A stretch of DNA of 64,000 nt from positions 868,001 through 932,000 of the forward strand of contig CM038998.1 of the NCBI GenBank assembly GCA_017499595.2, in the 5' to 3' direction. The notes under the pieces were generated by a model. The model did not search any database and was not told the origin of the DNA. It worked only from the letters and a program-made list of their open reading frames with translations. How positions within the stretch are numbered: the stretch's first letter is position 1; each line of letters starts with the position of its first letter. A program made the position numbers and the translations under genes. Positions 1 through 64,000 of the stretch are shown piece by piece. Source of the DNA: Psilocybe cubensis. Lineage: Eukaryota.

Positions 1-1155
1 AAAATTTACCATGGCACCAATAAGCAATTCGAACATCCTCACAGGCTTTCCACGCAAAGGATCACCCATTCCGAGAATCAAGATTACATCGAAGGCAGTG
101 ATTAGTACACCATGCCAGAGCTCCAGCTTTGGGAAAAGCATGCAGAGAGCAATCGCAGATCCTAGAAGCTCAGCAAGGTCCGTGGCGATGATAGCAACTT
201 CCGCCAAGACATAGAGGGGATAAAGACCCAGCCATCGGTAAAGAAGCGTATGCTTAGGACGATTGTATAACAATAAACGTGTGTGGGAAGCGAGATCTAA
301 AGTGTGAATAAGTGTGTAAGCATTTCCTGATCCTAGAAGGGTGCTGCGGAACCAGCGAGAGAGGCCAAAGTGAATGGTGGAAAAAATTGGGGCGTTTAAC
401 ACGGAAAACGACGAAAATGAGACGCGAAGTAGGGTATATATAGGTTCCCGACAACCTCCTTGGGAGGCACATGGTTCCTAATTATACCCACACCTATGGC
501 TTGGATGTAAAATGATACGGAGCCGATGGCAAAGGCAGAGAAGGACTGCCCGCTACCATGCTAAGTTTTGAACGGGGCGGTTATGCCGGCGACAGAGAAT
601 TAATGGGAAGTTCACAGTTGGCTTGACCCAAAGGTCAGACCGGCACGCCAGAAGCACAGCGTACACCCAATGGATACTTAGAAGTCGTGTCGCTCCATCG
701 AGAAAAAGAGAAAATTCCAACAGTATGGCACATCAAACTCACCGATACCTGTCACGCAACCAAGTCGACTGGCAAGGACCTAAACAAAGTGACGTTTGCT
801 TATCAGAACCATACGGCGTTCCGTCAACCCATCAATGACGCCCACCTGGAGGAAGACAGCAAAGAGTCCCGCGAGCAGGACCACGAACAACAAGTGATAT
901 CCGAATTGGGAGCCTGCTTGGAGGTCGACGCCCCAATTACCACTGAATATCCACGCACTTCGTCATGCATGGCACATAGGCGAAAAGAGACAAGAGTACT
1001 CACGGGTCAAAATAAGCCACGGCACAGACTATACCGACGCCTGTGTGTTTCTTGCCATGGTGCACGACAACTGCGGCAGCATGTTTCAGGCGGCGGACAA
1101 AGGTGGCGGACGGGACGAGAGTGCTATGCGGGGCACTGGAGGGTGAGTCTGACAT
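1..1155 (-). CDS. NRAMP-family divalent metal (Mn/Fe) transporter, Smf1/Smf2-like; 5' part, continues beyond window start
   Basis: Spliced minus-strand translation gives GVGIVCAVAYFDP|GNWGVDLQAGSQFGYHLLFVVLLAGLFAVFLQ|VLASRLGCVTGI|DLASHTRLLLY...LYVLAEVAIIATDLAELLGSAIAL, with the NRAMP DPGN motif and TM1-TM3 signature; ATG at 1155. Confidence 0.93.
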
Positions 1156-1876
1156 GGGGGAGGGAGAGAGAAAAGTGGGGTGAGTTAGCTAACGATGGCC
1201 ATGAAATAGTGAACCGGGAGGAAGGACGACGAACCCAACACAGCGGACGAGACGAGCTTTGACGAAACGATTGAGCGGTACAGTGTTGGCCATTTTCATT
1301 CTTGGTCAGTCACACTTCCAGCCAATCACCATCCACCACTCCCTCCCGGCATTCCCCGAGCCGATACCTCCGCCTCCTCTAAAAGTATTAAAACCATGCC
1401 CACAACCTCCCCGATCACCGATTTTTCTTCCTTACCAAAGCCCTCCAGATTGAGTTTCGGAGACGTAATGCTACTGAAAACTATCCAGAAAACACCACTC
1501 GACAAATACATATGCGCCGCACAACAAACACATTGCTCCTCTGTCATCATCCAAACATACAAGGCTCCGCAAACATTTTCAACATGACTGCACCATCGAC
1601 AAAAACAAAGGAAGCAGTTGCCTGAAAAGTCTTGGGTCCTTGGCGACCCAGTACACCGTCATCGTTCACCGCCACCACCGCTGTCCATTAACCCTTCATC
1701 CAAATTAATGTTGCAAGTCCTCCAGTAGCGTCATCTTTTGTTACGACCGTGACCAAAATTAGTCGCAAAAAACCTCTTTTGCACCAAATCAACAAAACAT
1801 CGTACCTGGCAGAAAAATCACCTGGCCAACACCTAGTCCTCACAACCAATAACGCTTCTCTCTCCCTTCTATGGCA

Positions 1877-3248
1877 TTAAGCTTCCTTTATCTTGTCACT
1901 GTCAGCGTATCGCCGCCGTTTAGCGAGGCTTTTCATGTTGAATCCGAAGGAGTGTCGTCTAGCATCTCGCCGTTTCTCACTCTTGTCCGGGATCCTAGGC
2001 AAATGCTGAGCATCGGTTTTCAAAAAACTAGACGCTTCCCTAGTACTGGGCAGACCAAAGAGACGGGACGCCGCGTGTTCTCCTTCCTCGTGTATACATA
2101 CAGGCGTCGCTGGAGTTTGTGGGTCAGAATCACGTTTACCAGGTGCGTTGTGTCGCGGGCATCGTTTTTGAGTCTCTAACTGCGAAGCAGGCATAGTCCA
2201 GGTACCAGCCACTTCAACGAACGGAGGGTCCAACTGAGTTCGATTACTGCCTGGGTGTCGTACCTGACTAGACGTTTCAGTCATATCCCCCAATATCTGA
2301 CTCATCCTTTTCCATATGGAAGTGGTCCTTTTCATTGCCTGATCATTCGGCTTTCTGTCCGAACGTGATATCGACCACCTGAAGCTAGATGGCCGTTTGT
2401 TGGGTCTTGCAACGTCCGTTTTCAAAGACACGGTCTGCTTTTTCCCTTGCCTCTTTGGCCTTGCTGCATTTGAGTTATCTATTTGGTCTCCACAGCCTCC
2501 ACGATTTGATGACAGTCCTAAGGCAAGGTCTCCCCTGGATATTTCGTTAGCAAGCTCCATTTCCAAATCAGCGGATCCTTCTTTCTTCGACGCCGCCACA
2601 GTTGAGGTCTTCTTTTGCCTCAATGGATGATCGATAATGTCATCGATAAGCAGCGGCCTTGGCTCTGCATCCGACAGTTTTTCTTCTGGGCTCCCCAAGT
2701 CCGGCGTAGGTGCAGTCAATGTGAGTTCTGGTATGGGGACATTCTGATCCATTGGATCCACAAGGTGGTCAAAAGCCCAGCTAGGATCTGAAACAACAGT
2801 GTTCAACTTTCATCAGTCATTATTTTAAGGAAGCGAATGTGTACGTGTGTGTTGATTAAACCTTAGCTGACCTTGTATGTCTCCATAGCCCTGGGTCGAT
2901 ATCGGTGCGGAATAATCGGTCACCCTACTTTTTTCATCGTTACCCCATTCCATTTTGCCGAAGGCGCCATATTGGGACGTGTTCGTGTTGAAATAGTCTA
3001 TGGTCTAGAAACATTTAACACTCAGTGGTATGGTCGGCGTGCCAGCGAACCTTCTTTGGCAATCATTTGTGGATCATGATCACACTAGATGCATGTATTG
3101 AAAATAGAAGCTGACAACTCACCATTTCGGTTAGAAGCTGACCGTAGCTCGATCCTGAACTATCGACTTCGTTCGCCTCAGCTTGGCCTGCAAAGGCGTG
3201 TATGTCCTCCATGATGGGGGACAAGTCGGTTCCGACTGATCTATTCAT
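1877..3248 (-). CDS. Hypothetical low-complexity protein; 5' exon structure uncertain
   Basis: 309-codon ORF 1877-2806 plus an upstream ORF (3063-3248) ending at a GTGAGT donor; no recognisable domain. Confidence 0.5.
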
Positions 3249-5805
3249 ATTGAAAGAATTTGATGATACAGGTCGATTGGATCGTTGAACCTGGAAAAGA
3301 TGTTGGCGTCATAATCTGGAGGCTTTTTAGACTGACCTGGTGAGGAAGCGTCAGAGGGAGGCAAGGTGGGGAGATTAAATGGGAATGTGGTAGGGCATAT
3401 ATTGCTGCAGATGGTGAGCCCACCTAAGAATTCGGTTTTATTAATAATAACTCAATTCCAGTTTTCAAGCTTACATCGTTCGCAAGGTTCATAATGGGCG
3501 CTTTTGGACTGGGGTGGACACCGTTATATGAAGACATGATCGCTGGAGCAGAAACTCGTTTCTGTCATGCAAAATATTGAGGCAAGAAGTTGACAATATG
3601 AGATATACGGGCCCACCTCTTTCCCCTTCGATGAGGTATGCTCTCCTATCCATGTTTGTTTGGAATTTCTGTTTCTCTGCACAGCCAAAATGCGCATATA
3701 TTTGTCAACAGTTAAGGAAGTGAAAATTCCACTCACAAAAGGTGTATCATCCTATGATTCGATGGGGTTTTTGTTACTCGAAGTATGACTCTGCCATCTG
3801 TTCCACTCACCGTTGATTCATTTGACGAATACAAAGCCGCAATGTCCTGTAGAATTTGATCAGATCAGTCAAATTGGACAACTGGTCGTCTTACATGTGT
3901 AAGTTGGCGGTGCGCGGATGGGCGAGAAGGTGACTCTGGAGGCTGGGAATAATGAACGGTCGATTGAGGATCGGGACTTGTACATATATGCGTTCTTACT
4001 GTGACGATGCGCACTTTGCTGCGTGGATTTGTCGGGGTATCGCTGGTTTCCATGTGGTAGGAAGGTTCAACTTCAGAAGCGTCAAAAGGCACAGGTACTA
4101 TTTCTGTCGATTGCTGTATGCATGTTAACGAGCGAACGGCGTGGTCAACTAAAGGGCCATTACCAACAGGCATCCTCGGTTTTCATTTCTTGGTGGGTAC
4201 GTATTTCTCCGTGCTGAGTATCCCCCCGGTTCTCCATGCGACATGTTGATTGCCGCCTTTTTAGGAGTACTAAAGCTGATTGGTCTGCCCTGACCTACAA
4301 GGTTTTGAGATGTATAACTTTCGTCTAGAGAAAGCAGTGATCAACGATGTCATCATCAATCATTGGGATTTAGTGACAGATAACATGAGAGCCGTCTCTT
4401 GAGTTAAGATACGCACCATTTTCTACGATGTCTTTTCGATGTATACGATACACAGGATCTATTTCTGAGGCTGGTATGCTAAATTTCTGTTCACGCCGGT
4501 TACGTGAGGGTGTGAGCCTGGGCGATATTATTCAAAAATATGCAAATACTCACGGGATGAGGTAGAATAAATAGATTGAAGTATTTCAGAGCTTCCCCAA
4601 ACATCGCGAAACTTACGGCTTGGAACGATGGTGTAAAATAGAAAGCAACTTCATCTCATCTGTTTGGGAATCTGTGATTATGTATTTGGTGTTCCGGTGT
4701 TCCGTGGTAACTTAAAAATAGACACGCCAGCGTATCAAAGTTCAAGTTGGCTAGTTGCTGGCTGTTATTGGGCTATTAGTCTCCCGTCTTGCAAAAACAA
4801 AATTCTGGCTGGTTGAGGGCAAATTAGATTAACTTCCGGTCTGAACTACAATCATTTATACTGATAGATCAACAAAATTAAGTAACTTCTTCCTTGATGT
4901 AACTGGAAGGATGTCGTTCTAGCTCCAATTGCAAGCCCATTTAGAAGGACCATCAGGCACCCACAAGACTCCAAATTCCTCGGTGTTCACCCATAACATG
5001 GGTATATATATATTGAGGCTCTACGTCTTGATTGTTTCAGGGCACTTCAGCTGCTTGATTGGGATCTCTTCATCCTCCGGTCTGTACTGAATGTCCTTCG
5101 CTTTCCCTTTGATTGTCGGGTTTTCGTCGTTGATACGTCAAGATATGGTGAATTTTTTGTCGGTCCAGGCTCATCATCCGATCACAACGAGGTTGTTGTT
5201 CTATATTATTAGGCATCGATGATCATGCTGCTTATAGGCCATAGATGACTCGGTCCAACACATTTTCTAACTGTTTATCCGTCTCTTATTTCCACGCTGC
5301 CTCGGGCGATGGCATGGTAAGAATTTGTTATATTTTGAGACACAACGCACTCATTATACCTTTCAATCGCACGCGTGTTGCATCATTTAACATTCATCGA
5401 CATCTAATCAAATGAGAATTACTTCGAAAACCGGAGAAACCTTCTTTGCGCCTCGAAGGGAGAGTCATAAAAATAAGTCTAGGAAGCTTCAGTGTAGCAT
5501 TTTCTCGCCGCTACTTCTCAAGATTGACAGACTATAACAGCTAATGACCTGCCGGTCTATTCACCATCGGGAGACTTTTCGCACATAAGCGTCTTGGTCA
5601 GACATCCAAACCTTAGAAGTTGGTGGAAGAACGATCATAACATATGGCTAGGCACGCGTTTCTACTCGGAGCATTCCCAGTGTCAACAAGAACCGCGTTA
5701 ATACCACTTCTTTGAAAAATTGACGATATATAACAAGAAGTGACTTGAACACCTTCTCCCAGAGCCGCCAACTAATTCTTTTCCAGTGGTTTCTACAAAG
5801 TTGTC

Positions 5806-7132
5806 ATGATTTTCCTTTCTTTACTTTCCGTAGCTTCAGCTACCGCAACCGCGGTTATGGCTGCAGAGATGGTTGTTCCCATCGATGTCAATGCCGTTCT
5901 TGGATTTGACGCCGGTCCCGACAATTTCTATAATGCCCCTGTTCCCCCATGGATTCCGGGTGCGGTACCTGGTTGGTATTATGGACCAAATCCTCAGAAG
6001 TATCCCGACCTTTGGACCCTCCATGATGTGAGCGCTAGAAATTTATTTTAAAATTCATTAACTGAATTTTCTCAGTTTATGTGCAGATTTTTGTGGTATT
6101 ATCCTAATGCCTTGCACTGCCCTGTCCCCAAACCCAGTCCTTTACCACCTACTACGACCACTACAACTACGACAGTGCTTTCTACAACAACGACAACGAC
6201 CACGGCTACAGTAACCATTACCGCAACTCCAGTCCCCTCGGACGGTTATATTGAGACGTTTGATAATATTACTGCAGCTGTTCAAGCAGACGATTTCATG
6301 ACATTTGGACTCGTTGAGACAGTCGATGGTGAGGCGTCTTTTATGAATTATTTTTGATCCCAAATAATATTCTTTGTGCAGACTGCAAGGCTATGTGCGA
6401 CTCCGTGCCTGGATGCACCTTTGTTAATTGTGAGTTTACACGAGTTGTCTCAAGGCGGCATCTATGATCTCAATCATCTGTAATAGCATTCCACGACGTC
6501 AACGGCAAGGTAAGGTCCTAACAATTGTCAATAGGATGTGATAACTAATAAGCTATTAGGGAGGTAGCACAGATCTTACATGTTCCCTCTTTAAGTTTTG
6601 CCACACTTCTGCGGATGCGGACAACGCAGGAGGGCAAAGCCAACCAGACGGCAGCATAGATTTTATCATCAACAGTGATGGTTGGTGCAAAGTCGGAAAC
6701 GCTACAACTACTACCACCACAACCACGCCATCTACACTCACGACAGAAACAACGACCGTCCCCACTCAAACCACAACAAGCACTTCAAAGTCAACTTCGA
6801 CATCAACTTCGCATACTAGCACCTCGACTCACACTAGTAGCACTAGCACGCACACCAGTACCAGCACGCATACCACTACTAAGACGAGCACAGCTCCTAC
6901 AAAAAGCCCAACGGGAATCGCTCACTACTACCAATGTGGAGGAATTGGCTACACTGGATCCACCTTCTGGTAAGCTATGTCTATAATACAGATGTATATT
7001 CATATTGATGCGGGTTTAACGACAGTATACCGCCGTACAAATGCCTCTATCAGAACCGTGAGCTTTTCGTTAATCTGCGCTGTATCAATACTGACGCATG
7101 TCACTTCAGCCTACTACTCCCAGTGCCTCTGA
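5806..7132 (+). CDS. Secreted protein: signal peptide, Pro/Thr-rich linker, Cys-rich PAN/apple-like domain, Thr-rich linker, C-terminal CBM1
   Basis: Hydrophobic N-terminus MIFLSLLSVASATATAVMA. Spliced exons give DCKAMCDSVPGCTFVN...FHDVNGK|GGSTDLTCSLFKFCH...NSDGWCK and poly-Thr tracts. C-terminus YYQCGGIGYTGSTFC..PPYKCLYQN|PYYSQCL* matches the fungal CBM1 consensus. Confidence 0.85.
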
Positions 7133-7799
7133 TCTCCAATAAGGTATACGGAAAGATTTTACATTTCACTTTTTCTTCTGGATTAAATTCATGAATTTTA
7201 AAGACAAAGAATGTTTGTCCTGGATTGATTGTCGTGCTTAATATACTCTTTAACAGTTGTGCTCCCATCGTGATGCGTATTTGCTCTGAATCACTAGTGC
7301 CTAATAGCAGAAATGAGATTTTGACTCCGCTTACTCAAGGAAAGTCGTCCCTGATGATGTTCGCCCGATTTGGAGAATGACTGAGACTGGGACCTGGCTG
7401 GGACTGTTGTGTCCAATTAATTGCACAGCGGGTGCTATATTTAAATTTACGTCAGGCATCCGATAAGTATCTAATCCATCGAAAAGCACATGTATGCAGC
7501 ATGCATACACAACTTCTCACTCGCAGTACTTGCTGAATCTAGACATTGGGAAGAAAATTCGATATGAGGAGTCATTCTGCATCGATATGAGTTGACCTCA
7601 CATCTTGAGCACCAATGAACGTTCACTAGCACTTACCGCTGTTTGTCGGAGATGGAATCTTCTAGCACAGGATTCGCAGGGGAGGTCCTCCGAAAAGCGT
7701 CCGTATCGCATTTCATCGTCATCTTCTGCCTTACTGTCTTTCCGTCTTTCACCCTGGATTTTGCACCTTGCGCCTCCCTCAGTTCCTTCAGCCTCCTCG

Positions 7800-8331
7800 A
7801 TGCATAACTCAAACCCTCCAACCTTCATGTATGAGGATATACCGTTTTACAACCCAGATGGCTATCTGGATAAGGACAAAGTTGATCGGTTGACATTCGA
7901 ATTTCGGGCATTAATCAAGAGGATTGAACAGAGGTACTAGTCGCCAATCTCCTATGCACGTATTAATGATATATCTGAAAAACGTTTCCAGCCCACCAGA
8001 GAGTCACGAAAGGAGAGTTCTACGTGATCTCCAATGTCTTGAGTTTCTGGATATACCGCTATTGTCGACGCATCCGAAGAAAGTTAGATATACAGGCAAT
8101 GATATACTTCCTGCTTTTCTTATGCATGTTTACGAGTCTGACAAGCTTCGACTCCATCGGAATGATATTTGGAGCTTAGGCGAAATCATGCTTCAGAATA
8201 TGGAGGATTGCTTGGTATGCCTCTGTGCATTTTTTTCCCGCAACAAAATTATAACCTGACTGTCCTCTCTCAATACACGGCAGTGTGAACTTCTTGCACT
8301 ACCTGAACTCAACATCAAATCGAATTTTTAG
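7800..8331 (+). CDS. Orphan family B copy 1 (~134 aa, 3 exons)
   Basis: Exons 7800-7933, 7992-8214 and 8284-8331 splice in frame: MHNSNPPTFMYEDIPFYNPDG...GNDILPAFLMHVYE...MLQNMEDCL|CELL...; aligns by eye with the copy at 14748-15286. Confidence 0.7.
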
Positions 8332-8733
8332 GTTTATACTTTGATATTCCAACTGCTTAAAGAAAGAATAATTTACATACATATTTGTGATGACCCGAGA
8401 GATTGTGCTATACAAAAAAGCAGTTCTAAAGTGATGATAATTCTCGTGAGGAAGCAAGATTGGATTGTGTGTATGGGTATCGTACTTTGAATAAAATTAC
8501 GACATAAAATTAAAATAACAGACGGCAACTTCTTGTTTGTAACATTTAAATCGAATATCATTATCTACGACCAATGAATCTGTGCGACGGCCACTATATC
8601 ATCTAGTTGCGCATTTATCAACAAGAAAAAAACCGATATGCGTGTCGGTCTCTTCTCCGACTGCCTCACCTCTCAATCCGCCATACACCAACTATATAGG
8701 GTAGATTACATTGAGGAACCACATGATGCATGT

Positions 8734-9382
8734 TCAGTTATTGGCAATGGTGGTTTTGTATTCAGTCTGACAAGATGCCCGATCGCGAGTTTTCCTAGGA
8801 GAGGAATCACATTGATTTGCTGTCCTGGCTTGATTCTTCCTGATATATTTGTCCACTTTATGGTTAGCATCCTTCTGCGAGTCGGCAAGGCTGTAGTCAA
8901 CTAGCGGCAATCCTTTACGAGTGGTGTCGTTTTTCCTTGCCGAGGCAAACTGCTGATAAACGTTTAAACAATAAAACAATTTGAGAACATGAGCGTTAAG
9001 TCATTCACCAAGTGAATCTTGATTTGGTTATGTATCCAAATTTTTAGGATGCTTGGCTTATATTTCCCATTTGCTTTCGCTTGTTCGTCCTCTTCCCACG
9101 TGTACACGTCGAGAATAAGTTTTTTCTTTCTGTCGTCCGGAAGCTCCTTCCAAAATTGATAAGACTTCACAGAAATTGGAGATCTAGATGTAAAATGTCA
9201 TAAAGTCACCTCGCAATTTGATTCAGAACTTACTTTTTAATGTAGTCGATGCATCCTTCAACTGAATCACGCAAAAGTTTATTGTACGCATTCCACTGTT
9301 CCCGTTTTTCGTGAATGCCATATCGTTCAAACTTAGCATTTCTCTCGGCAAAAATTTCGTCCAAAATATGACTGTACGCCAT
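8734..9382 (-). CDS. Orphan family A copy 1 (~180 aa, 3 exons)
   Basis: MAYSHILDEIFAERNAKFERYGIHEKREQWNAYN...IK|KSPISVKSYQFWKELPDDRKKKLILDVY...IKIHL|QFASARKNDTTRKGLPLVDYSLADSQKD; GT-AG introns at the same positions in all four copies. Confidence 0.85.
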
Positions 9383-9499
9383 TTTGTGACGAGGTTTGAC
9401 GCTTGGAAGTAGGGCTTTAGAACGAGGAGATCACTATGCTAAAGAGCCCCGCTTCGAATATGATCAACGTCCATCGATTGATAAGCTGCAACCATCGGT

Positions 9500-9517
9500 T
9501 TCAAACGGAGTTTCAAA
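9500..9517. promoter_or_regulatory. Conserved family-A upstream motif TTCAAACGGAG(C/T)TTCAAA, copy 1
   Basis: Near-identical 18-mer about 100-130 bp upstream of the ATG of every family A copy. Confidence 0.65.
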
Positions 9518-9649
9518 ATTAAAAAATCGTATGTCAGGTTCTGCGTGCAGAGATCCCATCCCAGTCGGGACTTCCTCTCAATGGCCGTCTGGGACACTGA
9601 AGATGGTACAAATGTATGTATTGTATATTCTTCTCACATCTCAGTAATT

Positions 9650-9867
9650 AGATTTATAGAGAACTTGAAGTACACCGCTCGTGAGCAACTGGCACAGGAA
9701 ATGGTCACCATTTTTACGGATTGTATGGTATGTGGCGAAGCTATTTCACTTTATGTCACCAGAAGCTTAACATGTTAATCATTTGATTTACACAGAGATA
9801 TCTTGGAATGCAAGTTGATACTGACGATTTGTCCAGCGGGTATAGAAGTTCTAGTGAACCTGCATAG
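9650..9867 (+). pseudogene. 5'-truncated family B remnant (end of exon 2, intron, exon 3)
   Basis: ...KYTAREQLAQEMVTIFTDCM|RYLGMQVDTDDLSSGYRSSSEPA* aligns with RYRVRKQLAIQMFNIFAECM|NTLGIELDDTSTGESGSGSGSA* of the intact copy; exon 1 not found. Confidence 0.7.
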
Positions 9868-11461
9868 ACCTATCCCTACCTCAGCCATTTACTCCAGTTT
9901 CTTATGGCGCTATTGTTTTGATAACCTAGATCTTAATGTTTCAACTCGATTTACTTCTTCGATAATAGCCGCATTAAAAAATACTATTTCTCAAATCTAT
10001 GTACTGTCACAGAATACTATCTACATTCATATGCATATGCTCACTGCTCACAATATACACTCAAAACCATTGTCGCGTTAGAAAAGCCTCGCTAAAAATA
10101 CTACTGGTCTCGCTAAAAACTCAACTGGCGACGATGGAGAATCCACAAATAACAAACAGAACAGAAAATAGGAGCATATAATGAATATACAACATCAATA
10201 CAACATCAATACTCAAACACTAGAAGGATGGTGGTATTCAAGAATCCATAATCTCAAGTCTGTTCGATGACCAGCTCTCCGTGTGGCGAGGTGCAGTAAT
10301 CCAAGTCAGGCAATTACTATTGCAGTCTTGGTATCCCAAGTTCTTGGACCCTAGTAAACTGCGCATGAACACGTTTTTCTCTCCCCCTTCTGATGCACGT
10401 TGTATATAGGATATAGGATGAATAAGGGAGAAAATCGCTATCAAACCATCAGCCACGGACACCCGCTCTGAGCTGCGACATCGTGCTCCTCCCCTAGGCT
10501 CTCACACACTTACACACACTTTCCTTGTATACTATCATTTCCCGAAGTGTCTCCGGGGCGCTGATCAGAAGTTTTAACAACCACATATCTAGAATTTTGC
10601 GCCCTGCACACTGGGACACCCAATTAAATTTGAATTAGATTGTCCTTCTAATTCACGCTTTCATGTAAATCAATCAAACAGTTGCTTTTCTCGAACTTTA
10701 AGGGATTTAAGATGGTTAAGATAGTTATAGACTGCTGCGCAATCCGGTTGCAAAAGCACGTCAACCTCTTCATCGGATTGGAAGTCGAGATGGCAGGAAC
10801 TAGTCAGAGTCAGCTCGAGTCAGCGGTAGCTTTTATCGCAACAACCATCATAATTCACAGCATTCTGAAAGCCAGATAATGCTCCCCCGCCACTGCAAAA
10901 AATCACATTCCCATCCAACTCCTGACGGTTTTCTAACGATACTTGAAGTTACGCGAGGCAACAACCTCTCAAGTTGATGCCCATTTCGGCCTGTGCTGTG
11001 TGTATACGTTTATGGATGTGTGTGTTCCAGATAAAATTACAACACGAAAATAACACATGCCTTAGCGTGGGGAGTGTACTCGGTGAGTGGTGTGTCTTCC
11101 TTTTCAATATATTCTCGTCCGAGTTTTCCATGGACGGTACCGGTGAATCCTTATCGTGGATGCTAAGAAATGACTTACTGTACTAGTCGGACACAATCAA
11201 GGAATAAATTATAAATAGTAGAGGACAGTCGGGGCATTCGCATCCACCGGTTATCTTCTAAGCGAAAACTAAAGAATCAATTGCTATGGGCATAAACGAG
11301 ATCGTCATTGTTCAGGTATAAATCGTAGATCCACAACGTATATCGTTTTTTTACTTTATATATTTGCCTCAGTACGATAATTTTCAATATGAAGTAGACA
11401 AAATTTTGAATACCCACATAATACAGGTTCATTCATGGACATCTCCAAAATTATTTGCACT

Positions 11462-12071
11462 TTAGTTTGCTGCTGTCTGAGCTTCCAGAGAAGAGATGTC
11501 AGTTTTTGGCTTGGCTTTGCCTTTAAGTTTTTTCGAGAATTTTTTCAACCACCGGTCAAAATCCTTTTGTGAGTCTGCGAAGGTGTAATCGACTAGTGGC
11601 TCTCCAGTGCGAGTAGTATCGTTTCTTCTTTTTGCGGCAAATTTCTGGCATGACTTATTATAGAACGGGTTTGAAACGAAACTTGACGAAAGACTGACCA
11701 AATGACACTGAAGTTCGCTTTTTATCCCGAGTCGTAGCTTGCCGGGGTAATACATCCCATTTGTCTCCTCTTGGTCGTCTTCTTCCATTTTGTAGATGTC
11801 AAGAATGAGCTTCTTCTTTCTCGGGTCTGAAAGATCTGCCCAAGCTTGAAATTCCTTCGTGTTGGTTGGAGAACTGAGAGTTGAACGTCATAAACGGACC
11901 ATGATCTCTGTGTTACTCGTACCTTTTAATCTGCTCTAAGCATTCTTCAACTGCCGTACGCAAAAGCTCATTGTAAGCGTTCCATTGTTCCCGTTTCTCG
12001 TGTATGCCATACTTCTCAAACCTGTCGTTTCTCTCGGCAAAAATCTCATCCAAAATGTGACTGTAGGACAT
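11462..12071 (-). CDS. Orphan family A copy 2
   Basis: MSYSHILDEIFAERNDRFEKYGIHEKREQWNAYNELLRTAVEECLEQIK|SSPTNTKEFQAWADLSDPRKKKLILDIY...LQCHL|KFAAKRRNDTTRTGEPLVDYTFADSQKDF. Confidence 0.85.
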
Positions 12072-12199
12072 GTTGTACTGAGATTTGTGGTCAGGTATCA
12101 AGGTACTAGTTGAACGAGTTGATTCTGATGAGTTGGCACACTATCAACAGCCACCGTTAAGATTATCGACGATCGATCAATATCCTGAGGAGAATTGGA

Positions 12200-12217
12200 T
12201 TCAAACGGAGCTTCAAA
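12200..12217. promoter_or_regulatory. Conserved family-A upstream motif, copy 2
   Basis: TTCAAACGGAGCTTCAAA, 129 bp from the A2 ATG. Confidence 0.65.
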
Positions 12218-12622
12218 ATACGTATCTAGGTCTGTCTAGGAGATACTAACTCAACCATGGGAAAAAATCTTGGTTCTGACAGTGAGTGTGGATGTGAGTC
12301 CCTCTCAATAGGCTCCACCCGGGCCATTCCTATATTTTATAATTGGATCTAAGATCGTCGAGAGGTTTTCAGATGCCACAATTATGGGATTGCACAATCA
12401 GGCTGCATCGATTACAAAGGTCGAGAAAGAGATTACTAATGATGTGATCTTTATCCTCTACTGCACGACCACGACGCCTTACACACCCATATTGAATTGT
12501 TGTTATTCATAAAATATACACACGTATAAACGACATGTATCTTCCCCCACTGTATTTCTGCATCTGAGTATGACAAATTTAAGTACAAACCAGATAGAAT
12601 TATATACCCACATATCTCACTT

Positions 12623-13273
12623 TCAGTTACTGACCACACTTGAATCATTTCCACTGCCACACGCCACATTGACGTCCCGAGGAGAGGCATCAATTGGCCC
12701 TTCCCTCCCGGCTCTATGTTTTCGCACGAATCTCTCCAACTTACGGCCAAAATCTTTGCTCGAGTCTTGAAGGCTGTAATGGGCATGTGGATCTCCAGTC
12801 CGTGTAGCATCGTTTCTTCTTGCCACTGCCAATCGCTGATAAAGCGTGTTAATTTGTACACCACGGATCAGAGTTAGGTCTTGAAGGAGATTACCAAGTA
12901 GATTTTAATTGCATTCCATATCGATATTCGAAGTATGCTAGGCAGATATTTTCCGTTCCTTTCTGGCTGATTAATGTTTTCTTCCCGCTCATAGACTTCG
13001 AGAATAAGTTTTTTCTTTTTGTCGTCTGGAAGCTCCGTCCAAAATTGGAAAGACTTTGCAGATTTTGGGGAGCTAACAGTGAAACTTGTCGTAAAGCATG
13101 CTTTCAAATCAATTTATCACGTACTTTTTGATCTGTTCAATGCACTCTTCCACTGCATCACGCAAACGTTGATTGTACGCGTTCCGTTCTTCTCGCTTCT
13201 CGTGTATGCCATATTTTTCAAACCTCGCATTCCTCTCTGCAAATATCTCGTCCAAAACATGGCTGTAAGACAT
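12623..13273 (-). CDS. Orphan family A copy 3
   Basis: MSYSHVLDEIFAERNARFEKYGIHEKREERNAYNQRLRDAVEECIEQIK|NSPKSAKSFQFWTELPDDKKKKLILEVY...IKIYL|RLAVARRNDATRTGDPHAHYSLQDSSKDF. Confidence 0.85.
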
Positions 13274-13373
13274 TTCTGCAGTGATTCAAGGTTTAGGGAA
13301 ATAGAGGTGAAGTCTTAAAAACTCCCTTGAGATAATCAACATGAACATCAATCGATATGCTGTCACGACAAAA

Positions 13374-13391
13374 TTCAAACGGAGCTTCAAA
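13374..13391. promoter_or_regulatory. Conserved family-A upstream motif, copy 3
   Basis: TTCAAACGGAGCTTCAAA, 101 bp from the A3 ATG. Confidence 0.65.
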
Positions 13392-13404
13392 GGGCATCCA
13401 CCCA

Positions 13405-13570
13405 AACTGTATGTTATGTTTGACGACTGTATGGTGAGTTCCACGATCCCGCTTCCTCTGATTATTCGAGATAACGAGATTTATGATCTAACTTTCTCTC
13501 AGAGTTCAATGAAAGCTCTTCCGTAGAGGCGGGAAATAGCAGCGGATCTGCATTAGATTGTCCCAAATGA
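13405..13570 (+). pseudogene. 5'-truncated family B remnant
   Basis: KLYVMFDDCM followed by a GTGAGT donor, then EFNESSSVEAGNSSGSA, matching the exon 2 end (MFNIFAECM) and exon 3 (ELDDTSTGESGSGSGSA) of the intact B copy. Confidence 0.6.
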
Positions 13571-13614
13571 TGGTATACTTCTATAGGGCTCTGGGTGATC
13601 GTGTAACAAGAGGG

Positions 13615-14236
13615 TCAACGAAGGTTACGATGGAATACTGCTTGAGATTCCCTTCGAGGATCATTGAGTTCTTTCTCCGCCGCGGCTTTATTCCTTCGCT
13701 CTAATTTATCCAACTTACGGTGGAAATCTTTGTGCGAATCTTCAAGGCTGTAGTAAACGAGCGGTGCTCCAGTCCGTGTTGTGTCGTTTCTTCTTGCCAC
13801 AGCAAATTGCTGGTACAACATGAGATATACAAATATTCAAAGGTAGAAATTGAGATAAAATTACCAAGTAGACCTGAATTTCATTCCACATTCGAACTCG
13901 CAATAAGCTAGGCAGATATTTTCCGTTCCTTTCCGCTTGATTATTCTCTTCCCACGCATAGATCTCGAGAATGAATTTTTTTTTGTTGTCGTCTGGAAGA
14001 TCACTCCAATACTGAAAAGACTTTACAGCCCTCGGCCTACTAATATACCTGTTATACAGTACAGATGAGAGCCAATGTACTACTTACCTTTTGATGTGCT
14101 CTATGCATTCTTCGAATGTACTGCGCAATAGTTCATTGTACGCATTCCACTGTTCTCGCTTCTCGTGTATACCATACTGCTCAAACCTCGCGTTTCTCTC
14201 GGCAAAGATTTCATCCATGACATGACTGTAGGACAT
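13615..14236 (-). CDS. Orphan family A copy 4
   Basis: MSYSHVMDEIFAERNARFEQYGIHEKREQWNAYNELLRSTFEECIEHIK|RYISRPRAVKSFQYWSDLPDDNKKKFILEIY...IQVYL|QFAVARRNDTTRTGAPLVYYSLEDSHKDF. Confidence 0.85.
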
Positions 14237-14333
14237 CTTGAATGTGATGTGAGTATAAGTGTCAAGATCCTAATAGGAAGTAGATCTCCGTTGAGAAGAT
14301 CAATGACCATCGATTGATATGCTGTGAATGGAG

Positions 14334-14351
14334 TTTAAACGGAGCTTCAAA
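14334..14351. promoter_or_regulatory. Conserved family-A upstream motif, copy 4
   Basis: TTTAAACGGAGCTTCAAA, 98 bp from the A4 ATG, inside the A4/B4 divergent spacer. Confidence 0.65.
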
Positions 14352-14747
14352 AGAACCAATATAGGATCCTCCCGACATGGGAAAAGAATCCTCAATTTGA
14401 CATGCAAACACACAGTTTGGACATTTTTCTTAATTTCCATTGTTTTCCTTAGTTTACTTGTATCTAAGATCCTCGATTGACAGTATCATGGGAATTAGCT
14501 ACGGTTCCAGTCTGAATCGCTTCCGATTTCGAACGGGCGTTCATTGATGTGATTTCCTTCTCATGCTTCGACATGACTCAAGTACAACCGTCTGATATTC
14601 CATGCTGCAAACCAGGGATACGGGACTGTGGAAGCTGCTCATCGACGACATATAAAGAGCCAGAAAATTCTCTGTCCAGTACTTGTCCCCCTCTGCTCCT
14701 GTAACCAATACACATCATCTTCAATACCCTTCTAACGAACAAGCAAG

Positions 14748-15286
14748 ATGACGAGCACAAATCAAGCGCAAGACAAGTTCTACTTCAATATACCTTTTGA
14801 CAACCCTCAAGACTTGAATATTCCTTATGTTCTCAAAGAATTCAGGACGTTTTCTCGCATGATGAGAGCGGAGTAATAACCTCTTCTTCTCCCTTCTCCA
14901 TCGCGCAATATTCATTCTTGTTTGTCTATAGAAAAATCGAAAGCCCCACCAGGCGTCTATGGAATAATTTCACTGGTATGAGGGTGACCATGAAGCTTAA
15001 TGCCTACAACAATCAAGATTTCGAGTTCGCCTATGGTGATGTTCAACCGGCAATAACCATGTACGTATTCGAGCACATCTCGGGTAGAGAGAGATATAGG
15101 GTGCGCAAGCAACTGGCCATTCAGATGTTTAACATATTTGCGGAGTGTATGGTATGTAATTTGATCTCACCTTTCTGCATATTCAAGCTGACGAGAATCA
15201 TTCAACTTCTTCCGTAGAATACGCTTGGAATAGAGCTCGATGATACCTCTACTGGCGAGTCTGGAAGCGGCAGTGGATCTGCGTAA
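14748..15286 (+). CDS. Orphan family B copy 4 (~137 aa, 3 exons), head-to-head with A4
   Basis: Exons 14748-14872, 14932-15151 and 15218-15286 splice in frame: MTSTNQAQDKFYFNIPFDNPQDL...YGDVQPAITMYVFE...QMFNIFAECM|NTLG...; TATA-like CATATAAA near 14650. Confidence 0.75.
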
Positions 15287-17063
15287 ATCTATCCGGACAA
15301 TAGCGATTCTTTATAGGATTATAATTTCTATTCTACCAAGTTCCCCGGACACCCGGGAATTTTGTTTTCAATGTTCGTTGATAAATCACATTTCTGTACT
15401 TTCTTATGCTACTGCTGTTGGGGTACATGTGTATCTAGTTAGAGCACTCGCTTTATAACCACCCAGGCTTCTTTATCAGATTGAAAGATTCTAGTAGGTC
15501 CTAAAGGTCATTGTGCGTCAACGTCAGATTCATGAAATATGTCAACGACACCAACTAGGCGACCGCATTCTGCGGCTAAGTCAAATTTGCAAACCCACGT
15601 TGGCGCCCATCTCGGCACTTGCCGATGAAGCATTCCACACCGCTAAGTACATACGTAATCCATAGTATGTAATGAAGTTATCAGTTGATAAGAGGGTCCC
15701 GATACCCCGTTTGGGCAATGGGAGCTTTCTGGCGCACAGTTTGGGGCGCGATGATTGTACAGCTGGCAGACATCTACCTACTAACTTTGGCTGCGACAGG
15801 TAGGTTCCTGCTTGATTCGGACGACGAGGAGTTTTACAGTCCCATGTCATCATGTAGATGGAATAGGAAGCGAAATGGTAATGGTACTCGGGCTCCCACG
15901 TTTGTCCAACAAGGCCTGCGCGCGTGCGCCTTCTACGTCATACTTCACCATACCATACCATAACATATCATAACATACCATTGCAGAGTCGTTGGGCTAA
16001 AATGGTACAGCGGGGCCCAAGCGTCATTTATTTCATCGTCTGTAGTAGTGGGTTATCATAATAATAGCATCATATTGTGTGTTGCGCCTCTTGAAGTAAG
16101 CATAATAAACAGTCTCGAATTGGGCCATTCACCAGTTGAATGGAGTCGGATCTCGTCCAGTATATGAACAGCAACACCCACTGTGACTCGACCGGTATAT
16201 CCTCGACAACCACTCGCCCCGAACATATCTGCGACATTCAAGCGCTCGACGCTCATAATCCCATCATCTATAATCCATAATTGATCCATAATCGAAATCC
16301 ATTATCACTGAAACACCAACATACATACATACCCACACCTACCAGCCCTTATCGCCAGCTACATACTACCCCGAGACACAGACGCACCGGTGCACCTCAA
16401 GCATCAAGTAACCTACTTTGCGGCACCAGTACCACACCCCCCTAAGGGAGCAACGGTGACATAATCATTACGCCCCTATCTAAAGCAGTAACCACCACTC
16501 TCCGCGAGCATCTCTAAACGGTCGTCCGCGCATTGCGTGCTTGTGACTGAAACAAAGCCCACCCACCTTGGTCCTTGTTTCTCTTTCTTAATACTCCCAA
16601 CACCCGACGATATCCCAAGGATTCCCTTTTTAACCCCTTCATACGCGTACCCGGTTAGTCTTGCTTCTGCTGGCATGTGCTTATCTCTGACTCGACGCTG
16701 CTTCAGTGTCCATAAACAACCCATTCCGAAGCCAGCCCGAAACTTCCGCCTCCCCGTCCTCGTTTACTTCATCCCCCTCGCGATAAGCTTCAAATAATAA
16801 AGCCACGCCGTGATCCCTTGATCCAGTGAGGTATTTCCATCTTGTGTGTTGGCGTCGAGGCTGATTTGCTCTTGGTGCGTGTCGTCGAAGCAGCATCTAC
16901 AGAGAATTTGAATCGTACCACATACCCTTATCGTTGACTCTTTCGACGCTTCGTACACCATAATACCCGCATACCGCATACCGTAATCCGACCAGGTTTT
17001 ATAATTCGCATCCCATCTTATAATCCAAATAATACCAACACACCACCATACCAATTAACGACC

Positions 17064-18017
17064 ATGTCTCCCGCCCGCTCGCGTTCTTCCGCTCTCGCTG
17101 CTTTTGTCGGTGCCAAAGGCAGAGGTAACTCCACCCCAGACGCCGGGTCAAAGTCAAAGACGAAATCCAAATCCAAGGCCAAGTCAAAGGCCGCAGCCGC
17201 CCAATCCAAAGAGATTGAAATCGAGTTCGAGACTGAGGCGGGTAAGAAGTGGACAAAGGGGAAGAGTGGGAGTACAGCGTGTGCGCCGTTCAAGCCGGCG
17301 AATGGGGTTGAGAAGGAGGTGATGTGGGAAGCGCAGGATACGGCGGTTGCTGTGGATGTAAGCCTCGATGTTACACCTGCATCGAAGCCTGTGTCCAGTC
17401 ATCCTCCACCACCGGGATTACCTGTGAGAACGGGGAGTCTGAAGGCTCGGGCGGACGCTAGCAAGGGGAATGACGGCAAGGAGAATGAGGGCACGGGGAA
17501 GAAGGAAGAGGTGGACGACGACGACGACATGGGGCTAAGTGCTCGGGATGTGCGTGCGTACGAGCACGAACGGCAACGGGTGAAGAAGGCAGAGGAAAGA
17601 GCGGCCAGGATGGCGAGGAAGGAGATTCAGAAGGCGCATATAGTCGCAGGCGGTGGTAGTGGAAGAGGCGCCAAGGCGTGGGAGGATGCGGAGTACGTCG
17701 TGCACTCGTCAGCGAAGGCGCACAAGAGGGCAGAGGACGACCGTCACACTGTTGTCACACCGGCGGCAAAGCGCAGCGGGGAGGAGATTTCGCTCTCCGA
17801 CCTCGTCAAGCTCAAGCCGAAGAGCCGTGGACAGCGGGCGGGGCGTGAAGAGGAGTTTGAGCTGGTGCCGGCCGTGCGGGCTGTGATCGTGCTCGACGAG
17901 GCCGAGTTCGGCAGCGGAAAGCGGGATATGGAAGTCGATGATTGGGAGTGCGTGGATGTCGAGGTCAAGGAGGGTTTGTCCTACGCCCAAGTCGTTCTTG
18001 GGTTGCACATCGATTGA
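17064..18017 (+). CDS. Hypothetical protein, charged/low-complexity, single ORF
   Basis: 317-codon GC-rich ORF with coding-like codon bias; C-terminal EFELVPAVRAVIVLDE...DDWECV...LSYAQVV segment; no function recognised. Confidence 0.7.
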   Translation: MSPARSRSSALAAFVGAKGRGNSTPDAGSKSKTKSKSKAKSKAAAAQSKEIEIEFETEAGKKWTKGKSGSTACAPFKPANGVEKEVMWEAQDTAVAVDVSLDVTPASKPVSSHPPPPGLPVRTGSLKARADASKGNDGKENEGTGKKEEVDDDDDMGLSARDVRAYEHERQRVKKAEERAARMARKEIQKAHIVAGGGSGRGAKAWEDAEYVVHSSAKAHKRAEDDRHTVVTPAAKRSGEEISLSDLVKLKPKSRGQRAGREEEFELVPAVRAVIVLDEAEFGSGKRDMEVDDWECVDVEVKEGLSYAQVVLGLHID

Positions 18018-18843
18018 TTGATTTTTACTGATTACGATGGGAATGTAATGTAATGTATAATATATATCATAGTGTACTTTGTAGGTCAGATTTCTCTCAA
18101 GGGTGAAAACCGTGAACAAACAAAACCAAACTCCATCGATGGTCGCGAGCGTTTTCGTACTCTTCTACTTTTGTACCCCTTTGTACTCTCCTATCAACCT
18201 TTTTAGCTCTGGTAGCTAAATCGGGCGTATACTGTCTGCAAGAAACTCTTTCAATGAAATCTCCTGTGCTATGTAAAATCACCATAACTGGCACAAGGCC
18301 GAGTGCCACACCATCCCTGAGGTCAAATATATGCGCATTTATGAAGAAAAAGAATCCAGATAATTGTGTACAGCTAGTTCTTAATGTTTACAGATACATC
18401 AAGGATTTTGAACCCGTATCTCCCTTGAGTGACACCAACATGAGCATGACACAACGAAGTTGTGGTTTTGAAGTACCGCAATTTGTGGGAGTACGCCAAG
18501 GCGAGCGAACCACACCGACGAGGATGCGTATTCTATTCATCCACCATCATCCCTCCTCATGATCATTCACTCGTCCAATCAATATATACAGGCTATTGCT
18601 CCTCCTCCGCAAAGTGGGAGACATAACCAGGTCAGAAGCAAGCCAATGGCATGTAACTGTTACTGATAAAAGTACATTTTGTTGGAATGCTATGAGCGTA
18701 GCAAAACTCATTTAGACTCATGTACGGAAAAGCCAAGAGGCTTTTCAACTGCATGAAGACTCTGTTTTTTAATTTTCCGTAATTAATTACGGATATTGGA
18801 CCACCTCAATTACAGTCAATTATCCATCTCTCGGCCGATGCGT

Positions 18844-18878
18844 CTTCAAGCTTCAAGCTTCAAGCTTCAACGTTCAAT
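18844..18878. repeat. 7-bp tandem repeat (CTTCAAG)x3 plus two degenerate units
   Basis: cttcaag cttcaag cttcaag cttcaac gttcaat read directly. Confidence 0.8.
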
Positions 18879-19257
18879 GTTAGGATTGGAGATATGGCTT
18901 ATGAGCGCAAGTGTGTGAATAATTGGTGATGTGATGACAAAAGGGGAATTAGCAACGAGGCTCAAGCTCTGAACAAATATCAAAACAAGAAACACGTTTT
19001 CGGATGCTCCTTGCTGCACGGATTCAGATACTCGAAATCCTCCTTGCTTCTCCCACCCACCAGCGGTGGAACGATACGAACAGATTTCATTGACGGTGAG
19101 TGTGCAACAACCCCACAGTTTCCCAGGACCCATCACACGATCATCAACCTAAACCCCTTCCATCTTCCTTCCGATATAGTTCGTTCATATCTCTTGAACT
19201 GGACACCGTCCTTCCACCCCAGCATCCGACCCGGCCTGATTCAGTCTAGTTCTGTGC

Positions 19258-22200
19258 ATGGCCCCCAACTTTCTCCAAAAGTTCGTCAAGTCTAGCACCA
19301 CTTCGACCAACTCTAGCAACAATACACCGCGGGAAAGAGTCTCTTCGGACGTATATTCGTCTCTGCGCTCGCCGAGTGAGACCGGATCGTCTTCTTCTCA
19401 AGCGCATTCGAGCGGAAGCGGGAGTGGGACCACTTCACCTGGAGGAAGAGCACGCGCGGCGACGATTCAGACAGCGAGCGGCTCCTCATCTTCGCTTACC
19501 TCGCCGACTACGCCGACCCAGGCGAGTGTCATCTTAAAGGGTGTACAACAACAACAACAGCAAGCGCAATCGGGGAGGAGGTCGCCGTCAAGAAGGAGCA
19601 GCACCAACAACAGCAGCGACAGGGAGCGTGAGACGAGTCGAATTCCGAGCATTATCACGACGCTGAGCGGGCGCAGTCGGAGCAAGGGCAGCAAGGACAA
19701 GGAGAAAGAGAAGAAGAAGAAATCGGACAAGGAGAAGAACGCTAACGCAAACCGCGACTCCCTCACCGTTCAGAACCACCACACCCCCCTTAGCGCCGGC
19801 GACCGCACGAGCTGGGGCAGCGCGTACAGCTCTCAGCCTAACTTTACAATCGTCCCGCCCTCGCCGCTTGTGCGTAACGGGGATTTATATTCATCTGATT
19901 CGGACGCCTACGACAACGAAAACGACAACGACGCCGCCACAACCCACTCGAACACAAACACGAACTTCAACGGCGCGAGCCCGAACACAGCGGAGGATCA
20001 GGATAGCGCTGCGACGCCTACTTTGCCGAGCTTTAGTGGTAGCGCGAGCCAGTCAGGGGCATCAAAAAACATCCACGGTGAGTCTCATGTCGTGTCATGT
20101 TGGCTTTTTGCTGCCGCGCTGCGCTCCGTCATCACTTTAACTTGCACTTTCGCTTTCGCTTGTACTCCTCGACTCTTTATCATACCATTCATACCTGCTA
20201 TCGGCTTGTTTCTTGCTTTCGTCGCTTCTGCTCTCGTCCCCGTTCCCAATCCCACGCTCCGCCCCTTTCACTTTCCCTTTCTCTTTCCTTGAATACCTAA
20301 TTCTTTACTCGGGTACACCGTGCTAACCCTCTCTTCCCCCAGCCACTCCCTCAAATTCAACATCCAGCACGTCCTCTACTCCTAACACCTCTTCCTCCTT
20401 TACCAACAACTCCTCTCATACCTCTTCGTCCAATACCAACACATCCAACACCTCTGACCACGACGCCTCCGACCACGACATGTCCAACCTTGCCCCCGGC
20501 GCATACCAAGTCCGCAAAAAACCCTCGAACCGTTCCATCAAAAACGGCGCTGCGCCTCCCGAAATCAACGTAGCGGCCGCAGCCGCGACGCTGGGCGGTG
20601 CGCCGCAGGCCGTGAACGGGAGCACAGCAAATGGCAGTGGTGAGGGAGCAGGAGGGGAAGAGCCAGTGAACGGCGCGGTGACGCAGCGCCCGATAGTGGA
20701 AAGTCCAACGGACTTAAAATTCCCTGCACCTGCCTCGTCTGGGAGCGGGATGACAGCATCGACCTCCACCTCTACGACCGCCTCCTCTGCAAACTCGAAC
20801 CTCGGCGCTCCGTCCTCATCAACCACCCTCCAGCGCGAAAACACAACCTCGTCATTGTTCTCCCCTGACGCCACAACCAAAAGCAAACGACCGTGGAAGC
20901 GCAGCACGACGCGCAAACCCACCGGCCTCGCGAGCGCTATTGCAGCGAGCGGGCTGGCAATGGCGAACCCGTCGCTGAGCGCGGCGCAGAGTGCGCAGAT
21001 GCCCGTTGTACCTGTCCCGCCGCCGGCGCTGTCTGCTGGGAGCTCGAAGGACAAGGATAGCAATGACCCGTACCTGTCGAGAAGCCCTGCGCAGAGTGCT
21101 GTGAGTACAGGTAAAGGCCGGCATACTAAAAGCAGAAGTGGAGAAACGTCACCGCGCAGCTCAAAGTCTCGGAAATCGAGCATGGGCTCGCCGCCGAGGA
21201 GCGGGACGGGGCGGTCGCGGCGCGCGTCGTCTGCAAAGTCGACGGATGAATTTGGCGCGCTCCATCCTTCGTCGTCTAACCGCGCGAATGGTGGCAACGA
21301 TGACACTGGCTCGAATATCTCTCGGCGACCGTCGTTCTACAAGTCACTGATCTCGCATTCGTCGTCGGGTTCGTCGGATTCGGATTCGGATTCGGGGAGT
21401 GTGGATAGTAGTGATTTGGATATTGGGGAGGAGGATATACCTGTGACTGGATTTGCGGTGGCGAGCAATAAGAGGAATGCAGACTTTCATGAATTGTTTC
21501 CTGGGGTGCCGGAGGGTGATTATTTGATTGAAGGTACGTGATTTTTTCCAAGTTGGATGTTGAGCGATTGATGCTTATAATTGATTTTTGGTGGGTGGTA
21601 GATTATGGATGTGCTTTGCAAAGGGAAATCCTCATCCAAGGCAGGATATATATATCCGAAAACCATATTTGCTTCCATGCAAATATTTTTGGGTGGATTA
21701 CGGATGTGAGTGTTTCGCTACATTTTTCTGTTCTTTTCTTGTCTTTGTATTTCATCGGAACCTCGTTTCTGCTTTCTTCTTTGCTTTTCTGCCTTTGCTT
21801 CTTGGAATCCTGGGGACGTTGGGTTCATTTGAGCTGGTTAACATATCTGCATGTTCTTCATCCCGCCGTCTCCATCAACATTATGTTTGATTTCCTCCTT
21901 TCGCAAATCGTGCACCTCCTCCACATAAATCACATATCACACCTACTAAAGTAGGTCGAAATCTCGTTGTTTGTGATGTTGGGTAGTGTAAGGTGTGAAG
22001 GGCCGGTGCGACACGCGATTTGCTATGTGTTATGTTAGTGGGCCGTTTCCCGGCCAGGAAGGTTTCGAATCCTGCGTATGATGCGCGTGGTTGGTAGTGG
22101 AAATGTCCTGGTTCATATTCTGGTGCATTGACCTGGTTATTTTGTTGATTTCTCTCTCTTTCTCTTTGATTTCTTAACTTTCTTTAATAATTTGATGACT

Positions 22201-24282
22201 GCAATCCAAATTTTGGAGGGAGATGGCGGACATGACGCTGTGCAGGTCTCAGCGTCTAGTTCGTTCACGCTTGTATCTTCTTCGTCTGGGTCTTTGTTAA
22301 CGTCGGCGGTAGCACCCGACGCGAACTGCTCTATCTCCTCTTCTCTGGATACCTCTTCCTCTTCAAAAACAAATGCTGACTCTTCTTCCCCCTCTCCCCC
22401 TACCCCCACCACCTCTCTCTTTGCCTACCTAACCCACCAGCTTTCCATCCCCATCTACGAAATCACCTCGCTTGAGAAGAAAATGACAGCCTTCGTCATC
22501 CCGAACGGAATCCAAATCACCACGCGTCAGGCCAAGTACACCTTTGCATCCTTCCTCTCCAGAGACACAACGTTTGATGTCATCTATAACATCTGGAGGC
22601 TCGCAAGGCCGGAGGACAATGTGTCGTATCTGTCAAGTGGGCGAGGGTCCGGGTCTGTGGAGGCGAATCAGGGTGCGGTTGGGAGAAAGGCCATGGATGG
22701 GGCGCCGTCGACGAATGCTAGTGGGGGTGCGCCTGCTGCTGCTGCTGCAGCTGCGCCATCTGCACTGACAGGGGTGCCGCAGCGAAAGGCGACGCAATGC
22801 ACATGTGGAAAGGAGAACAAGCATTATTCGGAGATGGCGATGGACGTGACCTTCCCTGGTACACCCGAGAAGATCAATAGTTTGATGTTCACGAGCGGGT
22901 TTATCAAGGATTTCATGGTTGGGAACCAGAAGCTGCTTGGTGAGTTTTTTTTTTCCTGTTTCACTTACACAAACCGCATCTTCTGAACTATGTGCTTCCT
23001 TCATGTAGACATCCAAATGTCCGACTGGTCGCCCGTCGTTCCAGGTTCCAAGCTGCTCACGCGCAACTTCTCCTACATCAAACCACTAAACGGCTCGCTC
23101 GGCCCGAAGCAAACGAAGTGTGAGCTCAAAGACGAGATGGTGTACTGCGATTACGACAACTATGTGTCGACGGTGACTACGACGCGTACGCCGGATGTGC
23201 CGAGCGGGGGCGTGTTTTCGGTCAAGACACGGACGTGTGTGACGTGGGCGGGCCCGATTAGTACGAGGGTGTTAGTGACGACGCAGGTGGAGTGGACGGG
23301 AAGGAGCTTCATCAAAGGTGGGTGGCTCGTCTTTTATCACCGTTGTGGCTGGCTGGCTGTCTTCCAGCTGACCTGCGCGTGGGTGCACAGTTGGATGTGC
23401 TTCCGTGTCAATTAATGATTATCATTCATATTTGATCAAATTGGCTGATACACTTTTGGACTTGTAGGTATCATCGAACGCTCTGCCATCGACGGGCAAA
23501 AGGTTTACCACGCTGAACTTGAAAAGTGCATGCGCTCATACATCCAAGAACACAAATCCGAGTTCTTGCCAGAGGGCATCGATGCATCCGCTGTCACCCC
23601 CGCCGAGGCTGCGCCCGCGCCCTCTGCTCCCGATGCCACGACGGCAGCTGCTGAGTCACCCTCGGAGAAGCCCTCGCCAACCCAAGACGAGCTGAAACAG
23701 CGCGAACGCGAGCGTAACGCGCGCGGGTTGCAGTGGGCGTGGGATACGTTCGATGGCGCGTGGCAGGTCGCGCTGCGCAGCACTAAGGGCGCGTTAGAGC
23801 TTATCCGCGACGCGTGGGACCAGAGCTCGAGCACGACGATTCTGTGGTTTGTCATTGTTGTACTGGTGCTGAGCAATATCTGGACGCTTATGCGCATGGG
23901 CTCCGGCCGCGCGCAGGCGGACCGCAAAATTGAGGTGCGCAAGGTCGAGGAGAGGGAGAAGTGGGTGCAAAGCATCGTTACGGCACTGTGGGATGAGTTG
24001 AATGAGAAGGCTGCGGAAGCAGGGAAGCCCGGGTTGCCATATAGACATGGGCATGGGCAGCCTGTACGACCTGTGGCGTCGGAACAGGTGCCGTTGGAGA
24101 CGATACCTACAGCGTCGGTCTTGCCATATCCCGAAGACGACCTGGAAGCGCGCAGGGTAAGAAAGGCTCATCTTGAGCTGGAAGTCCAACAGCTATACCA
24201 GTCCCTCGAGGCTCTCGAACAACGGGTGCAAAGCATTAAGCAAACCCTGGCAAACGATCTGGTTATAGATCAACTGGATTAA
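19258..24282 (+). CDS. LAM/Ltc (Ysp2/Lam4-like) GRAM + VASt/StARkin sterol-transfer protein with C-terminal TM anchor
   Basis: GRAM: KRNADFHELFPGVPEGDYLIE|DYGCALQREILIQGRIYISENHICFHANIFGWITD|LSIPIYEITSLEKKMTAFVIPNGI...FASFLSRDTTFDVI. VASt: YIKPLNGSLGPKQTKC...TPDVPSGGVFSVKTRTC. TM: ILWFVIVVLVLSNIW, then a coiled-coil tail. Confidence 0.93.
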
Positions 24283-25062
24283 GTGCAATACAGACAAAAG
24301 GCTCTGCGCCGATACATTTATTTTCCTCCCGAGTTGGACTCTTATATTTATTTATTCTCTCCCCCTTTTCATATGGTCCTCGTCATTCTCTCGGTTGTTC
24401 TGTTCTGTTCTGTCATCTGTCCTGTTTTTATCGATCCTCATGCTGGTAACAGGCCTTCACAAATGGTTTCTTTCCGTCTCCAGGTTCAAACCTCTCATAT
24501 TTGCCTGCCTATCTTTCATGATCAATACCCTTGCTACAAACGATCACCCTCGGGCACATCCATTCCTTGTCTTTCTTTACTCTGCTTATCTTTCCGTTCG
24601 CGGGCTCCAGCATTTTTCATGACCACAAGCATGTTGCTCATTCATAGGAGCCTTGTTACATTCCTATCCACCATACACCAATCTACCTCCTTGATACACG
24701 CGCGCATGTCACGACCCATTATGTCCACCCCCCACCTTGATTATGATTAGTGTTCATATTTTTTCTGTCGTTTTGTTTCTTTTCTGGCTATCCCAAATGT
24801 GGTTTGGTATTCATACTAGAAACTTTACCAAAAATGCACACCTTTCTGCACTGCATTTGTGGTCGCAAGCCATGTTCGATTGAAGTTGGCCACAACAGGT
24901 GAAAGAAGATGCAATAATTAATTGATAACGATGACATGAATAACGAGGAGTTGGTACATGTTGGTATGTATGACCTACTGTCAATAAGTAATAAGTATAC
25001 AAAGAGTCTGTGATTGTACGAATAAAACATCATGAGAGTCAGTATGAGAAAGTTTAGCCAAG

Positions 25063-28000
25063 CTAACAGCATTTCCACCAAGTCTTTTTACGCGTCCGAT
25101 CTTTGTCCTCTTCCTTGACATTGTTCTCTTTAATAACCTTCAAGAAGACACTTTCCAATGACGCCTTTTCCACGGTATATTCAGACGATCCATCATCGTG
25201 TGATGATAGAACCCCAAACAACTTCGCCAGCGAACACCCTCGACCGTCGTTGATAGAAATTATTGAACCGTCTTCGGATGTAGAATCGATAGAACTCATC
25301 GGAACCTCGAAGCGGGTGGCAACGTCGTCCGCCATCGTCGCCCCAGGGATTTGGGCCATGATAGACCGTGCTTTAACAACATCCTCCCGGGTGCGGCATG
25401 AGAAATGGACTTCGTACACGGGATACCGCTCAGAGAGAGATGCAGTCGTTCCTACCGCTAATGGACGGATTTGACGTTAGAATTTGTTAGCCATAGGTCT
25501 ATGGAAGCAATCTTACCGAGTATACGTTTTGCTAGTATACCGACGCAGTTGGCGAGAGCAGATGCCTCTTCCATCGAGTCTAACCATAAGCCTCAATGGT
25601 AAACAAACTATGGCCAAACGTCTGATGCGTAGCACTCACGAGTTGTGATGAGAATAGCCTTCCCAGATGACACCTTTCGCAAGGTTTCCCACATCTCTCG
25701 CTTCATCTTGGGATCAACACCAGAAGAGAACTCGTCGATTAAAACCACGGAAGGATTACCCAAAAGTGCAATGGCCAGCGACAGCTTCCTTTGGTTGCCT
25801 CCTGAGAGTTTGTTGGCCATCCTGTCCGCATACATATGCAATGAAGTGCCCTGCAGAATCATATTGACAGATTCGTCCAATTCGCGACCCCATTTTAACC
25901 CTTTCAGACGTCCGTATATGACCAAATGTTCTCTAACTGTAAGCTGAGAATCAATGGCCGTAAACTGGGGACAAACGCCCAAAGCTAATCGCGCCAAGCG
26001 TGGGTGGTGAAGGACAGAATGACCATCAATGAACACATCGCCAGCATCAGGCGAGATATCTCCACCTATTTTCAATACGTGTCAACCAGAGAGACTTTTG
26101 TAAAATAAACAAATAAACGCACGTATCATGTTAAATGTTGTCGTTTTGCCTGCACCATTGGGTCCAAGGAGGGCATAAATTGTATCCCTTTCGACGGAAA
26201 TATTGACGTCGTCTGTAACACTCTTGTGTTTGAATTTTTTGGAGACTCCAGACACTTCCAGAAGGCTTGTTGAAGATACAGAAGAGCCTTTTTCATCAGC
26301 ATCGATCTTCTTAGATGGAAGGCTGAGAATATGCGAAGCCTTTGATCTTGGTCGTGGTCTCTTCCTCAGAGACGCCAGAGATATTGACCCAGATCCTAAC
26401 CAAACTAAGATCGAAAATAGACCAATAGCGTAAAGTACCAAATATAGGATTGGGCCTCCCAGCTTGGTGAGAGATAGGAGATACCTTGTTCCAGCAAAAT
26501 TGGTTCCTCGACACCCCAGTGAGAACATGTTCACAGATACAAGGGCTGCACGAGTCTGCGGATTTTGTCAGGAAACATTTTGAAGGATTAAGAGGGACAC
26601 TGACAATGCTCGTAACGGGAGAAATGAAGGAAGTCGAGAAATGAACTATCGTCACCAAGCGGGAAGATTTCAGAATTGGAGCAAACGTGAAAATAGCCAT
26701 GTATGCCGTAAGATATAGCTGTAGATAATGAAACTGAGCATTTCATGGATGACCTTCAAAATTAAGTTGAGTCTTACGATGAATGTGACGAATTGGTATC
26801 CTGCAACCAAGGCAAATGCAGCCAATGGGGATGACACCAAGAACGAAAGACAGTACGCGAATAAATTAGCAGTTATACCGTAGAGAAAAAAGATGAGCCA
26901 CTGCGTAATTTGGTCAATGATCATAGATATTTCATTCACAGAGCTACTGGACTCACTAAATATCCAAGTCCACGGAACTGGTCAGAAACGAGAGCGAAAA
27001 CGATAACGATGATTGTTGAAAGGAGTGTAGAAATTATGGTGTCAAACATCAGGTGCCCCAGCCACAACCCGATGGGGTTGCACAGGCCATTCGAGAACTG
27101 CATCGCCTGAACGGAAGAGGCACGTTCCCTTGAGACATAGAGAGCCGAAAAGGCCGGATATACCGCCTTGATATGGATAAGCCAACCAGAAAACCATGTA
27201 AGAGCATCGCACATACCATGACGGCCCCAAAAAAGAAAATCCATTTTAAATAAAAAAGCGTAGCGGCAGTGAGCTTGTTGAACATGATATACTGGCCCTG
27301 TATGAGGCTTGGTAGTGAAGCTGCTCCACCAGTTGAATTAAGTGCATCGTTCAAGAGAATGTTACTTGCAAGATTGAGTGTTGTCAGAGCCTTGTATCCA
27401 GGTGCTGTGGCTTCCCATGCTACTGTTGATTCACCTGTAGTTTGGTTTATATATATACCACCTAAGGACATGTTACGGTCGTTCGTGTAGTCCTGAAAAC
27501 TCGCATAGTCCGGAAGATATGTAACTGACAAAACATCTGTGCTGCGCCCAAGCGTGGAAACGATGCCTGGTGGTGATGCGTACAATCCATCAGTAGCCGA
27601 CTTGTTGGCCATCGTCAAAAGTAGAGGAGAATTAGGAAGATACAGGGGAGTTGGTGGGACAATGTCGCCAAGGGGTGGAGTGCAAGATTGTTCTCGCCCG
27701 TTTATCATGAGAAGGGGTATACACGATCCGGCGACCGCAACGAGTACGGTGAGCAGAGGAGTTAGCCAACTTCGTTTCGCTATCAAGGTGCGTTTATGGA
27801 ATATGGTTATCGCCTGCCTAAAGGGAGACACTTGCCGCCCAGAGGGCAGATCCATGGTCAGGTCAGACACCTTTTCCACAGGTTCCGTAAGAGTGTCTGC
27901 GGTAGAACTATTAAGTGACAGTTTCCCGGAGACTTGATTTTCGTTCATCACATTTAGGAAGACATCCTCAATGGTCGTTCCCATAAGATCGTACGAAGAA

Positions 28001-30921
28001 ATTGTGCCAAGAGTTTTGGCGTTATCGAGAACGTCGAGGACGCGGGTGACAGTATTAGCATCCCTGGTTTTAAGATGATAGCAAACGAGTTGGGGTGAGA
28101 TCGTCGAAGAACATGCTTGTGGGACAATCTCCTGAATGGAATCTAGGATGCCATCCGTGACTTCCGAAGGATATTCGGCCTTGGAAATATCGATAGAGAC
28201 ATGAACAGAATATCCCTGGCCGAATTCTCTTTTCAGTGTAACAGGAGACCCGGAAGCTACGACCTTTCCGGGAGGGGCGAGAATGGCAATGTAATCAGCC
28301 AGTAAATCGGCTTCGTCAAGGAACTATGTAAGTGTTAGAATATTCATAACTTGGAACGTTTAGATAATTTGACTCACATGAGTAGTAAAGATAATTGCTC
28401 GATCTTCGCGGAATCGTAACATAGTTTTCCATATTGCCCGTCTACTAAGAGGATCAACCCCAGATGTACACTCGTCAACTAAAACGACTAAGAAATATGG
28501 GTAAGTTACGTGTTGTTCGTTGTTGGACAGCGACATTACGTACTTTTAGACCCGCCAAGGAGGCCAATGGCAAGTTGTAATTTACGCTTCTGGCCACCCG
28601 ATAAAGTCGCGGCATTGGCGTTGATTTTCGCTCCCAAGTCACAGTCCCGCAGCAATTGCTCTATATCCTCATCGTGCTCAGACGTCTCGGACCATTTGAC
28701 GGATTTCCAAACCCGCAGAGTTTGCAAGCACGTCAACTCAGGAAATAAAACATTCTTCTGTGGGACAATTCCCATTACACCTCTGGGAGGTCGATGATGG
28801 CCACCTTCAAAAAGAACACTGCCAGAAGAGATACTCGATAACCCAGCCACTACAGAAAGCGTGGTAGATTTCCCGGCGCTACGAAGGTCGCGAAGTACGA
28901 AGCCGCAGTAAGAACCTTGATGACTAAGTAAACGGACAAGAACCCCTACCCGTTTGAGCCCAGCATGACGTAGATCCCGGTCTTGGGCACATCCAGGCTA
29001 AGGTCCATAACCGCAGTCACCTCGTTCTTAGGTCCAAAAAATTTCCAAGCCTTGTAAACCTTGGAGAGGTTGCGAATCGAAAACGCGACGTTATCAGGAA
29101 CCTGTGGGGTGACCGTGGCAAGTTCAGTTTCTTGCTCCTTTAGGGTTCGTTTTCCCCAGAAGGCCCAGGGGAGTTTGACGTGTGATTGACGCCTTGAGGT
29201 TTGTTGGTGCACGTCATGCAAGCGCCTTTCCAATAAGACTGCGAGATAAGGCCACAAAAATATGTTAACCTACCAAAGCAACATTTATGAGTTGACCAAC
29301 GAAGAGTATTACACGAACCGACTCACGATTGCTGCGCATAGCATAGGAAGAACTATGATACCCCTATCCGGATCACCTTTCAACACGTCAACCGCAGTCT
29401 GATGGTTCTCATATCCACATATGGCCTTGAGAGCAAAGATGTAGAACGATGGTGGAAAAATTACGGCAAAAACAACCATAGGCGCCGTACGATTGATGTC
29501 TAACACCAGGCCCAAAAGCGCAAAGATAATTGCGAGGAAGGTGGATATGATGGCGGCCAGTTGAGGACTGGTGGAGAATGGGGCCGCAGTTATGAACGAC
29601 CAGCTAGCCAACACCAACCCCAGAAGTATGTGCAAAAAAATGATCAAAACGATACTCGTTTTGATAAATATCAAGAATTTCCATGTTATGGCAACCGCAG
29701 TCCATGCTGGAAGGTAGGTGAGGGATATGCTGATATGCCAGGATCTGAGGTTTTGACACCAATAAGTCAAACAAAAAAGAGTCGAGGAGGATAACGCTCA
29801 CAAAATCCTTGCGGAGTCCAAGAGGCCCATTGCCTTCATATGCGACGTAATCAGGAGCGCGCGCTCACTCGCCACAGAACCAGGGATTTGATAAGACACT
29901 CCCACAAAACAAAGGAAACTAAATTTAATCATTGAAGTGGCATACAGAGAACGAAGGTCAGCAATACTTACAACGCTAGAGCAATAATTTCCCGTATTCC
30001 TCGGATATAACCTGAAGGATGCGCAGCAATGAAAAAAATCGAATCGCAACGATAGTTTACGAGAACGTACTGAGACGATATCGGGTGCTCTGATCTTCGT
30101 TGGTGTAGTTAGAGTAAGGCCACTCCATCGGCGTCGCTTGACGAATGCCAGTCCGCAGCTCGATGATTGCCTGAACCTGATGTCAGGGCCAATGTCTGAC
30201 AGAAATTTCATTATATTACCTTGTCTAAGGCCCATTGTAGCGGGAGAATCCGCTTCTCAAAATCGCTGCCATGGTTTGTCAATTCGATATAGCTGAGCCC
30301 GGCGTCGGCAAATATTGTGTAGTTCACAATAGCCTGAAAAACAGCCGGAGCGCTCGCATCCAAAGCAAAACTGTCGGAAAATCCGACACCGGCGAAGCAT
30401 GACGACAAGCCGTTGAAATTCTGAGGGCAGGACTGTCGTATATCGTCCATGGTATCCAGTCGTCTGACCATTGAAAGCTGCTTTGGAGTGAAGTCGGCTG
30501 TTATTCGAGAAATGATATCGGTAGGTGATGGATTGGATGTCCCATTCGTCTCGTCCGCCCATAGAAATACACCTTGGTTTTCGTACTGACGTTGCAAGGG
30601 AAGAATCTCCGCTGGACCTTGGACTCCATACTGAAAAAATTAGGCCAGAGATGTCAATTCAAGCATGTAAAACGATGGAAACGAGACGCACATTGTTGAA
30701 TCTATGGAAAAATAGTTGAGCATAACCAAGAAATATGCCGTATCCAACAGGAAGTATCAAGCAACGAAGGAGAGTCGTCTAAGGGTTTGGAGAACGATTG
30801 AATCAGACAATTAAAATGTCTTAAATTACCAACAACTCACTATCCAGTGTCTCGATAGGACTATCCAATTTTTCCATATGAGTGCCCGAAGTTGAAGCCA
30901 AAGTAATCGAAGAAAAGCCAT
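25063..30921 (-). CDS. Full-size ABCA-subfamily ABC transporter, paralog 1
   Basis: ABCA-type N-terminus [19 protein letters not shown]; two NBDs ([57 protein letters not shown]); C-terminal SLESVFL motif. Confidence 0.93.
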
Positions 30922-32896
30922 GAGAGAGGGTTCTTGGTCCCCCAAATCAAGCGGTTTCCCAACGGTGATAATGAGGGTAGGGGGGTGTACGAGTCGCAGA
31001 AAACAATGTTTAAGAATTCTCCGCAGTTCATATATAACAAGACTCGATGTCACGATTTGGATTCGGCCTACGTCTTCGATCAGGGTGATTTCTTTCCTAG
31101 TTTGATTTGCAGTTAGATAACGACCCTCGCGAGAGTTTTGGAACGCCTTGTGGCGGAGGTTGTTAGCCGTTCCTTGCGCAGTCGCTGCAATATTTGCTTG
31201 TCCATTTGGGGCTCGATGACAATTGCAACACTCGTGTTTTTATTCTGATATTCTGCCGATGTAACCTGGTGAAAATGTCAGTCTCAGTTTGACGGTGGTG
31301 ACTGAACTTTGGTTTTCTTCAAAAATTCCAACCTTTTCCACCAGTATCGCTACATAAAGGGGATAAACCTTCGCGCTGAAGTCCGATGCGCTCTATGAGA
31401 GATACCTTGCCATAGAACACGGATGGGATATAACTGTCGTGTTCATCCTGTACCATCAGCAATCATTTCTCCTTGCCTAAACTTATTTTTTCATGTTTTT
31501 GAAGAACGGACATTATTGCGTTATTCTCCAATGTTATTATGGACAGCACCCTCAAGATCACTGAGTGTGCGTCTTCTGAAAATAAATTTAGCTAGATACG
31601 ATATGCGTATGGGTTGGACGGGAAGGGTGGTAATACGTGAATGATGTGCGCACATGATCGCAGAGACGCTGCGGCTGGTCCACTGGTAAGGGCATCATGA
31701 CGGTTCAAAGCAGGTTCAAGCAGGTTCCAATGAACTTTGGTCGCGCTTGGTATGTATGTAATGTGCTTGTTCTTGTTTGGTCTGTGAATTTTGGGTTTCT
31801 GCACTGCCACTCAAAGACGCCGATCCCCGATCCCGTCTCTTCTTTGAGCATCTTTGAGATGGATGGGCGTTTAGCATGGCCAAACGACCTGCACGAGAAC
31901 GCGTTGCACATTCACACGCACACTGGGGACATATAGTGCACTGGGCATTTCATGATAATTTGGTTGCCAGTCGCAGAATTACTGCGGTGGAGGAGGATGG
32001 AGGTTGTGCCGACAAGATTGTCAAAACCACTGATTGCCGGTGAAATCCGACAATTTGAGACCAAGAGACTGCCAAACAACGGGTCAATCCAACGAGACTC
32101 GATTACAGCAGCCAGCTCAAACCATTGATGATAACCCAATCTCAAGATCGCGTCAAAGGGTAGGATGACACAGATACAAAAGTTTCTCTGATTACACCGA
32201 CCAGTTCACTAACTATCCATTCGTCTAGAGTTGACTGAACCTGAAGTGCTACATCCGTTTATAGATAGGAGCGATTGAACTTCCTGAAGCTTCACATAAG
32301 ATTATTATCGTCAGCCTTTGGGACCTTCCACCATTAGCACAGTATCTCATCCACAACATATGCATAGACATATCCTGTTTGTCCCAGGCCTCCTGCTCAG
32401 TAAGCTTCAATAAGCGCCGAGTCCCTCCAGAGTTGGTATTTGAAAGCTCAATCCAAAAAACAACCTGTCCACGCAAGTCCGACATCGACTTCCTCTTCAC
32501 GCTTCACGACTGTGCTCAAACCGTACTTGTCAGTCAATTTCGGCCCGGGGACACATTTGTACCGAGTGATGACAGGAAGGGCATGTTCCCGATTATTCTG
32601 TGTAGTTTGCATCATGGAAGAGTCAAATGCACAGTATTATTGATAGCTTCGGGCAGTGTATAATGCTACTCAAGACGGAGGCAGAGAGGGACATAAATGT
32701 CATGACGGGTGTCGGAATCTGATGACGAGATTGTGCGATTCACGTGCACACGTGACCGCTCACCAATCAAGTCGGCCACCCGTAATCTGAGTCCAAAGAA
32801 TATAAAAACTGGAGATTTCCTCAGCATTTAAGTTCCTCACTCCCTCAACTCCGCTCACACAGTCACATATACCAACTCCCTTTATCCACACTCACA

Positions 32897-33407
32897 ATGG
32901 TTGTCAAAGCTATCACCTCCCTCGCTGAATTCAGGACCCTGGTCTGTTCTTCTTTCCCAATCTCGCCTAGATCAGGATTAATCAGCATGCATGCCTTTTG
33001 ATTACAGGTCAACAGCGGAAAGCCCATCCTTGTCGACTTCTGGGCTACCTGGTGCGGTCCTTGCAAGGCCGTCTCTCCTATCTTTGAGCGATTCTCCAAT
33101 GATGCTCCCAACGGCATCGAATTCTACAAGGTCGATGTTGACGCGCAGGCCGACATTGCTCAGGAAGTAGGCGTCCGTGCTGTAAGTCCTCCTTGTCCTA
33201 CTGTCACTGCAGATTAGAACTGCTCTAATTGACCTACGATAATATAGATGCCTACATTTTATCTTTTCAAGGGTGGCAACAAGGAGGGCGAAGTAGTTGG
33301 CGCCCGCCCACAGGAACTTGAAGTAAGTCTGAATCCATCTAACGTTTTGTACACGATCTCACGGCACATGCTAGGCTCTTGTCAAGAAGGGCGCGTCTCT
33401 GATCTAA
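32897..33407 (+). CDS. TRX1: Cytosolic thioredoxin (4 exons)
   Basis: MVVKAITSLAEFRTL|VNSGKPILVDFWATWCGPCKAVSP...KVDVD...EVGVRA|MPTFYLFKGG...|ALVKKGASLI*; WCGPC active site; TATAAAA at ~32801. Confidence 0.95.
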
Positions 33408-34031
33408 AGGGATTTTGCATCAACAACTGTAATTTTATGGATTCTATCAGTCTCTTATGGCGTAATTAAATGAATTTGAAGTAACTTCAAGCAAAAGTAG
33501 AGGCATTGCGTGATCACGAAGCCTGTCTCTATTAATATTAAGGCAGAGAGGAGGAGTTGACACGTTGAATTTTTCCGAACACACACAAAGCCATGTTACA
33601 ATGATAAAATGTCCAAATCGGCATAATCATATCCTCCGGATTCAACAAGAGATGAGTACGAGGTGGGATGTAATTAAGAATGTTAAGGTTGTGCAAATAA
33701 AGTGAATCATTACTCAACTGCAGAGTTACGAACACAGCTTGCCGAATGTACAGAGAGAATCAATAGTATCCCAATGGAAACTGTCCGATGAGAACATATA
33801 TGGTGTAGATATATGCGCTGGGCGCGTATGTCGGGAGACCCGGTTCTTAGAACATAAAGCCGAATGGTCTAAACCATAATTTCAATGTAGTTAAAAGAGG
33901 CACTGCCAAATACATATGGATAAGCGCCTGGCCAGATAAAATCCCGTTTGTTGAAAGAGGGAATGACTTAATGGCTAAAAACGCTAGTATGTGGCATGCG
34001 GAGTGGTTATTAAACAGTTGTGTGAGCTGAC

Positions 34032-35321
34032 CTAAATCTGCTCTAGGCCAGCCAAGTCTTCAAACCACGATACGACGGCTGCGACCTTGCGCACACAGGG
34101 CTCGCTGATCCCCAAACGTAGATCAGGCCGCATCCTCCCATCTTCGTGGGAATAAGGCATAGTGCGATAGCAAATGGTTAGGATCGATTTCAGGTAGGGC
34201 GACGCGGATAAGGTGATTGACGCTGCAGGATCACAGGAGGCCATAACATCTAATTGGAAACATAAAGGCTCAGCCTGAAAAAGAGCAGAAACAAAGGAAT
34301 AGGAGGAGATACATACTCTCTAGGTGCACGATATCCCCCCGTTTCGTTGCAACCGCTTTGCCCGCACCGCCCCAATCCTCAGCAATTTCTCTCCACGCAG
34401 TGAGTTTGCAGACTGTTCCCTCCTCGTCACCCAATACTATTTTGAGAATGGACACCTCCTTCCCGGCCTCAGCTCCGTTTTTGATACGAATTGTATCGGG
34501 ACCTTCGACCTCCAACACGGCGAGTAGACAACTGATTTTGACCGACCCTTTGAACTTTCTTTCAACGAGGGAGGAAAGAGACGTGAGAGTGTGTAGATTA
34601 AAATGAAAGGAAGGAAAACGGGCAATCGATGAGGCGTCAGAGTAGTTACCAAAAGATTGGGACTCTGGGTCTTGCGTCTCCAGAAACCGCGACTGAGATT
34701 CAGCCGAAGCTTGCGTTTCAGGAGGTGAAGTTTGAGGAGGTTCTGAGCCGCGGCGAAGGAGGGACGAGTTGGAGCCTAATGAGGATGATGTGTCTAATAG
34801 GAAAGAAGGGGCATTGAAGCTATCTTTCGATTCATCAAGCTCGTCATCTACGGGTCGACTCGGTGGCCACGAAATTAGGGTAGTCTGTTCTATTTCATGG
34901 TCTCATCATTTAGCATGGTAAAGCAGATCGACATCCAAGGCTCACCTTTGCCTCGAAAGACGGACACTTCAGCAGTATGTTCGGCAGGCACACCAGAATA
35001 TTCTCCCTGTGTCCCATCAATGTTGTCGGTCGCAAAGCTTTCCTCCACAGGATCCTCTGGACCCTCACTGAATACTAAATCTTTGTAAATTAACGATATC
35101 CGTCGACTTGCCTCTTCCAAGGTAGCAAGAGGAATAACAATAGAGGACTGGATCAAACGACTTTCAGACGTCCCTTGGGTAGGATATAAGAAAGATTTCG
35201 TAGATTTAGTGAGTTTCAATGCGATCCCTGAGCTGTTCGAAGAAACGGTTCGCCATGAGTAGGTGCTGGGGTCGTTATTGATCTCAGACAACGAAGGAGC
35301 TCCTAAAAAGACTCTATACAT
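34032..35321 (-). CDS. OB-fold protein resembling shieldin subunit 2 (SHLD2/FAM35A) N-terminus plus first OB fold
   Basis: MYRVFLGAP...YSWRTV N-terminus; Ser/Glu-rich linker with ETQ/ESQ repeats; OB-like KISCLLAVLEVEGPDTIRIKNGAEAGKEVSILKIVLGDEEGTVCKLTAWREIAEDW...KRGDIVHLE; 3 exons. Confidence 0.75.
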
Positions 35322-35701
35322 CTCAGGCAGAGCGTATGTATGGAGGAGGGACAAATGACAAGGGAAGAATGTGCTTTCATTGTGACTGGGTGAAATGTAG
35401 CTGCACAGACGCGGCACTTTATTGGCAAACAGCAGATCGTGGGTAAAAAATTAAGAGTCCGATCGTGCAGCGCACCTTGCCGTCTAGAACTTGAGTCAAG
35501 GGGTAAGAAAACTAAATCACTACTCGGCGAAGCTCTGAGAAACCCTCCGTACGCGTCAGTACTTTAACATTCGTAATAAAGGCAGACCGTCTGTGTTAAA
35601 GTGTCGATGTACAAGGTATTATTCGATTTTCAATGCTTATAGTTTGTCGGCGACCTATAAGAGTCAAATCAGTTGGTAGAAACCCCGAAAGATTACTTGA
35701 T

Positions 35702-37161
35702 TACGGTTGCCGCCTCAAACATGGTCTAACTTTCTTGCAGATCGTCGAATCTGAGTCCGTTTTTGTTAATCGGGGTCCCTTCCTCGTGGCATAACTCTCC
35801 GTTACCTTTGTGACACCTTTTATAGCTTTACAATCTCCGACACTGTACATGTTCTGCCGACCGCCGAGGCTATGAACAATCTAGTGCCATTACCGAAGTG
35901 TTACTGGCTGCTGGCACATGAGCCTGAGCAAAATTGAAGTTGAAGTTAGAGTACCAGAATTATTCTATCAGTTTAATATGTAGAGCTAAGTTTGTATTAT
36001 ATGCATTATGGGAGGTCAGAGTAGACGATTCAAACGCAGAGGTGATTCTCCTCATCAGAAGCGTGGGAAGACGCAGAATCGCCTCTTGCTGACTCGCCTC
36101 TGAATCGTTGAAGCGGCTCCGGACGCGCTTCAACGATTCTGCATCTATGAATACAATAAATTACAATTTCCAATTAAAAGAAGCCACTGGGCTGTTAGTA
36201 CGGCTGTGTTTTGCCATATTGGATAACGAGTCTGCTTTTCAGTTGCAGAGGTTACAAGTGAATTGACAAATTAGTAGTCCTGGCTCATGCTGCTAAGGCG
36301 TAATCGACACTCACTTCCGTTTGTTAAGACTCAAAATTAAATATTCCGTGTACGAGTCGAAGGTTTCCTCTTTTTCATCGTTCAACAACATGTCAAGGTT
36401 TCAATGTTTTTATTCGTTTTTTTTCGTTGCCTCAGCGGTTCGAACCTGACAATAGAAATGGAAACAAACCCCCAAGTTTATCAGAACACGAGGCAGAAAC
36501 AAGCAAAAACTTAAATTGAAGGGTGATCGGGTTTCCATGTTGCTTGTATCCTATGTCCAATTTCTGAGTCACATTCACACTTTCTGGTAAAGCACCGTTT
36601 TATAATGTGAAAAATGACATTTCTCATAGTCCAATTTATGAGCAATATATAATACAACCTAATTAACCTACTCGTAAGCTGTGTAGAATAAGGGCCAAAT
36701 TTTACAGCATAGGAATACGCTGGAAGACAGCGTTGTACACCACCGACTTAAACAAACACACAAAATGCTCCATCTAAACGGGGACATGGTGGCATGCCTG
36801 TCTCAAGGTTGGAGGGTATATGTAGCCGACGGCAAGGGGGGTGTAATACATGGTGACTTGAGGGTGTTGTACAGCATGATAAGAAATTGTACTCACCTGC
36901 TTTGGCCTGTATGTCAACCTGTTAGTGAACGAGGAGGTGGTGTGAGGGCATTTCGGAGAAGGGCCTCCAGCCGCTCACAGAGTGGTTGAAACTCCGACTC
37001 CCCCCGAGCCGGCCAACCACAGTCACACACTAGAGGGCCTGAACAGCAGTTCTACCTGACGTGACAAACAGGAAAGTAACGCAGTGCCAGGACCCCCACC
37101 CACCGCTTCTTGATAGCGGAACAGTTGCCTTATGTAGACCATGTTTGAGGCGGCAACCGTA
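35702..37161. mobile_element. Non-autonomous TIR DNA transposon, 1460 bp
   Basis: Perfect 27-bp inverted repeats TACGGTTGCCGCCTCAAACATGGTCTA (35702-35728) and its reverse complement (37135-37161); CTTGAT directly flanks both ends; no long internal ORF. Confidence 0.85.
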
Positions 37162-37377
37162 CTTGATGATCATCACTCAAAAATGAAATATAGGCACATT
37201 GAAGCGTAAGCGATATATTGACGTAAAACTACAATAAAGATGTCATGATACGAATGCTTTTAAAATCATAAATGAAATATGGGATCGTAAGGTATAGTCT
37301 AAAATGAATAGGGTTTGATGAAACTCGGAGTATCAGCTGCTCCCCAGTCTGAAATAGAAACACACGTGCAATGTGGT

Positions 37378-39283
37378 CTAGAAAACAGTGCCTTTGACCT
37401 GCTTGAACTTTTTGACGTTGATATCCTTCCACAGGAGGACGCTTGCCCACGAAATTGCCAAAATGCACACAGACGCGATGCACATGTACCTCTGTGCGTG
37501 GCCGTACGCAGCGTTGATCGCATCTCTCTCAGGAGTTCCCATAGGGAAGCTGAGCTGAGCACCCAGGCTTCCGTAGATGACCGGCCAGTATTGCTTGCTT
37601 TCTTCGGGCAAAAGCTCCAACAACTTCTGGGGGAAGACTCCAGTCCAGATTGCACCTGCTACGGCCTGACCAACGGCGCCTCCAACGGAAGCAAACATCC
37701 CCTCCATTGCAAGGACGACGGCGACGAACTGATGGGAGGTGGCGGCCATCGCAGCGGTCTGCTCACATATTACGCAAGTTCCCCCTGCAAAGGCGATGAA
37801 GATTTGGCACATAACTACGTAACCGACATTGACGCCTGGTTGACGGAAGTGGATCATAAGGCCTACGCCGAGCATTGTGACGGGAACACCGAACCATAAA
37901 GTAAGGCCCTTGAATTTCCCGGTATAACGGATAATGACCCCGATGAACAGTGCAAAGAAGCACGACCCCATGGTGTACGTGTTGCCGACATACGAAGCTT
38001 CGGTGATGCTAAGTCCGTTCACAACCATAAGGAAGGAGAAGAAATATGTCGCCCAAAGGTAGTACGACACAAAAAGAGTTCCTGAAAGGATGCAGGCACC
38101 CAAAACAGTGCGGTCGAGGAGGAGGGAGTAAGGAATATAGGTGACGCGGGCGTAATACCGTTCCCAAAAGACGAAGGCGATGCAGAGCAATCCACCTATG
38201 ATGAGCATAGAGATGATCATGGGTGAGCGCCAGGTATTCTCCTGATAGGAATAGAGAGAGAACGGGAGCAAGAAGAGGGCGAGGCCGGAAATGATGAGGA
38301 AAAGGCCAACGACATCAAATTCGACGGCATAGTGTTTGAAGGATTCACTGAGTGTGCGGCCCGAAGGTGTTCTAGTGATAAGACCCATTTTCTCAGCTTT
38401 ACTGTAATTCAGATAGAAAACGAAGAAGAGGGGGAGCGTGATAGCAGGAGTGATGATGGCGAATGAACCAAAACCCCATCGAAAACCTGGGCCTTCCAGG
38501 AAAGCGTCTGCGAGGGGACCACCGATCCAGGTTGTAGCAAGATACGGTGAAGTTGCAAAAGCGAACATGAAGGACCTGTTGCGGAGCGTAGATGTATCGG
38601 CAATAAAGATACCAAGAGTATACGTCAAACCGTTATATCTAACGAATATTAGGTTCGAGAGGAAGTGACGATATACAAAATACACATACCCGACCCAGTA
38701 GAACACCTGAGCAGCCGCGTACGTCTCGACGTTGTTGCAACCAGCCATCATAACGAGACCAACAGTCAAAAGAACTATCATCATTAAATATCCTTGAGGA
38801 CGGCCCCAGATGTCGAGGACTTTGGCGAGTGGAAGTTTGACGAGACCTCCAACAATTCCAGAGACAATTCCCGTGGCGGAGATGGTAGAATGCTTTCCAA
38901 AGCTAGAGGTAACATATGGTGTGAGGGTAGTAGTCGTACTTTGTTGCATGGAGTCGACGAAATAGATGATCCAGATCCTGAATGCGGCGTCAGCAGTTTG
39001 ATCAATGGCAGGAGAGAAAAAGGAAAAGCTCTGACATGGTGTACGCCAAATACAGGGCGCCTTTGGTCCATACCGTCGTCACCGCCTCTATTTTTTTGAC
39101 ACCAGCCTGTGCATCTGGTGTAAACTGCTCGCTGTCGATAATTTGTGCATCCTGCTCGTCAACTACACCGATTGGTCGTGCTGGAGTGCGACTTTCAACG
39201 TCCGATTGCTTCTCCGCTTCGGAGTCGACGATCGGTTGATCAGCTTGAGGTCGGATCCTACTGAACAAAATGTTGGAGGCCAT
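37378..39283 (-). CDS. Siderophore-iron transporter (SIT/ARN/MirB-type 14-TM MFS)
   Basis: AQAGVKKIEAVTTVWTKGALYLAY; PYVTSSFGKHS...KLPLAKVLDIWGRPQG; ADTSTLRNRSFMFAF; SFPMGTPERDAINAAYGHAQR, all SIT-family motifs. Confidence 0.92.
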
Positions 39284-39430
39284 TTATACGGCTGGATGGG
39301 GGGCAGTGAGAGCCTGACCGGAAGTTCCAGGAGCCAAGGGTGAGGAAGGCGACGCGCTTTTCGATTCCAGCAGGGGTTTTAATTTATTCGAGCGCAAGCG
39401 GTCCCCGGCCACCATCCCGATGCATCGCAT

Positions 39431-39473
39431 CTTATCAGATAAGCGAGAATGATATTGTGATTATCAGATAATC
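39431..39473. promoter_or_regulatory. Two palindromic ATCAGATAA boxes (SreA/Urbs1-type iron-responsive GATA sites)
   Basis: CTTATCAGATAAG (39431-39443) and GATTATCAGATAATC (39459-39473), 150-190 bp upstream of the siderophore transporter ATG; both match the ATCWGATAA consensus. Confidence 0.8.
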
Positions 39474-39693
39474 TAGGCCGCTCTCCCAGGCTTGGTAGGT
39501 GCCTGAATGTGGCCACGCAGCCCGCTTTTAAAATTGTCGGCGTAATTTGGAGCATGCTGCACATGAAAATCTATACCCATAAGTCCATGATGTAGCTCTA
39601 ACGGTGGTCAGAGAAGAGTGCGCTTACAACATAAAACCGATTGTTGACCTAGCCTCTGCAAATGACGTTCCCCCGACGGCTTTAATTACCATA

Positions 39694-41092
39694 TTAACCA
39701 TACCACTCGTCGCCTAGCTTTGCTTCTACCGGAGGTCTTTCAGGAATAAAAGGCCGATCGATGTTAAACACCTGAATGGCACGCTGGAAGCCATAACAGT
39801 CAAATTAGCAAACCAAGATATTGGTAAGGGGAAAATGTTTAAACCCGACGTACCTTCCATGTTTCGTTATCAAGCTCCAAAACCATTTGCTTTCTCTTGG
39901 TACTCTCCGTATTTTGAGTGGATCCCGGATCCTGCAAAACTTTGGCGTCTATGAGTCATTACTCCTACAAAGAAAAGCTGTGGAAAACTTACAAACAACA
40001 GGCTCTCCATCACGAGATTCAAGGTGCACTTTGCCATCTCGCACAAGAAATGACAAGTAAAATAGGTTCTCAACCGAGTGAGCGAAGTTTGTAGGATTAA
40101 TTACGAGTTCAAACAGGTTTTTGGGATTGTTGGCGTAAACGTTGAAGAATTTGAGAACGCCTTCCATCTATGAAGTGCTGGTCAGTTACCAAAAATGCTC
40201 GCGAAGAAAAGGGACCTACGATTGCCATATTGTTCGTTGTTTCATTTTCCGATCTCAAAATGTTTTCTTCTCCAAGTTCCTGAGGTTTCCGCCTATCCGC
40301 TTGATTCTTCTCAAGCTTTGACCGACTTTTCCGAGCTCTTTTTCTATGTACGACAGACAAGGGACCCAGCCTGTCATAGAGATATGAATGTAACACCCAA
40401 CATACGAAATCCAAGTTTAGGAGCACATACATAAATCCTGTAGCAGGAACTCGCCGACTTTTAGCCATGCATTTACGGCCTATTCCATCCCAATCAAGAG
40501 CCGGTCCGAAATGGCCATCATCGTCTGAATCAGAGTCGTCTAATTGTAAATTTTCAGAGTCGGACCGGCCCATATATCGCACCAGACTTGTTATAAAGTT
40601 ATCCACATTAAATGTACCTGTCCCTGACTTCATTGCTCTAGCTTTCTGGGCACCTATACTGGTGGCCATCACGAAGAATCGGGAATCAAGAATCGCTTCC
40701 TGAGGTTCTTTAACTAGCGAGAATTAAGCTATCTGAACGCTACAGATGCTTTTGTCAAGAAACTCACCAAAGTCAAATAGACTATTCGCCGTCCGTACTC
40801 CGTCCATTATTTCGAGTGGTGATAGTTCTTCAAGGTTCCTTTGATGTTCTAGGCGGCAAAGCATTAGGAAGAGTGCATATCCCTCGTCCGAAAGATTGTA
40901 CCTATGATCCTTTTGTGCAGAGATCGATAATCCCTGCGTAAGACTCGCTTTTCCTCAGAGTCCTGATTTGGATCGAAGATGATTTCTAACGTTGTAACGT
41001 TGCCGTTTAGTGGACGTTACCAGTAGTTCCTACGAATACGGTATGTGGTCACCTTCAGAGTCCTTCCCGGAATCTGTGTCATAATCAGACAT
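39694..41092 (-). CDS. NSE4: Smc5/6 kleisin subunit Nse4
   Basis: FDPNQDSEEKRVLRRDYRSL N-terminus; NLFELVINPTNFAHSVENLFYLSFLVRDG (Nse4_C); RKQMVLELDNETWK|RAIQVFNIDRPFIP. Confidence 0.9.
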
Positions 41093-41219
41093 GATTGTGC
41101 CAGACAATATAAGGAGACGGTGCCAATATAGGAGGATAGTTGTCCTTGATGATTGGAGGAGTCTTCAAGTTTTTGTTAGAAACCAATGCCCAAGTCCCAA
41201 GTCCCAACGGCCCCAACCA

Positions 41220-41248
41220 ACGCGTTGATGTTTATTTGTTCAACGCGT
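41220..41248. promoter_or_regulatory. Two MCB-like ACGCGT boxes in the NSE4/PGA1-like divergent promoter
   Basis: ACGCGT at 41220-41225 and 41243-41248, both in a CAACGCGTT context. Confidence 0.55.
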
Positions 41249-41323
41249 TAATCTAAGTGGTCCGAGCACAGTCGGAAGATGCCGAAAGGGGGTCATCATC
41301 ACATTCCTCTGTCCTTAACCACA

Positions 41324-42125
41324 ATGGTGGCCAAACTTGTATGTTTCTGTGTTACATTACTGCTTCTTATCGGCTTCTCTTCCGCCAACACTGAAATAAT
41401 AAATTTTTCGGTTGCTGAAGACGACGAGCTAGACTTACCCTTCACTGAAACATGGTTGGTCCTTCAATTCTCAAGGAAATTATACGTTTCACGCCAGTTC
41501 CGCCTAATAGGCCAATATTTTATCCAGGACATTCACAGGCGAAATTTGAAGTAACGTCTGCAAAACTTGGGACAGTATTATCAAGCGAAATTTGTCCTGA
41601 CCTTCCAAAATGGAGCTCTAAATACCCGCAACGGTGTCCGCATGAAACCTGGGTCGTCCTTGATTTGGACCGAGGTGACTGGAAACGCTTTAATAAGTTT
41701 ACACTTCGAGTATCTTGGGCAGCATTTGTGCGTAACACGACTCCAGCATCTTATTTTTCTAATCGAAGGTCTAGCATCCTACCGATTTCTCAATCAAAGT
41801 CCACGACCCCACTGCTCTAGCTATTCATTCTCAGCGACCCGCGGGTATATCGTCAACCCGCCGCAAATATGCCCGCATACAACTGGTGCATGCCGGAGTC
41901 TTAACCCCACCACACAACGATACATTAGACGCCATGGTGCGCCAGCTTGTTCCGTTTGTCCTAACCGTTGAACCACTCCATCTCGGTATCATTCCCGAAT
42001 CAGTTATTCCTGTCATTGCTGCAATCATGTTAGCGATTGTGCTGGGCCTTCCTCTTTCAGCGTGGGTATACACCCATCTACTCTCTATCGCCAAACAAGC
42101 CAAATTGGCAACGAAAGTGGACTAG
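41324..42125 (+). CDS. ER-type membrane protein, possibly Pga1-like (GPI mannosyltransferase II co-activator)
   Basis: Signal peptide followed by SANTEIINF; FTLRVSWAAF|HPTDF; C-terminal LTVEPLHLGIIPESVIPV plus TM and KLATKVD tail. Confidence 0.55.
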
Positions 42126-42448
42126 AGACTCCCTATCTTGTCCTTTTCACCAGTAGCTGGTCTTCTGGCGAAATGCTCCTTTCTGCCGCATCAATTTCCT
42201 GTCACCCATTGTCAGGATTACTACCCAGTGTGGTTGTCATTGAGTCCAGTGCAATATGGATCCAAGAGCGCGCAAACCTCACGGAGTGTGCGTCATAAGA
42301 CTGGTTTTTCCTTGCCATGGCTCTCTTTCTTCTACTGGTTATTCAATTGCAGTTTCACATAAAGCAGTGTCAAGAGCATGGTATCAAGTCTGGGGTATAT
42401 CTACAGGTATTCGAGGCAAATTCAACCCTTTATTTCGTACAATTTCAT

Positions 42449-45400
42449 TTAGCAAATCCCCCATAACTTCCCCTCCGCCTTAGCATCAACTCCGTGATTA
42501 TCATGCCCCTGTTGCGAGTCCTGGTTGATGATCCTGATGAACGCTGTCTCCAAGCTTGATTTTCCGATGGTAAATTCTGGGAAACCTTTTTCGTTAGAAA
42601 GGATCTCGAAGATGCTCGCGACGGAAGTATCAGAGCTGCTGTTTTCGCTGTTGCCGATGGGAATCTCGAAGCGCGTTGCGACATCGTCCGCCATTCGTGC
42701 TCCAGGTATACGCGCCATGACGGCCTGGACCTTGACATAATCCTGGCGATTGTGGCATGCAAAGTGTACCTCATACGACGCTGTACACGCCTCGAGTTCC
42801 TGGGGGGAACCCACAGCTTGAAGTGCGCATCATTACTCAGCATTGAAATTGGACACAAATCACAACGCAGGTAACTTACCTAACATTCGCTTCGACATGA
42901 TTCCGACCTTAGTAGCGAGGTACGAAGCCTCTTCCATCGAATCTAGGAACAACTGTGAGGACACAGTAGAGATAAAGCGCCGGACAGACTCACGCGTTGT
43001 CAGGAATACCGCCTTGTCACTAGTAACCTGCTTAAGAACTCCCCATAGCTCCCGTTTCATTTTGGCGTCAATACCTGTGGAATATTCATCGACTAATACG
43101 ACTGACGGGTTGCCTATCAATGCATAAATTACGGTCAGCCATCATGCATGCTTCTGAAAGTTGGTAGAAAACCTCACCAATCAACGCGATCGACAGTGCA
43201 AGCTTCCTTTGGTTTCCTCCGGAAAGTTTGGTCGCAAGCCGATCTGAATATGTGTTCAAGCCTGTCGCTTCCAAAATGTTATCGACGTTGTGTTGCAAGT
43301 CCTCGCCGAAAAGACCTCGGAAGTGTCCATATATCAAGAGATGCTCGCGCACCGTGAGGTGTGCGTCAATAGCAGTAAACTGTGGGCATACGCCGAATGA
43401 CACTCGTGCTTTCTGCTTGTTGCTAAGGACTGAAGTATCGTTGACCATGACATCTCCACCGTCGGGTTTCAATTGACCATCTACGAAGAAATATTAGTTC
43501 TTGTTCAAGTTTGGAACCTAACAGGGAGTGATGCGCACATATCATATCAAAAGTTGTCGTCTTGCCTGCTCCGTTCGGGCCCAACATCACGAAAAGGGAG
43601 TTGTGCGGAATGGTGAAAGTGACGTCGTCTACGACCTTGTTTCTTCCGTAAGACTTGGAAACGCTCAAGACACGTAGTGGATCCTGATTGGAGAATGAGG
43701 CCGCTTGCTGAGCTTCGGCCACGACGTCAGGATTTGATGGCTTCCGGGGTTCGTTGTTATTCCCGCTGAGAGATCCAGATATGTTGGCTTTACGACGCAG
43801 ACTTGCCGTTGGGAACCGGATTCCGGAGTCGATTATGGTGAGGATAAATAAAAGTGTCAGAATCCATACAATAAGGTACAGAATAGGCCCTCCGTATCGA
43901 GTGATGGTACCAAGTGCGGCTCCGGTGGCAACGTTCTCGCCATCGCAAATCAGTGAGAACTGATTGACTGATATTAAGGCTGCCCTGACCTGATATGAAA
44001 AGTGAGTAAAGATGGAGAAATATCTATTCCAGCAACTTACCAAACTGTTGATAGGAGCAATGAGAGCCAAGGTGAAGTGGACAATGTTGATGGTGCGTGG
44101 AGCCTCCAAAGGAAGCGCAACGAACGTAACGATGATATATGCAGTAAGGTAGAGCTAAAGGAAAATGAGATATGCTGATTATATGCGGCAGTAAAATACT
44201 TACCAGATAGATAATAAATTGAGAGACCACCATTGCTGCGAAAGCTCCTAGGGGCGACTTGATCACGATTGCCGTGACATAAGACAGAAGAGTAGCGGCA
44301 AATCCGTAAAGGCAAATAACGAACCACTGATAGTGAGTACAGGACATGAGTGGGGTGTTGTCTAACGGTATTAAAACTAAAAGCCCACCAGGTAACCGAC
44401 GCCTTGGAATTTGCTTTTGACAACTGCGTAGACAATTGCAATCACAGTCGCAACAATCACAGTAAACATGGAATCAAACATGATATGCCCAAGCCAAAGG
44501 CCCAATGGGTTTGATAGTCCATTCGATAATTGCATGGCTTGAACCGAAGAGTGTCGCTCTTTTGCTACATAAAGAGCAAAGAAGGCGGGGAATACGGTCT
44601 AATGTACAAAAATCAGCTTGGGATTTGCATGACAAAAAAGGATTTATGCTTACCATTGCAGCGCCGAATATAGCAAGCCATTGTAAAGTGGCGAGAGACT
44701 CCGTCTGTACACTCGGCAGCTGATGGAACGTTGGATGGATTCGGGTGGAGCCCGATGGGCTGCTTGAAGCATTGAGGGCACGGTTATAGAAGAGGTTCGA
44801 CGCTACACTAAACATGCTCAGGGAGAATGGGCTCAATTGCCATGCGATTAAGTATTCGTTCTTTTCAAAATCCATGGAGAAACCCCCAAATGTGCTGAAC
44901 TCGGTAAAGTTGGCATTAATCATCTCCACCAGTGTCTGCTGGTCTGCAACCGGCACGAAAGGATTAAATGGACCAGAGGGTTTGGGGAAATTTGGAGAAT
45001 AGAACTGAAGCAAAGGGTCTACAAAAAGTTCGGGAAGACTAGCGTTTATGATTGACGGTAGGTTCGAAGGCGAGGCCAAGATGGTATCGTTGCTGAGTAG
45101 AGGAGGATATAGCGGATTGAAAAACCCTCCCTTGGTGGGGTCAATAAATTTGTGAGCGCATGACGCCACGCCTCCTTTTACGAATCGTATAGGCCACCAT
45201 GCACCTGATATCCCTATAGCCAGTGCAAGGAACGGGACCAGCCAGCTTCTTCGCATAATTAAAAAGCGTTTATGGAAGATGGTAAGAGCTTGAGCCAACG
45301 ATGAGCGTGGTCTTCCACTCGAAAGGGTGAGATCCAGTAAGGCATGTTGTTTAGCTGCGTCCTTTTCATTTTTCTCTCCGTCTTCACCCTCTTCCTTCTG

Positions 45401-48329
45401 GAGGAGGTCAAGAAAGATGTCCTCAATCGTCGTCCCTACTACGTCATAGGCATGGATTGTAAACATCTTTTTACGCTGTTCAATCAACCGAAGTGCGGCA
45501 GAAACCCGAGAAGAATCCCTAGTTTTGAGGTGATAGCATGATGTAAATGACTCCTTGATTTCCATGGTGGCGTCCGGTGCCACCGTACGCACATCGCTCA
45601 GCAGCTCCTTGGCGAAGTCTTCGGATTCAAATTTGACTATGACTGAATAGCCTTCACCCATAGAGGATTTCAAGGCAACTGGGCTTTCTGAGGCAATGAG
45701 CTTTCCTGGAGCAGCTAGAACTGCAATGCGATCGGCAAGGAAATCGGCTTCATCCAAAAACTAAAAATGATGAGTATGTGAAATTCTGGTTGAACGGCGG
45801 ACATACATGAGTCGTAAGAACAATAGTACGTTCATTTCGGTAGGTAGTAAGAGTTCTCCAAAGAGAGCGCCGACTCAAGGGGTCTACCCCAGAAGTGCAT
45901 TCATCCACGAGTATAACTTAACGTGGAAACATTAGTCAAATAAACCGGCAAGACAAAAACAATGCTTACTCTTGGATCCACCAACCAGTCCTATGGCTAG
46001 TTGAAGCTTTCTCTTTTGACCTCCAGATAGAGTTCCTGCTGGCTCATGAGCCTTAGACTGGAGATCACAATCCCGAATTAAGCGCTCGATATCAGCATCG
46101 GAAGATTCTCCTTCTTCTTGTTTGATAGCGTTCCAAAGCTTCAATGTCTGAAAGCACGAAAGCTCTGGGAATAGGACATTTTTCTGAGGAACCAGACCAA
46201 GTGTTCCTCGAGGCGGTCGCGTGGTGTTCCCAGAGAAAGAAACAGTCCCGTCGGTGGACTTTGTAAGGCCTCCAATAATGGACAAAGCTGTAGATTTTCC
46301 CGCCCTAACAATTATGAAAGCGAGGTTAGTGTCTTTATGAGGAAAATGGTGCTCAGGACTTACCCATTTGGACCCAAAAGAACGAATATTCCGAAGGATG
46401 GTATGTCGAGCGTGAGATCTGCAATAGCAACAACCTCATTCAGCTTTCGACTGAACATTGATGTGTTGAATATCTTTTTGACATTGCGTAGACTGATGGC
46501 AATATCAGAAGTGGTATCTTCCGCTGAACCCTTTAATTGCCCTGACGACCAAAAGCCAGTATTTGATGGGTTTGAAATCCCGTACATCCACCTTTCGAGG
46601 TAGATGGCGACGATAGGCCAAAAGAATACCCCAACCTGTAACGTGTGAGCACTGTGAAGCAATTCATCGAAATAAATAACGTACCACAGCAGCTATGATC
46701 ATTGGTATCCCCTCAAAGAAGTACGTCGGGTCCTTTTGTGACAAAACAACATGTTGGAGGTTCACTTCAAAGCCCGAGAACATCTTGAGCATAAATACAT
46801 AAAACATAGACGGGAAGAAGAAAGACAGTACAGGCCCAACAGCTGAGTTGTTCTCTGCAGTGATAGACAAGGGTATAATGGCAAGTACGATCGCCGCCCC
46901 TGTGGTAACCACGGCTGCTAGCTGTGGGCTCTTGCTGAATGGAACCGAGGCAAAGAATGCCCATCCAGTACATCCAAACCCAGCCACAAGGTGGAGCAGA
47001 ATGAGATAGCCAATGTTCGTGTTTGTGAAAATCCGAACTCCCCAGACTACCGCCAGGGCTATCCAAGTTGGGATGAAAAGAATCGATGAGGAGAAGTACC
47101 ATGATCTTTGGCAGGAATTAGCAACTGTACGTGAGGAGGAGAAATAATAGTAAAGATACAAACAATAGTCTGGCAGAGTCAAGGGCTCCCATTGCCTGCA
47201 TATGAGATGTCAGAGCAGCTGCTCGCTCTAGCGCAACTCCACCAGCAATCTGGAAAAAAATTAGAGGTTCAGTAGATATTATATCTCTGTGTCTAGATGG
47301 TATTGACCTGATACATTACACCAGTGAACACCAGGAAGCTGCCAGTAGCGATATTTAGAGACACCGGCAAGTGGAGATGATGTTTAGTCACTCACAATAC
47401 AACTCCTCCGAAATTTCCCATTATGCTAAGGAATACTAGTAACTCTCGTTAGTACTAGACTAGGCAAATTAGTAAACATACTCACATAATCGGTTACTCT
47501 GGTCTGTATCTGAATCTACATTGTGGGTGAAAGGTAATTGAAGGGGTGTTGGTGTCTTCTGCCCTGTAGTAAGCTCGATTATGGCCTGCTCTTCTTTTAG
47601 TACGACTATATCAATTTGACTGCTAAAGGGTGTACCTGATCAACAGCCCATTGCAGAGGGAGAAGTACTGTTTCGAGATCACTGGTATGCTTGAGAACAT
47701 CGACACGATAAGCTCCAGATCCTGCCCAGAATGTATAATTCAATGGCCTTTTGTCACTTGTTGAGGCGGTAGGGATGTCTTCAAAGGTAAGGGCAACAAA
47801 ACACGGCGATGCCCCATTCGCGTTTGAGATACATATATCAAAAAGTGAAGCAGTGTCCTCGACCTCAATGACACCTTTGAGTTGCCTGGAAGAGAAGCCA
47901 GAGGTAACATGACTCATTATATCTTTTCCATGAATATAACCAGTTCCGTTGGAATTATCGGACCAAACAATTGGCCTTGAGCCATCGAAGTGATCCCCAA
48001 CGCCAAACACTCGAGCGGGAGTGCCAAGTCCAAACTAAGAAACGTCTTGGTCATTATGAATCAGAAACAAGCGCTTATACGACCACCCTTACATTAGAAG
48101 GCTTTGAGAAGAAGGTTGATACATAACCGAGAAAAATTCCATAGGCCAAAGGAAAAATCAAACACCGTAAAATGTTAATCTAGATGGATAAAATGTTAAT
48201 GAGAGTTGGGAAAGCCCTTGAGCATAGGCAAAGGCAACTTTTAAATGCACATACCAGCCAATGCTTTCGAATGACAATCGTGTTTTTGTAAAAAAGGGCC
48301 TTGAATTGTCTCCAAAAGAGGGAGCTCAT
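42449..48329 (-). CDS. Full-size ABCA-subfamily ABC transporter, paralog 2
   Basis: [89 protein letters not shown]; intron positions largely shared with paralog 1. Confidence 0.93.
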
Positions 48330-49606
48330 CCCTGGTAATGAAGTGTGGTGGGGTGGTGGTAGTTCGGAAAGCTCTAGGGTTTTGAACAACACAAATTAAC
48401 CCGAAGATTAATGGTGAGAATTTGAAAAGGAACCAATGTCAACAATGTACGTGCCTTCCGTGACGAGAGTCCGCAGCAATGTTTGATTAGCCGAACGTTA
48501 TTGCCGCACAGGTCTTACACAGATCCTGGGTCACAATGGTAGCAATGAAGATGATTTCAGAAAGGAATCAATACAGCATGCCTGTCCTATTGATACTTAG
48601 ATTGGTCTTCCATGTATCAATCATTTATAGAATGGATGATTTCTGAATTTACATACCTCAGTTCAAGAGCACACATGTATGGTGACCTGCAATAATGCGA
48701 TGGAAAGCAGTTCGGTGATTGATGTCCGTGTGGATCTGGAAGAAAGGATTGCGAGTTTAATCTCATGACATTGCGATTTGATTCGTGTAGGTGCGTAAGT
48801 CAATGGTGCCGAGTGAGAAAATTTTGTCAATTGTGGAAAAATGTCCTTTATTACTTTGGCTGTGGTGATATAGCTTTCGCGCACGTTACATTGATGAGAG
48901 TCAACTAAACATTCGGATGCTCAGACAAAATCACGAACTCGAGACGGTTGTGAGATGAGTTACAGTCGAAGATCAGACCCGTGCTCATGAGGGGGCTGGA
49001 TCGAACCCTGAGCACAAACTTCACCAAACACGGTATTCCGTAAATTGATTCATTGACGTTCAAGTTGATTTATCCGTTAAACACTCACCACAACTGAGCA
49101 TTGAAAAACCAGCTCTTGCTCCAAAGACCCTATTGGTTATTGCTGGGGTATGATTTTCTGCGATGACATTCACATATTCGCGTCCGAGTCCGCAGTCGGC
49201 CCCGCAGTTGTACAGCGCAGCACTCACGTCGTATGGCGCACGGGTCCATCAGTCTTGAGATCATTGATTCCGTCAATTATTATGGGCAAATGCAGGGTCG
49301 CAGTTTGGCAGCGATATAAATGACGACCAGTTGCTTCTGCCAAAACTTAAGCTGATGATACTGTTGTCGATGCATGCAAATTAAAGGACATAGATCTCAT
49401 CGTGACTCGAATGCCAACAAGTTGTAGCCGTTCCCGTCAGCTTTTCACACTGCGGAGCATAGTGTAATGCCCGACTCCGAATTCTACTGGTTTGCAGGAA
49501 ATTGCCAAAAACATTTATACGTACATTAAATAGACTCGGACGAAACTGGTATATAATACATAGGAGAAATTGTACCACCTACTCGACATTGTTGGTAATA
49601 TACATA

Positions 49607-52600
49607 TCAAGCCATCGCCTGGGCACTTTGGGGTACAGGTCGTGGAATTGTTGACTGAAGTGCGTGATTATCAATAGAGATACCTGGAAAGCAGAATGAG
49701 ATGGGATCGTTTCCTATATCTGGAACAACATACTTCGGGTAGCGTTGGAAGTTTTGTAGATACCAATCAGTCGATGGCTGAGTTCAAACATGTCATTTCT
49801 ATGTAAAGGATTAGCTGTGTTATTTGATTTACGAAGAACGACCCCGAACCGAAGAGAAATAATGATGAACTGCGCATTCTTGGTCCTATCCTTGATGTAA
49901 TTGGCGACAATAGACACGTTGCGGAAATCCAACGCAGCATCGATTTCATCCATGAAATACAGTGGTGTGGGCTAAAATAAATGAGCATCGAACGCTTCGC
50001 ACGATATGACTTTGAACTACCTTGAAAACATGAAGGGCAAAGACCAGAGCCAGAGAACTTAAAGTCTACAAGAAAAGCAAAATCAGACAGAGCCTGCAAT
50101 CAGGTAACTAATGTATGTGTACCTTTTCTCCACCAGATAAGTTTGAAATGTTCTTCCAACTCTTCTTGGGCGGCATAACACTGAAAATGATACCTTCGGA
50201 AAAAGGATCTAAACTGTCTACCAGCTCCAGCTCGGCGTTGCCACCAAGAGTAATCATCTGTTATGTAGAATATCATCAGAAAGCGACTAGAACCATTGAG
50301 CACAAAAGTCTTACCTGGTACATTTCCTTAAGCTTTAACGAAATCAAGTTGAAACCAGCCATGAATTCATCCAGACGTTGCTTCCGAAGAGTCTCATACT
50401 TAGCCTTTTGGGAGTCTCGTTCAGCCGTGATAGCCTCGAGATCTTTGGCTCGGTTGAAATAATCCTTCTCCCTTTCCTTGTATTCTTTGAGAACAGACAA
50501 ATCCGGTCGGGCTCTTTTGATTTTTTCTGAAGACAGGACGCGTATCGAGTGAGACAGTTTCGGCCATGAACAGGAGTAAGCGTACCATCAAGATATTCCA
50601 TTTCAGCAACGAGTTCCTCTCTCTTCATCTTCCTCAATTCATCGGGCAAATATTCTCTCAGTTGGTGGGGAGATCCTGTGGATTTGCGTTTCTGAGCCGG
50701 CTGTTGATCAGCCATAGGCTCATCCACATTCTCTACTTTAACTGAAGCTTCGGGGTTCTCATTGTCAGCCTTTTCCTCATTGTTAACAGCTGCTTCAGTT
50801 TCTTCATCTTCATCTTCATCGTCATCCTCGCTGATATGCTCGTTTAGAGTCAAGGTGTAAGCGAAGGCATTGGACGACTTACTCAATATCTTCCAATGTC
50901 AAATCATTGTGCATTTCCTCGTAGGCGTTGATGCTGGCAACGGTATCCTTGAGATCTTTCTCAGCATCACCGATGGATTGTTTGAGTTTCAACTTGCTTC
51001 ATTGTCAGAGTCGAATAGTCGGGAAGATATAACATGCGTACCTCTGTTTGCCTGAATTGGGAAATGATGCCTTCTTGTTCGTCCAGTTTGGACTTAAGGT
51101 CGTCTAAGTCTTCCTTGGAGTTCTCCGCAGCTGCCTGAGCGGTTTCTACTTTCTCTCTCAAGTTATCGATGTATGTTGTAAGCGTAGCAATTTCGCCGTC
51201 GAATTCCTCGATCTCTTCTTCGAGGACGGCTAAAGCTTCGGTGTTGGCCTTGATGGTACCTTCCAGTTTGACCGCGTCTTTCTCCGCTCGAGATTTGGCC
51301 ATTTCTGCTTTGGTGATTTCGTCATTCGTGAGCTTGATATGCAAACGAATACCGTCGACCTTCGACTTCTGAGTGAGCAATTTCGAGCCACCGATATCTA
51401 GAATCTTCTTCTCCAAGTCTTTGATATCCTGTTCGATACGTCCTGATTTTGCTTGAAGATCCTGAAGCTCTCGCTCAAAGACTGAAATCTCTTTTTCTAG
51501 CTTGGAGATGCGGGCAAGGTCTCCTGTATTAGGTTTGTTTTGAGAACTGGTAAAATGTGAGCTAGTTTACATAAAAGATGCGTGACGACATACCTCAAGT
51601 CGCGAACACGCTTCTCGGCTTCGGCGGTCCTGCGTTTAACGTTCTCGATATCCATGCTGATCTTCTGTAAAGCAAGGTCAATTTCAGGACCCCGTCTCTT
51701 CAAACTATCTAATTGCTGTTCTGAGTCCCGGAAGTCGTTGGTTGCCTTTTGGAGTTGCTGTGTAGCCTGCTCGCTTTCACGCTCGTAACCCTGAAGAACC
51801 TGAGGTGTCACTGAAGCAGCAGCCAGTTTGGAGCTCATTGCGCCTCGCGATGGCTGGCCGCCACCACCTGACATGGCACCCGAGGTTTCGATCAACGCAC
51901 CATCCAAGGTAACGACACGCCATCTTTTCCCAGTGAATGCGATGCGATTGGCTTGGTCGAGATCAGTGGCCACAAGCGTGTTTCCAATCGCCTTGTAGAA
52001 TGCGGGGGCGTAGGCAGGGTCCTTGGGTTTAACGAGGTCGAATAAACGAGGAACGCCTTCAGGGGTCTGAACATTCTCAACAACATTCTTGCCCAGCTTC
52101 TCGAGTACCATGAAAGACGCCCTTCCAACATTGTTCCTGCGCAGCTTTTCAATGCAATTTTGAGCCTGAGAGACAACGTCCACCACCATGTTGTTGAGAC
52201 CACCACCACAAGCAGTTGAGATCGCGACGTCATATTTATCGGGAATTGTTCCCAGACTTCCCAGACGCCCCTACTGTGGATGAGATGCAGAGTTCAACAT
52301 TTAAAAAAAATGTAGTCTTACATGGAACCCTTCAATCTGTCCTTTGGCTTTCTGGTTTGTAAGAAAATCTAAAACGGCGTTACGAGATCTGTTTTCAGAC
52401 TGGTTGGCTCTGGCCTCATCTACTTTCCCGCGTGCAGCACCAGCTTTCCCCTTCCATTCATTTACGCGTGCTTGAGCATCCTACATTGCACAACGTGAAT
52501 ATTCTGAAGGCATGGAGGTGCATAGATCTTACGCGAAGGTTTTTCTCAGCCTGGGCAATGTTTTGTTGAAGTTGAGTCTTCTCATGTTTAAGATCCTCTT

Positions 52601-55424
52601 GTTGAGCGACCTAAAATGAATTCAGTAGGAAATTCTTTTCAGAAGAGAAAATTATGTACCTTGGTTTCACGCTCCTCTAACAAAGCTTTTAGCGTATCAG
52701 CGGCCTCTGCACACTGTGCTTTAAGGGCTTCAGCCTTCTTTGCAAGGTCGTCGCGTTCGCTAGTGGCGACGTCAATCGCAGCCTGCTTTTCATTGATTTG
52801 GGCGGTCCATGGCTGAAGTTCCTTCTGTTTGACCTGTATCTTGTCGTGGAATACCTGAGTTTTATCTACGTACATGGTAAAGGGGGATTGATGGATAGAA
52901 AATGAGCGACGGACTAACCTTTGAGGCTGTCGCGGATACCCTCCAACACCTTTTCTTCCTCCTCAAGAGATTTTTCGTGGCCCACGAGATTCTTCTTCTC
53001 CTTTTCAAGTTTCGCTGTACTGTCTTCAATAACATTAAGGGCAGTCTTTCTCGCGTGACCATCCTATTGAGAGCTTAGTGACAGTCTCTAGCTCAAATCG
53101 GCTCTGCGCATACCTCCTGCAAAGATTTTTTCAATTTCTTAGCTCTTGTAGCTGAATGCTTTCTTTTTTCTTGCAAAGCAATTTCACGCTTTTCACTTGA
53201 AGTAAGGTCTTTCGCAGCATCAGCCGCAGCCGCTTTAACTTCCTAAACAAAGCGTCAGTCGTGGAATTAACAGGAGTGTAAAAATTAAAGTACCAAATAG
53301 CTTTTTTCACGTTCGTTGTAATGATCTTGAAGGGATTCGAGGTGATTGATATCATCTTTATTTTGTTCAGTCTGTGCTTCCAGCTCCTTGCGGAGTTTTT
53401 GCTGCGAAAGAAGATGAGGCTGGAAGCAACAGATATATAATTTGACTTACGATAGTATTTGTATGCCTTTCTTCTGCTTCGAAGGCTTTGTACAGAATCC
53501 ATTGGTAGTAAACGGACTGCGCCCTGACATGATCATTCTTCATCCGTAGAAAATCTTCCGCTTCCTTCTTCTTAGCTTCCAAAGCTGTCTTTTCCTTCTC
53601 CACGAGTCGAACCCGATTAAGCTTGACTTGACGTTCCTCAGATAAACGATCCATCTCAACAAGAGCTTCCTCAATAGGTTCCTTATACTTAGACGTGCCG
53701 ATGATATCTTCCAAGTATTCAAGTAGACCATCCTCATGTTCAGTGGGGGCCTTAGGTTTCATTTGAGCAATGGATTCGACCTCTCCCTGTTCATTTCATA
53801 GTCTGTAATTGAGTAATAAAAGTAACAACAACAAAATACCTGAAGAATTAGGAATCGATTATGATCGAGGTCAATCCCTCGACCCTTCAGTAATGTCTGA
53901 ACTTCCTTATAGTTGCTTGTTCGTCCGTTGATTGCATATTTGCTTGCATTGTTCTTATAAGCTGTACGTGATACAACCAGTTGCGAATTTGGTACAATCT
54001 CGAAAGCGTCGGGTCCAGGCTGCCAACATCAGCTTGAGAAAATCGTTTGAAGCCAGAATTTACTTACTAGATCCACAATCTCCCTAAAATAAATTTCCAC
54101 GCTACATTCGTCGAGATCGGGATAGTTTGCCGAGTTGTGGATAAGTTCAGAAATCTTTCCCTGTCTCATCTTTGACGCACGATAACCGAAGACGAATAAG
54201 AGCGCGTCAATAGTATTAGATTTTCCAGATCCGTTGGGCCCAACGATTGACGAGAAAGACTATGATGAAGGTTACTTGAATTGTCAGGTTCTCAATCCAT
54301 ATGATGGTGCGTACCTTATGGAAGGGGCCAATTTCCTGCCGGCCTGCATAACTCTTGAAATTAATCAAAGCCATTTTGTGGATGACCAGACGCGACTTAG
54401 GCCCTGTTGGTTCTTCCGGAATCGTCTGTGACATAGTTGGCACAGCAGGGAGGGGAGGGGGTTCGAAAAGCGATTTTTCTTCTTCCTCTTCCTCTTCTTC
54501 TTCCTTATCCGTAGTATTTCCCTGTTTCTGGGAGGCTTCAACCTTTGGTGAGGTGTGCTTTCTTCTAGACTGGGTGGTAGAAGGAAGATCTAGCTCGTCA
54601 TCGGACTCCTCTATCACGGTAGCTGGTGCAAGCTTTGTGGAGGCGGCCTTGCCCTTGCCCTTTCGCGCAACAGGGGTCTTGGCCTTCCTCCCTTTGCGAA
54701 CAGGCTTTGAGTCATCGTCGTCACCTTCTTCTGAGACCACTGACATGGCATCTGCTGACTCTTCCGCATCATCTGACTGGATCGCTTTGGAAGGAGCTCT
54801 CCGCGCTGCTTTAGCAGGCACCCTGCGCCCTTTGGTCGGTTTGACGACTTCCTCCTCTTCGCTGGCTGCCTCTTCAATGCGAGCGGACCCGGATGTTTCG
54901 CCTGATCTTGCTGAAGCGACACTAACCCTGCTTCCTGCTGAGGCAGTTCCCTTCCGGGTTGAAGTACGACGACCGGTGGTCTTGGACGGGGCCTCCTCGT
55001 CAACTTCCATATCAGTAGAGCGGGTGGCCTTTGCGGTACTGGCAGCACGTCTTCCACGCTTGGGTCTCCCATCGACAGTCGCCTCCTCTTCCTCTACTTT
55101 GACTACGTCCTCTGACTGGCTCTCGATGGATGGTCTCGCTTTCTTGACTGGCGGAGGGGCATCTGATTGCTCCTCATTTTCTGACTCTGCAACGTCGGGT
55201 AATGAGGCTTTTGAGCGCGTCGACTGTCTTGTTTTGGATGGTGGTGGAGCACTGGGTCTTGCTGATGTGCTTCGACGCGCTCTCGAAGGCGGTTTCGCGG
55301 CAGTTTCTTTCACCTCGGCTTCCTGTTCAACAGTTTGACCTCGTTTTCGCTTAGCGGGCAAAGATTCGGCAGATACTGGCTCTGCTGTCACGCTTGGCGC
55401 GCGCGACGTGCGACGAGGAGGCAT
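49607..55424 (-). CDS. SMC4: Condensin subunit Smc4 (Cut3)
   Basis: RLVIHKMALINFKSYAGRQEIGPFHK|SFSSIVGPNGSGKSN; MKPKAPTEHEDGLLEYLEDIIGT; hinge WRVVTLDGALIETSGAMSGGG; LSGGEK; MDEIDAALDFRNVSIVANYIKDRTKNAQFIIISLR. Confidence 0.97.
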
Positions 55425-56666
55425 TCCTTATCGCTGATAAAAGTTTATGGATGGCGAAGAATTATGTTCAAGGAGAATTATGTTCAAGGGTAATATAGAA
55501 ATAAACGATCTTTCAAATTGAATCAACAAGGAACGCGACTGGTCACAGCTCGTCACGCAATAGTGTCACATGATCGTCAAAGGAACTGGCAAAAACCAAG
55601 CACAACCACAAAACTTTGAGTTCGATCCGCACAAGGTCAAGCTATAGAATAATAAATGGCTCTTCAAAGTTCGAATTTGGTGCGCAGAGAAGATAGAGAT
55701 GATACTTGGCAAAATTATTGCTGCAGGGACAAAGTGCAACATTAATCACTGAAGAAATAAATAAGCCCCACCAAAGGAAACATTTCAAACATCCAATGAA
55801 TGATAATGTACAACTGTTCGCAACAAGCGGGCAAGAAGAATCTTGTACAGTGGGTATTTAACTTGAAGCCTTCTGAGAAATGTAGATTAAGATACACACA
55901 ATGCATTCCAAGGATGCTTTTGATCTCATTCCGGGGATTCAATCGACCTGTCATTCACCCCCCTCGACTACCCTCTCGTTCCATCACAGCGCAAAGATTC
56001 ACATATCAGCGATCTGGTTACAATCCTGTTTTGTCCACAGGAGGGGTCGAGGAGGCCATATGACACATAAAACAGGTTGCCCGAGACGTTTACATAGGCT
56101 TGCTTGGGAGCTGCGTCAACAAGACGTTGTAGCGCTTCTTAATGGTAACACGGTGACGAGAGAATTTGTCGTCGGGGGAGAATCGTGCTGAGCGGTAACA
56201 AATAAGTCGGGACTAAGGAGATCCTTTCCTTGCGGACATACCAGGGTGAGCAGATTTGGTCAATTTGCCCTCATCTGTTTGCTTCTAAATACCAATGAGA
56301 TGACGAACAAAATAGAAGGAAGGTTCAGAGAACATGCCTTCAAGGTGTACACCCTATTTCCAGCCTCATCTAAAGTGTACATTAAATGCATATTTGCGAT
56401 ACGTGAAGCTCGTCAGGTGTAGCAGTGGGAGGGTGGGTAGAATCAAGGTTAGACTAGGAAAGAGTTGGAAATTGAAATTTCTCTTCAATCACAAGGCGTG
56501 AGAATGTTACTTTCACTAGGTTTTGGGCTACAACCCCAAGAGGCAACACCCCTATTTGTCCTGTTCCCAACTTCCATTAGAGCTATAATGTAAACACACT
56601 GTCGGCCGGAAGCGAGGTATTATAAGCACTAATGAGGTGCGCTGCGTTGTGATCTTCTTATCGATT

Positions 56667-58098
56667 ATGCCACTCTCATTTGTTCCTTTGACTTTTCCTT
56701 CTTCTCTAGACTCCACCAAGTTTAAAGACTTCGGGAGAGAAGTCGTAGGTGCCGCACCAGGCAACCTCACAGAAGAAGAATTCAAGGCTGTCGAGGCAGC
56801 CCTATACCGTGTATCTCTAACCTTTGCAAATGACCTTCCCTATCCTGATTTATTTCGCTTCAGCACGATTTACTCTTATTCCGTAATGCCAGCCTAACGC
56901 CTGACCAGCAATATTCTCTGGTTAAGGTCGGCCTTTCACTGAAAACTAGTGTCTGGGTGACCCTTCTGATTCCAAGAATGCGGCCGTAAAGTCATTTGAC
57001 CCTCAATCTGAGCACTATGGTCATGGAAACAAACAGCTCGACAAAACCAAACAGTCGATCATCCACTCTTACGTTTCCAGTCTACCAAACACACCTCAAG
57101 TCCAGATCATAGGCCACGGTACCATCAAAAACCATGAAGGTATTGAGGAGAGGATACTCAAACACGGACGACACCCAGAATTTCACAAGACTAGAATTTC
57201 CGAAGAAGATGAAGCCAAAGGCTTCACCCGATTTTTCAGATGGCACATGGACGCTGCACTGTACGACTTGAATGTTCCGAAAGTAACTGCATTGTATGGG
57301 ATTATGGTACCAAAGGGACCTACTCAGACAGTAAGATACGACGACGGGACCGGAGACGAACTCTCCGTTTCCCTAGGTACCACCGCGTTTGTGTCTGGAA
57401 AGGTCATGTTCGAAATCTTGCCTGCAGAATTAAAGAGTCTTGCTGTCCGGGCTAGGGCCAAATACGCTCCCCACCCGTTTCAATGGCTTCGAAATGCGAA
57501 GGCGAAATCCACCGGTATCTCTCTCGAGACTGAAGGATTGGAGACTCCATTGCACGACCTTCCGCCTTGGGAAGAAGAAAAAATCAAAGTGTATCCATTC
57601 GTGAGTCCAGGCAAACATTGGTGCTATACATCTTGGGCTAACCGCCATCTCTTCTTTGGAGACATGGAAAAATCCAATTACGGGCGATTTGCACCTTCAG
57701 GTTCATCCACTTTTGGTCATGGAGATACAAGTCGACCCGCTACCTCAAGGACATCATACGGAAAGTGCATTATACCCTTTCGGCGGAACTATATCGAACT
57801 TGAAAGAAATACGGGATTTATTGTACAGAATGCAGCGCCCAGGAATCGCGCCTAACGTGCGTCTTTGAAAGATAAATAATCATGCAGTCATAAGTAACCA
57901 ATCTTCCTGACACCATAGCTAGTATACGCTCACCCTTGGGAGGAGAGAGACCTCGTCCTCTTCAACAATAGGGGTCTGATGCACTCCGTGGTGGGGGTAT
58001 TCAAAGTGGGGCAAATTCGCCTGTTTCATCAATGTAATCTGGCCGCGTCTGATGAACCACTGGGGCCCAATGAAAATGATATCAAAAGATGGGCATAA
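56667..58098 (+). CDS. Fe(II)/2-oxoglutarate dioxygenase, TauD/TfdA family, XanA (xanthine dioxygenase)-like, paralog 1
   Basis: DFGREV; YGHGN; PQVQIIG; TRFFRWHMDAALY (HxD); RYDDGTGDEL; DLVLFNNRGLMHSVVG; RLFHQCNLAAS. Confidence 0.9.
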
Positions 58099-58554
58099 GA
58101 AAAGGTGTATAGATGATTACAAGAAAAAGGATCATGGTACGTCAAACTTGAGGTAAGTATTACAAACTTTATGCTTTTCTTTGACAACGTCTCTAACTAG
58201 CAGTCGAACTTATATTGTATAATATTAGGTCTATAATTAACTATCTGGCGAAGTCCACCACCTAGTACTACTAATCCCTATCATTTATGACTTGCTAGAT
58301 GTACCCCAACAAATTGAACTGTTGTTACATAACTATATCAAGTGTAAGGCTGTTGAGTTTTGGTTTTGGCCGCGGGGTTAAAATTTTGAGTTTCCGCTGA
58401 GCAACCTTCACGATGGCCGTTCTCTAGGTTTCGCTTGGCCCATGATGAGTTTAAATTTAGTTGTGATGTCAGGGAGTGGTACCGGGTACCAGTGCTAAGA
58501 CTCTACACACCTTGATCTCTATATTCTTGGAAGCCGACGACCAGCTTTGGCGCG

Positions 58555-61116
58555 ATGAGTGAGGCACGCACACGCAAGAAGCTGAAGAAGGACCCCACAA
58601 AGAAGACACAAAGCGGCTCTCAATCTACTAGGGGGAATACGGTTTGTCTCCTACAACCCTCTTCACAACGCCGAAGCAATAGAATTTAACATGCTTTCAA
58701 TAGAATGAGACAGCTGGCAGCCCGTCGTCTTCCTTCTCGACCACGTTCATTTTATTACCCATTTTTCTCGCTGCTAGTGCCTATTTCTATCTGGTTAGCG
58801 CTTGCTGCAGGCAATGATCGTTCCATTCTGAGCTCACAACCGTCCTCCTATCCAGAACCCCTCGTTCCTTATATCATTTCTAGATGAATTTATTGGATTT
58901 TCTGAGCATTACGATGGCGCTCCGGTAGCTCATCAACCAAAATTAACATACCTACCTGCAGACATAGAAAAACGCGACGCAGTGGTGGAAGCATTCAAAG
59001 TGAGCTTTATATGATATATAGACTTCATATTAACTCCATGGTTCTCTTAGCACTCCTGGCATGCTTACGGTGAGATCCCCTCATCGTAAGATATCAAACT
59101 TTCTAATTTTGATAGAGCGAAATGCAATGGGAAATGACCAATACCATCCTCTAAGTCAGCAAGGCTCAAACCTTACAGCAGCAGGGGGCATCGGATACAT
59201 GGTCGTCGATGTGATTGACAGTCTGCAAATAATGGGCCTTCAGGACGAATACTCCCGCGCTCGAACCTGGGTAGCAGAGAAACTTACTTTCGAGCGCGAT
59301 GACAGGTTCAGTACTTTCGAGGCGAGTCCTTCCACATTATAACAGACACCATTACTTTTACTGAAGCCCACATAGACCACCATACGCGTCCTGGGCGGCC
59401 TTCTCTCAGCATATCATCTTTCAAAAAACGATCCACTATTCCTCAACAAAGCTACCGAACTTGCTGACAGAATGCTTCCCGTATTCGACACACCGTCCGG
59501 AGTACCCCTGCCAGTTATCAACCTCGCTCAGCGCAAAGGATATCAAACGGAAGACTTTCCTGGAGTCACCAGTATCGCTGAGATAGGAACTTTGCAGCTT
59601 GAGTTTCGATATTTGAGTCAACTGACGAGGGACGCTAAGTATTGGCAAACAGTGGAGAATGTGATGGAGGTGATACGCCACGCTAGACTTCCGCATGGGC
59701 TTGCGTCTGTATTTGTGAAGTAAGTTATCTCTCTACACCATTTTTTGGGCTTATGTGGACAAAAAACAGCATTGAAACAGGTCAATACGAAACTTCTGTG
59801 ATTCGGCTTGGATCTCGGGGAGACTCATTCTACGAATATTTGCTGTAAGTGTTTCTCCGGATAAGTGTATTGCAGTTAATCTTAATGAACGCAACGATGT
59901 CCATCAGCAAGCAATACCTTCAAACAGTGAGTTGATTCGACACAGGCTCATTTGTTTCCGACTTAATTTCTTATTTTGCCAGAACAATAACGAGAAGATT
60001 TACCTCGAGGTATGAATTCTCTGTTCTTTAGGACAATGCGCGCTATCTAATCACCATATCAGATGTACGAAGACGCAATGGATGCAGTTCACAATCACCT
60101 ACTCCGAAAGAGCATGGGTAACCAAATGACATATACATCTGAACTCGTCCCGGAAGACGACGAAAATGGCGACCTGTGTGCCACCAATTTTTACAACATT
60201 TTCTCTAAACGACTAACCCAACCTTCCCCCCAACAGAACTTGGCGCCTCACACCGAAACAAGACCACCTCGTCTGCTTCCTTGGTGGCTCATTGATGCTG
60301 GGAGCCACGCGCGCAGGTGCACTGGTAGAGAAGGTGTCTATCCCTCCCCAACCAGACGAGCTTTCCGAGAAAGGGAAACGCGATTGGAATACTGGCGTCG
60401 AGCTTATCAAAACATGTATGAACACCCACGATACCGCTACGTACGTATTTCTCGAACTCATATTCACCAGCATAGCGAAGATACTTTGAGGTTAACCAGA
60501 CTTTCTCAGGGGACTGTCACCTGAGATCGTGTACTTCCGCGTACCCAGCGATGGCATGGACGCGTATCCACAAGCCCCGACCGATTGGTACATTCGAGGG
60601 GCAGCGTAAGTGGTTTCTCATCCCTCATAACCCAAGTTGCCTAATCCCTATAACAGTGCTGGCGAATTCCCTCCATATGACGCGAGATATATGCTGCGTC
60701 CGGAAACGGTCGAGTCCCTCTTTCTCGCATATAGGCTAACGGGAGACCGGATATACCGCGACTATGGATGGGGCATCTTCCGCTCCATCGAAAAGCACTG
60801 TCGAGTGCCGACTGGAGGGTATGCAACCATCGTCAATGTTGACGAAAACCCAGTTCGACAGGAGGATATCATGGAGACATTCTTCCTGGTGAGTATACTA
60901 CGGTACCTTCATTTGCTTGCACTGAAGGTGACATGTTGTGTGTAGAGCGAAACCTTAAAATACCTGTATCTGTTGTTCTCCGACTCAAATGTGATACCCT
61001 TGGATCGTAAGAATAATTTTCCAACGTAATGAAACTGTCGCTGAATTTTATATCAAGGTTACGTTTTCAATACAGAGGCACACCCCTTCCCCATTTTCGA
61101 TCCTGTAGCAATTTGA
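58555..61116 (+). CDS. MNS1: GH47 class I alpha-1,2-mannosidase (Mns1-like)
   Basis: HSWHAY; STFE|TTIRVLGGLLSAYHLS; AEIGTLQLEFRYLS; LGSRGDSFYEYL; YMLRPETVESLF; METFFL|SETLKYLYLLF; FNTEAHPFP. Confidence 0.93.
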
Positions 61117-61270
61117 TAGCAATATATAAAAATGTGCACCCCTTAATTAATACCCTCAAGACAATTAAACTGATGTGAGTAAGTATGTGCATGCATCATA
61201 GCAGCATAAGATTGGTGGTAGCAGACATACGTTACAACAAAAACATAGACATGTGAAGTCGGTGAGTAAT

Positions 61271-62119
61271 TTACTCCTCTTCATCCTCATCACCACCTTC
61301 CTCCTTCTTGGCAGCGGCAGCAGCGCGTCTGCGCTTAACGCGACCAGGGCGGCCTCCTCCGTATGGCGAAGTGAGGGCGAAATCAATGTGCTTTTGGGAG
61401 TCGAGACGAACGACAAAGGAAGGAACGTTGACAATCTGCTTGCCAACACTAAATTGATGAATAGTTAGTGACATTGGAAAATAAAAGATAACACTGCGAC
61501 GCACCGGATGTGCCTCTGTCTGATCAAGACACGGGCGTGGTGGATGGACTTAGCCAATCCACTCTTGAACACCTGAGTCTGGAGCCTGCGCTCCAAGAAA
61601 TCCTCGATCTTAAGGGCGAGCACGTAATCGAGACGCATGCGGGACTCATCGAGCACACCAATGCGCACAAGACGGCGGATAAGGGCGTTACCCTCAAAGA
61701 GACGCTTAGGGTCCTTGTCGTCGAGCTTGAGCAGCTCACGAGCAGCACGACGAATCTTGGAGAGGACGAGGGCAATGCGCCAGATCTCGCGCTTGTTGCG
61801 GAGACCGTATTCTCCAGCGAGCTATCGACATGGGATGGATCAAAATAAAATTTGAAAAATATACCGACGCGCATACCTTCAACTCAGCATCGAGACGAGC
61901 CGAAGTGTAGGGACGGCGGGGAACATTGTAACTGCAAATTTGTTACAAGTAACATGGGGAGCATTGGCTTGTCAGCACAACTGCGTGCACCCTCCACACA
62001 AGGTGGATCTTGAAGATATGGTAACTGTAAACTCACGTCTTGCTGTGGTTTCTTGGGGCCCTGTGGATACATTAACATCGCCAGCGTCGAGTATAATATC
62101 GATGACATTACCTAGGCAT
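61271..62119 (-). CDS. RPS9: 40S ribosomal protein S9 (uS4)
   Basis: [18 protein letters not shown]...; [76 protein letters not shown]. Confidence 0.97.
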
Positions 62120-62433
62120 TTTGTCTTAAACGAGGTCGACGAGGACGACGAAAAAGATGGTTGGTGAGTCTTGAGGAATGGGCGGTGCAACGGCAAACCA
62201 GACTCTGGGCACTGTCCAATCCCGTGGCTTCGCCAAAGAAGAACAAACAAATTAGGCTCTGTGGCACTGCCACAACTGTACAGAACAGGAGCAGCCACTC
62301 GGCGTTTGCCGTCGCACACCAAATTGTCATGTCTCGACATCGGATAGGCCAACGACAACGCCCGCTGTGAGTACACCGTCCTGCTGCCCGTACGCCCTAT
62401 GGATTCTGATATCCAAATGTTCCAGTCCTCAAG

Positions 62434-63083
62434 ATGCCTCACTCCTTCGGTTACCGCGCGCGCACGCGCCACATGTTCAAGCGGGGCTTCAAGGGTGCGC
62501 TTTGGTCATATACTGCGTGTGGAGGACAAGGTTCTGATCTTGTTCAATAGAGCATGGCCCCGTGAAACTGTCCACCTTCCTCATCAACTACCACGTTGGA
62601 GATATCGTTGATATCAAGGCCAATGCTGCCCAGCAGAAGGGTATGCCCCACAAATACTACCATGGGTATGTGCTTTGATCTTTTTTGAGTAGCCCGCCAT
62701 TAAATGCTGTTCAGACGCACTGGAATTGTCTACAATGTTACCCCTTCTGCTGTCGGTGTCATTGTATACAAGGTTGTTGGTAACCGATACATCGAAAAGC
62801 GAGTGAACCTCCGTGTTGAGCACGTCCGCCACTCGAAGTGCCGTCAAGAGTTCTTGGATCGTGTCAAGGCCAACCACGATGCTCACGTCATTGCTAAGGA
62901 GAAGGGCGGTGAGTTACTCAATCCCTCGTCAATATTTACTTCCGTTTATTCATGCATTTATCGTCTGAAGAACGCATCAACCTCCGCCGTATCCCTGCTC
63001 TCCCCCGGGAAGCTCACACTGTCTCGATCGCTCAAAATGCCCCCCAGACAATTGTTCCCGTGCCTTACGAGACCTACATCTAG
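62434..63083 (+). CDS. RPL21: 60S ribosomal protein L21 (eL21)
   Basis: MPHSFGYRARTRHMFKRGFK; VGDIVDIKANAAQQKGMPHKYYHG|RTGIVYNVT...KRVNLRVEHVRHSKCRQEFL; VPVPYETYI*. Confidence 0.97.
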
Positions 63084-63782
63084 ATGGATAATTCAATTTC
63101 CTTCTGGTTTATTTGCTCTATCCATCTCGCATGCGACAGTTGTTTGTACATTCGTCCCGCTTACATACTTCGCCTTTTCATGCAACACGCCCAAAAATCA
63201 TGAAATTGATCTAGTATGCGTGAACCCACTATAAGCATTCAAGGCGAACAAAAATTAAAATATCATGTCCCCTATGTTATGTTATACCATTATGTTTCCT
63301 CAGAATGTGGAATGTGTCAACACTGCTATGATGTCGTTTCTCTCTGTGGTCTCGGATTTGCCCTATTCGCTTCTCGGCCGTTAAAATTGAGGTCTCAAGC
63401 CCAGTCTCGTCATTTGCATATTTGTTGTGCCGCCATCAGACCTGATAAGATAGCTTACACGTCTTATCTGTGAGATTCTTGGCTATCGAACGAGTATTGG
63501 AGCGAACCTGGCTTATTTCTTTTAACCTTTGCCTATCACAGTTCACCAGCCTCTCAGTCAGCGGGAATTTTGGTCTTGGACTGCATTAGCTTTGCACAGC
63601 TCGTGAAATTCGTTCGGGTCTTCGAGAGAGACGTCCGAGTCGGCGAAGGATGGTGCATGTGGTGTATAGATTCATTCGTATCTGTGATCGACAGAATGTG
63701 ACGTTGGGGATCCGAGGAAGATAAATAGAGCTCGTCCGAGCATTCAATCCCCCCCTGACCCAGTGAACCCATCCTCAGAACA

Positions 63783-64000
63783 ATGGCCATCGAATTATGC
63801 CCACTCCCCCTACCAGTTTCTGCCGACGCGGCCATGCTTGCTGATTTCGGCCGTGAAGTCAAGGGTGTTAACCCTGCTGAAATGACCCCAGAGCAGTTCA
63901 AAGAGATTGAGGAGGCATTATATAAGGTGTGTTGCGGAACATCGTTATACTATCTGAGTACGGATCTCATTGTTATGTTTAGCACGGTGCTCTCTTGTTT
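63783..64000 (+). CDS. XanA-like dioxygenase paralog 2, truncated by window end
   Basis: MAIELCPLPLPVSADAAMLADFGREVKGVNPAEMTPEQFKEIEEALYK|HGALLF aligns with the N-terminus and first intron position of the 56667 gene. Confidence 0.85.
   Translation, partial: MAIELCPLPLPVSADAAMLADFGREVKGVNPAEMTPEQFKEIEEALYKVCCGTSLYYLSTDLIVMFSTVLSC

Follow-up and report, generated by a model that had tools for sequence, protein, structure and literature searches.

Orphan gene families arrayed in tandem evolve by birth and death. In Agaricomycetes, the HD1/HD2 loci are likewise arrays, made up of divergent gene pairs of which some lack a partner, and their proteins are several hundred amino acids long. The best-studied fungal drivers are single genes; killer drivers and toxin-antidote systems (wtf, tdk1, Spok, Neurospora rsk/rfk-1) consist of small, fast-evolving, lineage-restricted genes in multi-copy arrays, degenerate copies among them, and in this they are like the locus described here. 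This locus lies in a 64-kb stretch of Psilocybe cubensis DNA (the window) and comprises four intact A genes on the minus strand; B is present on the plus strand, as two intact genes and two 3' remnants, so that tandem paralogues and pseudogene fragments are both present. As in orphan birth-and-death families, it combines these with a narrow range, no known domain and structural variation between strains; it differs from them in its repeated divergent two-gene module, its conserved promoter cassette and the decay of only one of the two families. With the HD1/HD2 locus it shares a divergent pair (A4/B4), an arrayed layout and partners missing from some modules, but its proteins are only 134-185 aa long and its alleles, in two strains, are about 1-2.5% apart and not deeply diverged. 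Unlike the fungal killer drivers, it is built from a two-gene unit instead of a single gene, no sequence or domain similarity to them was found, and its proteins are without wtf-like membrane segments.

The locus is probably a Psilocybe-restricted cluster in which a divergent A<- ->B unit was tandemly duplicated and then underwent birth-and-death, with the A genes co-regulated and independent of the neighbouring B. If so, it is a clean, small case of a young two-gene unit that was amplified and then pruned, in which a short promoter cassette is kept at every copy while the adjacent gene erodes; it would offer a worked example of how orphan genes evolve in mushrooms and would not be surprising. 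If A and B were instead a partner-specific selfish or recognition pair, the importance would be far greater, because two-gene systems of this kind have, to our knowledge, not been described in mushroom-forming fungi.

Anatomy of the A/B array

Gene models were obtained by mapping database proteins onto the window and by manual modelling. Together with a repeat finder they gave the order B1(+), A1(-), remnant(+), A2(-), A3(-), remnant(+), A4(-), B4(+), which agrees with an earlier sequence-only reading of this DNA (Table 1). The A genes (JR316_0000242-245) have three exons each on the minus strand and encode proteins of ~170-180 aa. Three A blocks (D1, 196 nt; D2, 132 nt; D3, 105 nt) were each found in four minus-strand copies with 61-80% identity to the reference copy, and the introns of A2-A4 are GT..AG introns of 49-59 nt. 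The database model of A1 (P0004) has 185 aa and differs at its 3' end from our 180-aa three-exon model. B1 and B4 also have three exons each, with a first intron of phase 2 in both. In the rest of the 64 kb, tblastn found no further A or B copies. The genes on either side are of ordinary kinds, encoding Nramp, ABC, MFS, GRAM, Nse4, SMC-hinge and TauD proteins (20 flanking ORFs scanned).

Table 1. Genes, remnants and upstream elements of the array (positions within the window)
Feature	Position	Strand	Description
B1	7800..8331	+	exons 7800-7933, 7992-8214, 8284-8331; 134 aa; intact
A1 (JR316_0000242)	8734..9382	-	exons 9234-9382, 9009-9183, 8734-8952; 180 aa (3-exon model)
A1 upstream cassette	9462..9519	-	families D6, D7; upstream alignment; motifs CATCGATTGATA.GCTG and TTCAAACGGAG.TTCAAA
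B remnant beside A1	9659..9867	+	exon 2 end 9659-9727, intron, exon 3 equivalent, stop 9865-9867
A2 (JR316_0000243)	11462..12071	-	exons 11923-12071, 11699-11873, 11462-11644; 168 aa, same as P0002
A2 upstream cassette	12161..12219	-	repeat families, upstream alignment, motif counts
A/B spacer relic beside A2	12327..12361	.	matches 14445-14476 of A4/B4 spacer
A3 (JR316_0000244)	12623..13273	-	exons 13125-13273, 12895-13072, 12623-12835; 179 aa
A3 upstream cassette	13346..13393	-	repeat families, upstream alignment, motif counts
B remnant beside A3	13400..13551	+	last exon 2 codons (..MFDDCM), intron, degenerate exon 3
A4 (JR316_0000245)	13615..14236	-	exons 14088-14236, 13865-14036 (to 14039 by RNA), 13615-13809
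A4 upstream cassette	14298..14353	-	within 511-nt A4/B4 spacer; repeat families, upstream alignment, motif counts
B4 (JR316_0000246)	14748..15286	+	exons 14748-14872, 14932-15151, 15218-15286; 137 aa; head-to-head with A4

A4 and B4 form an intact divergent pair, with 511 nt from ATG (14236) to ATG (14748), and B1 lies tail-to-tail with A1, without a head-to-head A partner. The two B genes are distant homologues: 83 aa can be aligned with 24% identity (E 1e-5 in the pairwise comparison), and none of 1000 shuffles reached their Smith-Waterman score of 61 (26.3 +/- 4.5 when shuffled). Beside A1, the 5' half of a B gene is gone; what is left (repeat family D8) is 76% identical to B4 over 50 nt and 50% identical over 20 aa by tblastn, and its alignment of 9684-9733 to B4 15108-15157 scores 43 vs 19.7 +/- 2.4 (0/300 shuffles). 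Beside A3, 13501-13551 matches exon 3 of B4 (15232-15282) with a score of 32 vs 18.1 +/- 2.2, again above all 300 shuffles. The earlier observation that only the 3' end of B survives beside A1 and A3 is thereby borne out, and so is the one that the A2 spacer resembles the A4/B4 spacer while its B is gone: a 35-nt patch of that spacer is present (score 32 vs 19.4 +/- 2.3; 0/300 shuffles), and no B coding relic was detected between A2 and A3 (score 18 vs 19.9 +/- 2.3; 266/300 shuffles reach 18). The divergence between this A1-side remnant and B4 is similar to that between A1 and A4 (69% identical), which shows that A and B were copied together. The B remnants and the common upstream cassettes bear out the proposal that the duplicated unit was an A<- ->B module and not a single gene.

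From the alignment of the four upstream regions, a cassette of ~60 nt was found to be common to all four A genes. The motif TTCAAACGGAGCTTCAAA, allowing up to 3 mismatches, has five matches in 64 kb vs 0.08 expected; one lies upstream of each A gene (0-1 mismatch) and the fifth, with 3 mismatches, is at 62476. For A2 and A4, the cassette lies immediately past the 5' limit of the RNA contigs, which in A2 is at 12139-12148. To judge from conservation alone, the A paralogues are probably co-regulated through this common cassette. A heat-shock-element-like site (GAAnnTCC) was considered for it and set aside, as its spacing does not match the consensus.

In the history that we favour, a divergently transcribed A<- ->B unit would have been copied in tandem. 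The four A copies stayed intact, each with its upstream cassette. Of the B copies, two would have been truncated to 3' remnants and one deleted altogether, so that B4 is the survivor; B1 would be a separate, much older B paralogue. The A paralogues would then act without need for an adjacent B, of which they may be independent, and the link between A and B, if any, would lie in joint control by the spacer between them or in a loose kind of partnership, and not in cognate pairing.

Transcription, selection and taxonomic range

B1, A2 and A4 are real genes that are transcribed and spliced. Runs X10 and X11 were taken as RNA from their guessed type and from intron-less joints that are absent from DNA runs, no run being recorded as RNA. 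GT..AG joints at the predicted introns of these three genes occur in contigs of X10 and X11, and none of them in the DNA runs X6 and X7. Spliced contigs in both RNA runs confirm the two introns of B1, whose contigs start at 7581-7586, and one spliced contig in each run confirms both introns of A2, for which X10 also reveals a 64-nt intron in the 3'UTR (11354-11417). A4 is represented by spliced contigs in X10 and by exon contigs in X11. RNA contigs of A1, A3 and B4 were not found in X10 or X11, which does not mean that these genes are silent. The RNA corrects two database gene models and is thus useful for annotation.

The A proteins are 54-62% identical in pairs over their full length, and the paralogues are old, with a dS of about 0.9-1.7 between them. 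The dN/dS ratio is 0.19-0.29 in five pairs (the sixth has saturated dS); over alignment columns 1-50 it falls to 0.04-0.13 in five pairs, the sixth not being computable, and in the tail it is about 0.5-1.5. These ratios show purifying selection on the A paralogues, with strong constraint on the first 50 residues.

As far as searched, A is restricted to Psilocybe, namely to P. cubensis and one protein of P. cyanescens. A word-based search with A2 among 5.8 billion proteins returned P. cubensis proteins only (5 of 79 candidates at E<=10) and no P. cubensis protein beyond the four of this locus. Searching 1.84 billion representatives with an A profile gave four matches at E<=0.001: the family's own representative, two exon-sized fragments and a repeat protein of bacterial origin. 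One of the fragments belongs to a cluster holding P. cyanescens CVT25_002656. The bacterial protein (P0008, 1694 aa; E 9.3e-11, eight stretches) was rejected as a repeat-amplified chance match, as it aligns only to the 27 profile positions 121-147 through a repeated '..DESQKDF.YK..'. Compared with the individual A proteins, the one from P. cyanescens has 44-48% identity, vs 60-69% among the A paralogues, which places the expansion of A after the split of the two lineages. Among ESM Atlas clusters, the nearest to A4 are two unnamed Ascomycota clusters of hypothetical proteins (scores 0.92 and 0.92; 188 and 178 of 256 features) with 123-153 aa and without a Pfam family; they are matched by language-model features alone and are a lead only, and proteins of this type are absent from the A profile matches at E<=0.001. 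Scans of metagenomes yielded 598 pattern matches for the A profile and 87 for B4, none of which was confirmed. For B, the range was searched by common words, ESM Atlas features and the metagenome scan, and its narrowness is less certain than that of A. By topic, no published account of the locus was found in titles and abstract starts; the six A/B protein accessions occur in 0 papers, and 'JR316' matched one unrelated paper only.

An alternative is that A and B stem from a transposable element, as its cargo or its relics, or are artefacts of gene prediction. Their repeated occurrence, the pseudogene fragments and the absence of homologues could suggest a mobile element, and contigs of both strain runs break at 15938-15981, beside the locus. 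There is hardly any chance that this alternative holds, and it is largely refuted: transcripts spliced at canonical introns, together with a dN/dS far below 1, show real host-type genes, and a P. cyanescens orthologue exists. Moreover, the 10 locus pieces and 20 flanking ORFs hold no transposase, integrase or reverse-transcriptase domain, the repeat finder detected no terminal repeats around the units (in 6000-17500 it gave just two inverted pairs, both short and imperfect), and dispersed P. cubensis copies of A did not appear in the word-based search.

Protein features and possible partnership of A and B

Neither A nor B has a known domain, as had been noted, and none of the 10 exon/ORF translations scanned gave a Pfam match above the family's cut-off; DUF4303 (15.6 bits, with 23 required) and DUF1199 (13 bits, with 25 required) fell below the Pfam threshold and were dismissed as noise. 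No homeodomain was found in these translations at E<=1, and the locus is, as previously stated, not the HD mating locus; a peptidase-M3 (MIP-type) match was likewise not found among the 20 flanking ORFs scanned. Pfam detected no HET, NACHT/NB-ARC, prion-forming, homeodomain, STE3 or transposon domains among 10 pieces of the locus and 20 ORFs from its flanks; the HET, NACHT/NB-ARC plus repeat, and prion-forming domains of het/allorecognition loci are thus not found in A, B or these neighbours. Homology to wtf, Spok or tdk1 was not seen by Pfam, by PDB sequence (A profile) or by fold search (A model), in libraries that miss some driver families.

A is predicted to be a soluble, basic and very hydrophilic six-helix bundle with a disordered tail, without a signal peptide or membrane segment (pI 7.7-9.4; GRAVY about -0.9 to -1.1), and its AF2 model has a pLDDT of 76.7 and a pTM of 0.69 over six helices. 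An intracellular role may be supposed. Foldseek returned 0 PDB matches at E<=0.001 for this model among 161 at E<=10, and the A profile had 0 matches at E<=10 among PDB sequences. The fold of cytomegalovirus IE1, the sole chain with Z>=8 among 48,161 in the VIA-align wide search (best Z 8.4, 118 residues), was rejected as a common helical arrangement below the noise level of helical bundles. B is small, acidic (pI 5.3-5.8) and poorly modelled: the AF2 model of B4, from a three-row alignment, has a mean pLDDT of 46.6, too poor for a fold search, and its ESM Atlas model has a pLDDT of 0.38, with phage hypotheticals as the nearest clusters at chance level (0.89-0.90). Toxin-like features, i.e., a membrane segment or a nuclease or kinase domain, were not found in B by Pfam and sequence properties.

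A and B may also be ordinary partner subunits or co-regulated proteins of a non-selfish pathway, in which one or two B copies serve all the A copies and surplus B decayed. The divergent pair with its short common spacer and the opposite net charge of A and B are in keeping with this, as are the transcripts of B1, A2 and A4 in the same two RNA runs, the intactness of two B genes and the three listed strain differences in B1, all of them synonymous. We hold this account to be unlikely, given that the low-confidence model of B4 makes structure uninformative and that B1 and B4, being only 24% identical, are hard to treat as interchangeable partners. A true two-protein partnership would also be expected to show joint duplication of the two genes, a basic protein paired with an acidic one and a shared spacer such as the 511 nt seen here.

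Strain variation and comparison with selfish and recognition loci

Among the matches listed, long contigs of strain runs X6 and X7 are ~97.5-99% identical to the reference across the locus, which amounts to differences of about 1-2.5% (23-53 deviating letters in some 2.1 kb for these two strains). Deep allelic divergence of the kind known from mating or het loci is not seen in these two strains. Presence/absence polymorphism of the whole locus was not observed either, as the share of locus words found is 0.60-1.00 in every run from X1 to X9. At a finer scale, strain-specific indels lie inside both B remnants, in keeping with their decay: X6 has a 38-nt deletion (9632-9669) at the one beside A1, and in X7 one allele carries about 94 extra nt, matching B4 15036-15129, in the one beside A3. 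In the A1 CDS, 15 strain differences are listed (positions up to 9496), 11 nonsynonymous vs 4 synonymous, or 2.8% of the CDS, compared to 22 in about 1550 non-coding nt over the same listed positions and to only three, all synonymous, in B1. This nonsynonymous excess is unlike simple purifying selection on every copy.

The sequence-only reading had proposed a partner-specific toxin/antidote, allorecognition or drive-like locus. Its structural part (a divergent module, no known domains, not the HD locus) has held; its functional part was supported by no test and several lean against it. In such a two-component selfish or recognition system, B would be the toxin or label and A the antidote or receptor, neighbours would be cognate, and a module that lacks B would supply the antidote alone or resistance. 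Several observations are of the expected kind, such as the duplication of A and B as one divergent unit, the retention of A in the three modules, out of four, that have lost B (as when antidotes persist longer than toxins), the faster or longer divergence of B (B1-B4, 24%) than of A (54-62%), the mainly nonsynonymous A1 differences (11 of the 15 listed), the structural differences between strains and the status of A and B as lineage-restricted orphans. Nevertheless, we regard this reading as highly improbable. Identity of ~97.5-99% in two strains is unlike the deep divergence of mating and het loci, none of X1-X9 lacks the whole locus (each holds at least 0.60 of its words), and the A paralogues are ancient and under purifying selection. 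Further, A is intact in three modules whose B is gone, B1 is without a head-to-head A, B is without toxin-like features, and Pfam revealed no resemblance to the wtf, Spok, HET, NLR or homeodomain families. There is only a slim chance that the array is the remains of an undescribed two-gene toxin-antidote or nonself element of Basidiomycota, in which a harmful or labelling B was disabled in three of four modules and a protective A was kept by selection, with A1 diversifying between strains.

In X6, a 49-nt deletion takes the end of exon 2 of A2 together with the donor of intron 2, which indicates that not all A copies are indispensable.

Architecture of the array and its duplicated unit

The two small three-exon orphan gene families A and B interleaved at this Psilocybe cubensis locus form, fairly probably in our judgement, a Psilocybe-restricted and co-regulated cluster that evolves by birth and death and in which A-B pairing is not obligate. 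Gene models were obtained by mapping database proteins back onto the DNA, with A1 and B1 modelled by hand. Translations of the locus ORFs matched JR316_0000242 to JR316_0000246 and an alternative UniRef model of JR316_0000243 with 87-100% identity. The three exons of family A were recovered by the repeat finder as blocks D1-D3, each with four minus-strand copies of 61-80% identity to the reference copy, and together with the gene models these bear out the order B1(+), A1(-), B remnant, A2(-), A3(-), B remnant, A4(-), B4(+) given by the sequence-only reading. The introns of A2, A3, A4, and B4 follow GT..AG and measure 49-66 nt, and in both B1 and B4 the first intron is in phase 2 and the second in phase 0, at corresponding positions. 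A4 and B4, described earlier as a divergent pair about 510 bp apart, have their start codons 511 nt apart. No further A or B copies were found elsewhere in the 64 kb window.

Table. Genes of the array, strain contigs aligned to it, and flanking ORFs with a Pfam match (window positions)
Feature	Position	Strand	Basis or detail
B1	7800-8331	plus	hand model, 3 exons
A1 (JR316_0000242)	8734-9382	minus	hand model, 3 exons
A2 (JR316_0000243)	11462-12071	minus	mapped database protein, 3 exons
A3 (JR316_0000244)	12623-13273	minus	mapped database protein, 3 exons
A4 (JR316_0000245)	13615-14236	minus	mapped database protein, 3 exons
B4 (JR316_0000246)	14748-15286	plus	mapped database protein, 3 exons
X6 contig, 2118 nt	7320-9441		34 other letters, 6 gaps
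X6 contig, 2166 nt	13433-15564		42 other letters, 34 gaps
X7 contig, 2143 nt	7000-9147		23 other letters, 7 gaps
X7 contig, 2129 nt	13433-15548		53 other letters, 23 gaps
Nramp ORF	1-477		Pfam scan
GRAM ORF	22132-22986		Pfam scan
ABC transporter ORF	25608-26567		Pfam scan
Shieldin-OB-like ORF	34270-34902		Pfam scan
MFS ORF	37378-39078		Pfam scan
Nse4 ORF	40109-40723		Pfam scan
ABC ORF	43423-44154		Pfam scan
SMC hinge ORF	51497-52270		Pfam scan
TauD ORF	56950-57855		Pfam scan

The B remnants said to adjoin A1 and A3 both lie beyond the range of shuffled sequences. Beside A1, 9684-9733 matches the end of B4 exon 2 (15108-15157) with 76% identity (score 43 vs 19.7 +/- 2.4; 0/300 shuffles reach 43), and the resemblance runs on through the intron to the exon 3 equivalent; beside A3, 13501-13551 matches B4 exon 3 (15232-15282; score 32 vs 18.1 +/- 2.2, reached by 0/300 shuffles). 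The A2-A3 spacer holds no B coding relic (score 18 vs 19.9, reached by 266/300 shuffles) and shares a 35-nt patch with the A4/B4 spacer (score 32 vs 19.4 +/- 2.3, 0/300 shuffles), as expected from the earlier description of a retained spacer from which B is gone. The A1-side remnant and B4 share 76% DNA identity over 50 nt, and A1 and A4 share 69%; these similar divergences fit A and B having been copied together, and we judge sound the proposal that the duplicated unit was a divergent A/B module and not a single gene.

Two motifs occur upstream of every A gene, about 80-135 nt before the ATG. With up to 3 mismatches, TTCAAACGGAGCTTCAAA matches the window five times where 0.08 matches are expected; the A upstream sites account for four (0-1 mismatch), and the fifth lies at 62476 with 3 mismatches. 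CATCGATTGATATGCTG has three matches (0.10 expected), which precede A1, A3, and A4, and a weaker copy (D7, 70% identity) precedes A2. Shortly past this cassette, B sequence picks up again in the units of A1 and A3, which is indicative that the deletions took the B promoter and 5' half and spared the A cassette. B1 lies tail-to-tail with A1 and a head-to-head A partner is absent. It is 24% identical to B4 over 83 aa (pairwise E 1e-5; Smith-Waterman score 61 vs 26.3 +/- 4.5 in shuffles, reached by 0/1000), and at this protein identity it is a much older B paralogue. That A and B form a benign partnership we consider unlikely.

Transcription and corrected gene models

Runs X10 and X11 were taken as RNA by guess. 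In their contigs the introns of B1 (7934-7991 and 8215-8283) and of A4 (13810-13864 and 14040-14087) are skipped exactly, and both A2 introns (11645-11698 and 11874-11922) are skipped on one contig in each run; intron-less joints of B1, A2, and A4 were found in neither of X6 and X7, the DNA runs of other strains. The NCBI model of JR316_0000243 (P0001, 186 aa) keeps the in-frame 54-nt intron 2, and the spliced contigs in both RNA runs establish the 168-aa UniRef model (P0002) as the right one. For A4, intron 1 ends 3 nt earlier by RNA than in the annotated protein P0005 (14037-14087), and the shifted end adds one residue exactly at the gap of P0005 in the family alignment. A 64-nt CT..AC joint (minus-strand GT..AG) at 11354-11417, downstream of the A2 stop, was seen in X10 only and would be a 3'UTR intron of A2. 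In both runs the B1 contigs start at 7581-7586, so that the leader is at least 214 nt long; an upstream ORF in it (ATG at 7652, end at 7807) runs across the B1 start codon (7800).

Age, relatives, and protein properties

The A paralogues are 54-62% identical over their full length. Five of the six pairs have dS of 0.94-1.70 with dN/dS of 0.19-0.29, and the sixth is saturated; in columns 1-50 dN/dS falls to 0.04-0.13 in the five pairs for which it can be computed, and in the C-terminal tail it is about 0.5-1.5. Judged by dS and dN/dS, the A copies are old, constrained duplicates. A word-based search of 5.8 billion proteins with the A2 ORF, the B4 ORF, and P0002 found no proteins outside P. cubensis, its own proteins being 2/11, 1/2, and 5/79 of the candidates (E<=10), respectively. 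Searching 1.84 billion representatives with a profile built from the A1-A4 proteins gave four matches at E<=0.001. One was the representative of the family itself, two were fragments the size of an exon, each seen on a 2,035-nt Logan contig, and the last was a bacterial repeat protein whose match we put down to chance. CVT25_002656 (225 aa) of Psilocybe cyanescens, which belongs to the cluster of one fragment, is clearly an A orthologue; over the first 150 columns its identity to each A is 44-48%, where the paralogues share 60-69% among themselves. In a tree with unsupported forks and a midpoint root only, it falls outside the A paralogues on a long branch. We infer that the fourfold A expansion postdates the P. 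cubensis/P. cyanescens split, unless gene conversion homogenised the copies. Metagenome scans found no A or B relatives; the range of B, searched by words, Atlas features, and metagenome scan, is less certain than that of A. Literature searched by accession yielded no mention of the A/B proteins.

That A carries no known domain agrees with the absence of any Pfam family and of any sequence relative in the PDB. Its AF2 model from a four-row alignment is a six-helix bundle (pLDDT 76.7, pTM 0.69), similar in quality to the Atlas's own A4 model (pLDDT 0.77, pTM 0.69), and fold searches gave nothing exceeding noise for helical bundles. With pI 7.7-9.4 and GRAVY -0.89 to -1.07, the A proteins are basic and very hydrophilic, and none has a stretch as hydrophobic as a typical membrane segment (hydropathy over 19 residues at most 0.03-1.27). 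As a lead only, in Atlas features A comes closest to clusters of unnamed Ascomycota hypothetical proteins (score 0.92, 188/256 features). B is acidic (pI 5.3-5.8) and its model is poor (pLDDT 46.6).

Strain variation and genomic surroundings

Runs X6-X9 contain 0.60-0.67 of the 31-letter words of the locus, corresponding by our own arithmetic to about 1.3-1.6% divergence, and a few short contigs, at 9854-10301 and 13068-13460, are 6-8% diverged. Mating-type and het loci have deeply diverged alleles; here the divergence is shallow in both long contigs and word fractions. The A1-side remnant has a 38-nt deletion in X6, and the A3-side remnant about 94 extra B-like nt in one X7 allele. In X6, a 49-nt deletion in A2 (11683-11731) takes away 33 nt from the end of exon 2 together with the adjoining 16 nt of intron 2, the donor included; the junction makes a new GT, so that an in-frame product 11 residues shorter is conceivable as a prediction. 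Loose ends of X6 lie at 11098 and 12229. The most polymorphic part of the locus is the ~1.5-kb stretch between the A1-side remnant and A2 (9854-11100), which is free of A- and B-like coding sequence; X6 has two haplotype contigs here, one of which differs over 438 nt by 31 other letters and 24 gaps, and X7 has several small deletions.

Among the 40 strain differences listed (positions up to 9496; a further 303 exist), 15 fall in the A1 CDS (11 nonsynonymous, 4 synonymous), three in the B1 CDS, all synonymous, and 22 in non-coding DNA. The non-reference base is the one found in all three other paralogues at four of the A1 sites, and at three more sites the reference base occurs in none of them; the other allele has R120C and D132N, where all three paralogues have the reference base and the residues are invariant in the family alignment. 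A1 thus looks relaxed or diversifying in both alleles. This nonsynonymous excess, and a decay pattern fitting an antidote that outlives its toxin, are the reasons for which we keep at low weight a selfish or recognition system (toxin/antidote, allorecognition, or drive). We consider it very improbable, since the A copies are old and constrained, A is kept where B is gone, allelic divergence is shallow, the surroundings are ordinary, and B1 has no partner. The anatomy and the module in the sequence-only reading are real and sound, whereas its functional idea has no positive evidence.

The domain-bearing neighbours of the locus are ordinary chromosomal genes. Among the 20 large flanking ORFs scanned, none matched a transposon, homeodomain, pheromone-receptor, HET, or NACHT family, and 9/20 were without any Pfam family. 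A GC-richer stretch (0.48-0.54) at 16938-21541 contains three long ORFs (359, 350, and 404 aa), none with a Pfam family. GC is 0.40-0.44 at the locus and rises up to 0.53 past 16 kb. At 15938-15981, contigs of both X6 and X7 stop, leaving loose ends to either side, at a short-repeat stretch of the CATACCATA type, which is probably a dispersed or variable repeat bounding the AT-richer locus.

Follow-up and report, generated by a model that had tools for sequence, protein, structure and literature searches.

Detailed inspection of a 64-kb stretch of Psilocybe cubensis DNA (the window, i.e. the whole stretch that was analysed) revealed a gene whose product is probably an ssDNA-binding, SHLD2-homologous subunit of a fungal Njf1-Rev7 shieldin-like end-joining complex. 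The predicted protein would be a compact homologue of SHLD2, composed of an N-terminal module (YRVFLGAP, a conserved Trp residue and the RISLIY segment), an acidic, S/T-Q-rich disordered linker and one RPA70-like OB fold, which is capped by a conserved C-terminal helix. The features of the gene, including their coordinates, are presented in Table 1.

Table 1. Features of the SHLD2-like gene and its upstream region (positions within the window)
Feature	Position	Strand	Remarks
Whole coding region of the SHLD2-like gene, start to stop codon	34032..35321	-	388 aa once spliced
Spliced transcript-like contig	33977..35381	-	5' UTR of approx. 60 nt, 3' UTR of approx. 55 nt; runs X1, X2
Exon 1	34946..35321	-	residues 1-125 and first base of codon 126
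Intron 1	34890..34945	-	56 nt, GT..AG; contig joint skips 56 nt
Exon 2	34317..34889	-	residues 126-317 in part; linker, bulk of the OB fold
Intron 2	34250..34316	-	67 nt, GT..AG; interrupts the OB fold; contig joint skips 67 nt
Exon 3	34032..34249	-	residues 317-388 and stop; end of the OB fold, C-terminal helix
YRVFLGAP motif (residues 2-9), proposed Rev7/Njf1-binding strand	35295..35318	-	conservation; putative counterparts SHLD2 Val7, Ile9, Phe10, Trp11, Ala13, Pro14
YSWRTV (residues 21-26), near-invariant Trp followed by Arg/Lys	35244..35261	-	W23 in at least 90%; putative counterparts SHLD2 Trp36, Lys37
Conserved segment ATLEEASRRISLIYKDLVF (residues 66-84)	35070..35126	-	S61, Y64, F69 invariant (P0004 numbering)
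Acidic S/T-Q cluster ETQ, ESQ, ETQ, ESQ (residues 183-203), disordered linker	34657..34719	-	
OB fold and C-terminal helix (residues approx. 221-385), intron 2 within	34044..34605	-	PF21669; AF2 model of P0004; fold matches
Amphipathic C-terminal helix following RPDLRLG (VRKVAAVVSWFEDLAGL region)	34050..34100	-	helix 345-361 in P0004; kept in the Cryptococcus protein
ACGCGT (MluI-box-like)	35551..35556	.	approx. 170 nt upstream of the 5' end of the transcript contig

Gene structure and transcripts

The presence of the gene on the minus strand, with the features listed in Table 1, was confirmed. Translation starts at the ATG codon at positions 35321-35319 and terminates at the stop codon at 34034-34032; the gene model comprises three exons and a 1167-nt CDS. 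Splicing as modelled is shown by one contig of approximately 1282 nt, present in runs X1 and X2 of a single study, which consists of 33977-34249 + 34317-34889 + 34946-35381, lacks exactly the two introns and matches the model base for base. The contigs from two runs of a second study retain both introns. The RNA label of the runs carrying these contigs is a guess made by the search tool, none of them being on record as RNA.

No point was found in favour of the view that this is not a real gene, or that it has been mis-modelled. This view, whose probability we regard as negligible, is already refuted by the gene model, the spliced contigs and the full-length identity (70.7%) of the product to a protein of Psilocybe cyanescens; the existence of hundreds of relatives also speaks against it. 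The neighbouring genes encode an ABC transporter, an MFS transporter and Nse4, and they show no functional clustering with the SHLD2-like gene.

The ACGCGT box reported upstream of the gene in the initial annotation is present. The window contains 17 copies of this hexamer, compared with 8.8 expected from shuffled sequences. This corresponds to approximately one copy per 3.8 kb, so that a 400-bp promoter would hold one about 10% of the time, and the single upstream box is weak evidence of regulation.

Distribution of the family

Searches with exon 2 alone identified 57 homologues at E≤0.001, and the family profile recovered 549 representative clusters at the same threshold, the best 150 of which belong without exception to close relatives (E≤4e-36). 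Conservation of the family extends from Agaricomycetes to Cryptococcus, and ESM Atlas clusters of OB proteins of approximately 380 aa hint at members in Ascomycota. Many relatives are named in UniRef after the SHLD2 OB domain; such automated names had been anticipated in the initial annotation. Full-text searches of the literature for a fungal SHLD2 homologue yielded no paper, and only automated, domain-based names were encountered. Database models in which members of the family are fused with Sir2, annexin, P450, F-box or RRM sequences were rejected, since the fusion partners are too varied and the models look like merged neighbouring genes.

The OB fold

The C-terminal part of the protein contains the OB-like stretch (SCLLAVLEV...GDIVHL) recognized previously, and it is closest, by profile as well as by predicted structure, to the first OB fold of SHLD2. 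The sequence of exon 2 alone matched the Pfam family SHLD2_OB1 (PF21669) with 28.1 bits (E=1.9e-6), compared with a gathering cut-off of 26, and an orthologue, designated P0004, reached 31.3 bits. This family was matched at E≤0.01 by 48 of 50 aligned relatives; in a set of 13 diverse members, 8 reached the cut-off and 12 produced a match at E≤1. The scores (13.7-35.6 bits) are close to the threshold.

The last observation would fit a different explanation, which we consider unlikely, namely that the gene encodes an RPA-like ssDNA-binding OB protein from outside the SHLD2 lineage. According to this explanation, the Pfam match reflects general RPA70-like features, the N-terminal motif is convergent or unrelated, and the protein has its place in translesion synthesis with Rev7/Pol zeta, or in some other ssDNA transaction, and not in end protection. 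Profile searches argue against it, as no RPA family was found below E=0.03 (the other OB families matched among the 13 members, RPA-type ones included, gave only E=0.03-0.13), whereas the best E-value for SHLD2_OB1 among the members is 1.5e-8. REPA_OB_2 (PF16900) was matched in 3 of the 13 members (12.7-13.7 bits, E=0.063-0.13), below its cut-off of 27 bits, and not in the exons of the window. The Pfam comparison suggested in the initial annotation thus places SHLD2_OB1 first.

Predicted structures point in the same direction. The AF2 model of P0004 covers residues 199-363 with a pLDDT of approximately 90. When the OB domain alone was compared with the ESM Atlas, the entry next after its own cluster was the chordate FAM35A/SHLD2 cluster, the nearest non-fungal one (TM 0.69 by query, 147 aligned residues, within SHLD2_OB1), and this was listed before MEIOB (0.65) and archaeal RPA (0.62), which also disfavours an RPA-like origin.

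Solved structures gave a different ranking, with RPA70 DBD-B, archaeal RPA and Sulfolobus SSB at the top, as would be expected of an RPA-like protein. The match to RPA70 DBD-B in VIA (1jmc_A, residues 297-420) had a Z score of 13.2 and an rmsd of 2.6 Å over 124 residues, and the Foldseek match to Sulfolobus SSB had an E-value of approximately 5e-6. Human SSB1 was also matched (Foldseek E=1.4e-4 to 5d8f_B; VIA Z=10.8 to 5d8f_A). There is no SHLD2 chain among the solved-structure matches listed by Foldseek and VIA; solved structures therefore cannot separate SHLD2 from RPA, and the first place of RPA is by itself no argument against SHLD2. The modelled fold is that of ssDNA binders, and the OB domain probably binds ssDNA. 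A homodimer prediction for the OB domain with the C-terminal helix gave a score of 0.01 (the mark being 0.32), which is evidence neither way.

It is very unlikely that the gene encodes a POT1/TPP1/CST-like factor that binds telomere ends, although a telomeric role had been suggested in the initial annotation and the VIA match to human POT1 OB1 (Z=11.7-11.8) is in line with it. Neither this role nor the meiotic one put forward there gained support from the analysis. The language-model features of the Atlas gave 0.80-0.84 for POT1-type clusters (POT1, POT1PC) and 0.79 for chordate SHLD2, all of these being below the "lead only" line of 0.9. On the other hand, POT1 (PF02765), POT1PC (PF16686), Stn1 and Ten1 produced no Pfam match at E≤1 in the 13 members.

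The second OB fold of SHLD2 (PF22779) and SHLD2_C (PF15793), both of which are present in the chordate clusters, had no Pfam match in the exons of the window (E≤10) or in the 13 members (E≤1). The C-terminal part of SHLD2 binds SHLD1. The SHLD1-binding part is therefore absent from the fungal protein, which stops approximately 25 residues past its one OB fold.

The N-terminal module and linker

Both the N-terminal sequence MYRVFLGAP...YSWRTV and the repeated ETQ/ESQ tripeptides of the linker, which were pointed out in the initial annotation, were read in the sequence as described. Alignment of 50 sequences revealed that P9 is invariant, as are Y64 and F69 (P0004 numbering), and that F5, G7, A8, W23 and I60 are conserved in at least 90%. 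Of the 179 members with a complete N-terminus, 148 carry F[LMTVS]GAP. The GAP motif is a conserved trait of the fungal orthologs, a result in favour of the initial annotation.

The human SHLD2 residues located at the interface with REV7/SHLD3 are Val7, Ile9, Phe10, Trp11, Ala13 and Pro14, and further Trp36, Lys37, Ile39, Leu41, Tyr43, Leu48 and Leu50 (Liang et al. 2020, PMC7181697). The likeness of the fungal N-terminus to SHLD2 rests on the residue names and numbers published there. By this comparison, the two proteins share the spacing of Phe followed by Ala at +3 and Pro at +4, and the region of ATLEEASRRISLIYKDLVF contains Ile followed by Leu at +2, Tyr at +4 and a hydrophobic residue at +9, which is the spacing of Ile39, Leu41, Tyr43 and Leu48.

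Searches of PDB sequences gave no link of this kind: the family profile produced no match at E≤10, while phmmer with the first 75 residues and a search with exon 2 alone each returned one unrelated match (E=3.5 and E=1.3, respectively). The likeness of the putative partner-binding N-terminus to that of SHLD2 thus extends to residue types and spacings, but not to similarity detectable by sequence search. Judging from these residues, the N-terminus may bind Rev7 directly.

The apparent Cryptococcus orthologue and the Njf1-Rev7 complex

P0303, a C. neoformans protein of 420 aa, was matched by the domain profile with E=2.1e-19 and was aligned with the family by hhalign with 99.4% probability (E=4e-21, 174 columns). 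It differs from the protein of the window in several respects: the identity is only 28%, the OB fold contains insertions, FLGAP is replaced by FLPP in the N-terminus (MTHFQVFLPP), and the OB fold is preceded by a single S/T-Q site, compared with four in the protein of the window. P0303 (46,306 Da) is probably identical to CNAG_03411 (420 aa; 46,284.5 Da), as indicated by the species, the length and the mass, the last differing by 21 Da.

This assignment connects the family with the "shieldin-like" Njf1-Rev7 complex of Cryptococcus. In a 2024 preprint (PMC11526942), Njf1 was reported to be required for end joining and to bind Rev7, Rif1 and Rev3. CNAG_03411 co-purifies with Njf1 and Rev7: in the Njf1-FLAG pull-down from untreated cells it is third by NormArea (0.32, after Njf1 with 0.94 and Rev7 with 0.51), the next protein having 0.0037, and in the Zeocin pull-down the values are 0.88 for CNAG_03411, 1.68 for Njf1 and 1.06 for Rev7, with CNAG_03411 also present in the Zeocin control sample (ratio 42, rank 208) (PMC11526942). 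The AP-MS was performed with one replicate per condition, and CNAG_03411 goes uncommented as the third major protein of the pull-down (PMC11526942). The link to Rev7 made in the initial annotation has thereby gained indirect backing, through the apparent Cryptococcus orthologue. The top ranks include Rev7 and Njf1 and no telomere proteins, which further weakens the case for a POT1/TPP1/CST-like factor.

A knockout of CNAG_03411 (strain CK4650) exists and lies outside the five-gene NHEJ cluster (PMC11526942), which is a point against the reading favoured here. This, and the recovery of Rev3 with Njf1 mentioned in the text of that paper, would be compatible with an RPA-like protein acting in translesion synthesis. 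The beta-score table of PMC11526942 comes from an unrelated suppressor screen and was left out of the analysis.

Comparison with known systems

The protein resembles vertebrate SHLD2 in the order of its parts (a putative partner-binding N-terminal module, a long disordered linker and an OB fold matching SHLD2_OB1), in the kinds of residue at the positions published as REV7/SHLD3 contacts and, judging indirectly from the apparent Cryptococcus orthologue, probably in the association with Rev7. The agreement in domain order and N-terminal residues is a further argument against an origin outside the SHLD2 lineage. The two proteins differ in that the fungal one contains one OB fold, not three, and has a shorter distance between F-x-G-A-P and Trp; for its presumed partner, Njf1, no similarity in sequence to SHLD3 has been reported (PMC11526942).

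RPA70 DBD-B and the archaeal RPA/SSB proteins share the fold, in which strands 3 and 4 are separated by a helix and a further helix is located at the C-terminus. However, the identity to RPA70 DBD-B is 18%, and the protein of the window lacks tandem OB folds. Human SSB1/SOSS-B1, the ssDNA binder of the SOSS complex, has a single OB fold, which serves in double-strand-break repair. This fold is N-terminal in SSB1, whereas it is C-terminal in the fungal protein, which has no Pfam OB_Ssb-like match.

We propose that the fungal SHLD2-like protein would pair, through its N-terminal strand, with Rev7 and with Njf1, a protein that binds Rev7, in the manner of SHLD2 with open REV7 and SHLD3, while its OB fold would bind the single-stranded overhang at a broken DNA end. 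The complex might then limit resection or promote fill-in, so that non-homologous end joining would be favoured. The S/T-Q cluster may be a target of Tel1/Mec1.

Biological significance

The shieldin subunits other than REV7 have been treated as undetectable outside vertebrates (PMC11526942) and as absent from yeast, fly, worm, zebrafish and frog (PMC11616998), and the one study to have examined the function of a "shieldin-like" pathway in a fungus argues from analogy. It is quite possible, although we put this forward tentatively, that shieldin is not a vertebrate invention, that it survives in Agaricomycotina and Ascomycota, and that duplication of the domain in a protein with a single OB fold gave rise to the vertebrate SHLD2 with three.

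If the proposed assignment is true, the Cryptococcus pathway would be homologous to shieldin, not merely analogous to it, and the 53BP1-RIF1-shieldin axis would predate the split of fungi and animals. Cryptococcus, Coprinopsis and Schizophyllum would then be tractable hosts for studies of DNA-end protection by a minimal shieldin. Deletion of Ku raises homologous gene targeting in Cryptococcus, according to a reference cited in PMC11526942; if the protein described here promotes end joining, its deletion may have the same effect in mushrooms. Shieldin may thus be much older than vertebrates.

Structure and probable transcript of the SHLD2-like gene

A gene had been recognized from the sequence alone by the initial annotation, and its position is borne out by a three-exon, minus-strand model, as well as by assembled contigs that skip the introns. 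The two introns (56 and 67 nt) are both of the GT..AG type, and the CDS (1167 nt) encodes a protein of 388 aa. The translated product contains the features previously described, i.e. (i) the N-terminus MYRVFLGAP...YSWRTV, (ii) the clustered ETQ/ESQ/ETQ/ESQ motifs (residues 183-203) and (iii) the OB-like region SCLLAVLEV...GDIVHL.

Positions of the SHLD2-like gene, matching contigs and neighboring features in the window
Feature	Position	Strand	Basis or remark
SHLD2-like gene, three exons	34032-35321	-	reading frames and splice signals
Exon 1	35321-34946	-	reading frames and splice signals
Exon 2	34889-34317	-	reading frames and splice signals
Exon 3	34249-34032	-	reading frames and splice signals
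Contig of X1 and X2	33977-34249, 34317-34889, 34946-35381		about 1282 nt
Single-position differences in X3 and X4	34209-35294		about 20
Contig divergence	33977		just past transcript 3′ end
ACGCGT box	35551-35556		single copy, upstream of SHLD2-like gene
Two ACGCGT boxes	41220-41248		at 41220 and 41243, 23 nt apart
Nse4/EID3 exon	40109-40723	-	Nse3-binding domain (Smc5/6 kleisin), E=1.2e-16
MFS transporter ORF	37378-39078	-	E=1.3e-12
ABC-transporter exon	~27049-31239	-	E=5.8e-14

Each of two public runs of one study (X1 and X2) yielded one contig from which exactly the two predicted introns are absent, which confirms the gene model. The simplest reading of this contig is a spliced mRNA of the gene, the RNA status of both runs being a guess by the tool. 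The introns are retained in contigs from two runs of a second study (X3 and X4). The latter also carry about 20 single-position differences from the window, to which X1 and X2 are identical, and this points to a second haplotype or to another strain of the species. Just past the 3′ end of the transcript, one contig departs from the window sequence in all four runs, the loose ends sharing the same 30-letter consensus; this may reflect variation between alleles or strains in the region 3′ of the gene.

Distribution and conservation of the protein family

From 1581 candidates, exon 2 alone retrieved 57 longer proteins at E<=0.001. Every named match originates from Agaricomycetes, the top one being P0004 of Psilocybe cyanescens, which shares 70.7% identity with the full spliced protein. 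A profile built from 50 relatives (alignment A1) matched 395 proteins with E<=0.01 in a word-indexed database, and 549 representative clusters with E<=0.001 (409 at <=1e-10) in an exhaustive library; the best 150 of the 549 are all close relatives.

Conserved positions of the family group into four blocks (P0004 numbering): (i) the N-terminal motif Y-R-V-F-L-G-A-P followed by a Trp (P9 invariant; F5, G7, A8 and W23 at least 90% conserved), (ii) P-A-T-L-E-A-A-S-R-R-I-S-L-I-Y-x-N-I-I-F (S61, Y64 and F69 invariant), (iii) S-D-A-S-S-I-A-R-F-P-x-F-H-F at the entry of the OB fold, and (iv) the OB fold, including K-L-T-A-W-R-E, K-R-G-D-I-V, C-Y-R-T and R-P-D-L-R-L-G, together with the C-terminal helix V-R-K-V-A-A-V-V-x-W-F. 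Of the 179 members with a match extending to the N-terminus, 148 contain F[LMTVS]GAP, and the others carry mostly close variants, e.g. FIGAP, FYGAP or FLPPP. In 42 of 55 members, the 70 residues preceding the OB fold contain three or more S/T-Q motifs; the median linker count is 3, compared with 1.5 in composition-preserving shuffles (4 in the window protein and 1 in the Cryptococcus protein).

Several gene models (P0291, P0302, P0137, P0281, P0285, P0298, P0057 and P0297) join the family to Sir2, annexin, RRM, P450 or F-box domains, varying by species. The partners are too varied for these to be real fusions, and they look like neighboring genes merged.

The ESM Atlas contains clusters of 377-392-aa OB proteins with mostly Ascomycota among their recorded members. 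Named "nucleic acid-binding OB-fold", they resemble the protein most closely (feature scores 0.96-0.97, TM 0.71-0.75), and one of them carries SHLD2_OB1 on 19% of its members. Judging by these Atlas scores, the family may extend beyond Basidiomycota.

Classification of the OB fold

The check proposed with the initial annotation, a profile search against SHLD2 OB models, gave a consistent answer. SHLD2_OB1 (PF21669) is the one Pfam family found in the window protein, and it reaches 28.1 bits on exon 2 (cut-off 26) despite intron 2 splitting the OB fold. It was detected in 48 of the 50 members of A1 at E<=0.01 (best 1.5e-8), a threshold at which Pfam assigned no other OB family to any of the 50. 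Among 13 diverse members, SHLD2_OB1 was at or above its cut-off in 8 and at E<=1 in 12; REPA_OB_2 and tRNA_anti-codon appeared only with E of 0.03-0.13, and no POT1 family was matched. The scores are modest, which argues that the fungal proteins would be peripheral to the Pfam model and outside its seed.

In an AlphaFold2 model of P0004 (with A1), residues ~199-363 are confident (pLDDT ~90) and the linker is disordered. The solved structures most similar to the OB model are ssDNA-binding OB folds: RPA70 DBD-B (1jmc_A; Z 13.2, rmsd 2.6 A over 124 residues), archaeal RPA (Z ~12), POT1 OB1 (Z 11.7-11.8) and Sulfolobus SSB (Foldseek E ~5e-6). No chain among the solved-structure matches listed is described as SHLD2, so this comparison does not separate SHLD2 from RPA. 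The main rival explanation, in which an unrelated, RPA-like OB protein associates with Rev7, accords with these matches, and we regard it as unlikely. The predicted structures of the ESM Atlas do separate the two: when the OB domain alone was compared with them, the row following its own cluster was a chordate FAM35A/SHLD2 cluster (TM by query 0.69, with an alignment of 147 residues within SHLD2_OB1), which "meets the bar for a name" and stands ahead of MEIOB (0.65) and archaeal RPA (0.62). Language-model features, at 0.80-0.84 for POT1-type clusters and 0.79 for FAM35A, are all below the 0.9 line of the tool and leave the named non-fungal families unresolved.

Motif-level similarity of the N-terminus to SHLD2

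The fungal alignment was compared with the residues that Liang et al. 2020 (PMC7181697) name in their text. As described there, SHLD2 uses its strand 1 to pair with both strand 5 of open REV7 and the first strand of SHLD3, REV7 Tyr63 is encircled by SHLD2 Phe10, Ala13, Pro14 and Trp36, and the hydrophobic side comprises Val7, Ile9, Trp11, Lys37, Ile39, Leu41, Tyr43, Leu48 and Leu50. In the fungal family (P0004 numbering), V4-F5-L6-x-A8-P9 reproduces the spacing of Phe, Ala (+3) and Pro (+4), W23-R24 resembles Trp36-Lys37, and I60-x-L62-x-Y64 with F69 has the spacing of Ile39, Leu41, Tyr43 and Leu48. These SHLD2-like positions are the most conserved ones of the N-terminus in the family. The Trp and I-x-L-x-Y are separated by ~35 residues in fungi, whereas the human numbering places them next to each other, and therefore one of the two correspondences requires an insertion. 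Searches of PDB sequences with the fungal profile or the N-terminus gave no useful match. By motif rather than by statistical match, the fungal N-terminus may be considered SHLD2-type.

A probable Cryptococcus relative co-purifies with Njf1 and Rev7

A domain-only search (alignment A2) of the word-indexed database, limited to a "longer" length band to leave out many 300-360-aa relatives, yielded 52 matches at E<=1 out of 8000 candidates, among them proteins of Agaricomycetes (including Tulasnella and Serendipita) and of C. neoformans. The Cryptococcus protein P0303 (420 aa; E=2.1e-19) starts with MTHFQVFLPP, matches the family with 99.4% probability across the OB fold and C-terminal helix, and shares 28% identity with the window protein (BLASTP E=9.5e-17, seven-sequence local database). 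Its variant P0304 (439 aa) has 19 additional residues within the OB fold, immediately following VVLLE. Intron 2 of the window gene lies at this same point, so that the insertion resembles an intron retained at a conserved intron position.

According to a preprint (PMC11526942), deletion of C. neoformans CNAG_00817 (Njf1) groups with the deletions of Ku and Rad9, confers Zeocin sensitivity and abolishes end joining in an assay. Rev7, Rif1 and Rev3 co-purify with Njf1, a peptide of which is placed under the Rev7 seatbelt in a multimer model, as for SHLD3. In its supplementary file 5 (sheets H and I), the hypothetical protein CNAG_03411 (420 aa, 46,284.5 Da) is the third most abundant in both Njf1 pull-downs, of one replicate each. 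The untreated sample gives NormArea values of 0.94 for Njf1, 0.51 for Rev7 (CNAG_06373), 0.32 for CNAG_03411 and 0.0037 for the protein ranked fourth; the Zeocin-treated sample gives 1.68, 1.06 and 0.88 for the first three. CNAG_03411 is also present in the Zeocin control (0.021), and for this reason its ratio ranks 208, a possible reason for its having escaped notice; the main text does not mention it. The same source lists it as Tremellomycetes-only and without a domain, and reports a deletion strain that passed quality control and lies outside the five-gene NHEJ cluster (CNAG_01352, CNAG_00568, CNAG_00817, YKU80 and CNAG_04220). Njf1 itself is reported in basidiomycetes only. Since P0303 is of the same species and length, with a computed mass (46,306 Da) within 21 Da, it is very likely CNAG_03411, strain variants aside.

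Genomic context

The ACGCGT box that had been taken to fit cell-cycle/DNA-repair regulation is present, and as a single upstream copy it is weak evidence for this. The window contains 17 such boxes (8.8 expected), a number reached by 0 of 100 shuffles; with this approximately twofold excess, MluI-type boxes may have a function in this fungus. Two of them lie just past the likely 5′ end of the Nse4 exon, 5 kb from the SHLD2-like gene. The latter is flanked by MFS and ABC transporter genes, whose domain matches within the window indicate no DNA-repair link.

A single-OB shieldin-2-like protein in fungi

Canonical SHLD2 has a second OB fold and C-terminal families, whereas the window protein has one OB fold alone, with nothing in it matching those families. 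It is therefore not a canonical SHLD2, and a SHLD1-type partner is not implied. As the initial annotation anticipated, automated SHLD2-domain names already exist for these proteins; full-text literature searches found no paper recognizing a fungal SHLD2 homolog or commenting on CNAG_03411. What is described here is a single-OB shieldin-2-like protein outside animals. The proposal of a compact fungal SHLD2-like protein was confirmed as an observation and supported as an interpretation, and it is fairly probable that the product of the window gene is homologous to SHLD2 and serves as the ssDNA-binding subunit of an Njf1-Rev7 end-joining complex in fungi.
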